Assembly: GCA_964504915.1 (NCBI GenBank)
Contig: CAZDFH010000006.1
Location: forward strand, 4,356 to 68,355
Length of the DNA stretch: 64,000 nt
From: an uncultured Candidatus Peribacteria bacterium
Lineage (GTDB): Bacteria; Patescibacteriota; Gracilibacteria; Absconditabacterales; Absconditicoccaceae
Reading direction: 5' to 3'
Positions 1 through 64,000 of the stretch are shown in pieces. The position numbers and the translations under genes were made by a program. How positions within the stretch are numbered: the first letter of the stretch is position 1; each line of letters begins with the position of its first letter. The notes below the pieces were generated by a model, which saw nothing but the letters and a program-made list of their open reading frames with translations, had not been told where the DNA came from and did no database searches.

Positions 1-1543
1 AGGTACTCACATGTCAGGAGATATTCGACAATCACCATTCGATATAACTAGATGTTCCTGCTAGATAGGATCAACTATTTATGCTCTGTTGTTTCGTGCC
101 ATCTGTATAGATATTGAGTCCAGATATTTGCTGGACATAAAGAAATTGTAAAGCATTAAAGACATTCAATCTTCTTCCATTATAAAATTTGCCTATCAGC
201 GCTGGTATACTTTCGGCATTATTGAGTAAGGCATTTTTTATCTGGAGATAGCTAAGCTCTGGTTTCATACTTCGCAGCAATGACAATGCTCCAGCTACAT
301 GAGGAGAAGAAAAGGATGTCCCACATGACCAATCAGTACCATTGCTTGTCATTAATGTCCAGACACAGGCTGGTGCTGAGATTGATATGATGGTACCATA
401 ATCTGATCCATACGTACTTCATTGGACCAAAGTATCCCATTGACTAGATCATCAGACAGAAATCACATTATCTAATCCGGATCGATATGGGGTATCGACA
501 GCAAAATCGGCTGGGGTGACATAATAATCACCTACATGTTCCGTCTTTCGATTGCCAGCAGCTATAGCTACAAGTCATGGAAATTCTTTGATTGCGTTAT
601 ATACAGTAGGGTCTGGATTGCTACGAGTATTGAATCTCTGGCTTCATCGACTAAGATTGAGTATTTTTGCTCAGTTGTATTTGGCAAAACTTATTGCATA
701 AGCTGCTGCAAATGAATAAATATATCATCCATGCGAGGCGTTTAAATTCATAAGTCTAGCATTGGGATTTACTCCCGCTACGCCAAAATTATTATTTGTT
801 ACAGCTCAAATAATACCAGCTACATAGGTGCCGTGAAATCATGTGACTCCTGTCTTGGAAAGTGTATAAGCATCAAATCATCATCCGATACATCATCATC
901 GAGCTGCTCATGAAACATTTAGACAATTCGTGCCATCTCGCATATGTGAAGCAAGGTCTGTATGAGTATATTCAAATCCGACATCAATGACGGCTACGGT
1001 AGTCCCGGTAGTGAGCGGGTTCCCATCTCATGATCGTATGTCCATTGCGCGCAATCGATCAATATCGGCACCAGCAGTACCACTTCACGGTACTCAAAAA
1101 TAAGGATCAACATCAGCATATTGTCAGACATTATTTAGGGCCCATTGTTTACTAAATCTTGTATCATTGGGAGAACTTATCAAAATCTCGTAGGCATAAT
1201 TTGGCTGAACATATTCTACATTGGGATCTTGAGATAGACGTTGTATCTCACTTGAGAGGTCGGCTCCCTCATCTACGGATATCAATACCAAATTTTCTTT
1301 TGGGATAATGTTTTCTGTCTCAAAGTCTTGTCTATTTTCCATCTGCGAGAGTGTTCTCATCCCTGCAGCTTTTTGTAAATTGATGTTGTCATCATTTAGT
1401 TTAATAATCAATTCTCCTGGTGCGTATTGCGGACCATTTTCATCTTGATTTATCTGATTCTCATCAGCCGCGATTACGAGGGAAACTATGCCACTGAGAC
1501 ATAGGCATACAAATATAGTATATCGAGTCAACTTTCTTTTCAT
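1..1543 (-). CDS. Subtilisin-like (S8) serine peptidase with signal peptide and I9-like propeptide; 3' end runs off the window
   Basis: One frame is open (no TAA/TAG) from 1543 to position 1, joining track ORFs 1124-1543 and 71-352. Catalytic motifs VAVIDVG (Asp), HGTYVAG (His) and GTSFSSPHVAG (Ser) are present. The N-terminus is hydrophobic. The TGA at 71-73 is read as Gly. Confidence 0.85.
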
Positions 1544-1579
1544 AACGGTGAAACTTAAAATAAAAAAGATGAGTGCTTC

Positions 1580-3538
1580 TTACATTCTTTCTACAAAAAT
1601 CATCCCTATGAGTTTCATGGCTTGTTGCAATGTCTCTAAGACTTTTTGTAGTAGGTCAATTCTTGTGATTTTTGTTGGTTCTTCATCTACTAATATTTTT
1701 GTATGAGCATAATAACTATTTACTAGTTGTGCTAGATCAAAACAATACTTCGCGATATAGTGTGGTGCTAAGTCATCTTTTGCTTTGAGAATGGTCTCGT
1801 CTAGTCCACTTATTTTTTTGATAAGTGCAAATTCATCGGCTTCTTGGAGTAAAGAATAATCGATTTTTGTCATATCCAACTTGCCTGCACTATCGATGAT
1901 ACTCTTCATTCTCGCTCAGGTATACAGGATATATGCTCAGGTCTCACCTTTCATATCCATTACCTCATCGAGATCAAAAACTATATCTTTAGTGATGTCT
2001 CCTCTGATCAAGAAAAATCTCAAAGCAGAAATTGCCATCGCTTCAGCGACCTTATCTAGTCGCACATCATCTTGTTCTGGATTTCTTTCTTTGGTCTCGA
2101 CATAGGCTTTCTTGTGAAGCATATCGAGCATATCATCTATTGTTACCGTTCGTCATTTTCTACTGGCAAAGGGTAATCTTTTTTCCAATTTTTCTTCATC
2201 GCTCAGATCGATCTTCATATTTAGCAATGTCTTTGGCGTCAAAAAAACGATACCATAGCCAAGTGGCAAATATTTTTTTTCTCCATGGACATGGCCGAGT
2301 AACTTGAGTGCTGAAGCCACAATTGTCTGAGGAGGAATCTGTCTATAATCTATGACAGTGATGGCTTCATCATATTTTCCAAAGCCATGTTTGTTTCATT
2401 TGCTTGTATCCGTACTTGTCGTATACATTCTGACGCCTCTGGGATCTTCTCGTGATTGTTCGTATCAGAAGTCCTTGTCCATGTAACCAAGCTTCCACAT
2501 CGCGAGAGCGATATCTTTGGCGACATAGGTGGCGAGACCATCTGACTTGATCATGATTTGATATTGTTTTTCTTCCTTTGCGTATTCTGGTAAACTAGAA
2601 AGATCAAGGATTCGACATCATTTCGCGTCGCCCTCATCGGCGTATTCCACGAATCATTTTTCCTTCAAGATATCCATCGCTGTGGCGAAAAATTTCAGAT
2701 GTAAGATATGTGTTTCCCAGGCAACGAGGTCGAAGTAGGCGCCCATCCTCCGGCAACTTTCCATTTGTCCATGTGTACAATCCTGGGTGTATTTCTGATG
2801 AAGTGTATTTATTTCTGGATCAGTATTTTCTTCTATCTTCAATAATGTTTCTGTCAATCTCTTTTGGAAAACAGCATCTTCTTCCAATTTTCTCATCTGC
2901 TCATAAATCTCTCCGCAGTAATGATCAAACTTTTTTTTTGTCGTCACGGGGATATCATAGTACATATGTCCGACAATATTGTAGCCGATATTCACTCCGC
3001 TATCATCTCCGTAATCACAGGTCGTAGGCTTATATCCAAGATGTTCATATATTCTCCTCATACTATCGCCGACACAGACATTTCTCGCTTGTCAGATATG
3101 AAGTGGCTTATTTGGATTAGCAGACATGTACTCTATGAGCAATTTGGTGCTTGTTGAGGGTTGAGAAGTTGAGAGTTGAGAGGTGAAAAAATCATTAATG
3201 AAATCAGTCTTTTTAATATGAGCGTTGAGAAATCAGCCGATGGCTTCAAATTTTTCAAAATGCTCTGACTTGAGCTTCTGAGCCATTTCTTGGGCTACTG
3301 CATTTGGTGATTTTTTCATCCATTTGGATAATGAAAAACAAGGAAATGCAAAATCTCCAGGAATATTTTCTGGTGGGGTCTCTATCATAAAGAAAAAAAT
3401 ATCGTCTATCGGCAACTTGGTCTCTTGGTTGAGAATCTCTGCGAAATACTGTTTGTATGTATCAAGTAGCATATCATCGTTTGCTAATATAAATCTTGTG
3501 GCTGAATATTTTTTTGTCTGGTTTGTTTTTTCTGTCAT
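1580..3538 (-). CDS. argS: Arginine--tRNA ligase
   Basis: Track ORFs 1580-1909, 1937-2131, 2654-3061 and 3233-3538 share one frame, and the gaps contain no TAA/TAG (checked). It has an Arg-tRNA-synthetase N-domain, the motif SANPNKPLHI[TGA=G]QARN (HIGH region), a DALR-type C-terminus ending in M, and a TAA stop. Confidence 0.9.
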
Positions 3539-3918
3539 ATGATTTTTTTTTCGATGATTCTCTTTTCTTTCTCGTGAACTGGTATCTTGGTGGCTACTCT
3601 TTTTATTGGATCAGGGAGTATCTGTTGTAGTAATTGTATGAAATGATGGATGACTTTCTCTTTATTGGCTTCTTGTAGTCTTTCTTCTTGATCGGTCATA
3701 ATGAGAATTTTTTCGTCATGATGTACTCTATGTCATCCAGCCTTGATCAATCTTTGCTTCTGTTTCTTATTCAAATACACGGAGTTTGGTATGTTGAAAT
3801 ATAGTTCAGCTTTGGTCTCTCTCTTGTTTACATTTTGTCCTCATTTGCCGCCACTTTTTGCGAAATGAAAATAGACTTCTTTGTCTAGGATCTCATGTAT
3901 AATGGCATCGTAATCCAT
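3484..3918 (-). CDS. arfB: ArfB/YaeJ-like peptidyl-tRNA hydrolase (class I release-factor GGQ domain)
   Basis: ATG at 3918. The motif is SGGK[TGA]GQNVNK, that is GGQ with its first Gly written as TGA at 3841-3843. It has a basic C-terminal tail. The first TAA/TAG in frame is the TAG at 3484-3486, so the gene overlaps the argS start by about 55 nt. The end coordinate is less certain. Confidence 0.72.
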
Positions 3919-3928
3919 CGGCCTCTAG

Positions 3929-3978
3929 TGAAACGAGTAAACTTGGTGAAAAGGGTGAAACGAGATAACAGATAACAG
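3929..3978. repeat. Intergenic short-word repeat block (GTGAAACGAG x2, GATAACAG x2)
   Basis: Direct word repeats were read in the sequence. The 14-mer AAGGGTGAAACGAG recurs at about 54987, and GATAACNG words recur at 18073 (inverted) and 39948-39978. Confidence 0.8.
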
Positions 3979-3985
3979 TAATTGA

Positions 3986-4198
3986 TTATTTGCTTTTATT
4001 GATTCTAGCGTTTTCATATTTATCGAGTTCTAGGGTAATCTGGTTTGCTCTTACCTTTTTGGTCACTTTCTCCACTGGTTTCTTGCCAAATCCCATTGTA
4101 TGCAGTAGATCTTCCAATCAAATCCAAATAGTGCTCCCTATTGTTTCAAATAGTGATTCTTTGCGTTTTTCTTCAAATTTTTTGAGATCTGGAGTCAT
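3986..4198 (-). CDS. Hypothetical small protein (70 aa)
   Basis: ATG at 4198 to TAA at 3986-3988, with one internal TGA. No recognisable motif. Confidence 0.35.
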
Positions 4199-4482
4199 GG
4201 AAGGGAGTTAAAAGGTTCAAAAGGTAAAAGGTTAAAAAGTTTGGAAAACTATTATTTTCAGCATATGAAAGCAGAAAAGAAAATCAATATGAGATATGCA
4301 ATTTGTGAGGTTGGTTTTGCCCTATTCCTGCATTCTATATATAGAATATGTGAAAAGTAAATACACTTTGTGGCCAAGCAGTTCGCTGTCGAAGGAAATC
4401 CGTTGTGTTTAGTCAGATTTTTTGTTTTTTTCCTTTCTGAGGGTATACTTATATTGTGAACTTTACTCTATAAATACTTCAA

Positions 4483-5661
4483 ATGACTAGCAAAAAATTG
4501 GTTATATTCGCTGCTTTTGCTCTTGGATGTGTGGGACTTCCTCTCTATGCAGGACTAGTGTCTTTGCAACCTGCATATACTGATGCTAGATTTCAGCCAG
4601 TGGATGCATTCCATGCGGAATGTACACAAGATGCTCAAATCTCGGTGGCAATTCCAGATAAGAATGTCAGCCAGATGCATTTGGTACTGCAATATGTCCC
4701 AGAGGACCTACAAATTTTGCGTGTAGTCTGAGCAGGGCAAACTAATGCGAATTATCAGATGGAATATAATAGTGTCATCTTTGATATCGATAATCCTGTC
4801 CTCACCGATCAGTCAGCATTACTTACGTTATCTATACAAAGTAATTCAGGAGTCACCTCTACAAATATCGTGGTAGATTCTTGATCGTACTATGTCGTCA
4901 AAGGCAAAAAAATATTTTTTACTGAGACGCTTCCTCTTTCTTTTGCATCAGTGCCTGAATGCGATCCAGATATCATTCCTCCAAGTGTAAATCTGATCTT
5001 TCCACAAGATCCTGAAGCTAGACTTAGCTTGGACCAATATTTTGTATTTGAAATCAAAGATGCTGGTAAATGAATCGATAAAAATAGTATCAAGATATTT
5101 CTTAATGATCAAGTATATACTGTGGATTCTGACAATGTAAAATGGAAATGAAATTTTATGACTTTCTATCCTCAAGATCGGTTGCCTGTAAATAAAAAAA
5201 TAGATCTCAAGGTGACTATTGATGATCTTCAATCTTATGGAGGTCCTAATGAGACAGATAAATCATTCGGCTTCAAGACTGCTACAGGTATGGCTCTTCT
5301 TGATAATATAACTCCTATGATGTTTAGACAGCTCTCTAGAGAATGAGCAAAATTTGCTGGCACTACTGACGAATGTGCATTGCTTCAAAATTTCTATGCA
5401 AGATCAGACGTATCATTCCAAGCAGGATTGATGCCTATCCTAGAAAAATTATCATGTGACTTGTCTGCTTTGACTACTGATGATACATTGGCTGCAACTC
5501 ATGATGCTGCACCGGTAAAAAATAAAAATCTGAACTTCGTTTCTGTCTTCGCTGTCCTTGGACGAATTCTCTTCGTCATCGCGTTGGTCTTGAAATTCCA
5601 CTATATGGCATCGTACAAGAAGCATAAGAGATTAGCTATAATGTACAAAAATAGTGTATAG
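4483..5661 (+). CDS. Secreted or membrane-anchored hypothetical protein (392 aa)
   Basis: Track ORFs 4483-4731, 5158-5346 and 5380-5661 are in frame 1, joined by TGA codons with no TAA/TAG (checked). It has an N-terminal signal-like segment and a C-terminal TM helix (FVSVFAVLGRILFVIALVL). Confidence 0.6.
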
Positions 5662-5846
5662 TTTATAGTTTCGGAATGTTTATATAAAAATATACACGAC
5701 TGTTTTCGAAATCTGTAATCACTTCATTTCATTTGTGCTGACAGTTTCTTTTATCCTAAGGGACGAAGTCCAAATCGTCGGTATAGTTCAATCATCCAAA
5801 ATATCTTCGTTTCACTCGCTCTTTTGGCGGTTGAACTAAAATATAC

Positions 5847-5873
5847 AAAGCTTCGAGGAATCGGAGCTTTTTT
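5847..5873 (+). terminator. Rho-independent-terminator-like hairpin (10-bp stem, GGAA loop, T-run)
   Basis: Sequence AAAGCTTCGA-GGAA-TCGGAGCTTT followed by TTT. An A-tract on the 5' side makes it potentially bidirectional. Confidence 0.55.
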
Positions 5874-5890
5874 AATTTCTCGGGACGCGG

Positions 5891-6005
5891 ACAAACCCAC
5901 CCCACCCTTTGGGCACCCCTCCCTTCACAGGGCGGGGAAGTAATTACTTGATTCGCCCCTGTGAAGGGGAGATGTCCGAGCAACGTCGAGGACAGAGGGG
6001 TTTGT
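5891..6005. other. GC-rich nested stem-loop element (candidate structured RNA or palindromic repeat)
   Basis: The outer stem is ACAAACCC(5891-5898)/GGGTTTGT(5998-6005). The inner hairpin has about 16 bp: CTCCCTTCACAGGGCG(5919-5934)/CGCCCCTGTGAAGGGGAG(5954-5971). GC content is far above the local background. The strand is undetermined. Confidence 0.5.
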
Positions 6006-6037
6006 TAACAAAAAAATGAAATAAAACTTTTTCATTC

Positions 6038-6065
6038 TTGCAAGCAAGTGGTCATTTCATATACT
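6038..6065 (+). promoter_or_regulatory. Sigma-70-type promoter (TTGCAA-16 nt-TATACT) upstream of the CYTH gene
   Basis: Hexamers at 6038-6043 and 6060-6065 with a 16-nt spacer, 29 nt upstream of the ATG at 6094. Confidence 0.55.
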
Positions 6066-6093
6066 ATTACCAATTTTTATTCTTCATCTGCTC

Positions 6094-6567
6094 ATGCTCG
6101 AAATAGAAAGAAAATTTCTCATTACCAAAATCCCTGAAAATATTTCCTCATTTCCTCATCATGAAATCTTACAATGATATTTTTTCAATGAATGAGAAAA
6201 ATTAGTGAGACTGAGAAAAAAAGGAAATCACTATTACCAGACGACGAAAAGCAGTGCAGGTTTGGTTAGACAACAAGAGGAGTCTGAGCTCTCTCCATCA
6301 GTCTTTGAAGAGGAGTGGAACAATGTCGAAGATCGACAATTACAAAAAACTCGTTACGAAATTCCCTGCGAGTGAAAGATTATTGAGTTAGATATCTACA
6401 AAGGAAAACTAGAATGATTGGTTCTCGCCGAGATAGAATTTACTTCTGAGCAAGAGGCGAATAATTTCACTGCGCCTGCTCGATTGGGTCAAGAATTGAC
6501 TGGCATGGCAGAAGCGGAAAATGCGTATTTGGCGAAATATGGAATACCGGACTCACTGCGTGAGTAG
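6094..6567 (+). CDS. CYTH-domain protein (CyaB/ThTPase family)
   Basis: It starts MLEIERKFLI (the EXEXK signature) and has four internal TGA. FTAPA[CGA]LGQELTG matches the conserved P.WLG.EVT segment if CGA is Trp. The stop is TAG. Confidence 0.8.
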
Positions 6568-6619
6568 TGTATAGTTTATAGTGTATAGTATATAGTATAT
6601 AGTATATAGTGTATAGTGT
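6565..6619. repeat. GTATAGT-word tandem repeat block beginning at the CYTH stop codon
   Basis: Sequence TAGTGTATAGTTTATAGTGTATAGTATATAGTATATAGTATATAGTGTATAGTG. The same 18-mer TAGTGTATAGTTTATAGT also overlaps the stop of the previous gene at 5652-5670. Confidence 0.85.
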
Positions 6620-6629
6620 TGGAGTTTTT

Positions 6630-7844
6630 TTAATTTTCAATTTTCAATTCTCAATTTTCAATCTTATCATATCCCAATTGTCCACAAGCGCCCTTGCCTT
6701 CTCTGCCCATACTTGCTCTGACGGTGACGGTAATTCATTCATTTTCCAAAATATCTTTAAATTTATACATCTGCGTTTTGCTACTTTCTTCGAGATCGAT
6801 CGCTGGATTCATATTGTATGCAATCAAGTTTACATGAGCCAATCTGCCTCTTAGTAACTTAGCTAATTCCTTGGCGAGCTCCGGCTTGTCAGTCACTCAC
6901 TTGATCATAATGTACTCGTAAAATATTCTATTATCGGTCGCTTTCACATAATCGTCGATCGTTTTCATCAGCTCATCGAGTGGATATTTTGCTGCAATCG
7001 GCATGAGTTGATTTCTCAATTCTTGATTTGGTGCATGCAATGAGATCGCTAATTTTACAGGAATATTGTCTTCAATTAATTTCTTAATTCATGGGATAAT
7101 CCCTGATGTTGATATTGTAATATGTCTTCTCGAGAGCGATAATCTGTCTTGTGGTAACATGAGTTCGATAGATTTTTTCATATTATCATAATTCAGCAAT
7201 GGCTCGCCCATTCACATAAAGACGACATTTCTCACACCATACAATGTGCCATCGTCTTTTTTTCCAAATTTATTCTTAATATAATTATTCGCATAGAGCA
7301 CTTGTCAGATAATTTCTTCTGCTGTGAGATTTCTCTTGAGACCTAATTTCCCCGTGACACAAAAGAGACAGTTCATGGGACATCATACCTGGCTAGATAT
7401 ACATAAGGTAATTCTATTTAGTTTTTTAGAGCCAGGATGTTGAAGGCTTTGCCTTGTTGAGGATTGAACGACTTCGTCGTGTTGAGAGTTGTCAGTATCA
7501 TCTTCATCAAAATCTTCAACCTCTTCCATCATATTTCCATTTTCATGTTGACGATTATCCCAGTGATAAAGTATAACCAGCTCGATCAGGTGTCCGTCCG
7601 TAGTTTGCAGTCAGATTTTGGTGCTGTCTTCTCCTTCTACGACATCCGTCACCTCAAAAGGAATAATACTGAATGCCTTCTCCAAGTCTTGCCTCATGTC
7701 CTTGGACAGCGTAGTCATCTCGGAGAACTCGATATTCTGATTTTTGTATATTTCAAAAAACACCTGCTTCACTCTAAAGGGTTGGAGCTTGTGTTCCTTA
7801 GCATATGATTGAAAAATATCTTCATTGAGAATAGATGGTTTCAT
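6630..7844 (-). CDS. rlmN: 23S rRNA/tRNA adenine-C2 methyltransferase, radical SAM
   Basis: The N-terminus matches RlmN (FRVKQVFFEIYK...EMTTLSKDMR). It contains CPMNCLFCVTG (CxxxCxxC) and MGMGEPLLNY, and ends ...ACGQLGY. There is an acidic low-complexity insertion (about 7440-7560). The stop is TAA at 6630-6632. Confidence 0.85.
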
Positions 7845-7871
7845 TTATGATACGTGGTAAATATTATATAT

Positions 7872-8099
7872 TTATGCTGCGTCTCTTACTTCTTCTATCT
7901 GTCCTATATGGATTTTTTCTGGTTTACTAAATATTTCTAGATCTGTCATATCACCTTCCAAAACTTTAATATTATAAAATTCATCAGCTGGATTTTGTTC
8001 TTTCAATATTTCAACTAAAACTTTCCCAGTTTTTGTTATGATTTCTACTTTTTCTCCAAGATGGGAGTTCATAAAGTCAATAATTTCTTTTCATTCCAT
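7872..8099 (-). CDS. Hypothetical small protein (75 aa)
   Basis: ATG at 8099 (ME[TGA]KEIIDFMNSH...) to TAA at 7872. No motif recognised. Confidence 0.4.
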
Positions 8100-8130
8100 G
8101 GTGATGAAATTAGATGGTAAATCACTTGTT

Positions 8131-8415
8131 CTATTCAGAGATTTTTTGTTCGGGGATTTTTTGTTCGGGGATTTTTTGGATATGGTTAATATCAGAACAA
8201 AAGAGCTTATATACATCTCATCTTATATTTTGTACTGGTCGATGTTTATGTTTGCCAGTTGTATTCGCTGGTCCAAGAATCGTAATGACATCTCCTCAGT
8301 TCTCTGATGTAATGATGAATCTTTTGTTTGGATTCTTGTCTAGTGTCTCTTCGATATGATACGGATCGACAATAGGAGCGCCTGAATGTTGCATTGCGTA
8401 GTTTCCGTTTAACAT
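8131..8415 (-). CDS. Hypothetical protein (94 aa) with repeat-encoded C-terminus
   Basis: ATG at 8415 to TAG at 8131. The C-terminal (QKIPE)x2 is encoded by the tandem repeat GATTTTTTGTTCGGG at 8141-8176. Confidence 0.4.
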
Positions 8416-8490
8416 GATTGTAAGTGTATATAAGATAAAATATCTATACTCCTTATATACTGATTTACTGGCAAAAGTCCATAGAAATAC

Positions 8491-9729
8491 CTAGGCTGAC
8501 AACAGTGATTTTTTGTAAAATCGACACTGTTCGCCACCATTGTAAAATGGCGATTTTTTCCAATTGCCGGAAAGTTTTTTTTCTTCGAATTGTTCAAAGG
8601 AAGTAATGATCCCACCATGGAGCTTTGGATTTTTTTCGAATAGAGTAGCGAGTGTTTTATACAATCCCATGAGATCAATGATATTGTTTAGTCTGAGCCC
8701 ATATGGTGGATTGCTCACCATGGAGCCAATAAGTTCTGACTCATTGAGATACTCCTTAATATCTTTCACGGCGAATTGAATATATTTGTCTACTCATGCA
8801 TTCTTCGCATTTTCTTGAGCTATTGCTATCATCTCTGGATCGATGTCAGAAGCGATGATGGTATGTTCTTTATTTACAAAAGATGTCTGATGATTTCACT
8901 CTGATGGTGTCAGAAGATTTTTTTTGAGGTCTGCTAATATTGATTTGTCATATCGGTTTCGTGATTCAAATGCAAAATGTCTAAAGCTCCCGGGAGCGAT
9001 ATTCTTCGCAATCAGTGCCGCCTCTATCGCTATCGTTCCACTGCCACAGAAGACGTCATACAGTGGCTCACTAAATTTCCATCAAGACAATAAGACCAAT
9101 CATGCTGCTAGCGCTTCATTAATCGGCGCATCGCCGGTGGCTTTCTTGTATCATCTTTTGTGCAGAGATTCGCCTGTGGTATTTAATAAGATTGTACATT
9201 CATCATTGTCTATGTGGATGAAAATTTCCACTGGTTCCAACTTCGGATCTTCAAAGACCCTTTCTTCACTCTCAACTCTCAATGTGTCCACACTTCATTT
9301 CGTTGGCTTCGGAGCCACATGCAATGTGGCTTTACTTGCAGATTGGTGTGGGTCTCAATCCTCAACCTTCGCCAGAAGTTTTTTTACGATTGCTTTCTTA
9401 CAAATACTTTGTATCGTCGGTGTACTTGTGAGCTTGGATCTCTTGCTAGCAGCGGTGACGACGATGGGGTTGCCTTGGACGTACATCTTCCAGTCAATGC
9501 ATGAAACCAAGTCAAAGAGTCCATCAAAGTCAGAAACTTTTTTCTTCCCGAGCTCGAGAAAAAGTTTGTTTCAGACTCTACTTCGAAGGTTAATCTTCGC
9601 TATCGCAGTCTGGTCTCCCGTGAAACGGATCAGGGTTTGCTGATTACTTGTCACCTTGTATCCAGCGAGTTCTATTTCTTTTTTCAATACTGATTCCAGC
9701 CCTGCTGCGCAGGTGATAGCAAATTGCAT
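8491..9729 (-). CDS. THUMP-domain class I SAM-dependent methyltransferase (RlmL/YpsC-like)
   Basis: The frame is open over 8491-9729 (checked). Motifs are SLHKR[TGA]YK, APINEALAA, DVFCGSGTIAIEAA (SAM motif I) and SNPPYG (motif IV). It carries an extra segment of about 35 aa encoded by the repeat element at 9271-9367. Confidence 0.8.
9271..9367. repeat. Palindromic repeat element, copy A (inside the methyltransferase CDS, in frame)
   Basis: The architecture is CTCAACTCTCAA..CCACAC..GGCTTCGG-AGCCACATGCAATGTGGCT..GGTGTGGG..TCAATCCTCAACC, the same as copies at 19461-19555 and 60040-60124. Confidence 0.8.
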
Positions 9730-9874
9730 ACGTGTATATTAGCGATAAATCCTGTTGTCAGTGTAGGGATTGGGAGTGGAAATTCCACACACAAAGGAAT
9801 ATTGTTTAGAGATTGACTTAATATATCAAATATATATCGTCTAAAAAACAAAATAACCATTTAAACCACATTTT

Positions 9875-10189
9875 ATGCAAAAGATTTCATTGTCATCGGC
9901 AATCCAAATGGCGGCGCAGGAAAAAGGTTCTCAGTCGCAAGCTATTAAAGTAACGTTCAGCCCCATGAAAAGAGGAGGCAAATTTCGGGCACAAATCCAT
10001 TGCAAAGGCGAATCTTATATGATCGTCGGCAAAGAAGGATTGCTCTCAAAGACAAGGCTAAACTCATTTGAAAATATGATCTTAGCTGAGTTAAGAGAAA
10101 AAATAGTGCCTATAAAGAATGTTACCAAGAAGATTTCCTCATACTCTCCGCCATTTCGTTTTGGTTATGGTTATGGATACGGATACTAA
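9875..10189 (+). CDS. Hypothetical protein with C-terminal GYGYGYGY tail
   Basis: An intact ORF with no TGA, a TAA stop and a terminator hairpin downstream. Confidence 0.45.
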   Translation: MQKISLSSAIQMAAQEKGSQSQAIKVTFSPMKRGGKFRAQIHCKGESYMIVGKEGLLSKTRLNSFENMILAELREKIVPIKNVTKKISSYSPPFRFGYGYGYGY

Positions 10190-10207
10190 AATCTTTTTTT
10201 CTGAAGA

Positions 10208-10247
10208 ACATATCCCATTTTTGTTTTTCTTGGGATGTGTTTTTTTA
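10208..10247 (+). terminator. Rho-independent terminator
   Basis: ACATATCCCA / TGGGATGTGT forms a 10-bp stem (one G-U pair) followed by TTTTTT. Confidence 0.65.
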
Positions 10248-10269
10248 TATATTTTCAAATTATTTCCTA

Positions 10270-10297
10270 TTGATTTTGCTTAGGAGAACAGTATATT
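10270..10297 (+). promoter_or_regulatory. Sigma-70-type promoter (TTGATT-16-TATATT)
   Basis: Hexamers at 10270-10275 and 10292-10297, upstream of the ORF at 10363. Confidence 0.45.
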
Positions 10298-10362
10298 CTT
10301 GTCACGTAGAGAGGTATATTCTATCTGCGTCGAACAAGAATTAATAACGTTAATTTTTTTTT

Positions 10363-10599
10363 ATGCAAAATTTTGAACAAACATTACATGCGATGATTAC
10401 AGTAATCGCAGCTCTTAAGAAAACACAACAAGGATTTACCTGTTTAGAAACAGACTTTCTTGGTATGGGGAGCTTTCTTTCCAAACAGCGAAATAATCCG
10501 CTTTGGAAACCAACCCTTGATAGTGTTCATGCTGAAGTAGAGATAATACAGAATACTGTAGAAGCTTATTGCCAGCAGGAGGAAGCTGTGGCTGCCTAA
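10363..10599 (+). CDS. Hypothetical protein (78 aa)
   Basis: An intact ORF with a TAA stop, followed by a terminator. Confidence 0.4.
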   Translation: MQNFEQTLHAMITVIAALKKTQQGFTCLETDFLGMGSFLSKQRNNPLWKPTLDSVHAEVEIIQNTVEAYCQQEEAVAA

Positions 10600-10637
10600 T
10601 TGCGTTTATCGCTAGAGACATTTATGTGTCAAATTAT

Positions 10638-10659
10638 TCCCCTTCATGGGGATTTTTTT
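10638..10659 (+). terminator. Rho-independent terminator
   Basis: TCCCC-TTCAT-GGGGA followed by TTTTTTT. Confidence 0.6.
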
Positions 10660-10716
10660 GTTAGTAAAAAATAGCATGAGTTTATATATGCATATATTGC
10701 TTCTCACAAAACACAC

Positions 10717-10744
10717 TTGACAATATAGACAAAATAGATATAAC
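10717..10744 (+). promoter_or_regulatory. Sigma-70-type promoter (TTGACA-16-TATAAC)
   Basis: Hexamers at 10717-10722 and 10739-10744, 31 nt upstream of the start at 10775. Confidence 0.5.
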
Positions 10745-10774
10745 AGAAACTGTTTATATCTTAACCATGTTATT

Positions 10775-11278
10775 ATGGTAAATAATCAGAAATCTTTTGT
10801 TCTTCCAGATGATTTGGCAGATAAAATTTCTCCGTCAGATCACGATCCCATACAAGAAGCCAAAGCAAAAAAAGAAAAGGAAGCTGCTGAGTTAGCTGAT
10901 TTGTATTTTGGAGTGAAGGAAGTCTTAGAAAATACCAAACTTCAAGAGGCATGTAAAGACTGATCAATTTTGGTCAAGAAAGATCCGTGATTAACAGAAC
11001 AGAATTTATATTTATGATATGCCGATGCTATCGTTGATGGTATGGGATTTTGTTTTTTTAGAGATTGGGCAGGAAATACTAATACTGACAAAAAAACGAG
11101 GACGGTAAGATTAGATGACATTTGTTTTAAGCTTCATGTAAGTAACAATATTAGACAAGATTTTGATATACACTCAAGTGATGAATTATATAAACTTGTT
11201 ATTGCTGCCGTTACGGCAAAGTATCAGAAAGCAAGCCAAGACATAACTAACGAAAATTTAAAAGAAGTGATAAAATAA
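10775..11278 (+). CDS. Hypothetical protein (167 aa)
   Basis: Track ORFs 10775-10963 and 11042-11278 are in the same frame, joined through three TGA with no TAA/TAG (checked). Confidence 0.5.
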
Positions 11279-11335
11279 AGATATCAAAATTATACGTATA
11301 AAAAAACCACCCCGCTTGTCGAGATGGCTTCCTTG

Positions 11336-11410
11336 GTCTATCAAGTCTAAGGTCCTTAAAGTCCATAAAGTCATCTGACCTTATAGACTTGAAGACTTTC
11401 GACTTTAGAC
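11336..11410. repeat. AAGTC-word repeat block downstream of dnaK
   Basis: Sequence ...TCAAGTCTAAGGTCCTTAAAGTCCATAAAGTCATCTGACC..GACTTGAAGACTTTCGACTTTAGAC. The 15-mer AAAGTCCATAAAGTC recurs (complement strand) inside leuS at about 48255-48270. Confidence 0.75.
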
Positions 11411-11417
11411 TATTTTT

Positions 11418-13304
11418 TTATGCATTGATTACTTCTCCTTCTACAGTTCCTCATTCTTTTCCAGCTTCCAATTCATCATCTGGCTTTGGCGCTTCAGCTG
11501 TAGGAGCTGCTTGATACTTATTATACAACTCTGCGAATTCTTTCTGGACCCTATCGATTTCTGATTCTAATTCTTCCTTGGTGACATCTTCTTTGTCCTT
11601 AATTGTTTTACAATCAGCAATAAGTTTATTTACTTTCTCTTTATCTTCCGTTGGGATCTTGTCCTTTTGCTCAGACATCATTTGTTCCATCTGGTAGACA
11701 AGTGCTTCGAGTCTATTTTTCGTCTCTACCAATTCTCTTCTCTTGCGATCTTCTTCAGCAAACTTTTCTGCTTCAGCTTTTGCTTTGGTGATATCTTCAT
11801 CTGAGATATTTGTAGATCCTTCGATTCTATGATTGATCTCTTTACCAGTAGATTTTTCCTTGGCAGTGACGTTTAATATTCCATTCGCATCGATATCAAA
11901 TGATACTTCGATCTGAGGTTGTCCTCTTCTCATCATTGGGATGCCTTCCAAGTTAAACATTCCGAGATCCTTATTATCTCTCGCGAATTGTCTTTCTCCT
12001 TGCGTCACATGGACAGTTACTGCAGTCTGATTGTCCGCTGCTGTCGTGAAGGTATTTTCTTTCTTTGCTGGAATAGTCGTATTTCTTGGGATCATCACAT
12101 GAGCTAATCCTCATTCAACCTCAACAGCTAGACTCAATGGTGTTACATCCAGAAGCAAAATATCTTTCACATCTCCTTGGATAATTCCTCCTTGGATAGA
12201 TGCTCCTTGAGCGACTGATTCATCTGGATTGACGGTAGCTTTTGGCTCGATACCAAAGATGTCCTTTACTAATGTCAAAACAGCTGGCATTCTTGTCGAA
12301 CCTCCAACTAAGATGACTTCATTGATATCTGATTTCTTGAGTTTAGAATCTTGCAATGCTTGTGTACATGGTGTCTTACATCTATCGAAGAGGTCTTTAC
12401 ACATATTTTCAAACTGAGCTCTCGTCAAGGATTCCTCGAGATTTCTTGGTAGTCCGTCCTTCCCCGTAATGATAAATGGGATAGAGATATCTACTCTTTC
12501 TGTCTGAGATAATTGATGCTTTGCCGCTTCTGCTTCGTTCTTGATTCTTTGCATTGCCATTGCATTTTCTTTGAGATCTATTCCTTCTTTGAGTTTAAAT
12601 TGTTCTACTAAGAAATTGATAATTCTCTGATCAAAGTCAGCTCCACCTAAGTGAGTATCTCCACTTGTAGACAATACTTGGAATGTTCCTTCAGCTCCGA
12701 TTTCAAGGACAGAGACATCAAACGTTCCTCATCCAAGATCAAAGACGACGATCTTAGCATCTTTATTTTTTCCTTCACCATACGCTAACGATGCCGCTGT
12801 TGGTTCGTTGATAATTCTCTCTACTTTTAATCCTGCGATTTCACCAGCAGCTTTGGTAGCATTTCTTTGGCTGTCGTTAAAATATGCAGGCACGGTAATA
12901 ACGGCTTGCGTGATAGGAGTCCCGAGAAATTTCTCTGCATCCTCCTTCAATTTTTGCAAGACGAACGCCGAAATTTGTTCTGGTTTGTATTCTTTTTTTC
13001 CGATGACGATCAATACGCCACCATCTTTGTCTTCCTTGATTTTGTAAGGAAGTGATTCTTTCTCTACGACTTCGCTGTACTTTCTTCCGATAAATCTTTT
13101 GACTTCGTAGATGACATTTGTTGGCTCTAAAATAGCCTTTCTTTTGGCAAGATCTCCGACGAGCAATTCATCTCCTTTGATATAGACGACAGATGGAGTA
13201 GTTCTTTTGCCTTCAGCATTTGCGATGACTTCAGATTTATCTCCCATCATGTACGATACACAAGAGTTGGTCGTTCCAAGATCGATTCCGATAATTTTTC
13301 ACAT
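11418..13304 (-). CDS. dnaK: Molecular chaperone DnaK (Hsp70)
   Basis: M[TGA][12 protein letters not shown]; DLG[TGA]GTFD at 12729-12731; the three track ORFs are in frame. The track 'stop' at 11451-11453 is TGA, and the true stop is TAA at 11418-11420. There is no in-frame CGA or CGG in the whole gene. Confidence 0.95.
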
Positions 13305-13359
13305 TGTGTAGTAGTATTAATATATAAAAAGGTTAGGTAACAAGCTAATTTAAAAAAAG

Positions 13360-13388
13360 CGTAGCACGTATAGTATAATCATGCTACG
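13360..13388. promoter_or_regulatory. CIRCE-like inverted repeat upstream of dnaK
   Basis: CGTAGCA-N15-TGCTACG (core TAGCAC..N..TGCTA), compared with the CIRCE consensus TTAGCACTC-N9-GAGTGCTAA. It lies 56 nt upstream of the dnaK ATG. Confidence 0.45.
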
Positions 13389-13459
13389 TAAAAAATCAAG
13401 AGATTTTTTGAGGAAAAAGATTGAGGCCTCGGGGTGGATATTTTTCATTCCCCAAATAT

Positions 13460-13487
13460 TTGACAAATAAATTATTTGGGATATAAT
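13460..13487 (+). promoter_or_regulatory. Consensus sigma-70 promoter (TTGACA-16-TATAAT)
   Basis: Perfect hexamers at 13460-13465 and 13482-13487, 36 nt upstream of the ATG at 13523. Confidence 0.65.
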
Positions 13488-13522
13488 TAGTTGAATAATT
13501 TTTTATTCTTTCACTATTGCCG

Positions 13523-15043
13523 ATGAAAAAATCTGCATCAATTGCTTTCTTAAAGTATGCTGTACTTTTTGTTTTTGGTCTTTCTGCAGTATATTTTGCC
13601 TCTGCATATACCACTATCAATACTACACTCACTAATGCTACTCAGTTTATTCAAAAGATCATTTTGACAGATGATGGCAATCAAAGTGGAGTCACTGGTA
13701 TTGTGCTGGATGGATTAAGTGGAGATGTTACCATAAATCACAAACTAAGATTCTTGAATGCTTTGGATAATTGATCATATACTGCTGATATTATATGATG
13801 ACCATTAGGCTTACAAATGTTTGGTGGTAGCTGAAATATATGATTGACTGTGTGAAATGATGCTTATTGATTTGGATATCTTGGGTTACTACACGATACT
13901 AATGATGACTGAAATAGGTTTTATGTCATTGTTAGTACTACCTGAAATTCTATTGCTGGTAAAATATCTTTTCAACAAAATGCATGAGATCCCTCATCTT
14001 TGGATAGATATGTAATTTCTCATTCTTGAGAACACCATTGGTATACTTCAAATTCATGAGTATATGCTATAGAAAGAATGACTATCGTCGATAATGGAAA
14101 TGTTGGTATCTGAACTAGTACGCCAACAGATAATAAGTTGCAGATTGAATGAAATATTAGCTCACGAGGATTTATCGCAAGATGAATCTGAGTAAGTGCC
14201 AATGGAACTGGTGCTACAGCGATGGGAAATAGTACACAAGCAAATGGTGATTATTCTACAGCAATGGGAAATCAAACAGAAGCTAATTGAGATGTTTCGA
14301 CCACAATGTGAATGTGGACTCAAGCAGATGGCTTGGCTTCTTTGGCCATGGGTGATGCTACACATGCAAGTGGCGATTATTCTACAGCAATGGGATACGA
14401 TACCATAGCTAACTGACATTACTCTACAGCTTTATGAAAATATAATGTCTGATTGCCTAATAGTATATTTGAGATTGGAATTGGGAATACATGAAGTCGT
14501 TTGAATGCTATTACTGTCCTTGTCTCTGGAAATGTTGGTATCTGAAATAATAATCCACAATATCCGTTACATGTAGATGGTAGTGCTAAAGTTGATGGAA
14601 CCTTTTTTGCACATGAGGCACGTTTTGGAACATTACTTAATTTATGATATAATCTTAATGTAGATGGATGAGCGAATATTGACAGTTGGTTGTATGTGAC
14701 AGGTAGTAGAGTAGGTATTGGTACATCGACTCCAAGTCAAGCCTTGGAAGTAAATGGGAATATTCAGATGTCATTTCCTAGTACATGGATTGGACAAATT
14801 GCTAACCAAGTTTACTTTGCCTCTAGTGGTAAGGTTGGTATTGATACCGCATCACCAGATGCTCTGCTTACTGTAGAATGAGGTATTAGACCAATCAAAT
14901 TAACTTCTACTCCTTGTGGTAATACTGCGAATTATCCTGAATGAACAATGTTTTATAATAGTACTAGTCATTATTATTGTTTCTGTAATGGATCTGGTAG
15001 TACAGCTCGTAAGATTGCTGATGAAAGTGTAAGTTGTTTCTAG
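13523..15043 (+). CDS. Secreted adhesin or tail-fibre-like protein with YadA-head-like repeats
   Basis: Signal-like N-terminus MKKSASIAFLKYAVLFVFGLSAVYFASA. Frame 2 is open from 13523 to TAG at 15041, with more than 25 internal TGA (checked). It has repeats ...AMGNSTQANGDYSTAMGNQTEAN[G]D.. and four copies of G(N/K/R)VGIGTSTP..L.V.G. Confidence 0.65.
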
Positions 15044-15091
15044 GAGTGCATTTTGGACATCACACAATTTTATTTAATCAGCAACGATCAC

Positions 15092-17107
15092 ATGAAACAT
15101 ATCGTCAAAAAATATCTACAATGGATTATCTGACTAGGGATATTTCTCTGATGAGTAACTACAGTCTATATAGTAGTTGCCCAGGTCACTACAGAACTCC
15201 GTTGGAATGATCAACTCACTACGCAGTTTGGATCTACTATTTTTGTCTATCGTGCAGATATTGATTTCAAATATGGTGGTAATCAAAAAATTGGTACCTA
15301 TATGCCTAGGACTGCTGTAGCGCTTTCTAGTCCTGAGTCAGTGACTCTGAGCTGATGAGTTACTGGCCTCTGTTATAGTCAAATTAGGGGTATTTATTAT
15401 AATAATGAAAGATGAGAAAGAGCTCGACCTCTTGACCAAAATACTCTTACAGGTCTACAAGCTATAGATACTTCTTATAGTGGATTGCAATTGGCTGGTG
15501 GTTTTTTCACTAATTGTACTGGGCTTGGTGGGACTTCAGCAAATGTATATGGGCAGATTACTATGACATATCATACTACCGTGTATTATCTGATGGCTGG
15601 TACTACATATAATTTCCCAGCTAATATTCATGGATCTAGTTTATCTTGATCTTTGGAGTTTACTAATAATGTACTGAGCTGATATCTCTGGGATAGTTAT
15701 GGTGGTATCGGTGAAATACTAGGAAGTTCGTGATGCGTAGATGCTCGGAGTCCTGCTCCAGATACCGTATGTTCTGGGACAGTCTTTACTCAGACCAGTG
15801 TCTGTGGTAATACGCAAACGCTTACTTGAACTATGTTTTGTAATGGATGGACTTGAAAAATTATCAATCCACTTCATCTGAATGGTTTAGATATCTTTAC
15901 TGGATCTGTACAAATTTCGTGATTCACATTCTCAGGTTTTGTCTTCCATTCTACATGAGGTTTCCACGTTATCTCTACAGGATCCGTATACAACTCTCTG
16001 ATTATCAATGCAAGTGGACTTACCATTCGTGCTCTATCAGGTACTTGGGATGGTACATTGATTCCACCGACCGCCATCACTGGTGGAGATACTAGAAATG
16101 CTGTGTTTGGTGAATCAGGACTTCCTGTACAGACATGATGATCTACAACTAGGGCCATTCTTCTGACTGTCCAAGCTGGGGCGACTACAGACTCTCTCGT
16201 CGCGAGTGGATCATTATTTAGAGTAAATTTTGTTGTAAGCGCTGGGATAGCAGGGAATACATTAAAGATATATAGATCTGAAGATGGTACTACTTGGACT
16301 CCTAATACACCTGATCTTACTTGTATCTTAGATAGCGATCTAGTGTGTAGTTTTGATACAGATCACTTTTCTTACTTTGCTCCTATCAAGGAAACCACGG
16401 TAAGTAGTAGTTCCTACTGAGGTAGTAATTCTCTTGTTCGTGATGATTGTGTAGTACATACTACTCCTAGTTTATCTTGATCTAATGCTGATGGGATAGA
16501 TTATTCTCCAAGCTATTATGACCATACGTGTGAGTGACCAAAGAGTACTCTACAACGTACAGGTACTTCACTATCATGTTCGATATATACTGCTGAATTA
16601 AACAGAGCTTATTTATTTGCACGTAGTTTTGATATCACTACTATAGATCAATGTAAAAATGTGAATATCAAAGGTCATCTTATTAGAAAAGATCTTGCAA
16701 AAATGATGGTTAACTTTGCTGAAAATGTCTTTGGCAGAACTGGAGTCCTTGTAGATGATGATAGATGTACTTCTTTTGATGATATCTCTCAGGAAACTTC
16801 ATCCACTAAAGCATATATCCAAAAAGCGTGTGCCTATGGGTTGATGTGACTGGAGCCAGATGGTGTTACTCCTTCAGCTACCTTTAGTCCCAATGGTAAG
16901 ATCAATAGAGCTCAGTTTGGTACTATACTTTCTAGATTCATCTGGTGATCACTTAATAATACAGATGATAAAACTCTCTATTATTCCAAACATTTAAAGG
17001 CACTTCAGAGCATAGGTATTATGAAAAAAATCGATACTCCTACGATGCAAGAATTGAGATGATGGGTCATGCTTACCATGCAAAGAATTTATACAAAAAC
17101 GAAATAA
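15092..17107 (+). CDS. Large secreted surface protein with C-terminal SLH-like repeats
   Basis: Frame 2 is open from 15092 to 17107 (checked), with an N-terminal TM/signal segment. The C-terminus FDDISQETSSTKAYIQKACAYGLM[G]LEPDG..FSPNGKINRAQFGTILSRF resembles S-layer-homology motifs. Confidence 0.6.
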
Positions 17108-17126
17108 TAATATCATAGATATATCT

Positions 17127-17152
17127 AAAAAAGCCCTAATTGGGGCTTTTTT
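17127..17152. terminator. Bidirectional Rho-independent terminator
   Basis: AAAAAAGCCC-TAATT-GGGGCTTTTTT lies between convergent genes ending at 17107 (+) and 17185 (-). Confidence 0.75.
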
Positions 17153-17184
17153 GTATTGTTGAGAATGTCTTTCTATGTGAGTGG

Positions 17185-17706
17185 TTATTTTCTCTCTCTT
17201 ATGACTCTAATTCCATCAGTAAGTTCATTAACATCTTGTCCCATAGCAGCGAGATTAAATGCATTCTCAAATGCTTTAAGATTTTTTTGCTTTTGCTCTG
17301 GTGATATCGTATCTAGTTCATCATTGGGAGCACTATATATGATATCAGCAATTCCTGTCATATCGTGTGCCTGAGATAGAGTAGACAAATTATTACAATC
17401 AATAAACTTATGTTCTATAAGACTCAAGATAAATCTGGCTTCGGCAGAGAGCAAACTCTGATCCAGATGCCCTTGGTTTTCTATGCCAAAAGCACAGGCT
17501 TCTTGGATAGCCTCATTTATTTTTATATATGTATTGTACGTTTTTTCTGGTGTCCTTTTCAATGCCTTTCTTCAATTAATGTCTGTCTGCTCTAAATCAT
17601 GAGAAAGTTCTTTTCATGTATATTGTTGACAACCAGTCAGATAGAGAGTTCCCGCTACTGCACATGGTAATACTATACTTTTCAATGATAATCATCCTTT
17701 CAACAT
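17185..17706 (-). CDS. Putative lipoprotein (173 aa)
   Basis: ATG at 17706. ..VAGTLYLTGC is lipobox-like. It is in frame with track ORF 17185-17562 and ends in TAA. Confidence 0.55.
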
Positions 17707-17771
17707 CTAAAGAAAAAGAGAGAATAAAGTGCTCTCTTTATACATATTTACTATAAAAAGTCAATCGACCT

Positions 17772-17993
17772 TTATTCACCAGGGCATTTTGCAAATTCGC
17801 AATTCGGCTCAGTTCTTCCTACAGCACTTCCATCAGGGCAAAGCTTTGCTTCTTCAGTGCATGCTTGTGGCTGTGTCGGAGCTGGCTGGACTTGGATAGG
17901 ATGGGTAATGATTGGCTGAGATGATTTGGATGTCATGCTACAGCCAGTAAGGATAAGAGATATTCATATTCACATAACCAGTAATTTTTTCAT
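17772..17993 (-). CDS. Small putative lipoprotein with a Cys-rich C-terminal module
   Basis: MKKLLVM[G]I[G]ISLILTGC lipobox, followed by ACTEEAKLCPDGSAVGRTEPNCEFAKCP. Confidence 0.5.
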
Positions 17994-18001
17994 GATGTAT
18001 T

Positions 18002-18095
18002 GGGTAAAATGGGTAAAATGAGATATGGGTAAAATGAGTTTGTCTGTTACCTATTACCTATTAACTATTAACTGTTATCTGTTACCTGTTATCTC
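18002..18095. repeat. Word-repeat block (GGGTAAAAT x3, then GTTACCT/TTAACTA/GTTATCT words)
   Basis: Read directly from the sequence. The block spans the junction of two minus-strand genes and overlaps the last codons and stop of the gene at 18075-18599. Confidence 0.85.
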
Positions 18096-18599
18096 TACGG
18101 TATACTTATATTCTTTGATCTTCTTCCCTTGTGCTTTTGCTTTGTCTATCGTGTCTTGAGTTCACTTGCTTGCGTTGACATGAAAGGCTATAATTTCATC
18201 AGATGCATTCACGATGTCGGTATTGCGGGCATAATAGGTTTCTTCATTACATTCGATTGAATGAGTGTTTTCTATAATTGCTTGAGGATTTTTATGTTGT
18301 AATTCTTTGAGCTGGTGTGTAAGTGTGTCTGCTTGGTCTAGAGTGATTACTCATTCTTCTGCTCTTTGATGCATATGCTTGTCGTATATTTCTACGGTGG
18401 TTGGCAGAAATATTTTGATCTGCTTCCCTGTCGGATCTAAGGTCATAGCAGTGTCTGTAGCAATGAAATCTACACCTAATGCTCCGCCTGTTATGATCCC
18501 ATCACCGTTTTGTATAATAGCAGAAATTTCTGATCTCACCTCACGTGTGACCTCTTCGTTGACGGTTCTCCGACTTCCTGTGATTCAGATTCGTTTCAT
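18075..18599 (-). CDS. SLOG/DprA-like Rossmann-fold protein (GGAxGxD motif)
   Basis: MKRI[G]ITGSRR...IITGGALGVDFIATD. Two internal TGA and a TAA stop. Confidence 0.55.
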
Positions 18600-18625
18600 A
18601 TTTTTTTTAATATTCTGAAAATGTT

Positions 18626-18943
18626 TTACTCATTCTCTGATCATGCGTGGCCTCATTTTTTTATTCTCTTTTCATATTTCTCTATTACCATATCCAATGA
18701 TTTCGTGAGGTCGATATCGTAAAAATTTGCTACCGTTATTAATGAATAGAATGCATCACCGAGTTCCATTCTAATTTCTTCTCTAAACTCTGGCTCCTTG
18801 GTGCCATACCCTGACATCTTGCTTATCTCCTTGGCTACTTCACCTATTTCATCTACGAGATCAAGCATCCTGTATTCGACAGGATTGTTCATATTATTTT
18901 CATCCATAAATTTTTTTACCTTGAGTTGGAAATCACTGGTCAT
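18626..18943 (-). CDS. MazG-like all-alpha nucleotide pyrophosphohydrolase
   Basis: LDLVDEIGEVAKEI ... ELGDAFYSLITVANFYDIDL (the EExxE/D-type pairs of the MazG fold). The track stop at 18653 is TGA, and the true TAA is at 18626. Confidence 0.6.
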
Positions 18944-18970
18944 GATTATGTATTAAGGATAAAGATTATG

Positions 18971-19435
18971 TTACTTTTTTAGAAGTTTGGAATAGCTTTT
19001 TTCCGTAACAGTGTACTTATCTTCTCATTCCTTAGATACTAAATATACTTTCAGCTTTAATAATTTCCAGCCATATGTCATTTTCTTGATTTTATTTCTA
19101 AACGTATTTTCCCAATCAGCAGGTATAGCAATTGCATAGAAACGAGCCTTTTTCGGGTTATTTCCCTCTATATCCATGCGAGACAAAATTTGTCATAGTA
19201 GTGTATAAAATGCATTATTTTTTACTTGTTCAGGATGTTTTCAACTTCATTTAGCCTCAATAAACAATCTTTTTCTCCACTTGCTATGTCGTGCGATAAT
19301 ATCACAACCATGCTCTCATTTTTTCTTTTCTTCTTTCTCTATAGATCGATTTTTATCATTGATGAGGTATTTTCTTACGCTCTTTTCCACTTCATGCTCT
19401 GTTAGAGATGTTATTGTTCCTTTGATTTTTGGCAT
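18971..19435 (-). CDS. PD-(D/E)xK (restriction-endonuclease-fold) protein
   Basis: GCDIIA..(x14)..LFIEAKG fits the D...(D/E)xK core. It has several internal TGA, two CGA, and a TAA stop. Confidence 0.45.
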
Positions 19436-19460
19436 AAAGTCACTTAGAAATTAAAAACCT

Positions 19461-19555
19461 CTCAACTCTCAACATGCCCACATATTTTAATTGGCTACGG
19501 AGACGCATGCAATGCGTCTTTACAGGAACATTGGTGTGGGCTTCAACTCTCAACC
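19461..19555. repeat. Palindromic repeat element, copy B (intergenic)
   Basis: CTCAACTCTCAAC-ATGCCCACA..GGCTACGG-AGACGCATGCAATGCGTCT..TGGTGTGGGC-TTCAACTCTCAACC. Direct CTCAAC-word flanks surround nested inverted repeats. Confidence 0.85.
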
Positions 19556-19556
19556 T

Positions 19557-20867
19557 TTATTCTATAATTCTTTTCTGCAAATATTTCGCAGCGTAAAATA
19601 ATATCATTCATTCGAGACCAATATACAGTAAGACCAAGAAGAAAATTAGCTCCCCGGGGAGAGTAGTATTTCGTAATAAAATAATATTTACTACAAGTGC
19701 TGCGACGGTCGCTACCAATCGATAGGTGTATTCGATAGGCGTGAAAATTTTGGCCAGCAGAGGAATCTTGTGTGCATAGAAAATCAGTGTTGCACTGACA
19801 ATATTTCGTAAAATGGTCCGACTTACTATCGCTCCTACATCACCATTAAAGTAAGAGAATAAGCTGATGTAGATAGCAAAATTGATTACCAAGAAGACGA
19901 CAAGATTTTGGATGATGCTGTTGTATCAAATCTTTTTTAGTAATAAGACGTTCATGACAAAGATGATGATAATCAGCCGATAGAAGATATGTGAAATATT
20001 GGCAAAGCCAGCAATATTGACGACGTAATAATAGATCAATGCAATGATGAGAATAATGTTCATCAGCTCTAGAAGCTTCTTTGCCAAACTTGGCATATCA
20101 AAGACGAAGTGATATATCTTCTGCTGAAACTCTGAGGAGAAACGCTTCTTGGCTGTCGTAATTCTTTCCCCTGCCAATATTCTTCTGACCGAAATATTCG
20201 CTTTCTTGTCTTCGCTGAGTGGTTTATGTTTCAGCACATTGAATATCCAGAAATAGACTCCTGTGAGTAATAAACTATTTAGTGTCAGTGCTACATAGAA
20301 ATTATTTACTCGATGAATAATGATGAGAATGATCGTTCACAATGTCCGTATTCCTAGTTTATATCGCAGATAGTCTTCCATATTTTCTTTAAGTCCGACG
20401 ACGAAGATGAGGAAACCCATGACTCCACACTGCATGACTCGGAGCATACTAAACGTATTCCAAAATCAGATACCTCCTTCAAAGACCGTCATGACGACGA
20501 TAAGAAATATACAGGAGAGATAGTAGCCGAGTTGAAATACCATCTTACCATCTTCATATTTGATGACATACGAACCTAGTCGAAGGAATAAATTTATTCC
20601 AATCAGTCCTAGACATGTCGATACTAAGCTCATTCAGAAAAAATTAAAGATGCCGACAAATCCTGCGAGAATAATAATCCATGCGATGAAGAGACTATAT
20701 CTCTGAAGTAAGTCAGAAGATTTTATTTTGATATTTTGAGTCACTCCGTAATATGCGAACAATATAGCCAAGATGATGATAGGCAAAAATCCTACAAACC
20801 ATAGGCCGATAGCATAGAAGTAGACCATAAATCAGATAATTCAGATGCATAGTGATAATAATGCCAT
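19557..20867 (-). CDS. Polytopic membrane protein (436 aa), function unknown
   Basis: Track ORFs 19608-19892, 19926-20237 and 20634-20828 are in the same frame, and the gaps are free of TAA/TAG (checked). There are at least 10 hydrophobic segments. The track stop at 19608 is TGA, and the real TAA is at 19557. Confidence 0.6.
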
Positions 20868-20870
20868 ATT

Positions 20871-20912
20871 GCAGTTAACGGGTTAAAGAGTTAATGAGTT
20901 AACGAGTTATGT
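20871..20912. repeat. GAGTTAA-word repeat block
   Basis: GCAGTTAACGGGTTAAAGAGTTAATGAGTTAACGAGTTATG, immediately upstream of the membrane-protein start. Confidence 0.75.
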
Positions 20913-20914
20913 CT

Positions 20915-21007
20915 GTCGTGTCATTCTGAAACAGAGTGAGGAATCACCTTATTTTATTTGTCTGTGATTTCATACTAGGGGATTTCTCGTTTCGCTCGAC
21001 ATGACAA
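20915..21007. repeat. Long imperfect palindrome (about 26-nt arms)
   Basis: The arm TGTCATTCTGAAACAGAGTGAGGAATC faces the reverse complement of GATTTCTCGTTTCGCTCGACATGACA. It lies between two co-directional minus-strand genes. Confidence 0.7.
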
Positions 21008-21012
21008 TTTAT

Positions 21013-22155
21013 CTAAAGTGCAAAATTAGTTACAATCAGACTCGTCAGTAATCGATATCATAAAATGGTTAATGTATAGATAAGTAAGAGATTGAGAATA
21101 TTTGGTTTTTTCCAAAACTTGCCTATGAAGATCAGTAAGCCCAAGCATCCCACTTTGATCATTTGGATATAGAGCCCAGACAGATTGTCCATGAGCGGTC
21201 GGTAGATATTGTATACAAGGAAGGTTCATCATAGTACGAGAATAAATCCTATACTAAATTCCAGGATAGCATAGAGGCGATCGAAGAGTTGGATAGGACG
21301 TAAAATCCGTGCTACGAAATCTTTCTGAAAAAATTTTCGGCAGAATGCGAGATTGCCAAATAGTGCATAATCTTGGTTTTCTACGCCGACTCTAGCTCCT
21401 AATAATTTGGTCTGCATGGCATATGATTGTCTCATCATCTCCATTTGAATGTCTATGTCAGTCAGGACACTGTCTGTAATTACTTCTTTTGCTTGAGGTT
21501 GTAGTTTTGCAAAGTATCTCTCTTCCAGACTTTCTATCATTTTCATCAGTGCTACACAGCTCTCTTTGATCTTTTCGTAGTTATTCCCCATTCTTAATTT
21601 TCTCAACTCATTTTCCTGCAATGTTATTTTCTCCAGTTCTTGTCTGGTGATATCTCATTTCATCGCTGTCGTGACTTGTTCGCTTTTTTGGAATATTCGA
21701 ATGACTACCTTTTGTGCTGCTGCTAATCTGGGATCGGCGTATATTTTCTTTTCTCTAGTTTTCTTCGTTTGTATCGCTACTTGCTTAGTTTTCTGTTCTA
21801 GAGTTATGGCTTCGCGAGTAGTATCCAAGAGCTTTTGCATGGCTTCTTGGCTTATCGGCTTGGAGACCGAATTAATCTCTTTGACATCTACCCCCAAACG
21901 AAATATTATTTTGCAGGTTTCTTCTATATCGGTTTGTTTGCTTCGTAATGTCACCTGGTCCATTCATCGTTGTATCTTGATCCGAATGTCACCAAACTTT
22001 TTTGGGTCTTCGTCATACTCTTTGAGCGAGAGGACGAGAATAGTATATTTGTCCAAAATCTTCCTCACGAGCAGGTCGGATTCCGTTTCCACCAAGAGTT
22101 CTATCTGTGTGGTGATTTTGTTTTCTTCTTTTATACCATTTACGAGAAAAGTCAT
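21013..22155 (-). CDS. Hypothetical protein with C-terminal TM helices (380 aa)
   Basis: Track ORFs 21964-22155, 21655-21963 and 21229-21621 are in frame, joined by TGA. I extended the frame by hand through TGA TGA at 21226-21231 to TAG at 21013. The C-terminus is hydrophobic. Confidence 0.55.
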
Positions 22156-22348
22156 CTACAAAAAACTAGGTAAAAAGCCATAACTTGCTCTGAGTTTATG
22201 CTTTTATATTGAAATTTCAAAAAAAATCAATATATAGAGTGTCTATGGAACCAATTTTTAATTTGCAATTTACAATTTGTAAACACAGTAGGTCTTGTTT
22301 CTAAATTATAAATTATAAATTAATTTTTTTTATTCTCTCTTTCGCATT

Positions 22349-22720
22349 ATGAAGCATAAGATTCTTCGGCTCATTGTGGTCATTCTTTTGGGAGTATTCA
22401 TTTTTGCTAAGGCTAATCCTACCAACTCCACAGTCATGCACATTAATAGTTTCCTAGGGTGGCATCAAGAAGTGCTCTTGACGGGTATGACTGATACTGG
22501 TGAGACATTACCTACTGATCTTACAGGAGCTACTCTTCCTGTGGAAGATACTACTGGTGGCATAGCTTGTACGATGGATTATACTCCTGTCTGTGCAGAA
22601 GTCCAGGTAGAATGTATCAAAGCTCCATGTCCTCCTATTAAGCAGACTTTTGGCAATAGGTGTATGATGGATGTAAATAAGAAAGCTACGTTTCTGTATA
22701 CAGGGGAATGTGTTGAATAG
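22349..22720 (+). CDS. Secreted protein with a Kazal-like Cys-rich domain
   Basis: It has a signal peptide, then C-TMDYTPVC-...-C-IKAPC..FGNRC....YTGEC spacing typical of Kazal-type modules. Confidence 0.5.
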   Translation: MKHKILRLIVVILLGVFIFAKANPTNSTVMHINSFLGWHQEVLLTGMTDTGETLPTDLTGATLPVEDTTGGIACTMDYTPVCAEVQVECIKAPCPPIKQTFGNRCMMDVNKKATFLYTGECVE

Positions 22721-22726
22721 ACATAA

Positions 22727-22766
22727 GCCTGCCTGCCCTCCTCGGCGGGTAAACCGGTAGGCAAGG
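22727..22766. repeat. GC-rich 3' hairpin module (GCCTGCCTG...GGTAAACC...GGTAGGC)
   Basis: It lies directly after the stop at 22720. Related modules are at 29097-29145 and 59643-59675. Confidence 0.65.
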
Positions 22767-22822
22767 TGAGATGAACACATCATATCTCACAATCAATACT
22801 TTATTTTTTATAAAACAAGTCC

Positions 22823-23587
22823 ATGAAAAAATTTCTTCGGACACTGGTGATTCTCGTTTTACTTGCCTGCGCTTTTTTGTTCGTCAAGAAAAACACGACA
22901 CGATTTACCACAGCTCCTGTGACCGTAGTCACTACAGGAATACAGACTTCCGTGACTGAGTCAGATATATTTGTTACTCCAAATTTTTGTACACCAAGAC
23001 ACACAAGACAAGAATATCTTGCCGCTCAAGCTACTGATTGCCAACAAAATAGTTCTTGTGATCAATGGCAAAAAGACATATCAGGTATCGTCTTCGCTGA
23101 TCGATGGTGTGAGCAATCTGGCTTTACTATCAAAGTAATTGATCTTAGCAATGCGACAGGATATCAGGGAATTATCGATCAATCACTCCAAGAAATACAG
23201 ACATTAGGTACACTTCCACATGTGCTCTATCATAATCTTTTGGAGACAGAGATAGGTTTCGACGCTGGATTCCAAACTACAACCTTTGAACTTACGGGAC
23301 AAAGTGTGACCGGTGCTGACACGTCTAGAATGTTTATTAGCATGGAGTGAGAAGCATCTACACCAGTATTCAATCTTATCGTCAAAAAATGAAATTTCAT
23401 CATAGCGATCCAAAATATATTGGAAAAAAATATGGAGCTCGCTCCGATGTTGTCTAGCTTTCAAGCACAATCGCTTCCGACCGCACAAGCTGTCATAGCA
23501 TATTATCAAGCAAATATTCTTACTAACTCCACATTTCAAAATGTGGTAACAAATGCAGTGACTACAACATTAGCACGATTTAAATAA
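22823..23587 (+). CDS. Secreted protein, leader-sharing paralog family member
   Basis: Leader MKKFL[CGG]TLVILVLLACAFLFVKKNTT[CGA]F. The frame is open to TAA at 23585 (checked). Confidence 0.55.
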
Positions 23588-23607
23588 TTTTATTTTTTTC
23601 TCTGCTT

Positions 23608-24315
23608 ATGAAAAAGCTCCTCCGAAAATTAATTATTCTGATCGTCATTGTCTGTATTTACTTGCTGATCAAAAAAAATACTACTCGACTTGGTCTGCCT
23701 ACCCAGATAGGAACTATTCAGACATGAGTTGTTGCCACATGAATTGATTTGACCAACTGTGTCAGCTATTTCGATGGTTGTAATAATTGCTCAGTCAAAG
23801 ATGGGAAAGCAGATGCTTGTACATTGATGTATTGCGAGAAGCCAAGTGAACCAAAGTGTTTACAAGAAAAAACAGGGGAAAATATAGTATCAGCAATCGA
23901 AGATTTTTCATTCCAAATCCCTAAGTGACGAACAATAACCAAGACAACAAGTAATCCTTGTGCTGATTATGACTGTTCTATACCTGTATTACGTATTGCC
24001 ACAAATATAAAAGATAATTCATGATATGTAGTATATGCTTTACTAAAAATAGATGAGGTTAGTAAAAATAAAGTACAGGCTACCGACAAGATACTAATAA
24101 ATCAACCTGACAAAAAATTAGTCCAGTTGGAATGAGTATCATGATTTGGTTCCTTTATGCTTGATATCAAAGGGAAATATTATCTCATAGAAATCGCTGA
24201 TTTTACATCAGAGCAACCAAAGCCCGCTGGCTATAATGATCTTCGACAGCCCTATAATGTGACAGAAAAAGATATAAACAATCTCATTACAATCATAAAA
24301 AGTATATCTAAATAA
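23608..24315 (+). CDS. Secreted protein, leader-sharing paralog with a CxxC-rich module
   Basis: Leader MKKLL[CGA]KLIILIVIVCIYLLIKKNTT[CGA]LG, followed by DLTNCVSYFDGCNNCSVKDGKADACTLMYCEKPSEPKC. The frame was checked to TAA at 24313. Confidence 0.6.
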
Positions 24316-24337
24316 TTTTTAATCCTTCATATCTCTT

Positions 24338-24982
24338 ATGAAAAAACTTCTTCGGAAAATAATTATTCTGATCATCATTGTCTGTATATACTTGCTGATC
24401 AAAAAAAATACTACCCGACTTGGTATGCCTACACAGACAGGAAATGTCCAAACAGGAATCGTTTCTACGGGGATTGATTTGACGAACTGTGTCAGCTATT
24501 TCGACGGTTGTAACAATTGTTCCGTCAAAGATGGGAAAGTAGATGCTTGTACCAAGATGTATTGCGAGAAACCAAGTGAGCCAAAGTGTTCGCAATATGC
24601 TACTGGGAGTGAAACTACGGGATTAGTGAAAAACTCATCATGAGTTAATGATTTCTGATTCATTGAATGATCTCTAAGTTACCCTTCAGAATGAATCCCG
24701 TGAGATATGGAAGTGTGTGCAAGAAATATTTCAACTAAAGAAATTGTCTGTACAAAAGATCACATTGAAAATAATAAATATACATATCATATATGATACA
24801 AGATTAAAGTTCCTGTTGGAATATATAATGTCTATGCTAAGGAATGAAAACTCGAAGCATATTATTCAGAATTTGTAACTTGCTGATTGAAGGCGGAATG
24901 CCCATCGCATAATCTCATACCAGTTTCTGTTTCTGAAAATATGACAGTATCTAATATTGACCCTAGTGATTGGTACAAATAA
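24338..24982 (+). CDS. Secreted protein, near-identical N-terminal half to 23608-24315
   Basis: The first 265 nt or so are roughly 85-90% identical to 23608-23870 by eye, and then the sequences diverge. The frame was checked to TAA at 24980. Confidence 0.6.
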
Positions 24983-25024
24983 AATATTAATATTTATGTT
25001 TTCTTTTATTCTTTTTCTTTCTTC

Positions 25025-25738
25025 ATGAAAAAGCTTCTTCGAATCATCTGAATTCTTATTGTCCTCATCGCAGCATTTTTCGTAGTGAAGGCACAGACTA
25101 CACGATTTGGTTCGACGCAGAAAGCTACAACAACCTTAGCAAATCCAGCTTCGGTGTATTGTCAGCAACAAAGTGGAACACTAGAAATCGTCACTGATTT
25201 GAGTGGATGACAGTCAGGGATCTGTCATTTAACTGATGGTACGACATGTGATGAATGGGCATATTTTAGAGGAGAATGTCCTACGACGGGGATTTCTAGT
25301 GGAGAAAATAGTTGATTTCTAACATATACAGATAATGTGTATGGGATTCAATTACAATATCCAGATACATGGGAAATTTATCAATGACAACCACCATTTG
25401 AATTACCACTTCTTACATGGATGAGGTTTCAAGATAAGACTTGAGATGGCATAATTAGGGTAGCGATTAGCATTTATAGTTGAACATATTCCTCATTTGT
25501 AGATTTTCAAAGTTGGTATAAAGCTTCTATAAAAGACACAATGACATCAGCTCCAATACAAATAAAAATAGCTGGGTTGGATGCAATAGAGACAATGCAG
25601 ACTGATGGTATCGACTCTGTAAGTCCTTATATTTATATTTCAAAAGGCAACAATACAGTTGTATTCACCACAACTAACGGATCAGAAGGAAAAAAACTAC
25701 TATTGGACACACTAGATTCATTAAAATTCACTGATTAG
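25025..25738 (+). CDS. Secreted protein, paralog leader plus a DUF333-like (putative hemolysin) module
   Basis: Leader MKKLL[CGA]II[G]ILIV.., followed by ANPASVYCQQQSGTLEI...GICHLTDGTTCDEWAYFRGEC. Confidence 0.55.
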
Positions 25739-25760
25739 ATTTTAATCCTAAATATTCTAC

Positions 25761-27185
25761 ATGGAAAAAATTATCGGACATTCAATCCTTGATCAATACT
25801 TTGATGACACCACGATGTCATTACATATCAAGGAAAATAATAAGATCGTGAGAAAAAAAGGTGAGCCAGGCAATTGGAAGCCATACGTAGATACGGTAGT
25901 GATGACCAAGGATATGTTCAAAGATTTGGTAGCCAAAATTTATGAAGAAGTCGAAAACAGAGACGATGGATTTCTAGAGATCGATAGAAAATTATCCAAA
26001 GTTCTCCAACTCTGACCATACAGAATCGTGCTTGTCTACCCACCACTTTCCGATGGATCAGAAATGACTATCGTCAAACCAATCAAGAAATTAAGTATCG
26101 AAGATTATAATTTAGACGATGAGACATTTGATTTATTGAAAAATAAATCCAAGGGAATCCTAGTTTCATGAGCTCCTGGAAGCGGAAAGACAACCTTCGC
26201 GCAAGCGCTGATCGAGGTCTATCACAAAGACAATGCTATCATCAAAACGATTGAATCACCTCGTGATTTGATGCTTTCCGATGATATTGTACAGTACAGC
26301 TTCACCTACGGAACACATGACGAAGTGAGAGACATTTTACTACTTTCTAGACCTGATTACACAGTCTACGACGAAGTAAGAAACACATCTGATTTCGAAT
26401 TATACAAGGACTTGAGATTGACGGGAATTGGTTTGGTCGGCGTGATACACGCTACGAGACCGGTAGATTCTATCCAGAGATTCTTAGGTACTATTGAAAT
26501 GTGAATCATCCCACAAGTAATTGATACAGTGATTTACATCGATAAAGGAAAGATCGGAGAAGTATATCAACTTGCGTTAACGGTCAAAGTCCCTGAGTGA
26601 ATGGAATCAGATGATCTCGCAAGACCAGTGATTATTGTGACCAGTTTTTTATCCAAGAGAGTAGAATATGAAATCTATACCTTCGGAGAACAGACAATTG
26701 TGATGCCGCTTTCCGGCGAGTGAGTCAAAGTAGAAAGCAAAGGAAAAAACGCAATCTCAGAATATGCTAAGCAGACAATTAATCAAAAATTACAAAAATT
26801 ATTACCCTGTGATTTCTTACTCAGAGTAAAATGATCGAGTCTAGATTTGTATATTCCAGAGTATTATAAGTGACGTATTATTGGCAAAGCTGGTGCGACT
26901 ATTAATGATTTAGAAAAGACAGTCGGACTCAGTATCAATGTAAAATCATTTGCTGACTTGCCATTGTTAGACGTCCAGACGCAGATGAGCTCAGCACAAA
27001 AAAATGGTCGTATAGATATCGCATTCCCAGCTGGTTATGAAGAGAAAGAAATCGTAGTTATCGTTGGCGACGATTTGCTTCGTACCAAAACAGATGCTCA
27101 TGCAAGTCTAGTTATCAAAGATAAAATCTTAGTCAAACAGATACAGAAGAAATGATATTTATTGGTAGATGCTGAGAAGCTTTAA
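25761..27185 (+). CDS. PilT-family P-loop ATPase with C-terminal KH domain (COG1855-like)
   Basis: Walker A [G]APGSGKTT, and a KH GxxG segment [22 protein letters not shown]. Track ORFs 25761, 26268 and 26958 are in frame, and the gaps were checked. Confidence 0.7.
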
Positions 27186-27191
27186 TAGCTT

Positions 27192-27241
27192 GTAACATGC
27201 TTCGCGTAACATATCCCATGGATGTAACATAATGGTAACAT
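27192..27241. promoter_or_regulatory. Four direct GTAACAT repeats (iteron-like array)
   Basis: GTAACAT occurs at 27192, 27206, 27224 and 27235 in the intergenic region upstream of the PK-like gene. Confidence 0.4.
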
Positions 27242-27286
27242 GGTTGTAAAAAATTCTCCAAGCTAACAAAAAAATAAATTAACAAT

Positions 27287-27322
27287 GAGTTACTATTTAT
27301 TACTACGAGTTACTATTTGTTA
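27287..27322. repeat. GAGTTACTATTT x2 word repeat
   Basis: Copies at 27287-27298 and 27307-18, each followed by (A/G)TTA. Confidence 0.75.
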
Positions 27323-27368
27323 TCAATCCTCCAGTAGTCTTATTTTATTCTTAAATACATGTAAGCCA

Positions 27369-28775
27369 ATGAACAACTTCCGCTTTTCCAAAATCATCGC
27401 ATGAGTAGGACCTACACTTGCCAAAGAGACCGTACTTTCCAAAGTCATCAATATGGTCGATGTATTTCGTGTTTCTCTATCAGGAGGATTTGATGACAAC
27501 AACAAAAAATATATTGATACGATTATGAAGCTCGATAATAGCAAGACTATTATGCTTGAGACGAGAGGTGCTGATATTAGAGTCAAGAATGTTATGGATG
27601 TGAAAGTCAGAGAGAAACAACTCGTCGAAGTAGAATATTCTGAGTATGCACAAGAACATGAAAAGAAAATTTTCCTTGACGCACCATTCATTCGTGAATT
27701 GAGAATTGGACAGCAAATTAAGTTTCAGCAAAGTGGTGTAGTGGTCAAAGTCAAAAAGATTCAGCCTACAGGTATTTTGGCTGAGGTTACTCAATGAGGT
27801 AGAGTTGCACAATTTGATAGAGCTCTTTTCCCAAATTATGAGTATGCGATTCCCTTCCTTGGAGAGAGAGACAAAAAAGATATCCTGTGGGGACTAGAAT
27901 ATGGAGTACATATTATTGCTAGCTCATTAACGAAATCTAAGAATGATATTCTTGAGTTGAGGCAATTTCTAGCTACCAAAAATGCGGATAAATTGAAAAT
28001 TCTTGCTAAGATAGAGAACAAAGAAGGACTCCAACATTTCAAGGAAATTCTCGATTCCGCAGATGGTATTATCTTGATCTTTGATAAGATAGATAAGCTG
28101 ATCAAGGAGACAAAATGGACGGAAGAATTACTTGTCCAAGAATGTAAAAAAATGGGTAAACCTATCATCATTACCTTTGTCGGTAAATCTGATGGGAAAC
28201 ATTACTTGCTTGTTAACGAGTCTCAGGCGAAGAAATTTTGTGCCTTAGGTGCTGATGCATATATGATAGATACCATGCTTGGAGAGGATGATCCTCTAGA
28301 AATGATTACTGAGCTTTCTGAAATTCTCGATAAATATGAACTCAAAATTGCCGAAAAAGATTTGTCACGTTTTTATGAGAATAATGAATTTTTGGTAAGA
28401 GATTATATCATTTACAATTCCTATAGAGCGACTAAGGAGGTTCTCGTTAGGGCTGTCGTTTCTTATACGGAGAACTGATATTCTGCTGCTAGATTGTCGT
28501 CTTTAGCACCAAGAGTACCAGTGATTGCCTTTACCAAAAATGATGAAACGTACAGATATCTCAATATGCTCCGATGAGTAAGAGGATACAAAATTTCTCA
28601 GTCATTTAGTTACGAAAATCTCAAAAGAGTGGGTAAAGAAATGATCAGAATTATTTTCAAATGAAATATTTCCCTCGATGATAAAATTATTATCATGCAG
28701 GCAAATGAATCACTTAGTGATGAAAAGTCTGGTATGATCAATGGTCTCGAATTGTATAAATTTAAGAATATTTAG
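27369..28775 (+). CDS. Pyruvate-kinase-like protein (divergent)
   Basis: It has FRVSLSGG (compare RLNFSHG), LETRGADIR (compare DTKGPEIR) and KIENKEG. The MVARGDLG and ATQMLESM signatures are not recognisable. The frame was checked. Confidence 0.55.
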
Positions 28776-28831
28776 TTGAGACACAATAAAAACTTGAATC
28801 TTCTTGAAAGTTTTTATGATGTCGAAACTAC

Positions 28832-28885
28832 AGTTGACCAACGAATAATTATGAAGTATAGCGAAGAATTATCGTTTGGTCAACT
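28832..28885. other. Strong 18-bp hairpin in an ORF-poor 460-nt spacer
   Basis: AGTTGACCAACGAATAATT / AATTATCGTTTGGTCAACT (two single-nt bulges). A second perfect 15-bp inverted repeat lies at 28934-28948 / 28987-29001. Confidence 0.6.
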
Positions 28886-29085
28886 ATACATTCTTCAATC
28901 AAAAATGAAAAATATTTTTGAAGGAGAATGTATACCGACGATTTTTGATACATAAAGTATGAGTGTGAACGAAATAATTTATGAGTTCAAAAATCGTCGG
29001 TGTAAGAGAAATGAGCTACGGAATCTTATTGAAAAAAAATATAACAGAGTATATTTCTTCCAGAAAGCTTGTTCTTCACCAACTT

Positions 29086-29152
29086 GCCCGTCATCCACGC
29101 CTGCCTGTCGGTAGACAGGACTGGTAAACCACTAGGTGGGTGGGCTTTTTTG
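29086..29152 (+). terminator. Compound GC-rich terminator (GCCTGCCTGTCGGTAGACAGG module plus T-run)
   Basis: An outer GCCC..CCAC / GTGG..GGGC pairing encloses the inner hairpin CCTGTC-GGTA-GACAGG, followed by TTTTTT. Confidence 0.6.
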
Positions 29153-29167
29153 TCTTTCTATTATCTC

Positions 29168-29195
29168 TTGACAAATCATATTAAATATGTATACT
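29168..29195 (+). promoter_or_regulatory. Consensus sigma-70 promoter (TTGACA-16-TATACT)
   Basis: Hexamers at 29168-29173 and 29190-29195, upstream of the ATG at 29239. Confidence 0.6.
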
Positions 29196-29238
29196 ATTAT
29201 TAGTAATAATACTAATTTTTATTCTCTAATGAGTCCTA

Positions 29239-29553
29239 ATGGGAAGAATAAAAGATCAAGGTATTAATGGTATTACCAAAGCAACGGTCACCACTCGTGG
29301 GCCTGAGATTTTTACGTTGGGTGACGTCTCTCCTGACAAGAAAAAAATGAAAAAATCTGTTGCTAAGACGAATACAGAAACGGTGGAGGTGTTGTCGTAC
29401 GATGCTAACGCATTATGGAATGATTATCAAGAAAATCCACAGTCCTTGACTGCTGATCAGCGAAAATTTCTTGGTAGCAAACTTGATACTCTAGATATTG
29501 ATGAGAATGCAAAACAATTATTTTGAACATTTATGGCAGAGCATATGGCATAA
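29239..29553 (+). CDS. Hypothetical protein (104 aa)
   Basis: Track ORF 29239-29526 extended through one TGA to TAA at 29551. Confidence 0.45.
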
Positions 29554-29704
29554 AATTTAAAACCTTTGTCTGAATGTTTTCACATATACATATATTTTCA
29601 AAGAAAGTCTGTTCTTCATGAATGGATTTTTTTTTGTTTTCTTAAGGTTAGTTTAAGGTGAAAGAGTATAGAGGTGGCGATGATTTATTTCTTTCTTGTT
29701 TTTT

Positions 29705-30061
29705 ATGAAAAAACTTTTTTCTGTATCGCTTGGTATTGTAGCCTGACTTCTGGTCTGTCTAGCAGTAGGACAAGCTTTCAAAAGTGGCTCTAGTACTCTA
29801 TCTTCTGCATCTTTTACTAAGCGTTCGTCCTTAGAAAGTGGTGCTTGAAATTTCTGATCTGGGATGTTTCGTTCGTGAATGAATGCATGAATGTTGTCTG
29901 GTATGAGAAATGGAAGTGGTGGATTTTCTGGCTGACCAGGTGGCTCTGGTAATTTTATGCCGTGATCTGGTGCTATGATGGGCTCATGAAGGATGAGAAA
30001 TGGAACATGATGAAATGTCTCATCTGCAGAGCAATTGCTTGATCAACATTTATCACAATAA
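29705..30061 (+). CDS. Secreted Gly/Met/Ser-rich low-complexity protein
   Basis: It has a signal peptide, followed by ..G[G]NF[G]SGMFRS[G]MNA[G]MLSGMRNGSGGFSG[G]PGGSGNFMP[G]SGAMMGS[G].. About 15 of its Gly are written as TGA. Confidence 0.5.
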
Positions 30062-30090
30062 TAATTTTTATTTATAGCTTATTTCCTCTC

Positions 30091-31908
30091 ATGACTTTCG
30101 ATCATATCAAGAACCACATGGTTACCTATTTTCATAAGGTGAAGACATACACTCATCACCATCTGATCAAAAAATATTTTTTTATCGGAATTGTTATCTG
30201 AGTACTTTTGGGGTGGCGAATGCAATCAGGAAGTAGTACTGCTATCACTAATGTCTCTGAATATACAGTTGCTACCGGAAATATTCAAAATACCATTGAA
30301 GCCTATGGTAGTATTGAGCTCGTGGATGAGCAAAAGATTCGTTTCAATCAGCAATGAGATGTGACAGCAGTCTATTTTAGAAAAGGAGATACTGTCAAAA
30401 AATGAGATGTCATCGCAGAGCTGGATCAAAGTTCTGTCGAAAGCAATATTCTCCAAGCAGAGATTGGATTGGAAAATGCTAAGCTTCAATTGGACGAGAC
30501 ATTGAATGGGGATAGAAGTGCTCAGATATTACAAGCAGAAAATAATCTTGAACAGAGTAAACTAAAATTGGAGATTGCACAACAGGAGTATGATGACTTG
30601 TCATGAGATCAGACAAGTGTCGATACGGTCAGCGATACAGAGACTATTATGGCAAATGCTAGACTTGATGTGCAAAATTATATATTGGAATGAGGTAAAA
30701 CTATCAATCAAATCAATACCGACGTCCTCAATACCTATCAGTATCAACAATATATCTGAGGATCAACTTCTTCACTCAAACTTGCTGCTGATAATGCTAT
30801 TGCTGATGCATCTACTAAGTTGAAAGCATTGCAGTCGTATTTTGCTACGGGGATGACTTCTACTGATGATAGGAATTTACTTCTAGTTTGACTCAATTTG
30901 ACTAGAGAGCTCTATCAAGCACTTTATACTTCTGCTATAGATACCTATACTGCGCTGCAAAATAGCTCGTATGGTCAAGATTTTACACCGACGATGGCGA
31001 AAAATTTAGAGGATGAGATGTATACTCTAAGCACTAAGGTAAAGTCTTCATTGGAAGATATTACCAATACTATCAATCAGATTACCAAACTATCTAGCAC
31101 CAATGATGATAAAATTACCTTGGAGTCTAAGGCTAACGAAATCGCCAATCTCAAAAATACTATTATTATCCAAGAAAAGACATTGGAAACTACGAAAAAT
31201 TGAACGACAGAGCAGCAATTGCAAATCGCACAAAATGGCATTAGACAAAAAGAATTGGCACTTGAGCAAACCAAAAAAGATTTAGAAGATTTACAAATCA
31301 TTGCTCCATTTGATGGGACATTGAGAAAGATAGATTTCAAAGTGGGAGATAAAGTTACTTCCAGTGACGAAAAATATGTGTACTTAGAAAATCCAAATCT
31401 AGTAGAGGTGACGGTTCTTCTTGATCAGATAGATATCGTGAATGTACAGCCAGGAATGACTGTAGAAGTGGTGCTTGATTCCTATCCTAATGAAACGTTT
31501 GAATGAGTACTTGGTGATATCGATTCTACCCCTACTACGACTAATGGTGTTGTTTCGTATACCGTCAAAGTAGCCATAGACAAAGGAGAGAAGACGATGT
31601 ATTCGGGTATGACGGCGAGTGTGAAGATTATCATTGAAGACAAACAAAACGTTATTATTATTCCGACAACATATATTCAGTCTGTAGGAAATACAAAGTA
31701 TGTGTTGGATGCAGACGAAAAACAATTGCTGATAGAAGTGGGGTCAACAAATGGCACGATGACTGAAATTACCTCATGACTAACTGTTGGAACGATCATA
31801 AAAAAATCAATTACCGCAAGCACTTTCGCTAAATCTTCTACATCCATGATGTGAGGAATGTGAAGTATGGGCTGAGCTATGTGAGGTGGATGACCTCCAG
31901 GACAATAA
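30091..31908 (+). CDS. HlyD/MacA-type periplasmic adaptor (membrane fusion protein)
   Basis: It has an N-terminal TM segment, long coiled-coil segments, and the barrel motifs IIAPFDGTLRKIDFKVGDKV and VNVQPGMTVEVVLDSYPNETFEG. The frame was checked. The C-terminal tail is Met/Gly-rich. Confidence 0.75.
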
Positions 31909-31946
31909 CAAACAAGTAGAACTATTTATTTTTCATTATAGAAATA

Positions 31947-32624
31947 ATGCTCTTAGAACTCAAAAATATCATAAAAGATTATTACCTCTGAGCAGAGACG
32001 GTTGTTAATGTGCTTAAGTGAATCGACTTAAACATCGATGCAGGAGAATTTGTCAGCATTATGTGACACTCAGGAAGTGGAAAGTCGACGCTGATGAATA
32101 TTATCGGATTACTGGATACGACGACTACAGGAGAATATTTTTTTGAGGGCACAGACGTTGCTCGTTTAGACAGTGATCAGCACGCTACTATCCGTGGACA
32201 AAAAATAGGATTTGTATTTCAGACATATAATCTCATTCCCAGAAAATCTGCGTTAGAACAAGTCATGCTTCCATTGGCATATCAGTGAGTACCTAAGCAA
32301 GAAAGGATAGAAAGAGCGACTAAGGCATTAGAAAAAGTTTGATTGTGACATAGAATACATAATAAGCCAAATGAAATGTCATGAGGGGAACAACAAAGGG
32401 TCTCTATCGCAAGAGCATTAGTGATTAATCCATCAATTATTTTGGCAGATGAACCAACAGGAGCCTTGGATTCCAAGACGGGAAATGAAGTTATGGAGAT
32501 GATTACTACATTACATAAAGAATGAAAAACTATTGTTTTGATTACCCATGAAAAAGAAATTGCATTATATGCAAAAAGACATTTATACCTCAAAGACTGA
32601 CTATTCATAGATACTGTTTATTAA
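31947..32624 (+). CDS. ABC transporter ATP-binding protein (MacB/LolD type)
   Basis: Walker A [G]HSGSGKST, Q-loop, signature MS[G]GQQQRV, and Walker [12 protein letters not shown]. Confidence 0.9.
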
Positions 32625-32636
32625 TTTTTCATACAT

Positions 32637-33845
32637 ATGAACCTGCATGAACACTTCATCAATGCTAAGACAGATCTTAGTAGAAATAAACTTAGGACAT
32701 GACTCAGTATGCTTGGTATCATTATCTGAGTTTTTTCCGTAGTAGTGATGCTTGCTATAGGTAATGGAACTAAGCAGGATATTGTGAGTCAAATAGAGTC
32801 ATTGGGAACAAATCTTCTCAGTGTGACTCCATGATGAAGTAATAGAAATATGCGTAGAGCAGCGAGTACGACAGAATCTGCCACATTGGATGAATGAATG
32901 GTTAGTTACATCCAAGCAAATGTTTCCAATATCGGTGCTGTTGCTCCCACGATTAGTAATAGGAGCGTCGTTACCTACGGTGATTATACCACGAACGCGA
33001 CAGTAAATGGGGTCACTCCAGATTATCTTATAGTGAAAAATTTAACCGTAGCAGAAGGTTCTTTTATTACTGCTGATGATGTGGAGACATTGAATAAGTC
33101 GGCTGTCTTGGGACATGATATTGCAGAGACTATGTTCTGATCTTGAGTAGCAGCAGTAGATCCCATTGGAGAAAAAATAAAAATGGGAAATCTTGTCATG
33201 ACGGTAGTTGGAGTATTAGAAGACAATAGTATGTCTAATGATGCTCTGTTTGTCCCTATAACGACAGCTGAGACGAGATTGTTTGGTACTCATGATTACG
33301 CATCCATCTTACTTTCTGCCAAAGATACCACTATTGCAGAAACGACGAAAACAGAATTGGAAAATAGTCTGAGAAAATATTTATGATTGAGTGAAACTGC
33401 AACAGCAACATTCACTGTGCAAAGTCAAAGTGATATGATAGAGACAATGAGTAGTATTACCTGAGTGATGACCTGATTTCTTGCATGAATTGCTGCTATA
33501 TCATTATTGGTTTGAGGAATAGGTGTTATGAATATTATGCTTGTCTCAGTGACAGAAAGGACCAAAGAAATTGGTATCCGCAAAGCCATTGGAGCTCACA
33601 AAAAAGATATTATCTTACAATTTCTGACAGAATCTGTAGTGCTCAGCCTGATGGGATGAATTATATGAATCATTATGAGTTTTATCATAGTGTTTGTGAT
33701 TAATATATTTCTTACGGCTATCATCTCTATCGGAGCTGTGTTGCTCGCATTTTTTTCTGCTGTTGCTATAGGAATTGTCTTCTGAATATTGCCTGCAAAC
33801 AATGCTGCCAAGCTCAAACCTATCGAAGCATTGAGATATGAATAA
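32637..33845 (+). CDS. ABC transporter permease (MacB/FtsX family)
   Basis: It has a MacB_PCD-like periplasmic domain and an FtsX C-terminus ([20 protein letters not shown]...[17 protein letters not shown]). The joints were checked. Confidence 0.85.
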
Positions 33846-34140
33846 CCAAAAAAAGCTGAACATTTTCACGTATGACTTTATTTTCTAAAGGATTTTGTTT
33901 TTTTGTGGATAGGATTTTTTCATGTATTTTTCTCTGCTGAAATGACTATTGCGGAGCTGGATATCGTGTCGCATGTGAAGAATTCTAATATTTCTTAAAT
34001 CTGAAATTGGCTTCTATCCTATTGTTCTCTTACATAGTGTCCATTTTGCTTATTTCCAAAAATAGATATTTGTGAAAGAATTCACTGAAATGTGCTAACC
34101 AAAAGCTATCACAAAGTAATTTTTTTTAATGATTTTTCCG

Positions 34141-34168
34141 TTGCAAAGGGTATATAATACTATATATA
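34141..34168 (+). promoter_or_regulatory. Candidate promoter (TTGCAA-16-TATATA) overlapped by NrdR-like box 1
   Basis: Hexamers at 34141-34146 and 34163-34168. An alternative -10 TATAAT lies at 34153-34158. Confidence 0.4.
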
Positions 34169-34172
34169 GTGT
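34157..34172. promoter_or_regulatory. NrdR-box-like palindrome 1
   Basis: ATACTATATATAGTGT, compared with the NrdR box consensus (approximately acaCwAtATaTwGtgt). Confidence 0.55.
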
Positions 34173-34189
34173 GCACGATGGCGTGATAG

Positions 34190-34205
34190 ACACAAGATAT
34201 TGTAT
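34190..34205. promoter_or_regulatory. NrdR-box-like palindrome 2
   Basis: ACACAAGATATTGTAT, centred 33 bp from box 1 (about three helical turns), as is typical for paired NrdR boxes. Confidence 0.5.
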
Positions 34206-34293
34206 TATTATCAAGAAATGTAAATAGAATGGGAATGGTTTCAACTTGTTCCAACTGGTTGCAAATAGTCCCAAATTGTAATGGTTCCCGTTT

Positions 34294-34345
34294 GATACAC
34301 AATGTGTATCTACTTTGTGACAACGTTGTACCTACTTTGTGACAA
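34294..34345. promoter_or_regulatory. 17-nt palindrome GATACACAATGTGTATC plus two direct CTACTTTGTGACAA repeats
   Basis: The palindrome is at 34294-34310. The 14-nt direct repeats are at 34310-34323 and 34332-34345, just upstream of the nrdD ATG. Confidence 0.45.
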
Positions 34346-34401
34346 AGGTTTCAAATCTTAGATATAATTACTTTTTTAATTCTTATCACGCAACTGTACG
34401 T

Positions 34402-36600
34402 ATGGCTATCTACAAAATCAGGAAAAGAAATGGTGTTATCGTCTCTTTTGAGAGAGAAAAAATTGAAAATGCCATCAAAAGAGCATTCGAATCTGCAGGA
34501 GAAAAAGACCTGTCCGCTGTATCTACACTTACAGACAAGGTTGTCGACGAAGTGGAAAAGAAAATTGGTACGAATATTCCTGATATTGAGATTATCCAAG
34601 ATGCCGTAGAGATTGTCCTGATGAGGGAATGATATGAGACTGTAGCCAAGAGTTTCATTACCTATCGTGCTAAGAGAGCTGAGTTTAGAAGTGAAAAGGA
34701 GATCCTTCTTGACGTAGGAAATACGATGAATGAGTACCTTGATCATCTTGATTGGAGAATTAATGAAAATGCAAATATAGCTTATTCTATCTGAGGACTT
34801 ATTCTCAAAAATTCAGAGAAAATTACAGCAAATTACTGGCTTTCTCACGTCTATCCTGAAGAAATCGGCAATGCACATAGAAATGGAGATCTTCATATTC
34901 ATGATCTATGAATGTTTACTCCGTATTGTGCAGGACGAAGTCTGAGACAATTATTGGAAGAATGATTTAATGGTGTCGGTGGTAAAGTAGAATCTAATCC
35001 ACCAAAACATTTGCAGTCTGCTGTCAATCAAATGGTTAACTTTTTCTGAGTACTTCAGAATGAGCGAGTAGGTGCACAAGCATTTTCATCATTAGATACT
35101 TATTTAGCTCCATTCGTTCACAAATATTCAGAAGAATTGAGAGAAGAACTTGTGACGACACATGCACAATTTGCTAGTGAAGAAGAGAAAGAAGCATTTA
35201 TGGATAAGAAAATAAATAAGTACGTGTTACAAAATTTACAAAACTTTGTCTTCAACCTAAACACTCCATCCCGTCGAGGAACACAGACGCCGTTTACCAA
35301 TGTTACCTTGGATTGGACCTGTCCAGAAGATTTGAAAGATAAGGCATTATATTTGGGAGGTTTGTCTGAAGGCCCATACAAGAAGAAGTTCGGTGAACTA
35401 GAAAAAGAAATGAGGATCGTCAATAGAGCGTTGATCAAGGTATATACTCAATGAGATATGAATGGAAGAATATTTACCTTCCCTATCCCTACTTACAATA
35501 TTACAGAAGATTTCCCATGGGAAGATCCAGATGTAGATGCGTTGTTTGAGATGACTGCAAAATATGGTATTCCTTACTTCCAGAATTTCGTCTGATCACA
35601 ATATACTGTCGATGAAAAAGGTAATACTGTCGAAAATCCAAACGCATACAAACCAGGTAATGTAAGATCAATGTGTTGTAGATTACAATTGGATTTGAAG
35701 GCATTGGAGAAGAGAGGATGAGGACTATTTGGTTCTGCCGAGATGACCTGATCTGTAGGAGTAGTTACCTTGAATATGCCTAGGATAGGATACAATTTCA
35801 AAGATGATAAAGAATGATTTAAAGAGCAGGTTCGTTATCTGATGAACCTTGGAAAAAATTCTCTAGAGATCAAGAGAAAGGTCGTAAATAGATGGTTAGA
35901 TGCTGGTTTGTATCCATACACCAAGAGATACTTAGCATCATTTAGAAATCATTTCTCTACTATCGGACTCAATGGAATGAACGAAGCTATCCTCAATTTC
36001 ACCAATGGAAAAGAAGATGTATCTACCAAACGAGGAAGAGAATTCGCAGCTGAGATACTCGATTTTATGAGAGATGTCTTGACCGAATACCAAGAAGAAA
36101 CAGGTAACTTATATAATCTAGAAGCGACACCAGCAGAAGGTGTCTCATACAGACTTGCAAGAGAAGATAAGAAACAATTGCCTGGCATCATTCATGCAGG
36201 GACTAATGACGCTCCTTACTATACCAATTCTTCTCAGCTACCAGTGACCTTTACTGATGATGTCTTCGAAGCGTTGGATATCCAAGATGAATTGCAATGT
36301 AAGTATACTGGTGGAACAGTTTTCCATGTGTATTTGGGAGAAAGAATTACTGATGCAGATGCTTGTAAAGCATTAGTCAAGAAGTGTATGGGTAAATATA
36401 GAATGCCATATATCTCTATTACGCCTACCTTCTCTATCTGTCCAAAGCATGGATACATAGTCGGAGAACATGATTACTGTCCTATGTGTGACAAAGAGAT
36501 CTGATACACAGGAGCAGAATATGACTTGGAGACCAGAGATATCTTTACCGCCGACAAGAGTAAATTAGAAAAATTTAGAGAAGCAGAAATTTCTATCTAA
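34402..36600 (+). CDS. nrdD: Anaerobic ribonucleoside-triphosphate reductase (class III), lacking the glycyl-radical C-terminus
   Basis: It has an ATP-cone N-terminus and the motifs HIHDL, YCAG[CGA]SL, NE[CGA]VGAQAF, SMCCRLQLD and GSVGVVTLNMPRIGY, plus the Zn site CPKH..CPMC. The frame was checked and ends at TAA 36598-36600 with no RVxGY motif. Confidence 0.9.
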
Positions 36601-36639
36601 TCACTATAAAATTCTTTTATTCTATAAATCATCACGCAC

Positions 36640-36855
36640 ATGAGCGCAACATTTGTAAACAAAGATGGAAAAGAAGTAGAGAGAACAAGATGTCTTATCT
36701 ACACTCGCGTAGTAGGATTTTACAATCCTGTCAGCAATTTCAATATTGGTAAAAAAGGAGAATTTTATACAAGAAAGTATTTCAACGAAAAGAAATCTAT
36801 GAATTCTGAATTCTCAGCAAAGTATGCTCCCGCTGCTTGTCCTTGCTCTTGCTAA
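36640..36855 (+). CDS. Stand-alone glycyl-radical module (NrdD C-terminal domain homolog, 71 aa)
   Basis: CLIYTRVVGFYNPVSNFNIGKKGEFYTRKYF matches the NrdD C-terminal ..sRv.GY..pv..wN.GK..E...R.. glycyl-radical signature. It is in the same frame as nrdD but separated from it by three TAA codons. Confidence 0.7.
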   Translation: MSATFVNKDGKEVERTRCLIYTRVVGFYNPVSNFNIGKKGEFYTRKYFNEKKSMNSEFSAKYAPAACPCSC

Positions 36856-36860
36856 AAAAC

Positions 36861-36892
36861 AGTGAAGAGTGAAAAGTTAAAAGTGAAAAGTG
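36861..36892. repeat. GTGAAAAG-word repeat block
   Basis: AGTGAAGAGTGAAAAGTTAAAAGTGAAAAGTG, directly after the stop at 36855. A TTAACTATTAG/TTTTTAGTTATTCAC block follows at 36924-36954. Confidence 0.75.
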
Positions 36893-36957
36893 TCGGTATT
36901 TTGTACAAAAAAACTCCTTCGCTGTTAACTATTAGTTTTTAGTTATTCACTATCATA

Positions 36958-37407
36958 ATGGCTGAAGACAAAAAGAGAGTATGAGTAGGATTTGGAGTTA
37001 TGATCCTGAGAGATGGGAAAGTATTGCTCGGACAGAGACATCTAGATCCTGAAAAAGCTAGTTCTCTCATGCATGGAGAAGGTACCTGGACTATGCCAGG
37101 GGGCAAGACAGAATATCATGAGAGTTTTGAAGAGATGGCATACCGTGAGACATTAGAAGAGACATGATTAAAAATTAATCCAGATACTATGAAAATAATT
37201 AGCATTACTAATGATATAGTCCATGATAATCATTTCGTTACTATTGGGTTCCTGTGTACAGATGTGGAATGAGAACCCCAAGTTATGGAGCCAGATGAAA
37301 TTACTCAACGACAACGATTTTCCTTAGATAATTTACCATCGCCGATATTCTTTCCTAGTGAGAAAGTAATCAAGAATTATCTTGCGTGAACGGTTTACAA
37401 ATACTAG
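36958..37407 (+). CDS. NUDIX hydrolase
   Basis: Nudix box GGKTEYHESFEEMAYRETLEET[G]L (GX5EX7REUXEEXGU). Confidence 0.8.
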
Positions 37408-37436
37408 ATGTATGTGCATTTATTTACATATCATAT

Positions 37437-37625
37437 ATGATGACTAAAAAATATAAAAAGAACCCAAATACTCTTATAGTAGAAAATATTGAAAAATTGA
37501 TGGAAAGAAATGGTGGATATTGTCCTTGTCAGGTGGGAAAAAATGAAGATACGTTATGCCAGTGTAAAAAATTTAGAGAGGGGAATGGTTGCTGTTGTAA
37601 TTTGTATGTAGAGGATAATGAGTAA
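37437..37625 (+). CDS. Ferredoxin-thioredoxin-reductase catalytic-subunit-like protein
   Basis: GGYCPCQ-x9-CQC-x8-CCCNLY follows the CPC..CPC..CHC.LF pattern of FTR beta-type proteins. Confidence 0.55.
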   Translation: MMTKKYKKNPNTLIVENIEKLMERNGGYCPCQVGKNEDTLCQCKKFREGNGCCCNLYVEDNE

Positions 37626-37741
37626 ATTTCTGAAAAAGATACTACCCCAAAGTAAAGCGATGAGACAGAATCATATATATATCATTCTGTTTCTAAATCC
37701 TTTGCTTTTTTGTTTACTCTTTTATTTCTTTGTGTCCTGTG

Positions 37742-38002
37742 ATGGAAGACTTCTATGCTCAATTATTAGTAGCTCCCAAGTGGCATAATCAGGCATTTAT
37801 TCACAAGCAACTTGGCACTCATTTACTGGAATGTAAGAAGTTATTAGATATGTGAGATGGGCATTTGGCGGCGGAGCTTGTAGATCTGATCCAAATTGCT
37901 AAACTCTATTTGCATCATAGATTTACTCCTGAGCAACTGTCTGCACTAGTACAAAAAAGGTCTGATAGATTTATGGAAAAAATAGATCGAGATATGGAAT
38001 AG
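37742..38002 (+). CDS. Hypothetical small alpha-helical protein (possibly NTP-pyrophosphohydrolase-like)
   Basis: ATG at 37742 to TAG at 38000, with one TGA. It shows only weak resemblance to the MazG-like fold. Confidence 0.35.
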
Positions 38003-38024
38003 TTTTATCTGCTGTGTGCACTCT

Positions 38025-38453
38025 ATGAAAATTACTATCTGTGGAAGTTCTACCTTCAAGAAGGAGATGCTGGACTACGAAACTAGGTTGACTCAGTTAG
38101 GTCATGAAGTCATAGTTCATCCGGATTATGCTGCTTTTGTGAGAGGTGAGAAGCAAGATATTCGACATATGGTAGAACATGGGGAACATGCCAAGGCCAA
38201 AAGAGAAAATAATTATATTAGGCGATATCATAATGCTATCATGCAGAGTGATGCTGTGTTGGCTCTCAATTTTGATAAGAAGGATATCCCTCATTATATC
38301 GGTTGTAATACACTTATGGAAATAGCGTTTGCGTATACCGCAGACAAAAAAATATTCTTGCTGAATCCACTTCCCGACCAACCCTATATTCACGATGAGC
38401 TTACTGCTATGGATCCTATCGTGATCGACTGAGATTTATCTCGTATTGTATAA
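38025..38453 (+). CDS. Nucleoside 2-deoxyribosyltransferase-like protein, paralog 1
   Basis: The MKITICGS..F N-terminus and ..AVLALNFDK...YIG.NTLMEIAFAY...KIFLLNP are typical of the NDT/Rcl-like Rossmannoid family. Confidence 0.55.
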
Positions 38454-38455
38454 CT

Positions 38456-38869
38456 ATGAAAATTACTATTTGTGGCAGCTTGGCATTTGCAGAAAAAATT
38501 CTCGAGATAGAGAAAGAGCTTCAGGCATTGGGTCATAGTACGCTTATTCCTTTGGATACACATGTATTTCTCAATGAAGGAGCTGTCAATGATTGGACCG
38601 GACAGCCTGACTTTGGTAGAGAAGGTATGCTGGGTCACTATGAAAATATCGCTATAAGTGATGCCATCCTTGTTGTTAATTTCGATAAAAATGGAGTAAA
38701 AGGATATGTATGAGGGTCCACATTGATTGAAACGGGCATCGCTGCTCATCTCAAGAAAAAAATATTTTTGCTCAATGAAATCCCTAGTGAGGATGATCTG
38801 AGATATGCACAAGAAATAAAACTACTTCTACCAATTATCATTAATGGAGATCTCAGTAAAATTATATAA
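38456..38869 (+). CDS. Nucleoside 2-deoxyribosyltransferase-like protein, paralog 2
   Basis: MKITICGSLAF... AILVVNFDKNGVKGYV[G]GSTLIETGIAAHLKKKIFLLNE. It is a tandem paralog of 38025-38453. Confidence 0.55.
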
Positions 38870-38895
38870 GATTTTATCTACTACATTATATGCCC

Positions 38896-39216
38896 ATGAA
38901 ATTAAGCGAGATTGGAAAACAAACTCATGCTATTGAACAAGAAATAGGTGTTAATCTAGATGCTGTGATGCATAAGCTCACTCAGGAACTTGGAGAATTT
39001 AACGATGCTGTCCAGAAGTATAGATGAATACTTAGCAAGACAAAAACTGAAAATTTAGATAAGGTAGAGGATGAAGTTGGTGATCTTTTCTTCAATATCA
39101 TTTCTATCTTGTATAATCTTGGTATCAATCCTGATAGATTACCTGAATTTGCTGAAAATACTCTTCATAAATTGGAAGAGAGAAAAAATCTCTATAAGAC
39201 AAATATGCCCAAGTAG
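38896..39216 (+). CDS. MazG-like nucleotide pyrophosphohydrolase
   Basis: LTQELGEFNDAV ... VEDEVGDLFFNIISILYNLGINPD. Confidence 0.6.
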
Positions 39217-39236
39217 ATTTATTTATATCGAAGCTT

Positions 39237-39947
39237 ATGAAGATAGCGTGAATCCAGCAATCAAGTTTATTAGATTATCCAGGGCAAATTTCCTGTATCG
39301 TCTTTACCCCATGATGCAATTTCCGCTGTCATTTTTGTCATAATCCCGAATTAGTATTGCCTGAGCAGATGATGCTATTCCAAAATGATCATATCTCTGA
39401 AGAGGCATTTTTCAATTTCTTGGAAGGTAGGAAGTGACTTCTCGATGGTGTGACAATCTGTGGTGGAGAGCCTACTTTGCAAGCTGATTTGTTTGAGTTT
39501 GCGGAGAAGATCAAAAAGATGTGATTTCTAGTCAAGTTGGATACCAACGGGAGAGACTATGAGATCGTAGAAAAACTCATTCAGCATAAATTAGTTGATT
39601 ATGTGGCCATAGATCTCAAACACGTTCCCGCGTTTTATGAGAAGGCTGTCGGTGTGCCTCAGACCAATGATTTTTTTACAGAGTATAGGAAAATATTAGC
39701 ATTGCTTCGTACTGGTGTTGTGGAATATGAGTACAGGACTACTGTCGTGAAAGGAATGCATACGATTGTCGATATAGAAAAAATGGCCGAGTATGTGCAA
39801 GGTGTCGACCATTATTACTTACAAAATTATGTCTGATGAAATAGTCTAAATCCTGATTTTGGTGGCGAATCGTTTAGTGATGACGAATTGCTCGCCTTCC
39901 AAAGTGTGGCTTCTAGATATGTGAAACATTGCGGACTAAGAAAATAA
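39237..39947 (+). CDS. nrdG: Anaerobic ribonucleotide reductase activating protein (radical SAM)
   Basis: DYPGQISCIVFTP[G]CNFRCHFCHN (CxxxCxxC), GVTICGGEPTL and KLDTNG. It is in frame with track ORF 39537-39836, and the stop is TAA at 39945. Confidence 0.85.
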
Positions 39948-40006
39948 GATAACGGATAACGGTAAAAACGGATAACGGTTATCTGTTATCCCACAACTGT
40001 TATCCC
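39948..40006. repeat. GATAACGG-word block with inverted copies (convergent-gene junction)
   Basis: GATAACGG x3, followed by GTTATC / CTGTTATCC inverted words. It sits between the nrdG stop and the pduL stop. Confidence 0.8.
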
Positions 40007-40008
40007 CA

Positions 40009-40572
40009 TTAAACGATTTCTCCCCAACTTCATGCAGTAGCTCCTGCAGCATTGGCTTCTTCGATATCGATATGAAAATCTAATGCGTAGTCATCTCTTG
40101 CCCTGACGGCAACTTCTTCAAATATCAGTCCTCTTGGGCCGGATATTTTTATTTTTATCATATCTCCATTCCTTAGTCACATATCTTTTGATTCTCCAAT
40201 AGTGCAGTGGAGATGTCTTTTGGATACGATCATACCATTGTTTACATAGCATTCTCAGACTGGTCAGATCATATGTATGCTTTCAGCCTCAGTAAATTCT
40301 CCTGATATTTCTACAGGGGCATGAGTACCCAAAACGAAGTTATCTCCCATCATGATTTCTACTTGAGTTACCTTTCTTGTGGGGCCGACAATTCTTACAT
40401 TCTCAATTTTCCCTTTGGGGCCAGATAAAGTAACTGTTTCCTTACAGGCAAATTGGCCAGGTTGCGTGATATCTTTGAGTACGGTCAATTGGTATCATTT
40501 GCCAAAAAGTTTCTCTACGTCGACGGGACTGAGATGGACATGACGGTTGCTGATTCAGATAGGGATTCTCAT
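40009..40572 (-). CDS. pduL: Phosphate propanoyl/acetyl-transferase PduL
   Basis: ISNRHVHLS, QPGQFA..TVTL.GPKG, VGPTRKVTQVEI, and a second KRHLHC repeat. This is the typical duplicated PduL architecture. Confidence 0.8.
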
Positions 40573-40596
40573 CTAATCGGTTTAAAGGATTAAAAT

Positions 40597-40660
40597 AGAC
40601 GTAAGTATCAAGACGTAAGTATCAAGACAGAAGTCTTATGTCTTACGTCTCATGTCTTAT
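40597..40660. repeat. AGACGTAAGTATCA x2 plus inverted copies
   Basis: A tandem 14-mer at 40597-40624 is followed by AGACAGAAGTCT and TGTCTTACGTCT. The block overlaps the stop codon of the kinase-like gene. Confidence 0.8.
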
Positions 40661-41214
40661 TTCTCGATTTGTTTCATAATCTTATCGACCTGTTGGCGGA
40701 GCTCGTCGATAGTTCCATTATTTTCAATGACATAGTCAGCTAGATCTATACATGCTTGCAGATTCTGTTTATTTGGATCGTCGGAATTCATTTCTCTTTC
40801 TTCATTCTCTATGAATGTCGTATAGGGAACATGATCAGTTTCGCTTCCTCTTGCTCATATCCTTTCATATCTTATCCCTGGATCAGCTTCTACGGCGAAG
40901 AGATAAAATGGTCATTTCTCTTTAAATGTTTTGATTTCACCTACAGTTCTTACGCTTTCGATAACTGTGTTTTTCCCTGTCTCTTCTGCTTTGGTATATA
41001 AGTCACTCGCTATAAATCCAGGGCCATATTTTTCGCGAAGCTCGTTACCCATGATGACCATACTATCTCTGTTGTTTGGCATGCCTTTCTGAAGCATCTT
41101 TTCTATCAGATATGCTCTGACGGAGAAATGCTGGAATCCATATTTTTCTACTAAATATTCTACGACTGTCCCTTTCCCTGCGCCGAGGGTTCAAGTAATT
41201 CCAATAATAAGCAT
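40657..41214 (-). CDS. P-loop nucleoside/nucleotide kinase family protein
   Basis: MLIIGIT[G]TLGAGKGT Walker A, 185 aa. It looks like a dephospho-CoA or dNMP kinase; the substrate is unknown. Confidence 0.6.
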
Positions 41215-41285
41215 GTGTGTCTGTGTGAAGTAAAATCGTTCGTCATACTATATATTTCAGATAGAAAGTAAACGTGTTTTTTTGT

Positions 41286-41313
41286 TTGCAAAGGATGTGA
41301 CACTGACTATAAA
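41286..41313 (+). promoter_or_regulatory. Candidate promoter (TTGCAA-16-TATAAA)
   Basis: Hexamers at 41286-41291 and 41308-41313. Confidence 0.45.
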
Positions 41314-41325
41314 GTAGAAAAGTTT

Positions 41326-41371
41326 GTAGGGGCGTTTACTAAACGCCCGGGCGAATATTATTCGCCCCTAC
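41326..41371 (+). promoter_or_regulatory. GC-rich leader hairpin set with alternative pairings, followed by a T-rich tract
   Basis: GTAGGGGCG-TTTACTAAA-CGCCC|GGGCG-AATATTATT-CGCCCCTAC. The segment GGGGCG can pair with either CGCCC segment. TTTTAAATTTTTT follows at 41377-41390, and the ATG is at 41401. Confidence 0.4.
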
Positions 41372-41400
41372 GAAATGTTTTAAATTTTTTCCAAAAACTT

Positions 41401-41907
41401 ATGCAGACCACGGTTCACGCACAACGCAAACTTCACGTGACGCAGACAGGCCGGACGTTGTGATTTGTCAGTATTCTTTTTTGTTTGCCTTTATTTATTT
41501 CCGGTCCACAACTTTTAATTTGAAGTATAGTTAACTTATTATTGATTGCATCAGTACGAAAATTGTCTCGATCCAAAGCTTGGCCCTTGGCGTTCATTCC
41601 AAGTATCGCGGCAGTTCTTCATGGTGTCATCTTCTGACCATTTACGATATTCCTTGTCTATATGATGCCAGTAATTTGGCTAGGAAATCTAGCCTTAATG
41701 TATATCGTTAGTCGTGTCTCTCAGAAATGGTTGGGAATTTTGGCATGATGAATCATTAAAGCATGACTCTTGTTTCTCATCGCATTCATATTAGTACAAA
41801 ATAGTTTCTTGCCTACGATATTTCTCAAAGCAATGGGAATCTTTCAATTAGCTACAGCATTAATCGGTGGATATGTGTTGTTTGGAATGCGTACATTAGC
41901 AAAATAA
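41401..41907 (+). CDS. Small polytopic membrane protein (168 aa), possible transporter component
   Basis: ATG at 41401, and the frame is open to TAA at 41905. It has 5 to 6 hydrophobic segments and the motif SGPQLLI[G]SIVN. The start is uncertain; TTG at 41542 is an alternative. Confidence 0.45.
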
Positions 41908-41930
41908 TTTTTATCTTTTTTTCTTCTCGT

Positions 41931-42758
41931 ATGAAAACACCAGTCAAAAAAGCAGCCACGACAAAAGTCGCTAAGCCAGCAAGCAATCGTCGATGGACCA
42001 TTATGGCAATCATCAACATTATCGCCTTTATTGCCGTGCTTGTGGTAAATTATCTTGCCGTATCTCTGCCTCTTGGAGGGATGACTACATGAGCATTATC
42101 AGATTTGTATCCCAATTTATTTACTCCCGCAGGACTCACGTTTTCTATCTGGGGACTTATTTACTTGGCTGTGTTTGGATTTGTTGTTCGACAACTTATT
42201 GATCTTTTCAAAAAAAAATCTCGCTGAATCACCAGGAAAGTAGGAGTCCGATTTTTCTTGTCCTGCCTTGCTAATATCGGATGGATGTTTGCTTGGCAAT
42301 ATCAGCACGTAGCATTGTCACTTCTTATTATGTTGCTCTTTTTGATAATCTTGATTGTCCTATCATACAAAGTTTCTCTTGGTAAAAAATTAGGAAATCG
42401 ATGAGACAAATTACTTGTTCAAGTCCCCTTTAGTTTGTATCTTGGCCGAATTTCTGTCGCTACAATAGCAAATACAGCAGCATTACTTGTCCATATGCAA
42501 CGAACGATGCGAGGCATCTCTCCTGTGTCTTGGACTATTCTTCTCATCATTATCGCTACCTTACTTGCTTTGATGGCATTATGGAAAAAATATAATATTA
42601 TCTTTGCTTTGGTTGTGATCTGGGCGTTTATTGGGATCATTATCAAGACACTCAATGCAGAAGTCATCTACACTCAAATAATCCGAACCTTGGGTGTCTG
42701 TATCTCCATCATATCCCTAGGCATCGGAGCTAAATTTATTCAATGGAAGAAGAATTAA
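41931..42758 (+). CDS. TspO/MBR-related membrane protein (long form)
   Basis: It is a multi-TM, aromatic-rich protein with several CGA codons at positions that would be Trp. It overlaps the next gene by 16 nt. Confidence 0.5.
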
Positions 42759-43180
42759 ATTTTATTCTATATACTCCCATGAAGCCAACTACCAATCGAT
42801 ATGCTCATATCAAAAAGCCCTCTCGAGCTCCGCCAGCTTGGCTCTTTGGACCAGTGCGAACTTTTTTGTATATCCTGATCGTGATCTCATTTGGGAAAGT
42901 ATTTCTCATGGCAGGAGCTCATCAGATTGTTTTCCTTGTCGTATTGCCATTTATACTCAATGCAATTTTCAATCTTATTTTCTCTCCTATCCAGTTTGGA
43001 CTTAAAAATAATGTCCTCGCGGCGATAGATGTAATTCTTATCTTGGCAACACTTATCTGGGCTACGATAGCTATCTATCCATATATGCATCGGGTTGCTT
43101 ATCTTCAGATTCCTTATCTGATCTGGGTATGTATTGCTACGACCTTGCAGCTTACCGTCACGTACATGAATAGAAAATAG
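42743..43180 (+). CDS. TspO/MBR family (tryptophan-rich sensory protein)
   Basis: KKPS[CGA]APPAWLFGPV[CGA]TFLY matches the conserved KPsWaPP.W.FgpvWt.LY segment. It has 5 TM segments. Confidence 0.7.
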   Translation: MEEELNFILYTPMKPTTNRYAHIKKPSRAPPAWLFGPVRTFLYILIVISFGKVFLMAGAHQIVFLVVLPFILNAIFNLIFSPIQFGLKNNVLAAIDVILILATLIWATIAIYPYMHRVAYLQIPYLIWVCIATTLQLTVTYMNRK

Positions 43181-43248
43181 TAAATTTTTATAAAAAAACC
43201 ATGGCTTCATCGCTGTGGTTTTTTGATATTGCAAATTACTAACGCCAA

Positions 43249-44130
43249 TTATATCTTCATATTATGATCTGTAGGTTTCATAACATATACGACAGCATCT
43301 TCCATTACATCTTTCACTTGTTGCTGTGAAAGGCCTAATGTTTTTGGTGAAGTTAAATCGCTATATACTTCCATAAAACTATGTCTCTCAATAGAGAAGC
43401 CAAGATCCTCGAAGAACTTTTTGGCCTCTTCCTCTGTTTCAAAGCAATTACTCGAAATATCTTTACCCGTTATCTTCGACATTTTTGCTATATGATTTGG
43501 CCTAATCTTATTTTCTTTATTGAACATCTCTCTCAAAGAGATATCTGATGTTATCCAAACTCCATTAAATTCTTCCAAAACTTTATGAATATGTTGAGCG
43601 ACTTTTGCCTTTTCATCCTTGGTTAAATAACGAAGTAGACCTTCGTTTGTGATAACTAGAGGTTTTGATTTATTAAAATATTTAACTGCTTTTTCCAAAC
43701 TTTCAAAATCTAAAGCATTCCCAGACTCAAAGTGTAAATTACTTGGCATTTCAAATCCTCCTTCTGCTGCAATTCCTTTTATGATTTGTTCTTTTTTTTG
43801 TATCACTGACGGTAAATCAAGTTCTACATAATTAAAATTATTTTCTTTGGACATAGATAATCCACGAGAAGAAAACCCAGAAGCAAGCTCTAATACTTGA
43901 TCTGAATTAGTTTCATAGATCAGTTTATCTATGAGCTTATGCCTTGCTTCAAATTGTGGTGCTGGTTTTTTGAGATCAAAAGGAATATCTTCGTAATTAT
44001 TTTTTCCACTGATTTTTTTTAGATTTTCAAAAATTTCTGATGAATAGGGGATATCAGCAAAAGTCCTACGATAAGCAGCCATCAATGCTGTCGGTATAAC
44101 TTTTTCAAAACTTTTTTGACGATTTTTCAT
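43249..44130 (-). CDS. Class I SAM-dependent methyltransferase (leucine-carboxyl/O-methyltransferase-like)
   Basis: VLELASGFSSRG (motif I) and ITNEGLLRYL. There is no TGA anywhere in the gene. The track ORF extends to 44193, but that N-terminal stretch is made of GC-rich hairpins, so I prefer the ATG at 44130. Confidence 0.65.
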   Translation of the reverse strand: MKNRQKSFEKVIPTALMAAYRRTFADIPYSSEIFENLKKISGKNNYEDIPFDLKKPAPQFEARHKLIDKLIYETNSDQVLELASGFSSRGLSMSKENNFNYVELDLPSVIQKKEQIIKGIAAEGGFEMPSNLHFESGNALDFESLEKAVKYFNKSKPLVITNEGLLRYLTKDEKAKVAQHIHKVLEEFNGVWITSDISLREMFNKENKIRPNHIAKMSKITGKDISSNCFETEEEAKKFFEDLGFSIERHSFMEVYSDLTSPKTLGLSQQQVKDVMEDAVVYVMKPTDHNMKI

Positions 44131-44153
44131 ACTATTCTTGTCGAAGGTAAATT

Positions 44154-44166
44154 CGGAAGGCACAGG
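44154..44166. repeat. 13-nt direct repeat of the tRNA-Ser 3' end
   Basis: CGGAAGGCACAGG at 44154-44166 is identical to 44231-44243 (the tRNA 3' terminus, read on the plus strand). Confidence 0.9.
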
Positions 44167-44230
44167 CCCCGCTGTTGCGGGGTAAAATTTCAAGCGAAGC
44201 GCAGTCCCGCTTTAGCGGGGGAACCTTAAT

Positions 44231-44315
44231 CGGAAGGCACAGGATTCGAACCTGCGGTACCTTGCAGTACGCACCGTTTCCAACGGTGTGCTTTAGACCA
44301 CTCAGCCAACCTTCC
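44231..44315 (-). tRNA. tRNA-Ser (anticodon GGA), class II with long variable arm
   Basis: Reverse complement GGAAGGTTGGCTGAGTGGTCTAAAGCACACCGTTGGAAACGGTGCGTACTGCAAGGTACCGCAGGTTCGAATCCTGTGCCTTCCG. The anticodon stem is CACCG/CGGTG with loop TTGGAAA, and the T-arm is CAGGTTCGAATCCTG. No CCA is encoded. Confidence 0.9.
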
Positions 44316-44326
44316 TTATGGGTATT

Positions 44327-44461
44327 GGAACGATAGATTTTGGAACGATAGATTTTGGAACGATAGATTTTGGAACGATAGGACTTAGAACGATAGGTTT
44401 TGGAACGATAGATTTTGGAACGATAGATTTTGGAACGATAGATTTTGGAACGATAGATTAT
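44327..44461. repeat. Tandem repeat, 15-bp unit GGAACGATAGATTTT x9
   Basis: Nine head-to-tail units, two of them variant (GGAACGATAGGACTT and AGAACGATAGGTTTT). The array lies upstream of the tRNA on its strand and touches the stop of the next gene. Confidence 0.95.
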
Positions 44462-44823
44462 GGTTTTGCGTGTGTTTTTTTGTATCTTATTAATGATGAT
44501 AGCATTTTCAAAATAATAGTAATTTCTTCGTCTAATGTATCTGACTTATTTTTTGTGATAAATCATTGTCTTTGTGCAATCAATAAATGTGTTTGAACTT
44601 CTGCTGCCGATCATTTAGCTATATAGAGAAAATTTATATTCTCTTTATTTGTATTTCTTTGATCTCATTCTGCTATATTTGCAGCGATAGAATTAGATGC
44701 TCTCTTAATTTGGTCTATAAGTGCAAACTCCATTTTTGGAAAAGTTTTGGTAATTTCATACATTGCATCCACAAAGTTCATTGCTCTCTTTCGTACTTCT
44801 AGTTTTTGGTAACTTTTGTCCAT
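44458..44823 (-). CDS. Four-helix-bundle protein (23S rRNA intervening-sequence protein family; Avd-like fold)
   Basis: QIKRASNSIAANIAE[G]... FLYIAK[G]SAAEVQTHL matches the Qi.rAa.Si..NIAEG ... iA.GS..E..t.l signature. Confidence 0.75.
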
Positions 44824-44882
44824 TTCCGAGATTTTTAAAATCTAAATCCCCCATCGTTCTATCCATCCATCGTTCTTTAAGT

Positions 44883-46706
44883 CTACTTTACTGTGACCGA
44901 TTTCGCTAGATTTCTTGGCTTATCGATGTCTTTGCCGAGAATGTCCGCTACATGATATGCTAATAATTGCCCAACGATGACGGTCAGAAATGGATATATT
45001 TCATCGATAGTCGAGGGGAGTGTAATATTTCGGTCAGCATTATCAATGTCTTTATCAGAAATAGTGATCACCTTTCCATCTCTTGCTTTGATTTCTTGAA
45101 TAGAGGAAACATTTTTTTCGAACATCAAATCGTTTGGCGCAAAGAGTACACTTGGTACTGATGCTTCGATCAACGCTAGCGGCCCATGTTTCAATTCTCC
45201 ACTTGCATAACTCTCTGAATGCAGATAAGTAATTTCTTTCAATTTTAGACTACTTTCTGTGGCTATAGGTAACTGATAGTGTCTTCCTAGGAAGAAGAAA
45301 TTTTTGTACTCGGCTACTTTCTCTGCTATGCCTCTAATCGTCGCTGTGTTGGCTAAAATGTCTTCTATCATTACTGGCACCTTACTGAGCTCTATCATGA
45401 TCTTGTCATATTTTGCTTTTGTTAATCATCTTTTCTGTCCGAGATATAAGGCCAAGAGAAGAATACAAGTAACCTGTGCGGTGAATGCTTTCGTGGATGC
45501 CACTCAGATTTCTGCTCCACACCTGGTAAAAAGTCCGTAGTCTGTCAGACGGGAAATAGTAGATCCGACGACATTTACGATGCCAAATGTATGTCATCAT
45601 TTTTGCTGGATGAGTTTCAATACTGATATACTGTCTGCGGTCTCGCCGGATTGAGAAATGAATACGTAGAGTGTATCATCACGTACTTGGATATTTCTGT
45701 ATTCATATTCGCTGGATATTTCGCAGCTTGCATCGATGCCGGCGATATTTTCCATCCGATAAGATCCTAGACATCATGCATTATAACTCGTACCACATCC
45801 CACGAAGACAATCTTCTTGAAATGCTCGTCTTGCATGCCATGAAATGCTTCTGCATTCAATGTATTCTGATTAAAATCTACTCTTCATTTAAAGATTCTT
45901 CTGATAATATTTGGCTGTTCAAAAATTTCTTTGAGCATAAAATGCTTGAAATCTCATTTAGATGATTCCAAGAGTTGCAAGTCCATGTCTTCGATTTTCC
46001 TATCTGCACGTATACCATTTGACTTGACGCTATAATCATTTCCTTTGAGGTGAACGATGTCACCATCGTCGAGATAGATCAACTTGTCGGCGTAGCCAGC
46101 GAGTGCTTGTTTGTCGGAAGAGAAGAAATAATCTCCTGTCCCATTGTATGCTAGCACAAGTGGGCTTCACAATTTCACGGCAATAATTTCATTGGGTGCA
46201 TAGGTGGAGACTATCAATAATGCATATGCTCATCTGATCATTCAGATTACTTTCTCGACAGTTTTCATGAAATCTCCCGTTCGATTATCTTCCAATAAAT
46301 TGGCAATAACTTCGCTATCTGTCTGTCCATAAAAGGTGTATCACTTCGCGAGTAAATCTTGTTTCAGCTTGTGGTAATTTTCTATAATTCAATTATGTAC
46401 TAAGTAGAAATGTCTATTCATGTCGTGGTGTGGATGCGTGTTTTCCTCTGTGACGCCCCCGTGAGTAGCCCGACGTGTGTGGGCAATTCAGAAGGTATAT
46501 GTTTCTTTGTCTCAGATTTCTTTCGCGACTTTGTCTGCAAGTTTGGAGACTTTACCGACTGCTCTGATGAGCTTGATCTCTGCTTTTTCGTTCCCCACCA
46601 ACAAACCTGCTGAATCGTATCCACGGTATTCTAGTCTTTCTAGTCCGTGTACGAGAATCTTGTGCGCCTCGTGACTTTTGCCTTGGTATCCAAAAATTCC
46701 ACACAT
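44883..46706 (-). CDS. glmS: Glutamine--fructose-6-phosphate aminotransferase
   Basis: MCGIFGY N-terminus and the C-terminus ...[13 protein letters not shown]. The track ORFs are in frame, and the gaps were checked for TAA/TAG. Confidence 0.9.
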
Positions 46707-46734
46707 GTGCTGCTATATTCAAGTAAAAAGTCCT

Positions 46735-47169
46735 TTAGAAGCGGTTGACCATATATGCTCCATCGTGTTTGAATCCAAATTTTTCGTAGAATGGAATCAT
46801 CTTTTCTCCACAATCGAGAATTATTTTATAACATCATTTCTCTTTCGCAATCTCGATCGCTCTTGTGAGTAATGCTCCTGCGATTCCTTTCCCTTCAAAT
46901 CATTTCCTGACTGCGACATCTTCGATATGCCCAGCAAGTACTCATCACCTAATGAACTTCTGCTCTATCAGCAATCCGGTTGTTCCTATGATGCCATGCT
47001 CATTTACGGCTACGAGAATTACTGTTCACTGCTTATGCATCTTTGTTAAGACGTCTTTCATCTTCTCTTGATCTAGTGTAGGTGAATCTACTAGATTTCT
47101 TAACGTTTCAAAAAATGATTCATTGAATTGGAGATGTTTTTCTGATAACTCTTCTATCTGATAGTCCAT
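46735..47169 (-). CDS. Glucosamine-6-phosphate N-acetyltransferase, eukaryote-type (GNA1-like GNAT)
   Basis: LLIEQKFIR.., AGHIEDVAV, GCYKIILDC, FYEKFGF and AYMVNRF parallel GNA1 motifs as I recall them (IEHKFI, G.IEDV.V, CYKI.L.C, FY.K.GF, YM..RF). Confidence 0.7.
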
Positions 47170-47204
47170 TCTGGATGGTTATTGATAAATTAATAGGTTG
47201 TTTA

Positions 47205-47711
47205 CTATACTATTCTTTTGGCTTCTTGTAATAATGCTTTTGTTAACGATAGGTTTCGTGCTCTCATTGTTTTATGCCATTTTCTGAATTTTAGAAATTG
47301 TTCTCGATTTAACTCAATCATATCTTTTAACTGAAAATCTTTATCAATTCTTACAATAATTGCATATTCGAACTTTTTTTCTGGTATTTCTATGTCTTCT
47401 AAATTTCAACAACCATAAAATACTCATGTTGTACTTCACGGCTCGGTGATTGTTTTAATGCTATATCTTTCTCACTTTCTACTTATTGCATCGATGTTTT
47501 GTGTCCCTTCTGGAGCTGCCTGCAGATTCGGCAATGAAGTATTTTTATTATAAGTTGCTATTGTTAGAAATTCTCCCCTTTCTCATACTATATTGTTTGT
47601 TCTTACCAACCCCCTGGCTTTCAATTTTTTTTGACAGTCTGCAAAACATGTCCATAACTCTTCATCGGTTAGTTCTTCTATATACGCCTCTATTTCATCT
47701 ACTTTATTCAT
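47205..47711 (-). CDS. Hypothetical protein (168 aa)
   Basis: ATG at 47711 to TAG at 47205, with four internal TGA and two CGA. No confident family assignment. Confidence 0.4.
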
Positions 47712-47715
47712 TTCA

Positions 47716-50700
47716 TTATACCACAATATTTAAAATTTTTCCTTTCACGTAAATTACTTTTTTTGGCTCACCTGTGATTCGATTAGCAATCTTCTCATCG
47801 GCTTTTGCTGCTGTCATTGCGTCTCCTTCAGTGGCTTCTAGATCTAGAGAAATCGTTCCTCTGACCTTGCCATTTACCTGGACGGCTATCGTGATCGTGT
47901 CGGCGATCAATAACTTTTCATCATATGTTGGCCATGTAGCTTTGGTAAAAATGGAGTACTCGTTTCAGAGTTGTTCCCAAAGTTCTTCCGCCAAATGTGG
48001 TGCAAACGGAGATGTCAAAATAACCAACGTTTCAAAGGTCTTACGTGATATGGTTCAGCAATCTGTGAGGTGATTCGTCAAGATCATGAGCTGAGAAATT
48101 GCTGTGTTGAATTTAAACTCATCTATATTCTCAGTGATTTTTTTAATCGATTGATTTAGAAGAATGATAGTCTGAAGGTCTTCAGGTCATCAAGTCTTCA
48201 GGTCTATTAAGTCTTCAGGTCCATCAAGTCATCAAGTCTCCTGTCATTCGACTTTATGGACTTTAGACTTTACGGACTTTACAGACTCGTTGGTTCGGAC
48301 TTTAAGACTGAGGTTCGCAACCTTGTCCAAGAACTTTTTCGATCCGGAAATTCATGCAGTATTCCATGCGATAGCTTGTTCAAACGGGCCCATAAACATT
48401 TCATAAGTTCTCAAAGTATCAGCTCAGAACTGGCTTACGATATCGTCTGGATTGACGACATTTCATCGTCTCTTGGACATTTTTCTACCATCTTCACCCA
48501 TGATGAGTCAGACGTAATGATATTCTTGGAATGGTTCATCATGAGAAATCGCTCCGATATCAAAAAGAAATTTCTGCCAAAATCTACCATAGATCATATG
48601 TCTGGTGACGTGTTCTGCTCCACCGATATAGATATCGACATTGCCTCGATATTTTTCTTTGTCCTTGCCGACAAGTGCTTTATCATTGGTCGGATCCATA
48701 TATCTGAGCCGGTATCGTGAACTGCCTGCCCATCCTGGCATCGTATTGGTTTCGCGTTTTGCTTTCGTTCCATCTGGTAACGTTACATTGACCCGATCAG
48801 TAATATTTGCCAGTGGTCACTCTTCTGTTCCCGTGGGTGCATAATTTTCTACATCAGGCAAGAGTAAAGGAAGATCTTTCTCATCCAAAGGAATAATTTT
48901 TGCTGACTCTTGTTGTCTGTTTGGATTTGTTATGACTGCGTTTAGTATGTCATGGTCTTCCTTGTTTTGGAAATGTCTCTTCTTGTCTAGGATGATAGTC
49001 TCTCGTTGTTTGGTTACGACGTCTTGCGTATCTACAGAAATATATGGATCGTCTTGTGATACAAACAATATTTTTTCTTGAGCATTCTTATCTATTTTTT
49101 TGAAATTCAATTTGAGATCAATAATTTTGCTCAAGGCGACAATATCGGAATCTTGAAATTCTGGATTTTCACTTACATCATTTACTATCTTCTTGGCTGT
49201 GGTAACTGGTGCGACGAGAATCAGTTTCCCAATCTTCTGCTCAGCTTGCTCTACGAGCTTAAGCGCAAATTTCCCTCATAGGCTGTGGCCTATCACGATA
49301 TCATTTTCTCCTAATTTGTTGAAGTATGGTAATAGAAATTCCATCGTCTCATCGTAATTTGGACTGTCAGGATTTGGTAATGTTTCATTAAATACTTCAT
49401 ATCATTTTGCTGTCAATTCTTTCGTGATTCGTGGAAATCGATTCCCTTCTTTCCTTCATTCGAAGCCATGAATTAATAATACTTTTTTTCATCATTTTTG
49501 GGTATTTACTATTTCAAATTCTCGTCCAACTAGACCATTCTTCTCGATCTTCTCTCTATATCAAGGTTTGAAATCTCGACCTTGTTGAAAATCTTCGAAG
49601 CTTTTTACGGATGCGAAAGCTTGCTTGTTGGTGTAGATTTTTTCGATAATTTTTTTGTCCGTTGACCGAAGATCTTCCAAGTTTTTCCGTGTATGCGTGG
49701 TTTTTATTTTGACCGAAATAGTAGTTCAGGTTTCTTTGTTTTCAAAATGTAGTATGTCTCCAACTTTTACGTCACCAAAATATCTATCTGGCTCTTCGGG
49801 GTTGAGAGCTCTGGTTTCGAGCGTCTTCGTTCCATCAACGATGGACTGCCACGTTGTCTGATCATAAAAATGTATGGTAAGTTTTGGTTTGTCTTCCGTC
49901 TCAGTTCGTAATATAGGGAAAGGTTCCCCTCGATATCTTTGTCTACTAAATACTCGATCTTGCATGCGGTAAGAAATTATTTTTTCTGCTCGTCATTTCT
50001 TAATGTAATATTCTGAAATTTTTTGTGTGGCCATGTGGATATCCATGCCATCTAGAAAATCTGAATGTATCATCTTTCACTCTTCTTCTTGGACTTGTTC
50101 AGCTTTTGTGATGGGGGAAGTATCTCAGTTAGATCCAATAACAACTCTTATCACTGGGATATCAAAGGTTTGAGCAAATTCAAAGTCACGTATATCGTGT
50201 CCAGGCACACCAACAACCGCTCAAGTACCAAATCATCCTAGGACGAAATCTGAAATCCAAATAGGGATTTCTTTTCCATCTATTAGTCTGTGGTCGGCAT
50301 AAAATCAAGTAAATGCTCATGTTTTGACATGTCATTCTGCTATTCTTTGGAGCTCGGTTTTTTGCTTGGTTTCAAAAACATATTTTTCTATATCAATATA
50401 TGTTTTTTTATCCACCGCAATTTCCTTATTTAATATTTTTGTCACAAAAGGATGTTCTGGTGCCAAGACGATAAATGTTGCACCAAAATTTGTGTCTGGT
50501 CTTGTAGTAAAACATACGACTTCTTCATGAGTTCATATAATTGGATAATGAATATTAATTCCTTCTTTTTTCCCAATCCAATTTCTTTCTAAGTCTTTCA
50601 TCGATTCTTCTCGATTAAGTTTGTCCAATCACTGCAATAATCTCTCTGCATATTTTGTAATCCTCAATACTCGTTGTTTCATTGGCTTTTGTTCTACTTC

Positions 50701-51351
50701 TGAGCCACAGCGTTCACACTTTCCATCATCGAGATCTTCATTTGCCAATCCTGTCATACAATGAGGACATCGATTTATCGGCTTATAATCTACGAACGCC
50801 AAACGTTGCGAATTAATAAATTGCTCTTTTGTTAATCAGTCTGGAACTTTCAACTTTCAACTTTCAACTTTCAACTCGAATTTTTTTACAGGCTCAGCCT
50901 TATGTGTTTCATCGTCATAATAGTGATTAAATAACTGTAAAAAAATTCGTTGTGTTCGTTTGAAGTATTCTGGATCGGCTGTGTTTACTGATCTGCTTCG
51001 ATCATATGACATGCCAAACATTTTGAGTTGCTGTATAAACTTTTCTACGTTTTGCTTAGCGACAGTTTGTGGCTTCATTTTATTATCGATAGCATATTGT
51101 TCAGTTCATAGACCAAATGTATCAAATCCCATAGGATGAAGCACGTTAAATCATTCCAACATCTTCTTCCTCGCAAGCGTATCACTTGCGATATATCATT
51201 TGGGATGTCAGACGTGAAGTGCGGCTCCGCTAGGATAGGGAAACATATCCAAAACGTAAAATTTTGGTTTGCTCGTATTTTCTTTGACTTTGTAGAGGTC
51301 AGTTTCTTTTCGCTTTTTCTGTCGCTTTTCTCAGATTTCTTTTAAGTTCAT
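47716..51351 (-). CDS. leuS: Leucine--tRNA ligase with a large in-frame ASCH-like plus serine-hydrolase insertion
   Basis: The frame was verified free of TAA/TAG over all 3636 nt. LeuRS motifs are [10 protein letters not shown][G]HPKGY, IN[CGA]CPHC, TTRPDT (CP1 editing), SRQRY[CGA]GEP, YIGGAEH and KMSK. The insertion spans roughly 48900-49905 (see findings). Confidence 0.88.
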
Positions 51352-51472
51352 TTTCTTTGTATACTTAGAGTATAAATGTACGAATGTTCGAATTTCCTAA
51401 TATCCAAAACAATTTTTAAATTTTAGAATTTATAAATTTTTACATTGTTTTGTGAATTTGAATATTTGTAAA

Positions 51473-51679
51473 TTATTCTTTTTGACATTTGTTATAATGT
51501 TCAATGCTTCTATCATACGTCTTCTCTTCTTCAGGAGAAAAATAGCAAGCCGGAAGTTGTCACTTCTTGCGATGGTGCTCTATGCAGTCGCAGCATTTCC
51601 CGTGATGTTCGCATCCTGGGTAGGTGCATGGACAAGGAGTATCTTTCTGCTGGAGATGAGTACATGATGTACAGCGCAT
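51473..51679 (-). CDS. Small Cys-rich cytosolic protein (68 aa)
   Basis: CTSC..CPCTYPGCEHHGKCCDCIEHHRKK[G]QLPACYF, a conserved small-protein pattern. The function is unknown. Confidence 0.45.
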
Positions 51680-51763
51680 GGTGTTTTATACAAAAAAATA
51701 AGGTATGATTACCTTACTCTTTTGTGCTGAAAAAACAAGAAATTGTTCGTTAGTCGAGGAAAA

Positions 51764-52633
51764 TTATCCGAGATATTGTTTTAATTGTGTAGATCTAGAG
51801 GTGTGCTTGAGTCTTCTGATGGCTTTTTCTTTGATCTGTCTGACCCTTTCTCTGGTTAAATCAACTTGCTCTGCTATTTCTTCTAAGGAAAGTGGATGCT
51901 TCCCGTTGAGCCCGAAGTAGAGGCGAATCACATCTGCTTCTCTCTCTGAGATTGTTGATAGGGAGCTTTCAATTTCTTGTCTCAATGAATCGAACAATAG
52001 TCCACTATCTGGTGCTCGAATAGCTTCCTCAGCTGCGAATGAATCTCAGAGCGTAATATCTTCATCTACGAGACTAGGAGCATCCAGTGATGCATGTTTT
52101 CCATCACTGCTCTCCATACTCGCTTTAATCTGCTCTAGTGGTAGATCAAGTGCTTCTGCTAGCATTTCTTCTGTGGGCTCATATCCGTTTGCATTGGTGA
52201 GGCTAGCGAATTTTTTATTAATTCTATTAATACTTCCTATTCTGTTGAGTGGTAGTCTGACTATTCTTGCTTGCTCTGCAAGTGCTTGTAGGATAGATTG
52301 ACGAATCCGTCGTACAGCATAGGAGATAAATTTAAATCATCTCGTCTCATCAAATCTCTTTGCTGCTTTTATCAATCATAAATTTCCCTCATTGATAATG
52401 TCAGGAAGTGAGAGTCATTGATTCTGATATTTCTTTGCTACAGAGACGACAAACCTTAGATTCGCTTTGGTTAATCTTTCAAGTGCCTGTACTGATCATC
52501 ATTTGATTGCTTGTGCTAATTGTATCTCTTCTTCTGCTGTGATAAGCTCTACTTTTCAAATCTCTTGAAGATATTTGTCTAAGGATGTAGCGTCGCGATT
52601 CATAATGTTCTTGGTAATTTTGAATTGTCTCAT
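51764..52633 (-). CDS. rpoD: RNA polymerase sigma-70 family factor (primary-like, no region 1.1)
   Basis: Region 2: [20 protein letters not shown][G]LIKAAKRFD and FISYAV[CGA][CGG]IRQSI (universal TWWIRQ). Region 4: [28 protein letters not shown]. The frame was checked. Confidence 0.85.
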
Positions 52634-52832
52634 ACGGTAATGTATTTTGATATAAAATAGTTTCTAACTGTATGTGCTTAATATATATATAACTAAGTAG
52701 AAGTCAAGCTTTACTATGATTTTATAGTGATGGGCGCCATACTGTAAATTGGAGTTGAAAAGCCTAATAAAAAAGATAAAAGCACATCAGAGATAATTTT
52801 TTGGTATTCTTTTAAATTTTTACTTGTGCGTT

Positions 52833-54956
52833 TTGGCTAAAAGAAGAAAAAGAAGTAAAAGCAAAAATATTGTCCTCACCAAATTCAGATTGTGAATTGC
52901 ATTGACGGTGTTGGGAGGATTATTCTTTTTTTCACTCTCATTTGCAGGCAATTCACCTGTGCTTGCTTTCCTCAAAAGTTATGCAAGCTTGCCATTCTGA
53001 GAGATTGGACTCTATATCTTTTTCGCCCTATGCGTATTTGTGGGTATAGCTATCATGGCTAGATGATATCTCATGAAACTCTTGGTTCGTCAATTCATCG
53101 TTATGATGTTTGTACTGTCTGCGATCCTCAATTTCCCTATTATAGATTGAGATGTCGCTAAATATGAAAAATATGGTGGCTATATTTCATGGCCGATTAT
53201 CTATTTCTTGGATTTGATTTTTGGTCATAATAATATAGCAATCAAAGCATTGATTATCATTTTGCTTATTTTGGTCATTGTGCGAATTTTGTATTCGTTT
53301 AATTTTAGCTTGCCAAGAATTAGTTTGCAAAGTGAAGATAGACCACAAAAGAAAAAAGACGCAAGACACAAGACACAAGACACAAGTGATGACGAGGAAG
53401 AAGAGGAAAAACCAGAATTTGGTCAGCCAGTTTCCCGTTCGTTGATCAAGAGTTTGATTAAGCAAAAGTTTGAAGAGAAGGTTACCCAGAAAGAGAGAAA
53501 GGTCAAACCAATGATTAACTTTTCTGGTGAGAAGCCAACTTTCAATATCTCTATGATGGAGTCGTGAGCTGATCAGACAGTCACTATCGATGAGACATTT
53601 CTTATGGAAAAAGCCAAAGCACTGCAAAATAAATTGATGGAATTTAATGTGCCGATCATGATAGAATGATTTGATATCGGTCCATCTATCGTGCAGATTA
53701 GGATCAAACCAGATGAGGGAATTAGATTGTCCACGATAGAAAGTTTGACCAATGATATTTCATTATCTTTGAAATCAAAATCGGTTCGTATCGTTGCACC
53801 AATTCCTGGTACTGATTGTGTCGGTATCCAGTTGCCAAATCCCAAGCCCGTTATGGTCAAGCTTGGCGACATTTTGAATTCCAACGAGTTCGTCCAAGAT
53901 ATGAAAAAGTCTGATAATAATTTATCGCTCGGTAAGGCGATCGATGGATCTATTATGATCAAGACCTTGGAATCTATGCCTCACTTACTTGTGGCTGGTG
54001 CGACGGGTTCTGGTAAATCGGTCTGAGTAAACGACTTCATCTTGTCCCTCATGTATCAAAATACACCTTCTGAACTAAAATTTCTCATGGTGGATCCGAA
54101 GCAGGTAGAATTGGAATTGTACGCAGGACTACCTTACTTACTTGCTCCTATCGTATATGAGCCAGAGAAAGCATTGAAACTGCTCAAATGGACAGAACAT
54201 GAAATGGAAAGAAGATATGGTATCCTCAAAGAAAACAGAGTCAAAAATATCGATGAGTTTAATAGCAAAAAACCACCAGAAAAAATGTTTCGTATCATCT
54301 TCGTCATCGATGAGCTGGCAAGTATGATGCTGAGTAAATCAAAACGTGATGTGGAAAATTGTATCACTCATATCTCAGCGAAAGCTCGTGCTGTCGGTAT
54401 CCACTTAATTATTGCGACGCAGAGACCATCGGTAGATGTCATCACTGGTCTGATCAAGGCAAATATTCCTACAAGAATTGCCTTTGGTACTGTATCAGAA
54501 ATTGATAGTAGAACTATCTTGGGTAGAAAATGAGCAGAGACATTACTGGGAAAATGAGATATGCTCTATATGGATCCATCTACGAAATCACCAATCAGAA
54601 TTCAAGCGCCATTCGTTTCTACAGAAGAGATAGAGAAAGTAGCTCTTGCACTTAAGAATAAATATATGGACGGATTGACAGAAGAAGATATCTACAATCC
54701 AGAAATTGTTAGCTTACTAGAAAATAGTAAATTTGAAGCTGGAGATTATGTCTTCTCGTGATGAGGTAATGATGATGAAGATTTAGTAGAACAAGCTATC
54801 CAAGTGGTTTCTCAGACGAGAAAAGCATCGGCTACTTTATTACAACGTAAGCTAAATATCTGATTTGCTCGTGCGGCGAGAGTCATGGATATGATGGAAG
54901 AGAGATGATTGATATGACCTCAAGATGGCGCGAAGCCGAGAGATATCTTTATGTAG
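52833..54956 (+). CDS. ftsK: DNA translocase FtsK/SpoIIIE
   Basis: It has N-terminal TM segments, Walker A GATGSGKSV[TGA], DELA (Walker B region), IIATQRPSVDVITG, and a C-terminal winged-helix ASATLLQRKLNI[G]FARAARVMDMMEE. No ATG start is available, so TTG at 52833 (or 52824) is assumed. Confidence 0.85.
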
Positions 54957-54960
54957 GAAT

Positions 54961-55020
54961 CGAGTAAAAAGGGTAAAATGGGTAAAAAGGGTGAAACGAG
55001 TGAAATGGGTGATGGTAAAT
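54961..55020. repeat. GGGTAAAA/GGGTGAAA-word repeat block
   Basis: CGAGTAAAAAGGGTAAAATGGGTAAAAAGGGTGAAACGAGTGAAATGGGTGATGGTAAAT, directly after the ftsK stop. It shares words with the blocks at 3929-3978 and 18002-18035. Confidence 0.85.
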
Positions 55021-55055
55021 TTCTAATTTCTATTTTAAATTTTTAGATTTCTGAA

Positions 55056-56231
55056 ATGTTGAATTTTACTTACCATGTGCCGACCAAGATTCTTTTTGGT
55101 AAAGGGCAGGTTTCTCATTTAGCTGAAGAAATTAAGCGCTTCTGAGATAAGATCTTACTTACGTATGGATCTTGATCTATCAAAACCAATGGCATCTATG
55201 ATCAGGTAATCGATATCCTCAAGCAGGAAAATATCCAATATCGAGAGCTCTGAGATATTGAGCCAAATCCTGATATTACTTCCGTCCGCGCAGGCATTGC
55301 ACTCTGCAAAGAGCATGGTATCCAGTTTATTTTAGCTGTATGAGGATGAAGTACTATCGATGCATCCAAAGCTATTGCACTCGGTCATTATTATCAAGGA
55401 GATGCCCGAGATATATTTAGTAAACCGGTGGAAATCACGCAAGCATTACCTCTGGGCACTATCCTTACCTTGGCAGCTACCTGAAGTGAAATGAATTCGT
55501 GAATGGTCATCAGTAACCGTGCATTACAAGAGAAACGTGTTTTTAAGTCAGGTCTTTTGTGTCCACAATTTTCTATCCTAGATCCGACATATACTTTTTC
55601 TCTTCCCGTCAAACAGACCGTTGCCGGTGTGGTAGATATTATGAGTCATGTTTTCGAACAATATTTTAGTCTTACGGAATCAACAGAAATTCAGGATAGT
55701 CTCGCTGAATGAATTTTGCAAACCTGTATTTATTATTCTCATAAAGTATTGATTGATCCAGAGGATTATGATGCGAGAGCCAATCTCATGCGAGCTGGAT
55801 CGTTGGCACTCAACGGTTTAACTGGACTTGGTAAACAGCAAGATCGAGCGACGCATACTATCGAGCATGCGCTGAGTGCTGTCTATGATATCACACATGG
55901 AGACTGACTTGCTATCATCACTCCTCATTGGATGGAATATGTCTTGGGTGACGGAACAAACCAAAAAATACTGGACAAATTTCTCGACTTGGCTACTCGT
56001 GTACGAAACATTCCACCCGTCGGTGATCCTCTCGTCGTCGCGAAAAAATGAATTCAATCTGTAAGAAAATTTTGGACTCAGCTCTGAGCTCCTTCTACAT
56101 TACGTGAAGTAGATGTCGTTGCACCAGATATTTCTGTGTTGGTCGATAAAATTTTGGTTAATGGCCCTATCTGATCATTTGTCTCATTATGAGAAAAAGA
56201 AGTCATTGAGATCTTGGAGAATAGTATGTAA
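55056..56231 (+). CDS. Iron-containing alcohol dehydrogenase (butanol dehydrogenase / YqhD-like)
   Basis: FILAV[G][G][G]STIDASK, LAAT[G]SEMN and QD[CGA]ATHTIEHALSAVYDITHG (conserved DWatH..eH). The frame was checked. Confidence 0.85.
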
Positions 56232-56411
56232 GTAACATCGGTATATATAAGCTATAGATACATTATTTTCTTTCTGTGGGTATACTCTTGCCTTGATTGC
56301 AAAAATCTCTTATTTGGGGTTTTTTTCTCATAAAACGATGCCTGGTTAATTTGCAAAAAATTTAATTCTAGATATAATTATTGAGTATTTTAATCACATT
56401 TTTTGAAGTCT

Positions 56412-58475
56412 ATGGGGAAAATCTCTACAAACTATTATAGTGTGCTCGGAGTCTCTCAGTCAGCTTCTGGTGCTGACATCAAAAAAGCTTATCGTCAAAA
56501 AGCCCTTCTGCTTCACCCTGATAAGAATCCATGAAACAAAATTGCTGAAGAGCAGTTTAAGGCAACAGCCGAAGCTTATGATGTCCTATCAGACGTATTC
56601 AAAAGAAGTAAATATGATGAATATGTCCGTTTGTGATGAACATGACATGATTTTTCTGCGCCACAAAAAGATGCGCCAAAAGACCTCCATTTTGTAGAAG
56701 ATGTAATAAAAGATATAGAGAGATATAACAAAGCCGCACAAGATCTTGCCAAAAAAATTAGTAATGCCACGAGGATTCATATCCCTTCTGGTTGAAATAG
56801 CACAGATAGGCAGATTATAGAATCCCTGGCTGATTCTCTCAGTAGTCTTATGGCTAGTTCTGCACAAATACAATATGATAATGCTGTCGATAAACTATAC
56901 GGTGAATTGAAAGCTAATATGCTGAATACATTGAAGAGATGTGTCTCTGTACAGGCACAATGATGAGTAGCTCAGTATATTTGTTCTCTAAAAGATAATA
57001 CCAGGAATATGCTTGCTGATGCTTTGGCTATCGTGGCAGAAGAAGCAATACAGCTCAAGTTTGCTCAAAGATTGTCGGAATATAATGATAAAAATGCGAG
57101 TGATGTCTTGCCTAGAGCAATCCAAAATGCTAAACATTATGCAGTCAGAAAAATATTAGTTGATGATTTGTGTTCATATTCTGATTGAACGAGAAATAGT
57201 TGTGCTGATAGTCTTGCTTATGTGCCAGAAGAAGATTTAGCTTTATTATTAGCCAAAAGACTTTCTCAATATACTGACTGGGATGTTGTCCCCATCGTGC
57301 CTAAGGCAATCAAAAATGCAAAACATTATACAGTAAGGAAAATATTGGTTGAAGATTTGTGTGCCTATAAGGATCAGACAAGGAATGCGTGTGCAGATAG
57401 TATTGCTTATGTTCCCGAGGATGAATTGCAACTTCTCTTGGCTAATCGTCTCTCTCAATATAATGATACCCATGCAAAAGATCTTTTACCCAAGGCTATC
57501 AAAAATGCTACATATTATTCAGTAAGGAAAGTCCTGGTTAATGATTTATGTGCCTATGGACCTGGAGGGAAGAAAAAAAGTGAAGGTATCAGAACTGCCG
57601 TTACAGACTCTTTTCCTTATGTTGAAGAAGATTTGCAATTATTATTGGCTAAACAGTTGATCAAGTATAATGATAAAGAAGCAAGATCTGCTCTTTTAAA
57701 GATAATTCCCAAAGCCAAATCCTCAACAGTACAGAAATTATTAGTAGAAGATTTTTGTAGGTATTCTAATGTGTCTATCGCAACACTTTCTAGCCTTGTA
57801 TTATCAATTACTGATGCAGAAATTAAGAAAATCATAGTACATCGTATGGCAGTAAGTAATGAAGTTCAGGAAAATATGGATAAGGTAATAAAATTCATGG
57901 ATTATGATGTCCAATGATTTGTTGAGCCCTTAACTTTGTTTTTGACGAATGATGTGGCCAATGAAAAATATATTTTCAATGAGATCAATGGTCTACAAGA
58001 TGGTACGAAACAAACACTAGTAGAGCATGTACATAATAGATTGCAGACTATGCAAGAGAATATAATAAAATTTAGAAATGAAATATCTAGCTTACCACCT
58101 AAAGATTCTCTTGATAATGATTTCTCTCAGAAAGTTGCTCTTATGCAGGAGTATAAAAATCAAATGACGCCACTTGAGGTGGAGTATAAACAATATATAC
58201 AGAAAAAGACAAATAAGGAAAGTAAAACGGAATCCAAACTTAAGAATCTTTTTGTTAAAAAAGAAAAATACCGTAAAGAAATAGATGTATTGATCCCTAA
58301 GATAGAAGCACTTGAGGTACAACTTGAGGAATTGAAGACTAAATATGCTCTTGCTCGTGATGAGAAGGAGAATGTGCAATCAATATTGATGACTTTACAG
58401 AACAAAGAAAGTCAATTAAGTACACTAGTTGCACAATTTGAAATACTACAGAAACATTATCAGATGCTGGTGTAA
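56412..58475 (+). CDS. J-domain protein with four tandem repeats of about 65 aa and a coiled-coil tail (687 aa)
   Basis: [33 protein letters not shown] (HPD). The repeats are ..EE(D/E)[34 protein letters not shown]..., four copies. The frame was checked across the three track ORFs. Confidence 0.7.
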
Positions 58476-58491
58476 CATATATTCTATTGCC

Positions 58492-59538
58492 TTATGTAGT
58501 GCGTTCCAATTTTTTCATAAGACTATCAAAGCCGTGCTTCACGTCTATATCTACAAGTTCTATTTGTGCAAATACTTTTTTGGCTTCAGTGACGTATTCC
58601 GAAATTTTTTCTTTGCCCCAAGCTATGGCTCCTGATGATTCAAACATCTGTTTGAGTTGTGTTACTTGTTCTTCCGTTACTTTATTGCCTAGACACTTTT
58701 TGAGTAAGACCTTTTCTTCTTCCGTTCCATTTGTAAAAATATAATGAGTGAAGTATGTCTGTTGTCCTTCTTGGATATCAGTAAATACGGATTTCGTCTT
58801 ATCGGCTCCTGTAAGATCAAAGAGATCATCTCTCAGCTGAAATGCAAGTCATAGATTCTCGGCTAATTGTTTGACGAGTTCTAGCGTCTCAGCATTAGCT
58901 CCTGCCAACATTGCTCATGTAGTCATTGGTCTGATGAATGTATATCAAGCTGTCTTGTAGAGATTTTTTTTGCTTATCATTTCTAGCGATTCTGGTGGTG
59001 ATACACTCAGATCTACATCTATCATTTGTCCCAATATTACCTCTTCTATCATGCTGTGAATATTCTCTCTTGCAGACTTAAGAAAAGGTGTGGGGAAATT
59101 ATATTCCTTATATAATAATTCGGATACTCGTCCCAACATCAGATCTCCTACTAATATTGCTTGTCATTCTGCGGCATGATGTTTGTCTCTGACGTCGTCC
59201 AATAATGTCTCTACGAAGCCATGCATTGTAGATACATTATGTCTTTTGTCTGCACTATCAATGATATCGTCATGAATCAATGCCATGGCATGAAATACTT
59301 CAAACATGACTGCAAATTTTATGATCTCTTTTTCTTCTCTCCCTCCTAGTCCTGTATACACTGCTCGTACACAATATGGTCTAAGTCTTTTCCCTCCAGA
59401 AAAAATAAATGTCTGGATATATTCCATAATCTTCTTGAGTCTTTTGTTGTCCAATAGATCGACAGACAAAGCAATCTTTTGCTCGATGTAGGTCTGGAGC
59501 ACACCATCAAAAGTGGTTTTGAAATCTACTAAATCCAT
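58492..59538 (-). CDS. Polyprenyl diphosphate synthase (FPP/GGPP synthase family)
   Basis: LIHDDIID (first DDxxD) and FQLRDDLFD (second). The frame was checked. Confidence 0.8.
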
Positions 59539-59642
59539 TGTTTACTTAAATAAAGGTAAAAAGTGGTTTAATGAAATACGAAGTAAAAATGAAGAATGGC
59601 GGGGCCTTTTATCTATAAGGAAATCCTTGATTCTTCATAGTC

Positions 59643-59675
59643 GTAGACCTTAATTCCTGTCTACCGCAGGCAGGC
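59643..59675. repeat. GC-rich 3' hairpin module (complement: GCCTGCCTGCGGTAGACAGG...)
   Basis: It directly abuts the TAA of the RNHCP gene. It shares GCCTGCCTG..GGTAGACAGG with 29099-29122 and GCCTGCCTG with 22727-22735. Confidence 0.65.
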
Positions 59676-59987
59676 TTAATTCGAGTCCATCTTATATTTC
59701 TTAATGTAATTATCTAATTCAGTCACTTCATCATCATCAGCTCTTTTGTTTCGATGCTTTTTGCCACATATTTCACAGACAAATAATATTTTCATTCCAC
59801 CATTTTTGATTTCATAAGCGGTGGGATACATCTTGCCATGGCATTCTGTTGCTCTATCGCCAGGAATATTCCCATCGACATGGAGCGATACAAAACAATG
59901 AGGGCAATGATTTCTACAGGTTTTCGAAGCTTGGCTTATTTCTTGCTTGCAATTGATACAGATAAATGATTCGTTTATTTTCTTCAT
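59676..59987 (-). CDS. RNHCP-domain zinc-ribbon protein
   Basis: CINCKQ...C-RNHCP-HCF...CEICGKKH. I prefer the ATG at 59987 (MKKINESF); the track ORF start at 60059 lies inside repeat copy C. Confidence 0.6.
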   Translation of the reverse strand: MKKINESFICINCKQEISQASKTCRNHCPHCFVSLHVDGNIPGDRATECHGKMYPTAYEIKNGGMKILFVCEICGKKHRNKRADDDEVTELDNYIKKYKMDSN

Positions 59988-60039
59988 AATTTTCTTATGG
60001 CAGATAAACATCTTTATATCAAATTTACTATTTTCAATC

Positions 60040-60124
60040 TTCAACATACACACCATCATATTGATTAGCTACGGTAGACGCATGCAATGCGTCTCTACAT
60101 CGCTTGTGGTGTGGATTTTAAACC
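60040..60124. repeat. Palindromic repeat element, copy C
   Basis: TTCAACATACACACC..TAGCTACGG-TAGACGCATGCAATGCGTCTCTAC..TGTGGTGTGG..TTAAACC. It aligns with copy B along its length. Confidence 0.75.
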
Positions 60125-60423
60125 GAGTAGCGGTAGCGATCATACATATACTCCTAAGAGTACAGTGGGTAGCTCCGCCATGGCATACACCATGGTTTTG
60201 TGGCTCCCAGATTTAATTTAGGAAGTAATATTGGCGTACCATCAACAGCCAACTACTCAGCACTGGCAATAATACTAATATCTCTATTTTTTTCAAGTCT
60301 ACAATGTCCAGTGCTGAAACTTTTCAAGTTATCGGAATTTGCTGGTTTTGTAATCATTTCTTAATTTTTAAATGGTACATTAATTATTAAAGTTCTAAAA
60401 TTCTTTAATTTTCAAATTAAAGA

Positions 60424-60447
60424 AAAAACGCTCTGAAGAGCGCTTTC
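60424..60447 (-). terminator. Rho-independent terminator of the RRM gene
   Basis: On the minus strand: AGCGCTC-TTCA-GAGCGTT followed by TTTT. Confidence 0.7.
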
Positions 60448-60465
60448 TGGAAATTATTATACTCA

Positions 60466-60807
60466 TTAAAATAAGTTTTCATCCTCTTCTGTCTGTGTAG
60501 ATTCCTTTGCGTCTTCTGCTGCTTGCATTCTTTCTGGATTTTCTTTGGCGAAATCTACTTTGACAACTCTACCCATGATTTCTTTCCCGTCCATTTCCTT
60601 CTGAGCATTAGTTGCGTCTTCTGGATTGACAAATTCTACGAAACCAAATCACCTACTTTTACCAGTTTCTTTGTCTAATTTGACTCTAGCGAAAGCTACT
60701 TCACCAAATTTTGAAAATTCTTCTCTGAGATCTTTTCATCTCAATTTCCAATTTAATCCACCAACAAATAGTTTGGTCTGACTAATAATAGTCTGTTCGT
60801 CTGACAT
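60466..60807 (-). CDS. RRM-type RNA-binding protein
   Basis: RNP-2 KLFVGGL and RNP-1 R[G]FGFVEF. The C-terminus is acidic. Confidence 0.85.
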
Positions 60808-60981
60808 GTACCTTCTCCAATAAAGAATAAATAACTGAAACTCGCCTAGGCGAGGATTCCAGCATGAAAAATTTATTGTTCCCTGAGAAAATTACAAGAT
60901 GAATTATCTCAAACCATCAAAAAAACTTGATATAAACAAAAAAATAGGAGAAATTGGTTCTTTTGTTTTCTTATATAAAAT

Positions 60982-61009
60982 TTGCAAAAAAAGCGTATCT
61001 GAGTATACT
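60982..61009 (+). promoter_or_regulatory. Sigma-70-type promoter (TTGCAA-16-TATACT)
   Basis: Hexamers at 60982-60987 and 61004-61009. A 5' leader hairpin GTCCGAC-ATA-GTCGGAC lies at 61024-61042. Confidence 0.55.
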
Positions 61010-61116
61010 TATTGAAGTGATAAAAGTCCGACATAGTCGGACGATAAAATGATAAAATGTCCAAAAACTTTATGGATGCTTTATCGCTTTAGGATTTTAA
61101 CACTTTATCATTGTAT

Positions 61117-62247
61117 ATGGCTGATACACAAGCAAGCGTGACTCCAGTTACAGAGCCAGTTTCTACATCTACACTTCCACCAGTTACCCATACTGATTTT
61201 TTCGGCTGATCGGAAGATATTTTTAGTAATCCTGCATTCGTCAAAGCAGATGTAGACCCAGTAATCAAACCAGAACTTCACATGCCAGACGAAGATGGGT
61301 CTGTGACGAGTGATGAGTTGGAAGTTGCCAATAAAGTCATTGAACCAATTATAGAGCCTGTTGTACAACCAGTTGTAGCATCCGTCCCTGAGCGACTAAA
61401 TCCTTCTTTTGCGGAGCCAGAGGCAGTAGCTCCTGTTTTCCAACCAGAAATCCCAAGCCCAGCACCTTTTACATCACCTATCGAAGAGGTTGCTCCTGTG
61501 GTCGAAACAGTAGTTCCCGTCGTTGAGGAGCCAGTACATGACGCAGAGTCAGAAGAGATAGTTACAAATCCCAATCCACAAGTTTCAAGTCCAGAACCTT
61601 TTAGTTCACCTATCGAAGAAGTCCCTGTAGTAGAAGATGTTGTCCCTATGGTTGAAGAACCAGTAGAGGAAGAAGGGTCAAAAGAGAAAATAGAGGAATG
61701 AGTAGAGGAAAAAATTGAGGAATGAGAGGAGGAAGAAAAACAGGAAGAACAAGTTTTGAGAGAGAAAGAGCCGATTGCTGATGTCTCTACGTCGGAGCTT
61801 ACTCAAAAGTTTATGGAGCTTTTCCATATGACTAAAAAAGTCGCAGAACTCAAAAAAACTGAAGATTGATTTACTCTTCTGTGAGCTGATAATGATAAGG
61901 TAAATATTACGTACAAAGTATTCCCTGGAGATGAAGAGTACCCTATGGTCTCTATTACCAAAGAGGAAACTGATAAAGAACAGGATGAACAATCTTCTCA
62001 TGAATTGAGCTTTTATCTGGATGAACAAGGTACTTCGCTCAATGTCAATCTGGATGATTTCCTTCTTTTTGAAGAAAGGGCTGATCTCCAAGATGATGTC
62101 AAAAAGAGAATGCAAGTATCAGATAAATTAAACAAATTCACCTTCTTGATGTCAGAAGAAATAAGAAAATTGGAGAAGGAATTGAAGGAGAAGGAAGCTG
62201 AAGAGCAAGAGAAGAAGAAGTTGCAAGATATCTTTAGAAATTTCTAG
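61117..62247 (+). CDS. Acidic Pro/Glu/Val-rich repeat protein (376 aa)
   Basis: Track ORFs 61282-61701 and 61945-62247 are in frame with the ATG at 61117. There is an internal duplication SP(A/E)PF(T/S)SPIEEV.PVVE.VVP.VEEPV. Confidence 0.55.
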
Positions 62248-62276
62248 TAGCAAAATATATATTTTCGAATATGCGA

Positions 62277-62302
62277 AAAGCCCCGGTACGGGGCTCTTTT
62301 TT
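62277..62302. terminator. Bidirectional Rho-independent terminator
   Basis: AAAAGCCCC-GGTAC-GGGGCTCTTTTTT, between convergent genes. Confidence 0.75.
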
Positions 62303-62317
62303 AATGCGTTTATAATC

Positions 62318-62611
62318 TTATTCGGAGCTGGTATTTCTCAACCGGTTCCGTTTCTTTAAGTAGGCCAAGTATGTGCCTACAGGCACGGCTTCCTCGGCCG
62401 TGGTGACCTGTTGTGCAAGGCCACGTTCGCGGTCACGTTCGACCTGGTTTTTGTACTTATCAGACTCATCTTCGAGCCCAATGAGTTTACCCTGGTGTTC
62501 GGCCGGAACGGGGCGCCTTCCTCTTTCGGCGAGGCGCATTCCTTTTTTGTTATTAGCCACTCCATCGTGGCCGGATTTCCCCGCAGGGGGGAGTACAGCT
62601 ATTTTCGACAT
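62318..62611 (-). CDS. Hypothetical protein in a GC-rich (about 55% by eye) island
   Basis: An intact 97-aa ORF with ATG preceded by AGGAA (one of the few SD-like motifs in the window) and a TAA stop next to the terminator. It has no TGA, no CGA, and two CGG near the 3' end. Confidence 0.45.
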   Translation of the reverse strand: MSKIAVLPPAGKSGHDGVANNKKGMRLAERGRRPVPAEHQGKLIGLEDESDKYKNQVERDRERGLAQQVTTAEEAVPVGTYLAYLKKRNRLRNTSSE

Positions 62612-63021
62612 AAATTCCTAATTTTGTTTTTAATTTAAATAACTATTTCCTGTCGGAAGTCAAGTATCTTCTTGATGGGTGAGATTGCTTATTCTGTTGA
62701 GAGTGTCTCTATGCATATCATTCATGGTTTTTTTAGTCTGTCTCTCGAATGAGAAGTTTCTAGGTCTGAAGCTCTTTCCTATCTCAAAAATTTATTTGTT
62801 CTTGCTTTTTGACAAAAAAAGAGTATAAGGGCTGTGATGAAAATTTACCTTTCACCTCATATTATGACGATATATAGCTCATATTCAGTAAGTAATAATA
62901 ATCTACGGATGCCGTAGATGACTTGTTATTCACTCAAATAATAATTCACAATCTCCTACGGTATCATCTTCAGAAACCGCTGGGGATTTTTTTAAGTTTT
63001 TATTTTGTTACCCATTATACT

Positions 63022-64000
63022 ATGACTACACCATGATTTGCTCTCTTGGCAGAGCGTTACCATCCTGTATTGGATCTTAAGTCTACAGAGATGGCGATTA
63101 AGTATTGTAAAGATGTGTTTGAGACACAACTGGCTGAAAAATTACATCTTGTCAGAGTCTCGGCGCCATTATTTGTCTCACAGGAAAGTGGCATCAACGA
63201 TGCCCTCAACGGTGTAGAAAGGGCAGTCGCTTTCCAGATAAAAGACTTGCCTGGTACTACTGCTGAGATTGTCCACTCGTTAGCTAAGTGGAAAAGAATG
63301 GCTTTGTATAGGTATGGATTCACTCCATGAGAAGGTATCTATACTGATATGAATGCTATTCGCCGTGATGAAGAATTAGACGAATTGCATTCTCTTTATG
63401 TCGATCAGCGAGATCGAGAGTCTATCATTACTAAAGATGAAAGAACTATAGAGACGCTCAAGACAAAAGTCATTTCTATTTACGAAGCACTCAAGACCAC
63501 GGAGCAATTGTTGCATGAGAAATTCCCTTCATTGAGGACTATCTTGCCAGAAACTATTCACTTTATCACTACGCAAGAGTTAGAGGATAGGTATCCTGAG
63601 TTAAGCCCAAGAGAAAGAGAAGATTTGATTTGCAAAGAATACGGAGCTGTCTTTGTGATGGGTATCTGAGACAAACTCGCATCCTGAATCTTACATGATG
63701 GCAGGGCTCCTGATTATGATGACTGGAAACTCAACGGAGATATCCTGGTCTACTATCCTGAGCTAGAAAGAGCATTTGAGATTTCTTCTATGGGCATTAG
63801 AGTCGATGAGACTTCACTTATCGAACAGTTAGACAAAAGATGATGTCCAGAAAAGATACATTTCCCGTATCACAAAATGATCGCTGATAAAGAGTTGCCC
63901 TATACCATCGGAGGATGAATTGGTCAGTCAAGAATATGTATGTTGCTTCTTCACAAACTTCACATCTGAGAAGTCCAAGCATCGCTTTGGCCTGAAGCAA
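63022..64000 (+). CDS. asnA: Aspartate--ammonia ligase (asparagine synthetase A), 3' end off window
   Basis: [22 protein letters not shown][CGA]D[CGA]E (E. coli DQWDWE), [10 protein letters not shown]-like [10 protein letters not shown] and GG[G]IGQSR. Confidence 0.88.

What the first reader, a model, noticed from the sequence alone, without database searches (positions are those of the whole stretch)
9271..9367. Repeat element inserted in-frame inside a THUMP methyltransferase (RPE-like behaviour)
Copy A of the palindromic element lies inside the coding frame of the 8491-9729 methyltransferase, on the opposite strand relative to the gene. It introduces no TAA/TAG; I checked every triplet.

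It encodes an extra ..VED[G]DPHQSASKATLHVAPKPTK[G]SVDTLRVESEE.. segment. This lies between the THUMP domain and the methylase core, where homologs normally have only a short linker. In-frame insertion of palindromic elements into ORFs is the hallmark of Rickettsia palindromic elements. I am not aware of this being described for SR1/Gracilibacteria.
Basis: partly seen in the sequence, partly recalled or inferred. Interest (0 to 1): 0.65.

Follow-up and report, generated by a model that had tools for sequence, protein, structure and literature searches.

The report
In-frame palindromic repeat in SR1 methyltransferase
A roughly 100-base palindromic repeat of the REP type sits in-frame inside an RNA methyltransferase gene of an SR1 bacterium and adds a floppy surface loop of about 35-40 amino acids, a behaviour already known from Rickettsia and other bacteria but apparently not yet reported for this lineage.

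Summary
Under genetic code 25 (TGA = Gly), window 8491-9729 (-) is an intact 412-aa THUMP/UPF0020 RNA methyltransferase gene. Positions 9269-9369 are one copy of a ~100-nt composite repeat: TTGAGAG-type heptamers, an outer stem CCCACAC/GTGTGG, a central GTAR-tagged 8-9 bp hairpin, then heptamers again. There are two more copies in the window (19459-19557 and ~60030-60115) and at least four in other SR1 contigs.

The closest ortholog (82% identical), the modal 371-aa orthologs and three PDB homologs all lack the segment. AlphaFold models it as a disordered loop (pLDDT below 50) that splits the THUMP domain.

The central hairpin fits the published definition of GTAG-tagged REPs, which are already known to occur inside genes. 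The same 26-mer recurs in several other phyla.

The site is a recurrent indel and recombination hotspot. Other SR1 orthologs carry the same core, solo heptamer arrays, or a different CGTC-tagged palindrome at the same codon position.

This family is not widespread in ORFs, and no RAYT transposase was found in the DNA available. Verdict: a real feature, and a new member of a known kind (intragenic REP/RPE-like insertion). Period-7 arrays inside several housekeeping genes are a more unusual side observation.

The parts
8491..9729 (-). Host gene: a 412-aa class I SAM-dependent RNA methyltransferase (RlmL_1st ferredoxin-like domain + THUMP + UPF0020 methylase), read with code 25.
   Evidence: Pfam PF01170 E = 8e-42, PF22020 E = 6e-13, PF02926 E = 8e-5. 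PDB 3ldu E = 1.5e-65. Orthologs are named candidate division SR1.
9269..9369 (-). Copy A of the composite repeat, in-frame. It encodes residues ~121-154 (K)VEDGDPHQSASKATLHVAPKPTKGSVDTLRVES.
   Evidence: It lies within the pLDDT < 50 loop 123-155.
9352..9369 (-). 5' heptamer pair on the gene strand: AAGGTTGAGGATTGAGA.
   Evidence: The same motif flanks copies B, L045, L048 and L009.
9288..9351 (-). Palindromic core: the outer stem CCCACAC...GTGTGG encloses the tagged hairpin.
   Evidence: Folds. Conserved in 8 copies.
9313..9335 (-). Central REP-type hairpin: GTAA tag + AGCCACAT-TGC-ATGTGGCT (8 bp stem, 3 nt loop).
   Evidence: The stem variant GCCAC/GTGGC differs from GACGC/GCGTC by two compensatory pair changes.
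9269..9282 (-). 3' heptamer pair on the gene strand: TTGAGAGTTGAGAG, encoding LRVES.
19459..19557 (-). Copy B, intergenic. It starts at the TAA stop (19557-19559) of gene 19557-20867(-) and ends 23 nt before the ATG of gene 18971-19435(-).
60030..60115 (-). Copy C: degenerate outer stem, GTAGAGACGCATTGCATGCGTCT hairpin (60076-60098) and right-hand heptamers. It overlaps the predicted N-terminus (MMVCMLKIENS) of ORF 59676-60059(-).

Best explanation
Window 9269-9369 is a non-autonomous, REP-type palindromic repeat that occupies a permissive surface loop of the THUMP domain of an RlmL-like RNA methyltransferase in a code-25 SR1 (Absconditabacteria) genome.

Anatomy on the gene strand:
1. Two TTGAGAG-like heptamers.
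2. A 7-bp outer stem arm, CCCACAC.
3. A GTAR tag followed by an 8-9 bp hairpin, AGMCRCAT-TGC-ATGYGKCT.
4. CCGWAGCYAA.
5. The outer stem arm GTGTGG(G)CAT.
6. Two more heptamers.

Shown:
- It is a dispersed repeat.
- It is in-frame and sense-oriented.
- The nearest ortholog and the solved homologs lack it.
- The model shows a disordered loop flanked by confident secondary structure.
- The hairpin is kept by compensatory changes even though that changes the encoded amino acids (SKATLHVAP versus CRDALHASP). So what is preserved is the nucleic-acid structure, not the peptide.
- The consensus core is open in only one sense frame, and all three in-ORF copies use it.

Inferred:
- The element is translated as a tolerated, functionally near-neutral loop of about 34 aa.
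- The core behaves like other GTAG REPs: a hairpin in single-stranded DNA or RNA that normally sits just 3' of stop codons. It entered this loop once or a few times.
- It then moved between SR1 lineages with flanking gene sequence by homologous recombination, because the gene is mosaic around the site.
- Deletion between the flanking direct heptamer repeats would leave the solo heptamer arrays seen in other orthologs.
- Reassignment of TGA to Gly makes such insertions easier to tolerate: the insert holds two TGA codons.
For: - Code 25 ORF and peptide.
- Repeat family.
- Absence in PDB homologs.
- Absence in modal orthologs and the closest ortholog.
- Disordered loop (pLDDT < 50 for residues 123-155).
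- Nested fold and compensatory stem variants.
- GTAG REP definition and intragenic precedent: PMC3733652.
- Five tagged hairpins in the window against 0.25 expected.
- Position at stop codons of co-oriented genes.
- Frame analysis.
- Mosaic identity around the site.
- Solo heptamers or other palindromes at the same codon site in orthologs.
Against: - No Y1/RAYT transposase was found in the window or in ~330 kb of fetched loci (Pfam lists), so the mobilising activity is unknown.
- Copies A and B carry GTAA rather than GTAG.
- Only a handful of copies are documented, so high copy number is not shown.
- No other protein carries the element peptide, so ORF colonisation by this family is not general.
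- Translation of the insert is not demonstrated.
- The NJ tree is weakly resolved outside three 100% clades, so the number of independent insertions is uncertain.
- The structure was modelled with Trp instead of Gly at the 8 TGA codons.
Confidence: 0.8

Rival explanations
1. The insert is retained because it does something. Either it works as an mRNA hairpin that modulates translation, decay or co-translational folding between the two halves of the THUMP domain, or it works as an added peptide that alters RNA substrate binding by THUMP.
For: - The hairpin is preserved with compensatory changes in three diverged lineages at the same site.
- All copies are sense-oriented to nearby genes.
- THUMP is the RNA-binding module, and the insert is within it.
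- Several other RNA-handling enzymes (RlmN, ArgRS, a LeuRS-like ORF) also carry repeat-derived inserts.
Against: - The closest ortholog and most SR1 orthologs do without it.
- Unrelated sequences occupy the same site in other lineages.
- The peptide is not conserved and is modelled as disordered.
- Hairpin conservation is equally explained by recent copying from other genomic copies.
Confidence: 0.1
2. The segment is an ancestral, fast-evolving linker of the SR1 enzyme, not an insertion. Its similarity to the other copies would reflect those copies deriving from the gene, or chance.
For: - P0003 and P0005 carry a homologous segment at the same position.
- Insert carriers share the downstream motif FEDPKLEPVE, which resembles the outgroup linkers.
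Against: - The DNA is a nested palindrome shared with intergenic copies at 78% identity.
- The hairpin 26-mer occurs in many phyla.
- The closest relative, the outgroups and the PDB homologs lack it.
- Carriers are scattered across well-supported clades that also hold non-carriers.
Confidence: 0.03
3. The element is not translated. It would be removed or bypassed at the RNA or translation level, or the gene is a recently disrupted pseudogene that happens to remain open.
For: - Copy A is stop-free in 5 of 6 frames, so openness alone is weak evidence of translation.
- A -24 kcal/mol hairpin lies in the message.
Against: - There is no Rfam intron or ribozyme match.
- 100 nt is too short for known self-splicing introns (established knowledge).
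- The length is a multiple of three in three lineages, which all use the same frame.
- The downstream catalytic motifs are intact (NPPY).
- Intragenic REPs and RPEs are taken to be translated elsewhere (PMC3733652).
Confidence: 0.05

Closest known systems
Intragenic GTAG- and CGTC-tagged REPs (Di Nocera, De Gregorio and Rocco 2013, PMC3733652)
   Same: - A short hairpin with an unpaired GTAG-type tag.
- Subfamilies with complementary stem changes.
- Usual position just downstream of co-oriented ORFs.
- Occasional in-frame location inside genes, encoding 20-30 aa, including genes for RNA-handling enzymes.
- REPs nested in outer palindromes (T. roseum GTAG-23, A. variabilis GTAG-15).
   Different: - The host is a code-25 SR1 bacterium.
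- The tag is GTAA in half of the copies.
- The unit is a fixed composite with an outer stem and flanking direct heptamers.
- No RAYT was found.
- The hairpin sequence was not found in that paper's text or supplements.
Rickettsia palindromic elements (RPE-1 and relatives; Ogata et al. 2000, from memory; RPE-4/6 equated with CGTC REPs in PMC3733652)
   Same: A palindromic repeat of about 100 nt inserted in-frame in a housekeeping gene. It adds a surface segment without destroying the fold, and it is present in or absent from orthologs of related strains.
   Different: - There is no sequence relationship.
- Here only one gene is known to carry this family, whereas RPEs decorate many ORFs.
- Different bacterial phylum and genetic code.
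REPIN/RAYT systems (Bertels and Rainey 2011; Nunvar 2010; Ton-Hoang 2012; from memory, plus PMC3479197 and PMC8266576 listed)
   Same: A GTAG tag at the foot of a hairpin is the recognition architecture of RAYT Y1 transposases. A second GTAG family in the window forms a head-to-head dimer (41326-41371).
   Different: - The element studied is a single REP inside a larger palindrome, not a REP doublet.
- No RAYT gene is documented.
- Copy number appears low.
MITEs inserted in-frame in bacterial genes (review PMC10969869, listed)
   Same: A small non-autonomous repeat with inverted ends that can be read through as protein.
   Different: The flanks are direct heptamer repeats of the same sequence in every copy, not target-site duplications. 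The conserved part is a central tagged hairpin rather than terminal inverted repeats.

Membership tests
GTAG-tagged REP superfamily (PMC3733652) | Small palindrome: stem 5-13 bp, short loop (2-4 nt typical) | tested here: met
   AGMCRCAT / TGC / ATGYGKCT gives an 8 bp stem (9 bp with the tag G in GTAG copies) and a 3 nt loop.
GTAG-tagged REP superfamily (PMC3733652) | Unpaired terminal GTAG motif (degenerate forms GYAG, GYRG, GTRG, GTMG tolerated) | tested here: inconclusive
   GTAG is present in copy C, L001, L003, L009, L045 and all 38 hits in other phyla. Copies A, B, L047 and L048 have GTAA, a form the paper does not list.
GTAG-tagged REP superfamily (PMC3733652) | Subfamilies with alternative complementary stem residues | tested here: met
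   GACGC/GCGTC versus GCCAC/GTGGC: two pairs are changed on both sides. Both variants also occur outside SR1, e.g. L029.
GTAG-tagged REP superfamily (PMC3733652) | Repeated many times in the genome | not testable with these tools
   Three copies in 64 kb, plus a third locus in the same metagenome sample (L045). The whole genome is not available.
GTAG-tagged REP superfamily (PMC3733652) | Preferential location just downstream of ORFs between co-directional or convergent genes | tested here: met
   Copies B, L045 and L009 start at the TAA stop of a co-oriented gene. L048 is 36 nt away.
GTAG-tagged REP superfamily (PMC3733652) | Association with a RAYT (Y1/HUH transposase) gene, i.e. a REPtron | tested here: not met
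   phmmer with E. coli RayT against 2,148 ORFs of the window and all loci gave no hit. No HUH+Y candidate in window ORFs. No PF01797 in the precomputed Pfam lists. Only a fraction of each genome was seen, and the paper notes that REPtrons can be missing.
Rickettsia palindromic elements (RPE) | In-frame insertion of one repeat family into many different ORFs | tested here: not met
   A profile of the element peptide found only 4 word-sharing candidates in 5.8 billion proteins, none at E <= 10. All in-ORF copies are in the same gene.
Rickettsia palindromic elements (RPE) | Insert forms a surface segment compatible with the host fold | tested here: met
   AlphaFold2 model: residues 123-155 are coil at pLDDT < 50, between blocks at pLDDT about 87-96. 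The PDB homologs have a 3-18 residue turn there.
Rickettsia palindromic elements (RPE) | Sequence membership in RPE-1 to RPE-n of Rickettsia | not tested
   No RPE consensus was at hand. The different phylum and composition make membership implausible.
MITE | Terminal inverted repeats plus target-site duplication of variable sequence | tested here: not met
   The flanks are direct TTGAGAG-type heptamers with the same sequence at every locus, so they are not locus-specific duplications.
THUMP-containing class I SAM-dependent RNA methyltransferase (RlmL/UPF0020 type), host gene | N-terminal ferredoxin-like domain + THUMP + UPF0020 Rossmann domain with NPPY motif | tested here: met
   Pfam PF22020, PF02926, PF01170. 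PDB 3ldu, 3k0b, 3ldg, 3v8v. N340-P341-P342-Y343 invariant.

The most novel reading that the evidence does not exclude
The in-frame copy may be the visible tip of an undescribed repeat system in SR1 bacteria.
- A GTAG hairpin whose 26-mer is identical across several phyla is embedded in lineage-specific composite elements.
- Period-7 tandem arrays occupy the same codon site with a different unit sequence in each genome (ArgRS: CTCTCAA, GACATGA, AACATGC, ATTGAAA), and form inverted arrays in RlmN.

This would point to an active, possibly enzyme-driven process. Candidates are a trans-acting HUH/Y1 nuclease or a repair or slippage pathway with a 7-nt register. Such a process would repeatedly write and rewrite short cassettes into surface loops of RNA-modification enzymes and tRNA synthetases, helped by the reduced stop-codon set of code 25.
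Probability: 0.15. Interest if true: 0.75.

Novelty: new member of a known kind. Interest (0 to 1): 0.5.

Why it matters
- It extends in-frame REP/RPE-type decoration of housekeeping proteins to a candidate-phylum lineage with a reassigned stop codon. There, read-through of inserted DNA is intrinsically more likely.
- It gives a clean natural experiment: orthologs 82-91% identical with no insert, with this insert, or with an unrelated palindrome at the same codon position. That can show how surface loops tolerate and exchange repeat-derived cassettes.
- For annotation, these elements create spurious N-terminal extensions (ORF 59676-60059) and length heterogeneity in core genes of SR1 metagenome-assembled genomes.
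- The identical GTAG hairpin in several phyla, and the period-7 arrays inside genes, are leads of wider interest for repeat biology.

Tried and rejected
- Rfam at permissive E-value over 9100-9550 and at gathering score over the whole window: only a chance snoRNA hit and one tRNA.
- Full-text search for the hairpin sequence: 0 papers.
- Search for SR1/Gracilibacteria palindromic repeats: nothing relevant.
- RAYT probe with E. coli RayT: no hit. An HUH motif screen gave only one non-transposase candidate.
- All-against-all comparison of ORFs next to the hairpin in 17 unrelated genomes: no family shared by three or more genomes, so no linked gene.
- Peptide-profile search for other decorated proteins. 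The second found nothing.
I used P0001, which has Trp at the TGA codons.
- Three of the eight metagenome pattern hits (L043, L046, L049; GC 55-65%, no hairpin) were rejected as chance.
- The MAFFT alignment A4 misplaces the outer arm of L001, so I did not use it for pair counting. Two of my scripts stopped on regex misses and cover only 4 of 8 copies.
- The idea that FEDPKLEP is part of the element was rejected, because copy B has no such flank.
- The published GTAG-11 family of Geobacter was considered as a match for the Geomonas hits. Its listed peptide does not look like a reading of this hairpin.
- No tRNA-Gly(UCA) lies in the window to confirm code 25 directly.

Full report
**Observation**

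Under table 11 the minus strand of 8491-9729 is cut into fragments by TGA. Under table 25 it is one 412-aa ORF. The TGA codons align with conserved glycines of solved homologs (LHKRGY, LAAGL), so TGA = Gly. The best-named orthologs are from candidate division SR1.

Pfam finds RlmL_1st (residues 2-55), THUMP (66-123, truncated at profile position 62 of 84) and UPF0020 (192-383). The closest structures are 3ldu, 3k0b, 3ldg and E. coli RlmL.

**The repeat**

Copy A (9269-9369) matches 19459-19557 at 78% over ~100 nt (E = 6e-18). Read on the gene strand, the unit has six parts:
1. Two TTGAGAG-like heptamers.
2. CCCACAC.
3. A GTAR tag and the hairpin AGMCRCAT-TGC-ATGYGKCT.
4. CCGWAGCYAA.
5. GTGTGG(G)CAT.
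6. Two more heptamers.

A metagenome scan recovered contigs identical to A and B (L044, L050). It also found a third locus in the same sample (L045) and two loci in another sample (L047, L048). A genome scan added L009. A tagged-hairpin scan then found a third window copy, C, at ~60030-60115, and a head-to-head dimer of a second GTAG family at 41326-41371. That is 5 tagged hairpins against 0.25 expected.

The copies that were folded (A, B, L001, L003) fold as an outer stem around the inner hairpin. As RNA, the strand antisense to the genes is a few kcal/mol more stable because of G-U pairs.

The two stem variants (GACGC/GCGTC and GCCAC/GTGGC) differ by two double-sided compensatory changes.

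**Is it an insertion?**

- Three PDB homologs break their alignment at query residues ~125 and ~160, and have 3-18 residues where the query has 34-48.
- Of 120 listed homologs the modal length is 371 aa.
- In the ortholog alignment the common form is NGKEWQLPEDHSKE. The closest relative, P0002 (82% identical outside the site), has that short form.
- AlphaFold2 (35-sequence alignment, mean pLDDT 79.9) models residues 123-155 as coil at pLDDT < 50. They lie between helix 103-119 and strand 167-174, both confident.

So the insert splits the THUMP domain at a turn. It is not in the interdomain linker.

**The same site in other SR1 genomes**

DNA of eight orthologs shows the following:
- L001 (P0003): the same core plus the right-hand heptamers.
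- L003 (P0005): the core only, with a left junction identical to that of L001.
- L055 (P0007): only (GTTGAAC)x4.
- L054 (P0017): only (TTGARAA)x4.
- L053 (P0014): TTGAAAA heptamers around a small unrelated hairpin.
- L051 and L052 (P0008, P0016): a different palindrome with CGTC/TGTC tags at its outer ends. Its arms start ATTGCGA/TCGCAAT, which resembles the CGTC REP dimers that PMC3733652 equates with RPE-4/6. In L052 a second copy follows the gene's stop codon.
- L004 (P0002): nothing.

In an NJ tree built without the site, three clades have 100% bootstrap support: {P0001, P0002, P0005}, {P0003, P0007, P0008, P0009, P0021, P0024, P0033} and {P0047, P0006}. Each mixes carriers and non-carriers, or carriers of different inserts. 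P0003 and P0008 are 91% identical outside the site yet hold different elements.

Sliding-window DNA identity shows a mosaic gene:
- The window is about 90% identical to L004 over most of the gene. That drops to 59-70% just upstream of the site and 47-62% just downstream.
- In that region the window is instead closest to L001 (80-83%, against a gene mean of 70%).
- L001 and L051 switch from 63-81% upstream of the site to 85-96% downstream.

I infer that presence or absence of the insert is spread, at least in part, by homologous recombination of a tract that includes the site. Deletion between the flanking direct heptamers could produce the solo arrays. Neither step is proven.

**What the core is**

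The 22-mer AGMCRCATTGCATGYGKCTCCG gave 38 loci in the species-representative genome collection, where about 1 is expected. Every hit is preceded by GTAG. The genomes include Geomonas (12 loci), Mangrovibacterium (9 loci), Chitinophagaceae, Emticicia, Cryomorpha, Saprospiraceae, Phycisphaerae, Magasanikbacteria, Elusimicrobiota and Ignavibacteria. Some hits are in inverted pairs or inside lineage-specific larger repeats.

This fits the definition of GTAG-tagged REPs in Di Nocera et al. 2013 (PMC3733652):
- 20-40 bp palindromes with an unpaired GTAG-type tag.
- 5-13 bp stems and short loops.
- Subfamilies with complementary stem changes.
- Location mostly just 3' of ORFs.
- Sometimes nested in outer palindromes.
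- Sometimes inside genes, encoding 20-30 aa.
- Often, but not always, next to RAYT genes.

The positions here agree. Copies B, L045 and L009 begin at the TAA stop of a co-oriented gene, and L048 is 36 nt from one. The tag strand is the sense strand wherever a neighbouring gene is clear.

I found no RAYT in the window or the fetched loci, and no protein family recurring next to the hairpin in unrelated genomes. Rfam has no family for it.

**Coding consequences**

The consensus core is open in only one sense frame, because GTAG/GTAA and GCTAA close the other two. All three in-ORF copies use that frame. Copy A is open in 5 of 6 frames, where about 0.25 per frame is expected.

The compensatory stem changes turn SKATLHVAP into CRDALHASP. 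The nucleic-acid structure is therefore kept at the expense of the peptide.

A profile of the peptide found only four word-sharing proteins in 5.8 billion, and none was significant. This family does not decorate many ORFs.

**Wider pattern**

- TTGARVN doublets occur 10 times in the window against 0.46 in shuffles.
- TRF finds 19 period-7 arrays against 2.2 expected. Periods 8, 9, 14 and 15 are also enriched. Fourteen of the 19 period-7 arrays lie in the 12% of the window that is non-coding.
- Arrays also lie in-frame in ArgRS, RlmN (two sites), a LeuRS-like ORF and ORF 53055-54956.
- At the ArgRS site, four genomes carry about four heptamer units of four different sequences. At the RlmN site, three genomes carry inverted heptamer arrays and three have a short form.

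**Verdict**

This is an intragenic REP-type insertion, RPE-like in effect, in a lineage where no description turned up in the literature search. That makes it a new member of a known kind. The mobilising mechanism is unknown. The cross-phylum identity of the hairpin and the period-7 arrays inside genes are the most unusual leads.

Noticed in passing
window 60030-60115 (-): Third copy (C) of the same element. It has the hairpin GTAGAGACGCATTGCATGCGTCT at 60076-60098, a degenerate outer stem and right-hand heptamers. It supplies the predicted N-terminus MMVCMLKIENS of ORF 59676-60059, which is probably a start-codon miscall or an element-derived extension.
   Followed up: partly
window 41326-41371 (+): Head-to-head dimer of a second GTAG REP family (GTAGGGGCGTTTACTAAACGCCC / GGGCGAATATTATTCGCCCCTAC), between the divergent genes 40657-41214(-) and 41401-41907(+).
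   Followed up: partly
L005-L042 (genome-contig hits): The 26-mer GTAGAGACGCATTGCATGCGTCTCCG is identical in genomes of several phyla (Bacteroidota, Desulfobacterota, Planctomycetota, Patescibacteria, Elusimicrobiota, Ignavibacteria). It is often multi-copy and embedded in lineage-specific larger repeats. No linked gene and no publication were found.
   Followed up: partly
window 3153-3186 (ArgRS ORF 1580-3538, -); L001, L004, L055 at the same codon site: An in-frame array of about four heptamers. Its unit sequence differs in each genome at the same site: CTCTCAA, GACATGA, AACATGC, ATTGAAA.
   Followed up: partly
window ~7400-7540 and 6627-6662 (RlmN ORF 6630-7844, -); L003, L004, L053: RlmN has a hypervariable in-frame site after VILYH. 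It is short in L001, L052 and L055. L003 has (GTAGAAA)x11 ... (TTCTACC)x8 inverted arrays, and L004 and L053 have similar inverted arrays. In the window, a C-terminal TTGAAAA x4 array encodes ..DKIENGELKIEN*.
   Followed up: partly
window 50845-50876 (ORF 47716-51351, -) and 53345-53386 (ORF 53055-54956, +): Further in-frame period-7 arrays: (TTGAAAG)x4.6 next to the inverted repeat 50860-50891/50935-50966 in a LeuRS-like protein, and (ACACAAG)x6.
   Followed up: no
whole window: Short tandem arrays of period 7, 8, 9, 14 and 15 are 5 to 50 times more frequent than in Markov-1 shuffles and fill much of the intergenic space (e.g. 6565-6619, 18044-18094, 36861-36892, 40597-40664).
   Followed up: partly
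L051 862-950; L052 1501-1590 and 2357-2450: A different palindromic element with CGTC/TGTC tags (GTCATTGCGA...TCGCAATGAC; peptide RHCERSEAIQ..IASS) is in-frame at the same methyltransferase site in two other SR1 lineages. In L052 it occurs again just after the gene's stop codon.
   Followed up: partly
window 8866-8968 (methyltransferase residues ~254-287): A window-specific divergent stretch (ESRNRYDKSILADLKKNLLTPSEGNHQTSFVN), 7 aa longer than in all eight compared orthologs, with low pLDDT at 273-285. Its origin was not examined.
   Followed up: no
window 44325-44463: A 15-nt tandem repeat (TTGGAACGATAGATT) x9.3, directly next to the only tRNA gene in the window (tRNA-Ser GGA, 44231-44315, -).
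   Followed up: no
window 22823-25738 (+): Four tandem paralogous genes (214-254 aa, N-termini MKK(F/L)LR...KKNTTR). Genes 2 and 3 share a 261-nt repeat at 86% identity.
   Followed up: no
window 57109-57764 (ORF 56412-58475, +): In-gene repeats with a 189-nt period (about four copies of a 69-nt core) in a DnaJ-like protein.
   Followed up: no

What the first reader, a model, noticed from the sequence alone, without database searches (positions are those of the whole stretch)
19461..19555. Dispersed palindromic element family of about 95 nt with compensatory base changes in its central hairpin
Three copies (9271-9367, 19461-19555, 60040-60124) share the same architecture:
- CTCAAC-word direct flanks.
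- An outer inverted repeat (CCCACA.../...TGTGGG).
- A GGCTACGG box.
- A central hairpin with a GCA loop.

The hairpin reads AGACGCAT-GCA-ATGCGTCT in copies B and C, but AGCCACAT-GCA-ATGTGGCT in copy A. That is two substitutions on each arm that preserve pairing, which suggests selection on structure (RNA or cruciform) rather than simple drift. All three copies are in the same orientation on the plus strand. Copy C overlaps the upstream region of the RNHCP gene.
Basis: seen in the sequence. Interest (0 to 1): 0.65.

Follow-up and report, generated by a model that had tools for sequence, protein, structure and literature searches.

The report
Small palindromic DNA repeat in SR1 bacteria
A real but rare ~75-base nested-hairpin DNA repeat occurs three times in this stretch of an uncultured SR1 (Absconditabacteria) genome, once in frame inside an RNA methyltransferase gene. 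It looks like an ordinary small mobile or selfish palindromic repeat rather than a new kind of RNA gene.

Summary
There are exactly three copies in the window, with cores at 9283-9355, 19471-19543 and 60047-60118, all on the + strand.

The window comes from a bacterium that reads TGA as glycine (code 25, SR1/Absconditabacteria).

Public data yielded only eight distinct copies, from about four SR1 lineages. Rfam, phage records, plasmid records and IMG/VR gave nothing.

The core has four parts:
- an outer inverted repeat, CCCACAC/GTGTGGG;
- the invariant boxes GCTWCGGAG and CTYTAC;
- a perfect 8-bp hairpin;
- a setting inside short GTTGARR tandem arrays.

Copy A lies in frame in a disordered loop of a THUMP RNA methyltransferase. 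In other SR1 species the same loop carries two unrelated palindromic families, bare arrays, or nothing.

The two-pair compensatory switch is real, but it is a single two-allele difference. Each allele occurs in two lineages, and the alleles do not track the rest of the element. One copy has an inverted loop, which is a mark of DNA template switching.

All six independent loci place the element antisense to the neighbouring genes.

Best reading: a low-copy REP/MITE-like palindromic DNA repeat. Mobility is inferred, and no transposase was found. A cis-acting RNA role is not excluded.

The parts
19471..19543 (+). Copy B core (focal copy). Outer arms are GCCCACA at 19476-19482 and TGTGGGC at 19535-19541. 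Box GGCTACGG is at 19493-19500. The hairpin AGACGCAT-GCA-ATGCGTCT is at 19501-19519, followed by TTAC.
   Evidence: 82.8 bits, E 4e-21.
19456..19473 (-). GTTGAGA-type short tandem array on the gene-sense side downstream of core B. It ends 20 nt before the ATG of ORF 18971-19435(-).
19540..19555 (-). GTTGAGA/GTTGAAG array on the other side of core B. It starts 1 nt after the stop codon of the conserved membrane-protein gene 19557-20867(-). The ortholog locus L053 has a (GTTGRRAN)x4 array at this same place but no core.
9283..9355 (+). Copy A core. Outer arms are TCCACAC at 9287-9293 and GTGTGGG at 9346-9352. Box GGCTTCGG is at 9305-9312. The hairpin AGCCACAT-GCA-ATGTGGCT is at 9313-9331.
   Evidence: 77.6 bits.
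9267..9367 (-). Copy A with its two flanking arrays, translated in frame from the - strand as residues ~121-154 (VEDGDPHQSASKATLHVAPKPTKGSVDTLRVESE) of the THUMP/UPF0020 RNA methyltransferase. This stretch contains two in-frame TGA (Gly) codons.
8491..9729 (-). Host gene of copy A, a class I SAM-dependent RNA methyltransferase (RlmL_1st, THUMP, UPF0020). It is 412 aa, against 371 aa for most orthologs.
60047..60118 (+). Copy C core. Outer arms are CACACCA at 60049-60055 and TGGTGTG at 60107-60113. Box AGCTACGG is at 60067-60074, with an extra T at 60075. The hairpin AGACGCAT-GCA-ATGCGTCT is at 60076-60094.
   Evidence: 77.5 bits.
60030..60045 (-). Degenerate GTTGAAG/ATTGAAA array on the gene-sense downstream side of core C, next to the RNHCP start region.

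Best explanation
This is a low-copy, lineage-restricted, non-coding palindromic DNA repeat of SR1/Absconditabacteria. It is of the same general kind as REP, MITE and RPE elements.

Shown:
- The unit is a ~75-nt nested palindrome: a 6-9 bp outer inverted repeat, two invariant boxes, and a perfect 8-bp central stem with a 3-nt loop.
- It is usually embedded in short GTTGARR tandem arrays.
- Copies sit at unrelated loci within one genome and at other loci in related genomes.
- Copies are present or absent at orthologous sites.
- One copy is read through in frame in a disordered protein loop.
- All independent loci have the same orientation relative to the surrounding genes.

Inferred:
- Copies arise and disappear by DNA-level insertion and deletion at the array sites. 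Palindromes flanked by direct repeats are easily gained and lost there.
- The element is probably recognised as a folded single strand by a trans-acting enzyme encoded elsewhere in the genome.
- The stem stays perfectly symmetrical through replication template switching and short-tract exchange between copies, and possibly because that enzyme requires a hairpin.
- Any effect on the co-transcribed mRNA is secondary.
- Reading the element and the arrays in frame is possible only because TGA codes for glycine in this organism.
For: Family and anatomy:
- Alignments and profile or covariance-model searches define the family.

Dispersal:
- There are 3 loci in the window.
- A fourth copy (L001) comes from the same metagenome.
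- L007 and L017 come from another TGA-sense lineage, at different loci.

Presence or absence at orthologous sites:
- The methyltransferase loop has the core in the window, L008 and L010. It has the array only in L011 and nothing in L012.
- The site just after the membrane-protein stop codon has array-core-array in the window, array only in L053 and neither in L011.
- The L007 spacer carries a copy, while the spacer between 99%-identical flanking genes in L017 is entirely different.

The same loop is an insertion hot spot:
- Two unrelated nested palindromes occupy the identical position, in frame, in L055 and L056.
- The peptide encoded by copy A lies in a segment with pLDDT below 50 and no secondary structure, between a confident helix and a confident strand.
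- The Pfam THUMP match breaks exactly there.

DNA-level palindrome dynamics:
- There are two stem alleles that are discordant with the flanks.
- L010 has an inverted loop.
- Template switching is known to homogenise inverted-repeat arms and invert their spacers (PMC8794818, PMC8604942).

Not a known RNA:
- No Rfam match even at E<=10.

Not the local terminator:
- A canonical stem plus T-run terminator and a promoter-like site lie upstream of copy C.
Against: - No target-site duplication or consistent element ends could be defined.
- No transposase, integrase or HUH/RAYT gene was seen among the window ORFs examined (translations read). The rest of the genome was not available.
- Copy number is very low: 8 distinct copies from all collections searched.
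- A six-frame peptide query against 5.8 billion proteins found the element in frame only in this one methyltransferase. There is therefore no sign of a burst of transposition.
- The unpaired boxes GCTWCGGAG and CTYTAC are invariant.
- Orientation is the same in 6 of 6 independent loci (two-sided p about 0.03).
- The last two points would also fit a functional cis-element.
Confidence: 0.5

Rival explanations
1. It is a cis-acting structured RNA element. It would be co-transcribed within leaders and intercistronic spacers and recognised by a protein or nuclease, for example as an mRNA processing or stability site or a regulator binding site. Dispersal would be secondary.
For: - All six independent loci have the same orientation relative to the flanking genes.
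- Copies lie 20-125 nt upstream of a start codon, or within ~60 nt downstream of a stop codon.
- The stem is kept paired, with two double-sided changes.
- The boxes flanking the stem are invariant in 8 of 8 copies.
- In copy A the stem is preserved although the encoded amino acids change (CRDALHAS against SKATLHVA).
Against: - There is no Rfam relative.
- The fold z-scores are only -0.7 to -2.5, and neither strand folds better overall.
- The G.T wobbles in the helices fall on the strand antisense to the mRNAs, so the mRNA form would carry A.C mismatches.
- The neighbouring genes are functionally unrelated: grpE, RNHCP, a murE-downstream gene, a nuclease-like ORF, and the interior of a methyltransferase.
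- Orthologous spacers in close relatives lack the element.
- Only one covariation event is seen.
Confidence: 0.25
2. It is a DNA recombination or attachment site at which gene cassettes or whole spacers are exchanged. It would be folded as single-stranded DNA and cut by a site-specific recombinase, which is analogous to integron attC sites or to the ends of IS200/IS605 and REP-RAYT substrates.
For: - Copy B sits exactly at the junction between a conserved gene and a three-gene block that L053 and L011 lack. The block comprises a 154-aa ORF, a MazG-like gene and a SLOG/ShosA-like gene.
- The element-bearing spacer of L007 is replaced wholesale in a 99%-identical relative.
- The orientation is strand-specific.
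- On the gene-sense strand a GTAG or GTAA tetranucleotide directly precedes the stem, as in REP sequences (the REP feature is from my own knowledge).
Against: - The flanking words are direct repeats, not the inverted R''/R' core sites of attC.
- The other end of the three-gene block has no copy.
- No integrase, Y1 transposase or other recombinase is in the window.
- There is only one such junction case.
- Copies A, C and L001 show no cassette boundary.
Confidence: 0.12
3. It is an inert relic with no mobility and no function. A few ancient segmental duplicates would persist by chance, with the stem kept symmetrical purely by template switching.
For: - Copy number is very low.
- No mobilising gene was found.
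- The template-switch signatures are present (loop inversion in L010, two symmetrical stem alleles).
Against: - Copies at unrelated loci keep 60-84% identity outside the stem and invariant boxes, while the adjacent spacers turn over completely between 99%-identical strains.
- The family persists across lineages whose orthologous proteins are only ~65-80% identical.
Confidence: 0.1

Closest known systems
Rickettsia palindromic elements (RPE)
   Same: Both are short palindromic repeats found in intergenic DNA and also inserted in frame into protein-coding genes, where the extra peptide sits in a tolerated surface segment (review PMC10969869). Here copy A adds ~33 residues in a loop predicted to be disordered.
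   Different: RPEs are ~150 bp and were reported 44 times in unrelated genes of one Rickettsia genome (PMC10969869). In-frame copies of this element were found in only one gene family among 5.8 billion proteins. The host phylum differs, and here the reading frame is open only because TGA codes for Gly. Sequence similarity to RPEs was not tested directly.
REP / REPIN elements mobilised by RAYT (Y1 HUH) transposases
   Same: Both are mostly extragenic hairpin repeats with a conserved GTAG or GTAA directly 5' of the stem on one strand, a strand-specific orientation and no target-site duplication. The REP features are from my own knowledge.
   Different: REPs occur in tens to hundreds of copies and are tied to a RAYT gene. 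Here there are 3 copies per 64 kb and at most a handful per metagenome, and no RAYT was seen. The hairpin is nested inside a second inverted repeat and flanked by 7-nt tandem arrays.
Bacterial MITEs (Correia/NEMIS, ERIC, RUP, BOX)
   Same: All are small non-coding repeats with terminal-like inverted repeats. They are co-transcribed with neighbouring genes and are sometimes intragenic (PMC10969869).
   Different: No target-site duplication was found, no partner IS shares the ends, and the copy number is far lower.
Integron attC sites
   Same: Both are imperfect palindromes of 60-140 nt at gene-cassette boundaries, acting as a folded single strand. One copy (B) sits at a cassette-like junction.
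   Different: The defining inverted core sites (RYYYAAC ... GTTRRRY) are absent. The flanks here are direct repeats, no IntI is present, and most copies are not at cassette junctions.
Hairpins created and maintained by replication template switching
   Same: Symmetrical multi-base changes on both arms and inversion of the loop are the signatures described in PMC8794818 and PMC8604942. Both are seen here (A-type against B-type stems; the L010 loop).
   Different: That is a mutational process, not an element family. It explains how the stem is maintained but not how the element became dispersed.

Membership tests
Any Rfam RNA family | Match to a curated covariance model | tested here: not met
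   Only tRNA-Ser reaches gathering score in the window. No match at E<=10 covers the element copies in L001-L003, L005 or L007.
MITE | Terminal inverted repeats | tested here: inconclusive
   A 6-9 bp inverted repeat, CCCACAC(C)/(G)GTGTGGG, bounds the core in all 8 copies. The true element ends are undefined, because arrays outside the repeat are shared by several copies.
MITE | Target-site duplication flanking each copy | tested here: not met
   No consistent direct duplication is present. The direct 'CTCAAC' flanks have the same sequence in A, B and L008, and they occur at core-less sites. They are therefore not per-insertion duplications.
MITE | Partner autonomous IS or transposase with matching ends | not testable with these tools
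   None was seen in the 64 kb. The whole genome was not available. Phage and plasmid BLAST searches found nothing.
REP/REPIN-RAYT | Imperfect palindrome with a conserved 5' GTAG | tested here: inconclusive
   On the gene-sense strand the stem is preceded by GTAG in 5 copies and by GTAA in 3. The stem is perfect rather than imperfect.
REP/REPIN-RAYT | High copy number, and a RAYT gene flanked by REPs | tested here: not met
   There are three copies in 64 kb and none in 53 kb of related loci apart from the orthologous gene copy. No Y1_Tnp-like ORF was seen in the window. The genome-wide status could not be tested.
RPE-like in-frame selfish DNA | In-frame insertion into a protein-coding gene without breaking the fold | tested here: met
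   The ORF is uninterrupted through copy A. The insertion splits the THUMP match at residue 123. Orthologs lack the insertion. The inserted segment has pLDDT below 50 between confident secondary-structure elements.
RPE-like in-frame selfish DNA | Recurrent insertion into many unrelated genes | tested here: not met
   A composite six-frame peptide query found only the three orthologous methyltransferases (P0001, P0003, P0005) among 5.8 billion proteins.
Integron attC | Inverted core sites R'' (RYYYAAC) and R' (GTTRRRY) that pair with each other | tested here: not met
   The flanking words are in direct, not inverted, orientation: TCTCAAC on both sides of A and B.
Structured RNA supported by covariation | Several independent compensatory changes across helices | tested here: inconclusive
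   Two pairs change on both sides, but only in 2 of 8 copies, always together, and as one allele. The outer helix shows no covariation. Only 8 sequences are available.

The most novel reading that the evidence does not exclude
The hairpin together with its GTTGARR arrays could be the recognition site of an undescribed single-strand-specific recombination system. Such a system would swap intergenic spacers and small gene cassettes in SR1/Absconditabacteria genomes.
Probability: 0.08. Interest if true: 0.7.

Novelty: new member of a known kind. Interest (0 to 1): 0.35.

Why it matters
Small dispersed palindromic repeats are common in bacteria. To my knowledge, and in the literature searched, none has been described for the TGA-recoded candidate phyla.

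This case documents three things:
- one such family;
- a protein loop that has independently accepted at least three different palindromic families;
- the fact that in-frame read-through of the element and of its GTTGARR arrays depends on TGA being a sense codon.

It is also a worked example that a 'compensatory' stem difference between a few repeat copies is weak evidence for RNA-level selection.

The practical consequence is modest. It helps annotation of CPR genomes, and it provides a marker for strain-level spacer turnover.

Tried and rejected
- **Rfam.** Searches at gathering score and at E<=10 found no family.
- **Strict hairpin-agnostic pattern.** GTDB genomes gave 0 matches. JGI metagenomes gave 7 matches: 5 real, of which 3 are the window itself.
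- **Relaxed pattern.** GTDB genomes gave 36 matches, in line with my rough estimate of about 40 chance hits. Only L017 was real. IMG/VR gave 0.
- **BLAST of copy B** against phage and plasmid records found no match.
- **Composite six-frame peptide search** for other in-frame insertions found only the orthologous methyltransferases. RPE-like proliferation is rejected.
- **More copies in held DNA.** nhmmer and covariance-model searches of the window and of about 53 kb of related loci found none.
- **Extending the source contig** through P0001 returned only short contigs of the same organism from other samples.
- **Two orthologous loci** (P0123, P0124) had no DNA on file.
- **Intrinsic terminator idea.** Rejected: there is no T-run, and a canonical terminator lies elsewhere in the same spacer.
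- **Promoter idea for the arrays.** No sigma-70-like site was found in the B spacer.
- **Considered from memory and rejected on sequence grounds:** CIRCE, dif/Xer, attC, DGR template/variable repeats, self-cleaving ribozymes, and BHB introns.
- **Strand assignment from fold energies.** Inconclusive: the summed energies are -215 kcal/mol for one strand and -210 for the other.
- **Pfam with DNA references** failed, because table 11 reads TGA as a stop codon.

Full report
**Organism and genetic code**

With the standard bacterial code the longest ORF in the window is 320 codons. With TGA read as a sense codon it is 1226 codons, and about 89% of the window is coding. The leucyl-tRNA synthetase (47716-51351, - strand) has TGA at the glycine of the HVGH motif, so TGA = Gly, which is code 25. 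The closest named homologs are from 'candidate division SR1' / Absconditabacterales. G+C content is about 37%. All gene statements below use code 25.

**The observation**

- An nhmmer profile finds exactly three copies.
- A covariance model built from eight distinct copies and run without filters also finds exactly three. They lie at 19471-19543, 9283-9355 and 60047-60118, all on the + strand, scoring 78-83 bits. The next hit has E>1.
- The stems are as described. B and C read AGACGCAT-GCA-ATGCGTCT, and A reads AGCCACAT-GCA-ATGTGGCT.

Three corrections are needed:
- The box is RGCTWCGG, not GGCTACGG.
- C has an extra T and only one degenerate flank.
- C overlaps only the N-terminal extension of the longest RNHCP ORF. 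The Pfam domain starts at residue 29.

**Family size and distribution**

I used a pattern that fixes only the boxes and the outer arm and leaves six stem pairs and the loop free.
- It matched nothing in one genome per GTDB species.
- In JGI metagenomes it matched five real records. Three are the window's own copies. One is a further copy from the same metagenome (L001). One comes from another metagenome (L007).
- A looser version gave 36 hits in GTDB genomes, in line with my rough estimate of about 40 chance hits. Only L017 is real; it comes from a TGA-sense MAG.
- IMG/VR, phage records and plasmid records gave nothing.
- Rfam has no match, even at E<=10.

Together with the two orthologous gene copies described below, eight distinct copies are known.

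**Anatomy**

- The outer inverted repeat is CCCACAC(C)/(G)GTGTGGG, 6-9 bp.
- A left internal segment ends in the invariant GCTWCGGAG.
- The central stem is a perfect 8 bp with a 3-nt loop.
- An invariant CTYTAC follows, then about 9 nt, then the right arm.
- On the gene-sense strand the core is followed in 7 of 8 copies by two or more units of GTTGARR, and sometimes preceded by them as well.
They are not specific to the element. RTTGRRN arrays occur 12 times in the window against about 2 expected, for example (GTTGAGA)x4.7 at 3153-3186.
- Tandem repeats of 7-9 nt fill most spacers and several genes.

**Copy A is inside a gene**

Copy A lies in 8491-9729 (- strand), a RlmL_1st-THUMP-UPF0020 RNA methyltransferase.
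- The Pfam THUMP match stops at residue 123, which is profile position 62 of 84.
- The protein has 412 residues, against 371 for most orthologs.
- The element, read as its reverse complement, encodes residues ~121-154 in frame and includes two TGA codons.
- An AlphaFold2 model gives pLDDT below 50 and no secondary structure for residues 122-155. This segment lies between a confident helix (103-119) and a confident strand (167-174).

At the same alignment position:
- L008 and L010 carry homologous copies.
- L011 carries only (GTTGAAC)x4.
- L012 and most orthologs carry nothing.
- L055 and L056 carry two unrelated nested palindromes, with termini GTCATTGCGA.../...TCGCAATGAC and CGTCATTTCGA.../...TCGAAATGA. 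Both are in frame.

The loop is therefore a repeated landing or tolerance site for palindromic DNA.

A composite query of all open frames of the element against 5.8 billion proteins returned only these three methyltransferases. The element has not spread through genes in the way RPEs have (PMC10969869).

**Other loci**

- **Copy B.** It starts 1 nt after the stop codon of a conserved membrane-protein gene and ends 26 nt before the next ATG. In L053 (80% protein identity) the same position holds (GTTGRRAN)x4 without a core. In L011 it holds neither. The window also has three extra genes between B and the conserved small lipoprotein gene that follows directly in L053 and L011. These are a 154-aa ORF, a MazG-like gene and a SLOG/ShosA-like gene.
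- **Copy C.** It lies between a promoter-like site (60296-60269, - strand) and the RNHCP start. A canonical terminator sits at 60448-60423. The element is therefore not the terminator.
- **L001.** It is 47 nt upstream of grpE.
- **L007 and L017.** They share 99%-identical flanking genes, but the ~160-nt spacer is completely different, and only L007 has a copy there. L017 has its own copy one gene further on.

**The stem**

- Across eight distinct copies, 79 of 80 pair cells are paired.
- Two pairs change on both sides. They change only in A and L017, always together.
- In the non-hairpin columns A is nearest its positional orthologs L008 (0.72), B (0.69) and L010 (0.68), all of which have the other stem allele.
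- L017 is nearest L007 (0.84), which also has the other allele. A against L017 scores 0.58.
- The two stem alleles therefore predate, or move between, the lineages. This is one switch, not repeated compensation.
- Four random substitutions would preserve all Watson-Crick pairs with probability 0.0017. Pairing is thus maintained by something.
- That something need not be RNA-level selection. Template switching during replication homogenises inverted-repeat arms and inverts their spacers (PMC8794818, PMC8604942).
- L010 has exactly such an inverted loop (GCA to TGC) plus one substitution.
- Fold energies do not favour either strand.
- The G.T wobbles fall on the strand antisense to the mRNAs. 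This argues weakly against an mRNA-borne structure, but it could reflect compositional skew.

**Interpretation**

The data fit a low-copy REP/MITE-like palindromic DNA repeat best. It is gained and lost at array-bearing sites, is occasionally absorbed into a tolerant protein loop, and has its stem symmetry maintained at the DNA level.

Several points remain open:
- Mobility is inferred from presence or absence at orthologous sites, not observed.
- No target-site duplication was found.
- No mobilising enzyme was found. Window ORFs were checked, and the remaining translations were read.
- The invariant unpaired boxes and the uniform orientation keep a cis-acting RNA or protein-binding role alive.
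- The junction position of copy B and the spacer swap keep a recombination-site role possible, though weakly.

**Verdict**

The feature is real. It is a new family of a known kind, of modest interest.

Noticed in passing
whole window; e.g. 47716-51351 (-): TGA is a sense codon, and it codes for glycine. The LeuRS HVGH motif is written HV-TGA-H. The window therefore comes from a code-25 bacterium (SR1/Absconditabacteria), and table-11 ORF lists are misleading here.
   Followed up: yes
window 3153-3186, 6565-6662, 18001-18094, 20873-20909, 36861-36892, 40597-40664, 48178-48287, 50845-50876, 53345-53386, 54957-55052: Tandem repeats of 7-9 nt fill most intergenic spacers. They also lie in frame inside genes, for example (AACTTTC)x4.6 and 8/17-nt arrays inside LeuRS, and (GTTGAGA)x4.7 inside the ArgRS-like gene. 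A 7-nt unit containing TGA passes through all three frames, so such arrays can stay open only in a genome where TGA is a sense codon.
   Followed up: partly
window 44325-44463: A 15-nt unit (TTGGAACGATAGATT) is repeated 9.3 times. The array directly abuts tRNA-Ser(GGA) at 44231-44315 (-) and lies next to a 23S_rRNA_IVP / bAvd-like gene at 44458-44823 (-).
   Followed up: no
window 47716-51351 (-): The leucyl-tRNA synthetase has 1211 aa. A serine-hydrolase (alpha/beta hydrolase) domain is inserted at residues ~624-804, between the catalytic halves (Pfam PF06821, E 6e-10).
   Followed up: partly
window 47205-47711 (-): A 168-aa protein matches type II methyl-directed restriction enzymes (PADLOC mREase_II, E 1e-57). 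It lies immediately downstream of LeuRS.
   Followed up: no
window 18075-19435 (-): A three-gene block lies between a conserved membrane-protein gene and a conserved small lipoprotein gene. It comprises a 154-aa ORF with a D...EAK motif, a MazG-like gene and a SLOG/DprA-like gene with weak ShosA similarity. The block is absent from the orthologous loci L053 and L011. The region between the membrane gene and dnaK differs in every relative examined.
   Followed up: partly
L055 1177-2397; L056 345-1529: In other SR1 species the same THUMP loop of the RNA methyltransferase carries two other nested palindromic elements in frame. Their termini are GTCATTGCGA.../...TCGCAATGAC (fold energy -49 kcal/mol) and CGTCATTTCGA.../...TCGAAATGA. 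Neither family occurs in the window.
   Followed up: partly
L007 1170-1330 vs L017 238-350: Two contigs have 99%-identical murE 3' ends and 99%-identical downstream Cys-rich protein genes, yet the ~160-nt spacer between them is completely unrelated. Spacers in these genomes are replaced wholesale.
   Followed up: partly
window 6630-7844 (-): The RlmN homolog carries an acidic, low-complexity insertion of roughly 45 residues (…EEVEDFDEDDTDNSQHDE…) ahead of the radical-SAM core.
   Followed up: no
window 22823-25738 (+): Four tandem paralogous lipoprotein-like genes share a near-identical N-terminal region. This includes a 261-nt direct repeat at 23605 and 24335 with 86% identity.
   Followed up: no
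window 13523-17107 (+): Two large secreted or surface proteins lie next to dnaK. One has YadA-head repeats, seen as 42-nt DNA repeats at 14177-14438. The other has an SLH domain.
   Followed up: no

What the first reader, a model, noticed from the sequence alone, without database searches (positions are those of the whole stretch)
36400..36855. Class III ribonucleotide reductase split so that the glycyl-radical domain is a separate 71-aa protein
nrdD runs through its Zn-ribbon (SICPKHG..YCPMCDKEI) and then ends at TAA 36598 after a non-conserved tail of about 40 aa, without any RVxGY motif.

Thirty-nine nt later, in the same frame but across three TAA codons, a small ORF encodes MSATFVNKDGKEVERTRCLIYTRVVGFYNPVSNFNIGKKGEFYTRKYF... 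This is the canonical glycyl-radical loop and downstream N.GK..E...R signature of the NrdD C-terminus.

The arrangement would be a two-piece NrdD. It is conceptually like the stand-alone glycyl-radical 'spare part' GrcA/YfiD known for pyruvate formate-lyase. I do not know of this arrangement being described for class III RNR.
Basis: partly seen in the sequence, partly recalled or inferred. Interest (0 to 1): 0.72.

Follow-up and report, generated by a model that had tools for sequence, protein, structure and literature searches.

The report
Two-piece anaerobic ribonucleotide reductase, widespread
The oxygen-sensitive enzyme that makes DNA building blocks is here encoded in two genes, with its radical-carrying tip on a separate 71-residue protein, and the same split occurs in many bacteria, apparently without having been described in the papers I could search.

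Summary
Read with TGA=Gly, nrdD (34402-36600, 732 aa) has an ATP-cone, the catalytic barrel and a Zn ribbon. It then stops after a 32-aa tail with no glycyl-radical motif. A 71-aa ORF (36640-36855) encodes the missing glycyl-radical loop, RVVG26F...N.GK..E. An NrdG2 activase lies 2.4 kb downstream.

It is not an artefact. Five assemblies agree, and a related species keeps both ORFs with a 37-nt spacer in another frame. dN/dS is about 0.1 for both the tail and the small ORF.

It is also not special to this genome. Of 80 related loci, 78 have a separate small ORF, placed in all three frames. They include Gracilibacteria/SR1, other Patescibacteria, Atopobiaceae, Ralstonia, Paracoccus and Cupriavidus necator H16 pHG1. 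More than 1,000 50%-identity clusters of proteins match the small ORF; the best 150 are 51-146 aa.

The best reading is an obligate two-subunit class III RNR whose radical subunit acts in trans.

RefSeq calls the mini-ORFs "nrdD" or "hypothetical". I found no paper describing the split. A 2026 review says small glycyl-radical proteins are known only for formate-lyases.

The parts
34402..36600 (+). nrdD large subunit, 732 aa under code 25 (11 in-frame TGA=Gly). It has an ATP-cone, the class III RNR barrel, a Zn ribbon and a 32-aa tail, and no glycyl-radical loop.
   Evidence: Pfam PF03477 (E 2.4e-20) and PF13597 (E 3.6e-169, profile 1-529/562); NCBIfam NF006126 at 1009 bits. TGA codons align to Gly columns.
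34414..34680 (+). ATP-cone (aa 5-93)
   Evidence: Pfam PF03477, 73.3 bits.
35668..35685 (+). Finger-loop motif SMCCRL (aa 423-428). The second Cys aligns to the finger-loop Cys of Prevotella copri NrdD.
   Evidence: phmmer alignment to 8p23_A, query 'rsmccrl' against 'atmgcrt'; coordinates. That this Cys carries the thiyl radical is inferred from established class III RNR chemistry.
36439..36489 (+). Zn ribbon CPKHGYIVGEHDYCPMC, a C-x2-H...C-x2-C variant. This is the last element shared with canonical NrdD.
   Evidence: The alignment to 8p23_A ends at chain residue 703 and to 4coi_A at residue 610, both at this ribbon. Conserved in all 119 homologues.
36502..36597 (+). Clade-conserved 32-aa tail of the large subunit, GYTGAEYDLETRDIFTADKSKLEKFREAEISI. 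Its first codon is TGA=Gly.
   Evidence: R712 is kept in 119/119 homologues, T716 in 117/119, K721 in 116/119. dN/dS against L001 is 0.11.
36598..36639 (+). TAA stop of nrdD (36598-36600) plus the 39-nt spacer, which holds two further in-frame TAA codons.
   Evidence: The spacer is 37 nt with indels in the relative L001, whereas the flanking coding DNA stays aligned. No terminator-like site here.
36640..36855 (+). Small subunit, 71 aa, a stand-alone glycyl-radical module: MSATFVNKDGKEVERTRCLIYTRVVGFYNPVSNFNIGKKGEFYTRKYF... with a Cys-rich end (CPCSC).
   Evidence: Pfam NRDD profile 533-562/562, E 3.3e-5. The small-ORF profile aligns to T. maritima NrdD 613-646, the RIVGY region. dN/dS is 0.10. 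The identical protein occurs in 4 other assemblies and an 83%-identical one in a second species.
36715..36717 (+). GGA codon of Gly26, the predicted radical-bearing glycine (RVVG26F).
   Evidence: Invariant column in alignment A3, nearly invariant (90% or more) in A5. It sits at the tip of the predicted beta-hairpin E18-24/E27-33. It aligns to the G of RIVGY in 4coi.
39237..39947 (+). nrdG, the radical-SAM activase (236 aa, CNFRCHFC cluster motif).
   Evidence: NCBIfam TIGR02495 NrdG2 at 182.5 bits, above the 131.15-bit cut-off.

Best explanation
This is an obligate two-polypeptide class III (anaerobic) ribonucleotide reductase. The 732-aa chain carries the ATP-cone, the ten-stranded barrel with the finger-loop cysteine, and the Zn ribbon. 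The 71-aa chain is the glycyl-radical hairpin plus the following helix, which in canonical NrdD form the extreme C-terminus.

Shown: the two ORFs are separate, conserved and co-located, and together are colinear with full-length NrdD.

Inferred: NrdG (39237-39947), with S-adenosylmethionine, abstracts a hydrogen atom from Gly26 of the small protein. The hairpin then inserts into the barrel of the large chain, so the glycyl radical can generate the thiyl radical on the finger loop (SMCCRL) that starts nucleotide reduction.

Also inferred: because the radical carrier is a separate subunit of about 8 kDa, oxygen cleavage at the glycyl radical destroys only the small chain, which could be replaced without remaking the 84-kDa catalytic chain.

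The split is an old trait of a whole NrdD subfamily, not an event in this genome.
For: **Domain content.** The large ORF matches Pfam NRDD 1-529/562 and the small ORF matches 533-562/562. The large ORF aligns to solved NrdDs only up to the Zn ribbon (8p23 residue 703, 4coi residue 610). The small-ORF profile aligns to 4coi 613-646, around RIVGY.

**Not an artefact.** The junction is identical in NCBI, Logan (two) and ENA assemblies. A second species (small ORF 83% identical) has the same 732 + 71 aa layout with a 37-nt spacer.

**Selection.** dN/dS is 0.10 for the small ORF, 0.11 for the tail and 0.04 for the upstream C-terminal part.

**Clade-wide.** All 120 best homologues (65-71% identity for the 119 with a reported alignment; 119 are 723-761 aa, one is 1080 aa) end in the same tail without a radical motif.

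**Beyond the clade.** Of 80 loci in GTDB species genomes, 78 have a separate downstream glycyl-radical ORF. The median gap is 52 nt (range -7 to 468). The frames are 24/28/25.

**In cultured bacteria.**
- Ralstonia solanacearum has nrdD, a 58-aa ORF and nrdG, with an ATGA stop/start overlap.
- Cupriavidus necator H16 pHG1 has a 676-aa large gene, a 66-aa ORF and nrdG.
- Paracoccus denitrificans has a GRD-bearing reading frame at the matched locus; there the stop of the large gene was not located and the record carries no annotation.
- The pHG1 nrdDG locus is reported as needed for anaerobic growth and denitrification (PMC2864759, citing Siedow 1999), so a locus of the split type works in vivo.

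**Family size.** 1039 50%-identity clusters match the small ORF at E<=1e-3, and the best 150 are all 51-146 aa. A profile search scored 7998 hits, of which the top 120 are 53-109 aa.

**Natural fusion.** L038 joins the tail and the small ORF in one ORF, and it nests among split-type NrdDs at 76-79% identity.

**Activase.** An NrdG2 is present in the window.
Against: - No experiment here shows that the small protein is made, is activated, or binds the large chain.
- The small protein modelled alone is only moderately confident (pLDDT 67.6), and its fold search was uninformative.
- The Pfam hit of the small ORF is just below the gathering score (23.2 against 26.2 bits).
- The window's motif is RVVGF, whereas most relatives have RVMGY.
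- I could not check whether this genome has a second, full-length nrdD outside the 64-kb window.
- L055 has a truncated NrdD but no glycyl-radical ORF within 6 kb.
- Exchangeability after oxygen damage is pure inference.
Confidence: 0.85

Rival explanations
1. Sequencing or assembly error, or a recently broken, decaying nrdD pseudogene. On this view the true gene is continuous, or is dead.
For: The small ORF is in the same frame as nrdD, only 39 nt away. The NCBI MAG record does not call nrdD at all (L002 gene list), although that follows from its use of code 11.
Against: - Five independent assemblies have the identical junction.
- A related species keeps both ORFs in different frames.
- dN/dS is about 0.1 on both sides of the break.
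- The same split is present in 78 of 80 loci from several phyla.
Confidence: 0.01
2. Programmed recoding: stop-codon readthrough, TAA reassignment or a frameshift, or an RNA or protein splicing event, joins the two ORFs into one full-length NrdD.
For: The window uses a reassigned stop codon (TGA=Gly), and the two ORFs share a frame. T4 nrdD is known to carry a group I intron (my own knowledge).
Against: - Three TAA codons would all have to be read through.
- In relatives the small ORF is in frame 0, +1 and +2 about equally (24/28/25), with gaps from -7 to 468 nt. The closest relative is out of frame.
- The spacer evolves with indels, like non-coding DNA.
- No Rfam family lies in the region, and 39 nt is far too short for an intron.
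- The tail (32 aa) and the small N-terminus (17 aa) are too short for split-intein halves and have no conserved junction residues.
Confidence: 0.03
3. The small protein is a GrcA-like spare part for a different, full-length NrdD encoded elsewhere. The truncated large ORF would then work with another radical source or have another function.
For: - Only 64 kb of the genome is visible.
- An orphan mini-ORF with no adjacent large gene exists on Allochromatium vinosum pALVIN01.
- GrcA/YfiD is a precedent for autonomous glycyl-radical proteins (PMC13450708, PMC8683613).
Against: - Truncated large gene and small ORF are tightly adjacent in 78 of 80 loci.
- The two are translationally coupled in Ralstonia.
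- L038 fuses exactly these two pieces.
- The large chain keeps the finger-loop Cys, the Zn ribbon and strong purifying selection.
- The pHG1 locus, of the split type, is reported as the one needed for anaerobic growth of C. necator.
Confidence: 0.06

Closest known systems
Canonical class III ribonucleotide reductase NrdD with activase NrdG (E. coli, phage T4, T. maritima, P. copri; PDB 1h79, 4coi, 8p23)
   Same: ATP-cone, barrel, finger-loop Cys, Zn ribbon, radical hairpin R-V-x-G-[YF]...N.GK..E, and a radical-SAM activase nearby. The chemistry is presumably the same.
   Different: In the canonical enzyme the glycyl-radical loop is the C-terminus of the same polypeptide. Here it is a separate gene product, the large chain ends in a clade-specific tail, and the Zn ribbon is C-x2-H...C-x2-C rather than 2 x C-x2-C.
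GrcA/YfiD (and phage T4 Y06I), the autonomous glycyl-radical 'spare part' of pyruvate formate-lyase
   Same: A small stand-alone protein carrying only a glycyl-radical module, presumably activated by the enzyme's own activase and inserted into a catalytic barrel that lacks an intact radical domain (PMC13450708, PMC8683613).
   Different: GrcA is homologous to the PFL C-terminus (Pfam PF01228), and the small ORF here has no such hit. GrcA coexists with a full-length PFL and acts only after oxygen cleavage. Here the large chain never has a radical domain, so the small protein is obligate.
Split class II RNR NrdJa/NrdJb of Pseudomonas aeruginosa (Crona et al. 2015, cited in PMC9669993)
   Same: An RNR catalytic chain divided into two adjacent genes, with the C-terminal functional module on the second polypeptide.
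   Different: A different RNR class, a different split point and a different cargo. NrdJb carries IscU-like and Zn-finger domains with a redox Cys pair, not a radical site.
Class I RNR (NrdA/NrdB), with the radical stored on a separate subunit
   Same: The division of labour is the same: a large catalytic and allosteric subunit plus a separate radical-harbouring subunit.
   Different: NrdB is an unrelated ferritin-like metalloprotein that transfers the radical over a long distance. Here the radical element is the homologue of the NrdD C-terminus and should sit inside the barrel.

Membership tests
Class III RNR catalytic subunit NrdD (PF13597 / TIGR02487 / NF006126) | NRDD barrel domain, plus an ATP-cone in most members, scoring above the curated cut-offs | tested here: met
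   PF13597 at 564.5 bits (cut-off 26.2); TIGR02487 at 460.6 (cut-off 326.35); NF006126 at 1009 (cut-off 548).
Class III RNR catalytic subunit NrdD | Finger-loop cysteine, the site of the thiyl radical | tested here: met
   SMCCRL at aa 423-428 aligns to the MGCR finger loop of 8p23_A.
Class III RNR catalytic subunit NrdD | C-terminal Zn ribbon | tested here: met
   CPKHGY...CPMC at 36439-36489. The four ligand positions are C, H, C, C, so it is a variant of C-x2-C...C-x2-C. Metal binding itself was not tested.
Class III RNR catalytic subunit NrdD | Glycyl-radical loop (R-[IV]-x-G-[YF]) on the same polypeptide, C-terminal to the Zn ribbon | tested here: not met
   The large ORF ends 36 aa after the last Zn-ribbon Cys without the motif. 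The motif is on the separate 71-aa ORF. The pair, not the large ORF alone, corresponds to NrdD.
Class III RNR system | Cognate radical-SAM activase NrdG encoded nearby | tested here: met
   TIGR02495 NrdG2 at 182.5 bits, above the 131.15 cut-off, at 39237-39947. It is adjacent or overlapping in Ralstonia and Cupriavidus.
Glycyl-radical module (C-terminal module of NrdD) | Sequence match to the NrdD C-terminal radical region, with the Gly at a beta-hairpin tip | tested here: met
   Pfam NRDD 533-562/562, E 3.3e-5 but 23.2 bits, under the 26.2 gathering score. The profile aligns to 4coi 613-646. The AF2 model has the hairpin E18-24/E27-33 with G26 at the turn, pLDDT about 70. The strict PROSITE-type motif [CSA]-G-Y is not matched (V-G-F), read by eye.
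Glycyl-radical module | Formation of a glycyl radical by the activase | not testable with these tools
   Needs EPR on the purified small protein with NrdG, SAM and a reductant.
GrcA/YfiD autonomous glycyl radical cofactor | Homology to the PFL C-terminus (Pfam Gly_radical PF01228) | tested here: not met
   The only Pfam hit of the small ORF is PF13597 NRDD.
GrcA/YfiD autonomous glycyl radical cofactor | Acts as a spare for a host enzyme that has its own radical domain | tested here: not met
   The large subunit has no radical domain here, in the 120 best homologues, or in 79 of 80 related loci.
Split inteins / group I intron interruption | An intein or intron element at the junction | tested here: not met
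   The spacer is 39 nt, there is no Rfam hit, the flanking peptides are too short, and the junction residues vary.

The most novel reading that the evidence does not exclude
The small subunit is a dissociable, replaceable 'radical cartridge'. NrdG activates it off the enzyme. It then docks into the large subunit, possibly held by the clade-specific tail and by the near-invariant Cys eight residues before the radical Gly, which might work together with the unusual C-x2-H Zn ribbon. After oxygen cleavage it is swapped for a fresh copy. On this reading, a large branch of class III RNRs works with a separate radical subunit in the way class I does, and denitrifiers and Patescibacteria gain a cheap repair route during oxygen transients. 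It would be the first glycyl-radical enzyme whose radical domain is obligately in trans.
Probability: 0.3. Interest if true: 0.85.

Novelty: new variant of a known kind. Interest (0 to 1): 0.74.

Why it matters
Reviews I read place the glycyl radical on a C-terminally conserved glycine of the catalytic protein, and say small stand-alone radical proteins are known only for formate-lyases (PMC13450708). The Drennan lab has speculated that such proteins might exist for other glycyl-radical enzymes (PMC8683613).

A large, phylogenetically broad set of class III RNRs with the radical loop on its own 45-100-aa protein bears on that question directly. It also provides tractable organisms for testing it (C. 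necator H16, P. denitrificans, R. solanacearum).

Practical consequences:
- The large genes look 'truncated'. The mini-genes are labelled hypothetical, mislabelled as full 'nrdD', or skipped. For example, Rmet_5138 lies between the NrdD and NrdG genes listed for C. metallidurans in PMC2864759.
- Family-wide phylogenies that filter by length drop the mini-genes (PMC9531940 removed sequences under 400 aa).
- If the two-subunit reading is right, expressing these RNRs in another host would fail without the small gene.
- A substrate of about 7 kDa would be a convenient system for studying NrdG activation and oxygen damage.

Tried and rejected
- **Small protein alone.** The AF2 model reached only pLDDT 67.6. 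Its Foldseek search against the PDB gave no match below E=1, so it was uninformative.
- **PDB search with the C-terminal fragment.** phmmer of the C-terminal fragment plus small ORF gave only a chance hit. The full-length and profile searches did work.
- **First small-ORF homology search.** It found only 2 proteins because of the word index. An alignment query and the index-free library were needed.
- **Phages.** No tblastn match to the small ORF.
- **Rfam.** Only a tRNA in the whole window.
- **Promoter and terminator scan.** At chance level. There is nothing between the two ORFs.
- **Shine-Dalgarno.** None upstream of the small ORF. This is not informative, because only 2 of 40 long ORFs in the window have one.
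- **Siedow et al. 1999.** This paper on the A. eutrophus H16 nrdDG locus is not held, so I cannot say whether the authors noticed the small ORF.
- **Considered and rejected.** Artefact or pseudogene; readthrough or frameshift; intron or intein; a GrcA-type spare part (see rivals).
Full report
**1. What is in the sequence**

The window is AT-rich (37% G+C) and uses TGA as a sense codon. Read with table 25, one ORF runs from 34402 to 36600 (732 aa). It contains 11 in-frame TGA codons. At 10 of them the aligned column in 119 homologues is dominated by Gly, with W only where the source used code 4. The TGA at 36502 is GGA in a related species.

The 732-aa protein has an ATP-cone (PF03477) and the class III RNR domain. 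It matches PF13597 at 564 bits, but only profile positions 1-529 of 562. It also scores 1009 bits on NCBIfam NF006126. It has a finger-loop motif SMCCRL (35668-35685) and a Zn ribbon CPKHGYIVGEHDYCPMC (36439-36489).

After the ribbon come DKEI and a 32-aa tail, then TAA at 36598. No R-x-x-G-[YF] motif follows the ribbon. The 39-nt spacer (36601-36639) holds two more in-frame TAA codons.

The ORF at 36640-36855 encodes MSATFVNKDGKEVERTRCLIYTRVVGFYNPVSNFNIGKKGEFYTRKYFNEKKSMNSEFSAKYAPAACPCSC. This sequence matches the last 30 positions of the Pfam NRDD profile (533-562, E 3.3e-5).

Solved NrdD structures align to the large ORF only up to the Zn ribbon (P. copri 8p23 to residue 703 of 743; T. maritima 4coi to residue 610 of 651). 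A profile of small ORFs aligns to 4coi residues 613-646, VDEYMRIVGYLVPVSAFNKERREIEYPRRQFYDS, the C-terminal stretch that holds the RIVGY motif. The break therefore falls exactly between the Zn ribbon and the radical hairpin.

**2. It is not an artefact, a pseudogene or a recoding site**

The same 71-aa protein and an identical junction occur in an NCBI MAG (GCA_037142855.1), two Logan assemblies and an ENA assembly. A second species has an 83%-identical 71-aa ORF behind a 732-aa nrdD. Its spacer is 37 nt, differs by indels, and puts the small ORF in another frame.

Between the two species, dN/dS is 0.10 for the small ORF, 0.11 for the tail and 0.04 for the preceding C-terminal region, with dS above 1. 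Both pieces are therefore coding and constrained.

In fact it carries a motif, G-Y-x-G-x-x-[FY]-[DN]-x-x-x-R-x-x-[HY]-T-x-D-x-x-K. R712 is kept in 119 of 119 homologues, T716 in 117 and K721 in 116.

**3. The split is a family trait**

All 120 best homologues of the large protein end in this kind of tail and lack a radical motif. They are 65-71% identical where an alignment was reported. 119 are 723-761 aa and one (P0115) is 1080 aa. Those that carry a source name are labelled Gracilibacteria, Absconditabacteria or SR1, including RAAC1_SR1_1 and Ca. Absconditicoccus praedator.

A scan of one genome per GTDB species, using the Zn-ribbon region, confirmed 593 loci and kept the best 80. In 78 of the 80 the NrdD ORF stops 12-51 aa after the ribbon, and a separate ORF of 45-136 aa lies downstream on the same strand. 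That ORF carries ...R-[TQ]-x-C-[EQ]-[VI]-[YW]-[TS]-R-V-[MV]-G-[YW]-x-x-P-V-x-x-[FWY]-N-x-G-K-x-x-E....

In the 77 loci that could be measured, the gap has a median of 52 nt (range -7 to 468). The small ORF is in frame 0, +1 or +2 relative to the large one in 24, 28 and 25 cases. That even distribution excludes readthrough or frameshifting as the way the pieces are joined. It also shows that the shared frame in this window is chance.

By their record titles, the loci come from TGA-recoded Gracilibacteria/SR1, from code-11 Patescibacteria, and from Atopobiaceae/Olsenella, Holosporales, Lactobacillales, Aquabacterium and other Proteobacteria.

tblastn against plasmid and chromid records found the small ORF in 162 records:
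- In Ralstonia solanacearum the order is nrdD (685 aa), a 58-aa 'hypothetical protein' whose ATG overlaps the nrdD TGA (ATGA), then nrdG overlapping its end.
- In Cupriavidus necator H16 pHG1 the order is a 676-aa 'ribonucleoside triphosphate reductase' ending ...CPRCDEEILARKRDQLAA, a 66-aa CDS that RefSeq names 'nrdD', then nrdG.
- In Paracoccus denitrificans the matched locus holds a reading frame with the glycyl-radical motif. The stop of the large gene was not located there, and the record has no annotation over the stretch.

The index-free library holds 1039 50%-identity clusters matching the window's small protein at E<=1e-3, and the best 150 are all 51-146 aa. A profile search scored 7998 hits among 8000 candidates. 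The 120 listed are 53-109 aa and are named either 'anaerobic ribonucleoside-triphosphate reductase' or 'hypothetical protein'.

**4. A natural fusion**

One Gracilibacteria locus (L038) encodes tail and small ORF as a single chain...ETRKIYTDDKEKMAELSSVFVGKDGKKVKRTRCEIYTRVMGYHRPV.... In this locus the radical Gly itself is written TGA. Its nearest relatives, at 76-79% identity, are split-type proteins. It is therefore most simply a secondary re-fusion. It shows that the two pieces are colinear parts of one functional unit.

**5. Context**

The window holds only one nrdD and only one glycyl-radical motif. Downstream on the same strand are:
- a NUDIX hydrolase (36958-37407);
- two paralogous ~140-aa ORFs, one of which has a sub-threshold nucleoside deoxyribosyltransferase hit;
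- a MazG-like pyrophosphohydrolase (38890-39216);
- an NrdG2-type activase at 39237-39947 (TIGR02495, 182.5 bits).

No terminator-like site separates the large and small ORFs. The lack of a Shine-Dalgarno sequence is normal for this genome: only 2 of 40 long ORFs have one.

**6. How it most likely works**

Shown: there are two conserved, adjacent, separately translated ORFs. Together they equal a full NrdD, and an activase lies nearby.

[quoted passage not shown] A locus of the split type therefore functions in vivo.

Inferred from established glycyl-radical enzyme chemistry: NrdG generates the radical on Gly26 of the small protein. The hairpin occupies the barrel of the large chain next to the finger-loop Cys, and catalysis proceeds as in canonical NrdD. 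The precedent that an activase accepts a small free radical module is GrcA/YfiD with PFL-AE (PMC8683613).

Speculative: because oxygen cleaves the chain at the radical glycine, a separate subunit of about 7-8 kDa would make repair cheap. This fits its presence in denitrifiers that alternate between oxic and anoxic conditions.

**7. Comparison with what is known**

The pair is a class III RNR, but the large ORF alone fails one defining NrdD feature: the radical loop on the same chain.

It works somewhat like GrcA/YfiD but is not a member of that family. It has no PF01228 homology, and the host enzyme has no radical domain of its own, so the small protein is obligate rather than spare.

A split RNR is known for class II (NrdJa/NrdJb; PMC9669993). 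That split occurs at another position and the second polypeptide carries a different module.

Eight full-text searches and eight papers read found no description of a split class III RNR. [quoted passage not shown] The C. metallidurans genome paper lists NrdDG as Rmet_5137 and Rmet_5139, passing over the gene between them.

Caveat: Siedow et al. 1999 and the pHG1 sequence paper could not be read. RefSeq does annotate the mini-ORFs, so the fact is visible in databases even though I did not find it discussed.

**8. Verdict**

It is best described as a new variant of a known kind: a two-subunit class III RNR with the glycyl-radical module in trans. For this particular window it is an ordinary member of that overlooked group. 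The interest lies in the group as a whole.

Noticed in passing
L038:6001-6408 (CALNYL010000009.1, Gracilibacteria MAG): A natural fusion of the large-subunit tail and the small ORF into one ORF. The radical glycine itself (RVM-G-Y) is encoded by TGA, so its function depends on the code-25 reassignment.
   Followed up: partly
L090:3480-3689 (Allochromatium vinosum DSM 180 plasmid pALVIN01): An orphan 69-aa NrdD-type glycyl-radical mini-ORF (RefSeq 'nrdD') with no large nrdD within 3.5 kb on either side. It lies next to a CHAP-domain gene. It could be a true spare part or a remnant.
   Followed up: no
small ORFs of L006-L085, and window 36640-36855: A Cys eight residues before the radical Gly (R-T-x-C) is kept in at least 90% of small subunits, but is Val in T. 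maritima NrdD. The large subunits of this subfamily have C-P-x-H in place of the first C-x-x-C of the Zn ribbon. This may point to an inter-subunit metal or thiol contact.
   Followed up: no
window 36835-36852, and the C-termini of loci L006-L085: Cys-rich ends, for example CPCSC, CGCHN, GCCA, CYSCGQC. 23 of 77 small subunits and 7 of 77 large-subunit tails have at least 2 Cys in the last 12 residues. This resembles the redox-shuttle tails of class I and II RNRs.
   Followed up: partly
L002 (NCBI GCA_037142855.1, JBAWZT010000003.1) 20-3001: The public MAG record calls only short fragments and no nrdD upstream of the 71-aa ORF. This suggests it was annotated with code 11 although the organism uses TGA=Gly.
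   Followed up: no
window 36958-39947: A nucleotide-metabolism cluster between the small ORF and nrdG: a NUDIX hydrolase, two tandem paralogous ~140-aa ORFs (38025-38453 and 38456-38869; only a sub-threshold Nuc_deoxyrib_tr hit), and a MazG-like protein (38890-39216).
   Followed up: partly
window 36861-36892 and 44325-44463: A 7-nt tandem repeat (AGTGAAA x4.6) lies directly after the small ORF's stop. A 15-nt repeat (x9.3), which encodes GTIDF repeats, lies next to tRNA-Ser(GGA) at 44231-44315.
   Followed up: no
window 36613-36620, and L001 spacer: The only conserved block in the spacer is TCTTTTAT. Similar T-rich TTTAT/TTTAAT blocks precede many other genes of the window, which lacks Shine-Dalgarno sites. 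It may be a gene-start signal.
   Followed up: no
L055:6001-12171 (Holosporaceae MAG): A truncated NrdD (ending 13 aa after the Zn ribbon) with no glycyl-radical ORF found within 6 kb downstream. This is the only such exception among the 80 loci.
   Followed up: no
P0083-P0085, P0094 (homologues of the large subunit): Zn-ribbon variants reading ISPKYGY...CPKC, which lack the first Cys and the His. The metal site may be lost in some Gracilibacteria.
   Followed up: no
window 36706-36720: This genome and its closest relative have RVVGF at the radical site. Nearly all other small subunits have RVMGY or RVVGW.
   Followed up: no

What the first reader, a model, noticed from the sequence alone, without database searches (positions are those of the whole stretch)
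52307..52312. CGA and CGG sit at invariant tryptophan positions: an apparent Arg-to-Trp sense-codon reassignment
The flagship case is the sigma-70 region 2.3 universal WW of TWWIRQ, written here as CGA-CGG (FISYAV[CGA][CGG]IRQSI).

Other cases read directly from the sequence:
- AsnA DQ[CGA]D[CGA]E, equivalent to DQWDWE (63409-63417).
- LeuRS EK[CGA]QKK[CGA] (N-terminus), IN[CGA]CP (50770-50772), SRQRY[CGA]G (49930-49932), SS[CGA]Y[CGG]LRY (48709-48717) and KY[CGA]GNVDIYIGG (48646-48648).
- TspO KPS[CGA]APP and GPV[CGA]T (42824-42826 and 42857-42859).
- CYTH PA[CGA]LG (6481-6483).
- Fe-ADH QD[CGA]ATH (55845-55847).
- YdeN-type GN[CGA]FP[CGA] (49429-49440).

DnaK has many Arg and almost no Trp, and it contains no in-frame CGA or CGG. 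Its Arg residues use AGA, AGG, CGT and CGC. To my recollection, a published computational screen (Codetta) proposed CGA/CGG to Trp for Absconditabacterales. This window would be direct positional support for that proposal.
Basis: partly seen in the sequence, partly recalled or inferred. Interest (0 to 1): 0.85.

Follow-up and report, generated by a model that had tools for sequence, protein, structure and literature searches.

The report
CGA/CGG read as tryptophan (known recoding)
In this stretch of an uncultivated SR1/Absconditabacterales genome, the arginine codons CGA and CGG sit where every other bacterium has tryptophan, which confirms a genetic-code change first predicted by computer in 2021, so the finding is real but not new.

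Summary
The window uses TGA as a glycine codon (code 25 background). Its CGA and CGG codons behave as tryptophan codons by four independent tests.

1. Against 72 standard-code LeuRS genes, 15 of the 19 alignable CGA/CGG codons fall in Trp-majority columns and none in Arg-majority columns (P = 2e-22).
2. Alignments to solved structures put W opposite CGA/CGG in sigma-70 (WW of region 2.3), AsnA, TspO, GlmS, Fe-ADH, CYTH and a YdeN-like domain.
3. Among 16 loci of related genomes, window CGA/CGG pair with TGG/CGA/CGG at 247 of 302 sites and with true Arg codons at 1. Window Arg codons never pair with CGA/CGG (0 of 759).
4. Nine curated family models all score the same or better with W than with R, by 173 bits in total.

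It is the reassignment published by Shulgina and Eddy (eLife 2021) and treated as known in 2026 papers.

The one modest extension concerns frequency. Here CGA (64 per 10,000 codons) is more frequent than TGG (53), above any CGA value (13-37) in the 2021 table, which counted only Pfam-aligned codons.

The decoding tRNA could not be checked. The window holds only tRNA-Ser(GGA), and no fetched related locus held a UCG, CCG or CCA tRNA.

The parts
52307..52312 (-). CGA-CGG pair encoding the two Trp of sigma-70 region 2.3 (FISYAV-WW-IRQ)
   Evidence: WW in 4 solved SigA proteins. TGG-TGG in 80 of 80 standard-code metagenome loci. The RpoD model scores 277.1 bits with W and 260.1 with R.
51764..52633 (-). 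Sigma-70 (RpoD/SigA-type) gene with 7 in-frame TGA (Gly), 2 CGA and 1 CGG
   Evidence: The TGA codons align to Gly of EGN-G-L and of the conserved G before FKF.
47716..51351 (-). Leucyl-tRNA synthetase, 1211 aa, with 22 CGA, 4 CGG, 8 TGG and 36 TGA. It includes a 333-aa insert (about 48907-49905) that carries a YdeN-like serine hydrolase domain.
   Evidence: Of 19 alignable CGA/CGG, 15 lie in Trp-majority outgroup columns and 0 in Arg-majority columns. The leuS_bact model scores 863.2 bits with W and 795.4 with R. Insert.
49429..49440 (-). GN[CGA]FP[CGA] inside the LeuRS insert, equivalent to H-W-F-P-W of B. subtilis YdeN and W-x-x-W of RBBP9
63409..63417 (+). AsnA DQ[CGA]D[CGA]E, equivalent to DQWDWE
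   Evidence: E. coli AsnA 11as and 9v83. The asnA model scores 366.8 bits with W and 354.5 with R.
42743..43180 (+). TspO gene. CGA at 42797-42799, 42824-42826 and 42857-42859; CGG at 43091-43093.
   Evidence: The first three align to W in all three references shown. The fourth aligns to W in the two R. sphaeroides TspO sequence variants and to V in the third reference. The TspO model scores 73.8 bits with W and 60.0 with R.
6094..6567 (+). CYTH-domain gene. CGA at 6481-6483 (PA-W-LG) and CGA at 6334-6336.
   Evidence: The codon at 6481 lies in a column that is W in 75 of 95 distant homologs. The codon at 6334 lies in a variable column (N, R, K, H) and is CGA in all 7 related loci.
55056..56231 (+). 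Iron-containing alcohol dehydrogenase with 5 CGA (55242, 55407, 55791, 55845, 56004)
   Evidence: The references show W/W at two sites, H/W and Y/W at two more, and F/F at one. The model scores 336.8 bits with W and 312.7 with R.
44883..46706 (-). GlmS. CGG at 46470-46472 (AHTR-W-ATHG) and at 45756-45758 (Y-W); CGA at two variable sites.
   Evidence: The glmS model scores 694.0 bits with W and 683.2 with R.
1580..3538 (-). Arginyl-tRNA synthetase, the enzyme that would have to reject the CGA/CGG-reading tRNA. It has 4 CGA and 1 CGG, all in variable columns.
   Evidence: The W-versus-R score difference is about zero (+2.4, -0.3 and -5.1 bits on three models).
44231..44315 (-). tRNA-Ser(GGA), the only tRNA gene in the window. 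It is not part of the recoding and is listed only to show that the decoding tRNA is absent from the window.

Best explanation
The window comes from a member of the SR1/Absconditabacterales lineage (GTDB class JAEDAM01). In this organism UGA is read as glycine, and the former arginine codons CGA and CGG are read as tryptophan. Trp is therefore written with three codons (UGG, CGA, CGG), and Arg with only AGA, AGG, CGU and CGC.

Shown here: the codon-to-residue correspondence.

Inferred from the literature, not shown here: decoding is by a tRNA with anticodon UCG (plus a CCG tRNA) that has lost the arginine identity element A20, carries G73, and is charged by TrpRS. ArgRS no longer accepts it, and CGU/CGC are read by tRNA-Arg(GCG).

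In this lineage the change is complete enough that CGA has become the commonest Trp codon. The ratios CGA/CGG = 5.3 and TGG/CGG = 4.4 resemble other synonymous A/G and T/C pairs of the same genes. This is what a three-codon synonymous family close to compositional equilibrium would show.
For: 1. TGA is sense. Table-11 ORFs are fragmented and TAA/TAG-only ORFs are long. TGA aligns to Gly and exchanges with GGN in relatives.
2. LeuRS against 72 standard-code outgroups. In the 24 Trp-majority columns the window has CGA 14, CGG 1, TGG 6 and other codons 3. In the 22 Arg-majority columns it has AGA 14, AGG 1, CGC 2, CGT 1, AAA/AAG 4 and CGA/CGG 0. P = 2e-22.
3. Alignments to solved structures place W opposite CGA/CGG in sigma-70, LeuRS, TspO, AsnA, Fe-ADH, GlmS, YdeN/RBBP9 and CYTH.
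4. Codon exchange with 16 related loci, a test that needs no reference code. Window CGA/CGG pair with TGG/CGA/CGG at 247 of 302 sites and with AGA/AGG/CGT/CGC at 1. Window TGG pairs with CGA/CGG at 58 of 176 sites. Window Arg codons pair with CGA/CGG at 0 of 759.
5. Curated NCBIfam models score higher with W than with R: LeuRS +67.8, Fe-ADH +24.1, RpoD +17.0, NrdD +15.7, TspO +13.8, AsnA +12.3, GlmS +10.8, RlmL-like +9.3 and ArgRS +2.4 bits.
6. There is no avoidance at critical sites. CGA/CGG make up 15 of 21 Trp codons in conserved LeuRS Trp columns, against 126 of 213 overall. This argues for faithful rather than ambiguous decoding.
7. Trp frequency is 0.53% with TGG alone and 1.29% with all three codons.
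8. The reassignment is published for this clade, with matching tRNAs reported (PMC8629427; PMC13092985).
Against: - No tRNA with anticodon UCG, CCG or CCA was seen. The window has only tRNA-Ser(GGA), and no fetched related locus had one.
- There is no protein-level evidence here or in the literature. A 2026 preprint states that the arginine reassignments are not yet experimentally verified.
- A few CGA/CGG codons align to something other than Trp. The CYTH codon at 6334-6336 lies opposite Arg in the one solved homolog, although that column is variable. One subtilase site lies opposite Arg in 1 of 3 references. LeuRS position 962 (KMSKR-X-GN) is K in T. thermophilus and N. gonorrhoeae and R in 6 of 60 outgroups, but W in 36 of 60.
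- ArgRS scores do not discriminate between W and R.
- The codon-exchange counts are not phylogenetically independent.
Confidence: 0.92

Rival explanations
1. Ambiguous decoding. CGA/CGG are read partly as Trp and partly as Arg, through competing tRNAs or mischarging, so the proteome is statistical at these sites.
For: No tRNA or proteomic data are available. The authors of the 2021 paper themselves leave ambiguity open. A few CGA codons sit in columns where Arg or Lys occurs in outgroups.
Against: CGA/CGG are not avoided at invariant Trp positions. They make up 15 of 21 Trp codons in conserved LeuRS columns against 59% overall, and they encode both Trp of sigma region 2.3. They never exchange with Arg codons among relatives (1 of 302 and 0 of 759).
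Confidence: 0.05
2. Standard decoding. CGA/CGG are still Arg, and the lineage has really replaced many conserved Trp residues by Arg.
For: Public databases translate these genes that way. For example, P0001 is this LeuRS with R at all 26 sites.
Against: It would require Arg at more than 30 conserved Trp positions across at least 8 unrelated proteins, and at no conserved Arg position. It also cannot explain free TGG to CGA/CGG exchange among relatives or the complete lack of CGA to AGA/CGT exchange. Model scores drop by 173 bits in total.
Confidence: 0.01
3. mRNA editing. C-to-U editing turns CGG into UGG before translation, as happened with the historical 'CGG = Trp' of plant mitochondria (from my own knowledge).
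For: It would explain CGG at Trp positions without any change of tRNA.
Against: Most cases are CGA (106 against 20 CGG). Editing CGA gives UGA, which is Gly in this organism. No C-to-U mRNA editing system is known in bacteria (own knowledge). The literature reports Trp-type tRNAs with UCG and CCG anticodons in this clade.
Confidence: 0.01
4. Artefact. The pattern comes from assembly chimerism, contamination or wrong reading frames.
For: The sequence is from a metagenome assembly. One outgroup locus (L014) was picked in a wrong frame by my ORF rule and was excluded.
Against: The pattern is uniform across 64 kb and at least 10 genes on both strands. It is reproduced in independent assemblies of relatives from NCBI, ENA and Logan.
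Confidence: 0.01

Closest known systems
CGA/CGG to Trp reassignment of Absconditabacteria (SR1), Shulgina and Eddy, eLife 2021 (PMC8629427); re-found by the KACI preprint in 2026 and used as known in NAR 2026 (PMC13092985)
   Same: Same codons and same new meaning. Same UGA = Gly background and low GC (0.37 here; 0.29-0.38 in their table). Arg is written mainly as AGA. The closest named relatives are 'Candidatus Absconditabacterales/Absconditabacteria'.
   Different: Codon frequencies. Here CGA is 64 per 10,000 and exceeds TGG at 53 (whole ORFs). Their ten genomes have CGA 13-37 and UGG 35-75 per 10,000 in Pfam-aligned codons. They described the reassignment as an early stage without rebound. 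About 40 LeuRS clusters in public data share this high-CGA state.
CGG to Trp in Anaerococcus and in RFN20 Bacilli (Onthovivens); CGG to Gln in Peptacetobacter (same 2021 paper)
   Same: An arginine CGN-box codon is captured by another amino acid in low-GC bacteria.
   Different: There only CGG changes and CGA stays Arg, with tRNA(UCG) absent. Here both codons change together, which the authors attribute to a UCG tRNA reading both.
Genetic code 25 (UGA = Gly) of SR1 and Gracilibacteria
   Same: Present in this window. TGA is the most used Gly codon, at 220 per 10,000.
   Different: Code 25 as tabulated does not include the CGA/CGG change. Translating with table 25, 4 or 11 therefore still puts Arg at every such Trp.
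Apparent 'CGG = Trp' of plant mitochondria, later explained by C-to-U RNA editing (own knowledge)
   Same: CGG lies at conserved Trp positions in the DNA.
   Different: Editing cannot explain CGA here, because UGA is Gly. See the rival explanations.

Membership tests
Absconditabacterales CGA/CGG to Trp code (Shulgina and Eddy 2021) | UGA read as Gly (code 25 background) | tested here: met
Absconditabacterales CGA/CGG to Trp code (Shulgina and Eddy 2021) | CGA falls in conserved Trp columns, not Arg columns | tested here: met
   In LeuRS, 14 CGA lie in Trp-majority columns and 0 in Arg-majority columns. PDB alignments.
Absconditabacterales CGA/CGG to Trp code (Shulgina and Eddy 2021) | CGG falls in conserved Trp columns | tested here: met
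   Second Trp of sigma-70. GlmS HTR-W and Y-W. LeuRS position 853, W in 58 of 60 outgroups. There are fewer sites than for CGA: 20 CGG codons in all.
Absconditabacterales CGA/CGG to Trp code (Shulgina and Eddy 2021) | Arg written only with AGA, AGG, CGU and CGC | tested here: met
Absconditabacterales CGA/CGG to Trp code (Shulgina and Eddy 2021) | tRNA(UCG) and/or tRNA(CCG) with Trp-type identity (G73, no A20) | not testable with these tools
   The only tRNA in the window is Ser(GGA). None was found in the fetched related loci. The literature reports such tRNAs.
Absconditabacterales CGA/CGG to Trp code (Shulgina and Eddy 2021) | No tRNA-Arg(ACG); CGU/CGC read by tRNA-Arg(GCG) | not testable with these tools
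   This needs the whole genome.
Absconditabacterales CGA/CGG to Trp code (Shulgina and Eddy 2021) | Placement in Absconditabacterales (class JAEDAM01) | tested here: inconclusive
   No tree was built. The best named LeuRS and CYTH relatives are Candidatus Absconditabacterales / SR1. All close relatives share TGA-sense and CGA/CGG at Trp sites.
Absconditabacterales CGA/CGG to Trp code (Shulgina and Eddy 2021) | Low genomic GC (0.26-0.38) | tested here: met
   0.36-0.39 across the window
Absconditabacterales CGA/CGG to Trp code (Shulgina and Eddy 2021) | Trp found in the protein at CGA/CGG sites | not testable with these tools
   No proteomic data. Reported as unverified in 2026.

The most novel reading that the evidence does not exclude
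In this sublineage the reassignment has gone past the 'rare codon' stage described in 2021. CGA has overtaken UGG as the main Trp codon, and UGG, CGA and CGG behave as a three-codon synonymous family near compositional equilibrium. This implies exclusive, efficient Trp decoding. It also implies a TrpRS/tRNA pair that no longer depends on the CCA anticodon, which is normally a major Trp identity element. That mechanism is undescribed.
Probability: 0.55. Interest if true: 0.4.

Novelty: already known. Interest (0 to 1): 0.3.

Why it matters
Sense-codon reassignments in bacteria are very rare, and this one is still only a computational prediction. The window adds clean positional evidence and a codon-exchange test that needs no reference code.

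It also has a practical consequence. Public protein databases hold these genes with Arg at every CGA/CGG-encoded Trp, and sometimes with Trp at every UGA-encoded Gly. In the LeuRS of this window, 62 of 1211 residues are wrong. Such errors distort homology searches, structure prediction and phylogeny for the whole clade.

The high CGA usage makes this lineage a good target for proteomic confirmation, because there are many diagnostic peptides.

Tried and rejected
- The look-up of encoding contigs found no record for the window's own LeuRS as held in the database (P0001), nor for a table-11 AsnA fragment. The 95.9-kb source contig therefore could not be extended beyond the window to look for tRNAs.
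- The genome-contig scan with LeuRS gave about 7 related loci and 72 outgroups, but no relevant tRNA.
- The metagenome scan with sigma-70 returned only standard-code outgroups. They were useful as a control but not for tRNAs.
- Look-ups of five related proteins gave tRNA-Ser(GGA) and a Phe-Ile-Pro cluster only.
- I considered a direct DNA pattern search for a UCG-anticodon tRNA and dropped it. With the bases that can be safely specified (about 28 bits), thousands of chance matches are expected in the collection.
- The supplements of the two papers hold no tRNA sequences.
- Locus L014 was excluded from the in-clade set because my ORF rule picked a wrong open frame in a GC-rich contig.
- The top 120 LeuRS homologs in the protein database could not serve as an outgroup, because all come from recoded relatives mistranslated with R.

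Full report
**What is at the coordinates.** Bases 52307-52312 read ccgtcg on the + strand. On the minus strand this is CGA-CGG, in frame in a 289-aa sigma-70 gene (51764-52633). The local sequence is ...EGNL[TGA][12 protein letters not shown][TGA]FKFISYAV[CGA][CGG]IRQSI....

Under table 11 the whole window breaks into short ORFs. With TAA/TAG as the only stops it resolves into about 70 long ORFs that carry many in-frame TGA codons. The window therefore uses TGA as a sense codon. In the sigma factor the two TGA codons align to conserved Gly residues of solved SigA proteins. In LeuRS, 12 of the 21 alignable TGA codons fall in Gly-majority columns. In related genomes TGA exchanges with GGA, GGT, GGC and GGG. 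This is the code 25 background of SR1 and Gracilibacteria.

**Flagship site.** Four solved SigA proteins align WW opposite CGA-CGG. Eighty sigma-70 loci fetched from metagenomes all use the standard code, and all have TGG-TGG at this motif. The curated RpoD model scores 277.1 bits if the codons are read as W and 260.1 if read as R.

**LeuRS, the richest gene (22 CGA, 4 CGG).** I fetched 80 LeuRS loci from one-genome-per-species contigs. Seventy-two of them have no in-frame TGA and serve as a standard-code outgroup. Most are other CPR bacteria. Seven have many in-frame TGA and are relatives.

In a MAFFT alignment with codons tracked the outgroup defines two sets of columns.
- 24 Trp-majority columns: the window has CGA 14, CGG 1, TGG 6 and other codons 3.
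- 22 Arg-majority columns: the window has AGA 14, AGG 1, CGC 2, CGT 1 and AAA/AAG 4, with no CGA or CGG.

Fifteen of the 19 alignable CGA/CGG codons fall in the 24 Trp columns out of 793 aligned columns (hypergeometric P = 2e-22). The remaining four lie in a His column, a Tyr column and two variable columns. At all these sites the relatives carry only TGG, CGA or CGG. Alignments to T. thermophilus and N. gonorrhoeae LeuRS agree.

The one apparent exception is position 962 (KMSKR-X-GN). It is K in those two structures, but W in 36 of 60 outgroup sequences.

All are confirmed against solved structures.
- AsnA: DQ-X-D-X-E aligns to DQWDWE.
- TspO: three CGA align to W in all three references. One CGG aligns to W in the two R. 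sphaeroides sequence variants and to V in the third reference.
- CYTH: PA-X-LG aligns to PPWFG, and the column is W in 75 of 95 distant homologs.
- Fe-ADH: QD-X-ATH and GDA-X-D align to W in both references. Two further CGA align to W in one reference and to H or Y in the other, and one aligns to F.
- GN-X-FP-X aligns to H-W-F-P-W of B. subtilis YdeN and to W-x-x-W of RBBP9.

In addition, two CGG codons of GlmS align to the conserved W of AHTRWATHG and of Y-W.

**Less favourable cases, reported for balance.**
- The five ArgRS sites and most of the eight subtilase sites lie in variable columns. The references show H/K, L/F, Y, L/T, A, S, N/D/C, and R in one of three references at one subtilase site.
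- The CYTH codon at 6334-6336 lies opposite Arg in the only solved homolog. In 95 distant homologs that column is N 32, R 19, K 18 and H 10. All seven related loci have CGA there and never AGA or CGT.
- No CGA or CGG codon was found in a column that is conserved for Arg.

**A test that needs no reference code.** I collected 16 loci from related recoded genomes, drawn from independent NCBI, ENA and Logan assemblies. I aligned their ORFs to the window's genes and counted codon pairs.
- Window CGA/CGG (302 sites): paired with TGG/CGA/CGG at 247 and with AGA/AGG/CGT/CGC at 1.
- Window TGG (176 sites): paired with TGG at 77, with CGA/CGG at 58 and with Arg codons at 0.
- Window AGA/AGG/CGT/CGC (759 sites): paired with each other at 568, with AAA/AAG at 70 and with CGA/CGG at 0.

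The six 'arginine' codons thus form two disjoint exchange classes, and CGA/CGG belong with TGG. The counts are not phylogenetically independent, but the separation is total.

**Family-model scores.** I read CGA/CGG as W or as R and scored each version against NCBIfam. The gains for W over R, in bits, were:
- LeuRS +67.8
- Fe-ADH +24.1
- RpoD +17.0
- NrdD +15.7
- TspO +13.8
- AsnA +12.3
- GlmS +10.8
- RlmL-like +9.3
- ArgRS +2.4

The other two ArgRS models gave -0.3 and -5.1. The nine best-model gains sum to about +173 bits.

**Codon usage.** In ORFs of at least 150 aa (16,553 codons) the frequencies per 10,000 codons are CGA 64, CGG 12, TGG 53, AGA 205, AGG 37, CGT 47, CGC 14 and TGA 220. Trp would be 0.53% of residues with TGG alone and 1.29% with all three codons.

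CGA/CGG make up 15 of 21 Trp codons at conserved LeuRS Trp columns, against 126 of 213 overall. They are therefore not avoided at critical positions, which argues against substantial ambiguity (inference).

CGA/CGG = 5.3 lies within the range of other A/G-ending synonymous pairs (for example AGA/AGG 5.6 and CCA/CCG 5.3). TGG/CGG = 4.4 is near TTG/CTG = 3.2. This is what a synonymous three-codon family near compositional equilibrium would show. It is suggestive only.

**Comparison with what is known.** Shulgina and Eddy (eLife 2021, PMC8629427) predicted exactly this change for Absconditabacteria. CGA and CGG both become Trp on top of UGA to Gly. They report supporting conserved positions and tRNAs with anticodons UCG and CCG, classed as Trp-type by G73 and lack of A20. 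They find no tRNA(ACG) in the clade. A 2026 NAR paper treats it as established. A 2026 preprint re-finds it with another algorithm. Another 2026 preprint notes that it is still not experimentally verified.

**What is slightly new.** The 2021 source table lists CGA at 13-37 and UGG at 35-75 per 10,000 in ten Absconditabacterales genomes. The authors describe an early stage without rebound. In this window CGA exceeds TGG. The measures differ, because theirs counts only Pfam-aligned codons, so the comparison is approximate. The LeuRS Trp columns nevertheless give the same picture (15 CGA/CGG against 6 TGG).

About 40 LeuRS clusters in the public protein collection (61-70% identical to this one) show 14-19 'R' at the 24 conserved Trp columns. 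A more distant group shows 3-6. The high-CGA state thus characterises a whole sublineage rather than this genome alone.

**What could not be done.** The mechanism rests on the literature. The window has a single tRNA gene, Ser(GGA). The source contig could not be extended. None of the related loci I could reach contained a tRNA with anticodon UCG, CCG or CCA. How TrpRS accepts a non-CCA anticodon, and how ArgRS (present in the window at 1580-3538) rejects it, remains open.

**Verdict.** The phenomenon is real, and it is already published.

Noticed in passing
window 47716-51351 (minus); insert at about 48907-49905: The LeuRS is 1211 aa because 333 residues are inserted between ...YWGEPFPILW and [14 protein letters not shown]. 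The second half of the insert is a YdeN/RBBP9-type serine hydrolase domain (PF06821). The first ~135 aa have no family hit. Related LeuRS proteins carry other extra domains in frame: NUDIX, GxxExxY PD-(D/E)XK (PF13366), DUF559, MTES_1575 and alpha/beta hydrolase. Twenty-five relatives have a ~135-aa insert at this same site, and length differences show that other insertion sites exist. No intein-like junction residues were seen.
   Followed up: partly
window 47716-51351; database protein P0001: The public protein collection holds this very LeuRS translated with table 4. All 36 TGA are given as W and all 26 CGA/CGG as R, so 62 of 1211 residues are wrong. The 120 best LeuRS homologs show only W/R mixtures at Trp columns for the same reason.
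   Followed up: yes
window 22823-25738 (+): Four tandem paralogous genes (255, 236, 215 and 238 aa) share an N-terminus MKK[LF]L-X-...KKNTT-X-[LF]G. The same two positions are written CGA or CGG in all four. They look like secreted or membrane-anchored proteins. Reading X as W or as R cannot be decided from these alone.
   Followed up: no
window 43249-44193 (minus), next to tRNA-Ser(GGA) at 44231-44315: A 315-aa ORF with no TGA, CGA or CGG at all and GC 0.33, in a genome where TGA is the commonest Gly codon. It may be a recently acquired gene.
   Followed up: no
whole window: TGA is the most used glycine codon (220 per 10,000, against GGA 210, GGT 137, GGC 74 and GGG 57).
   Followed up: yes
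L003 15171-15441; L162 9501-9793: In two related genomes a tRNA cluster Phe(GAA)-Ile(GAU)-Pro(UGG) lies next to LeuRS. In L162 it sits between LeuRS and tuf plus the S10 operon. In the window LeuRS is flanked by sigma-70 instead, so gene order around LeuRS is poorly conserved in the clade.
   Followed up: partly
L009 (JAIPGI010000006.1, 'Candidatus Gracilibacteria bacterium'): This LeuRS has no in-frame TGA. A genome labelled Gracilibacteria therefore uses the standard stop, in line with the taxonomy problems noted in the literature.
   Followed up: no
window 19557-20867, 21013-22155 and 41931-42758: Three membrane-protein ORFs with no Pfam hit carry 8-10 CGA/CGG each. Read as Trp they become very Trp-rich (for example 16 W in 276 aa). 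Only close relatives have homologs in the fetched loci.
   Followed up: partly
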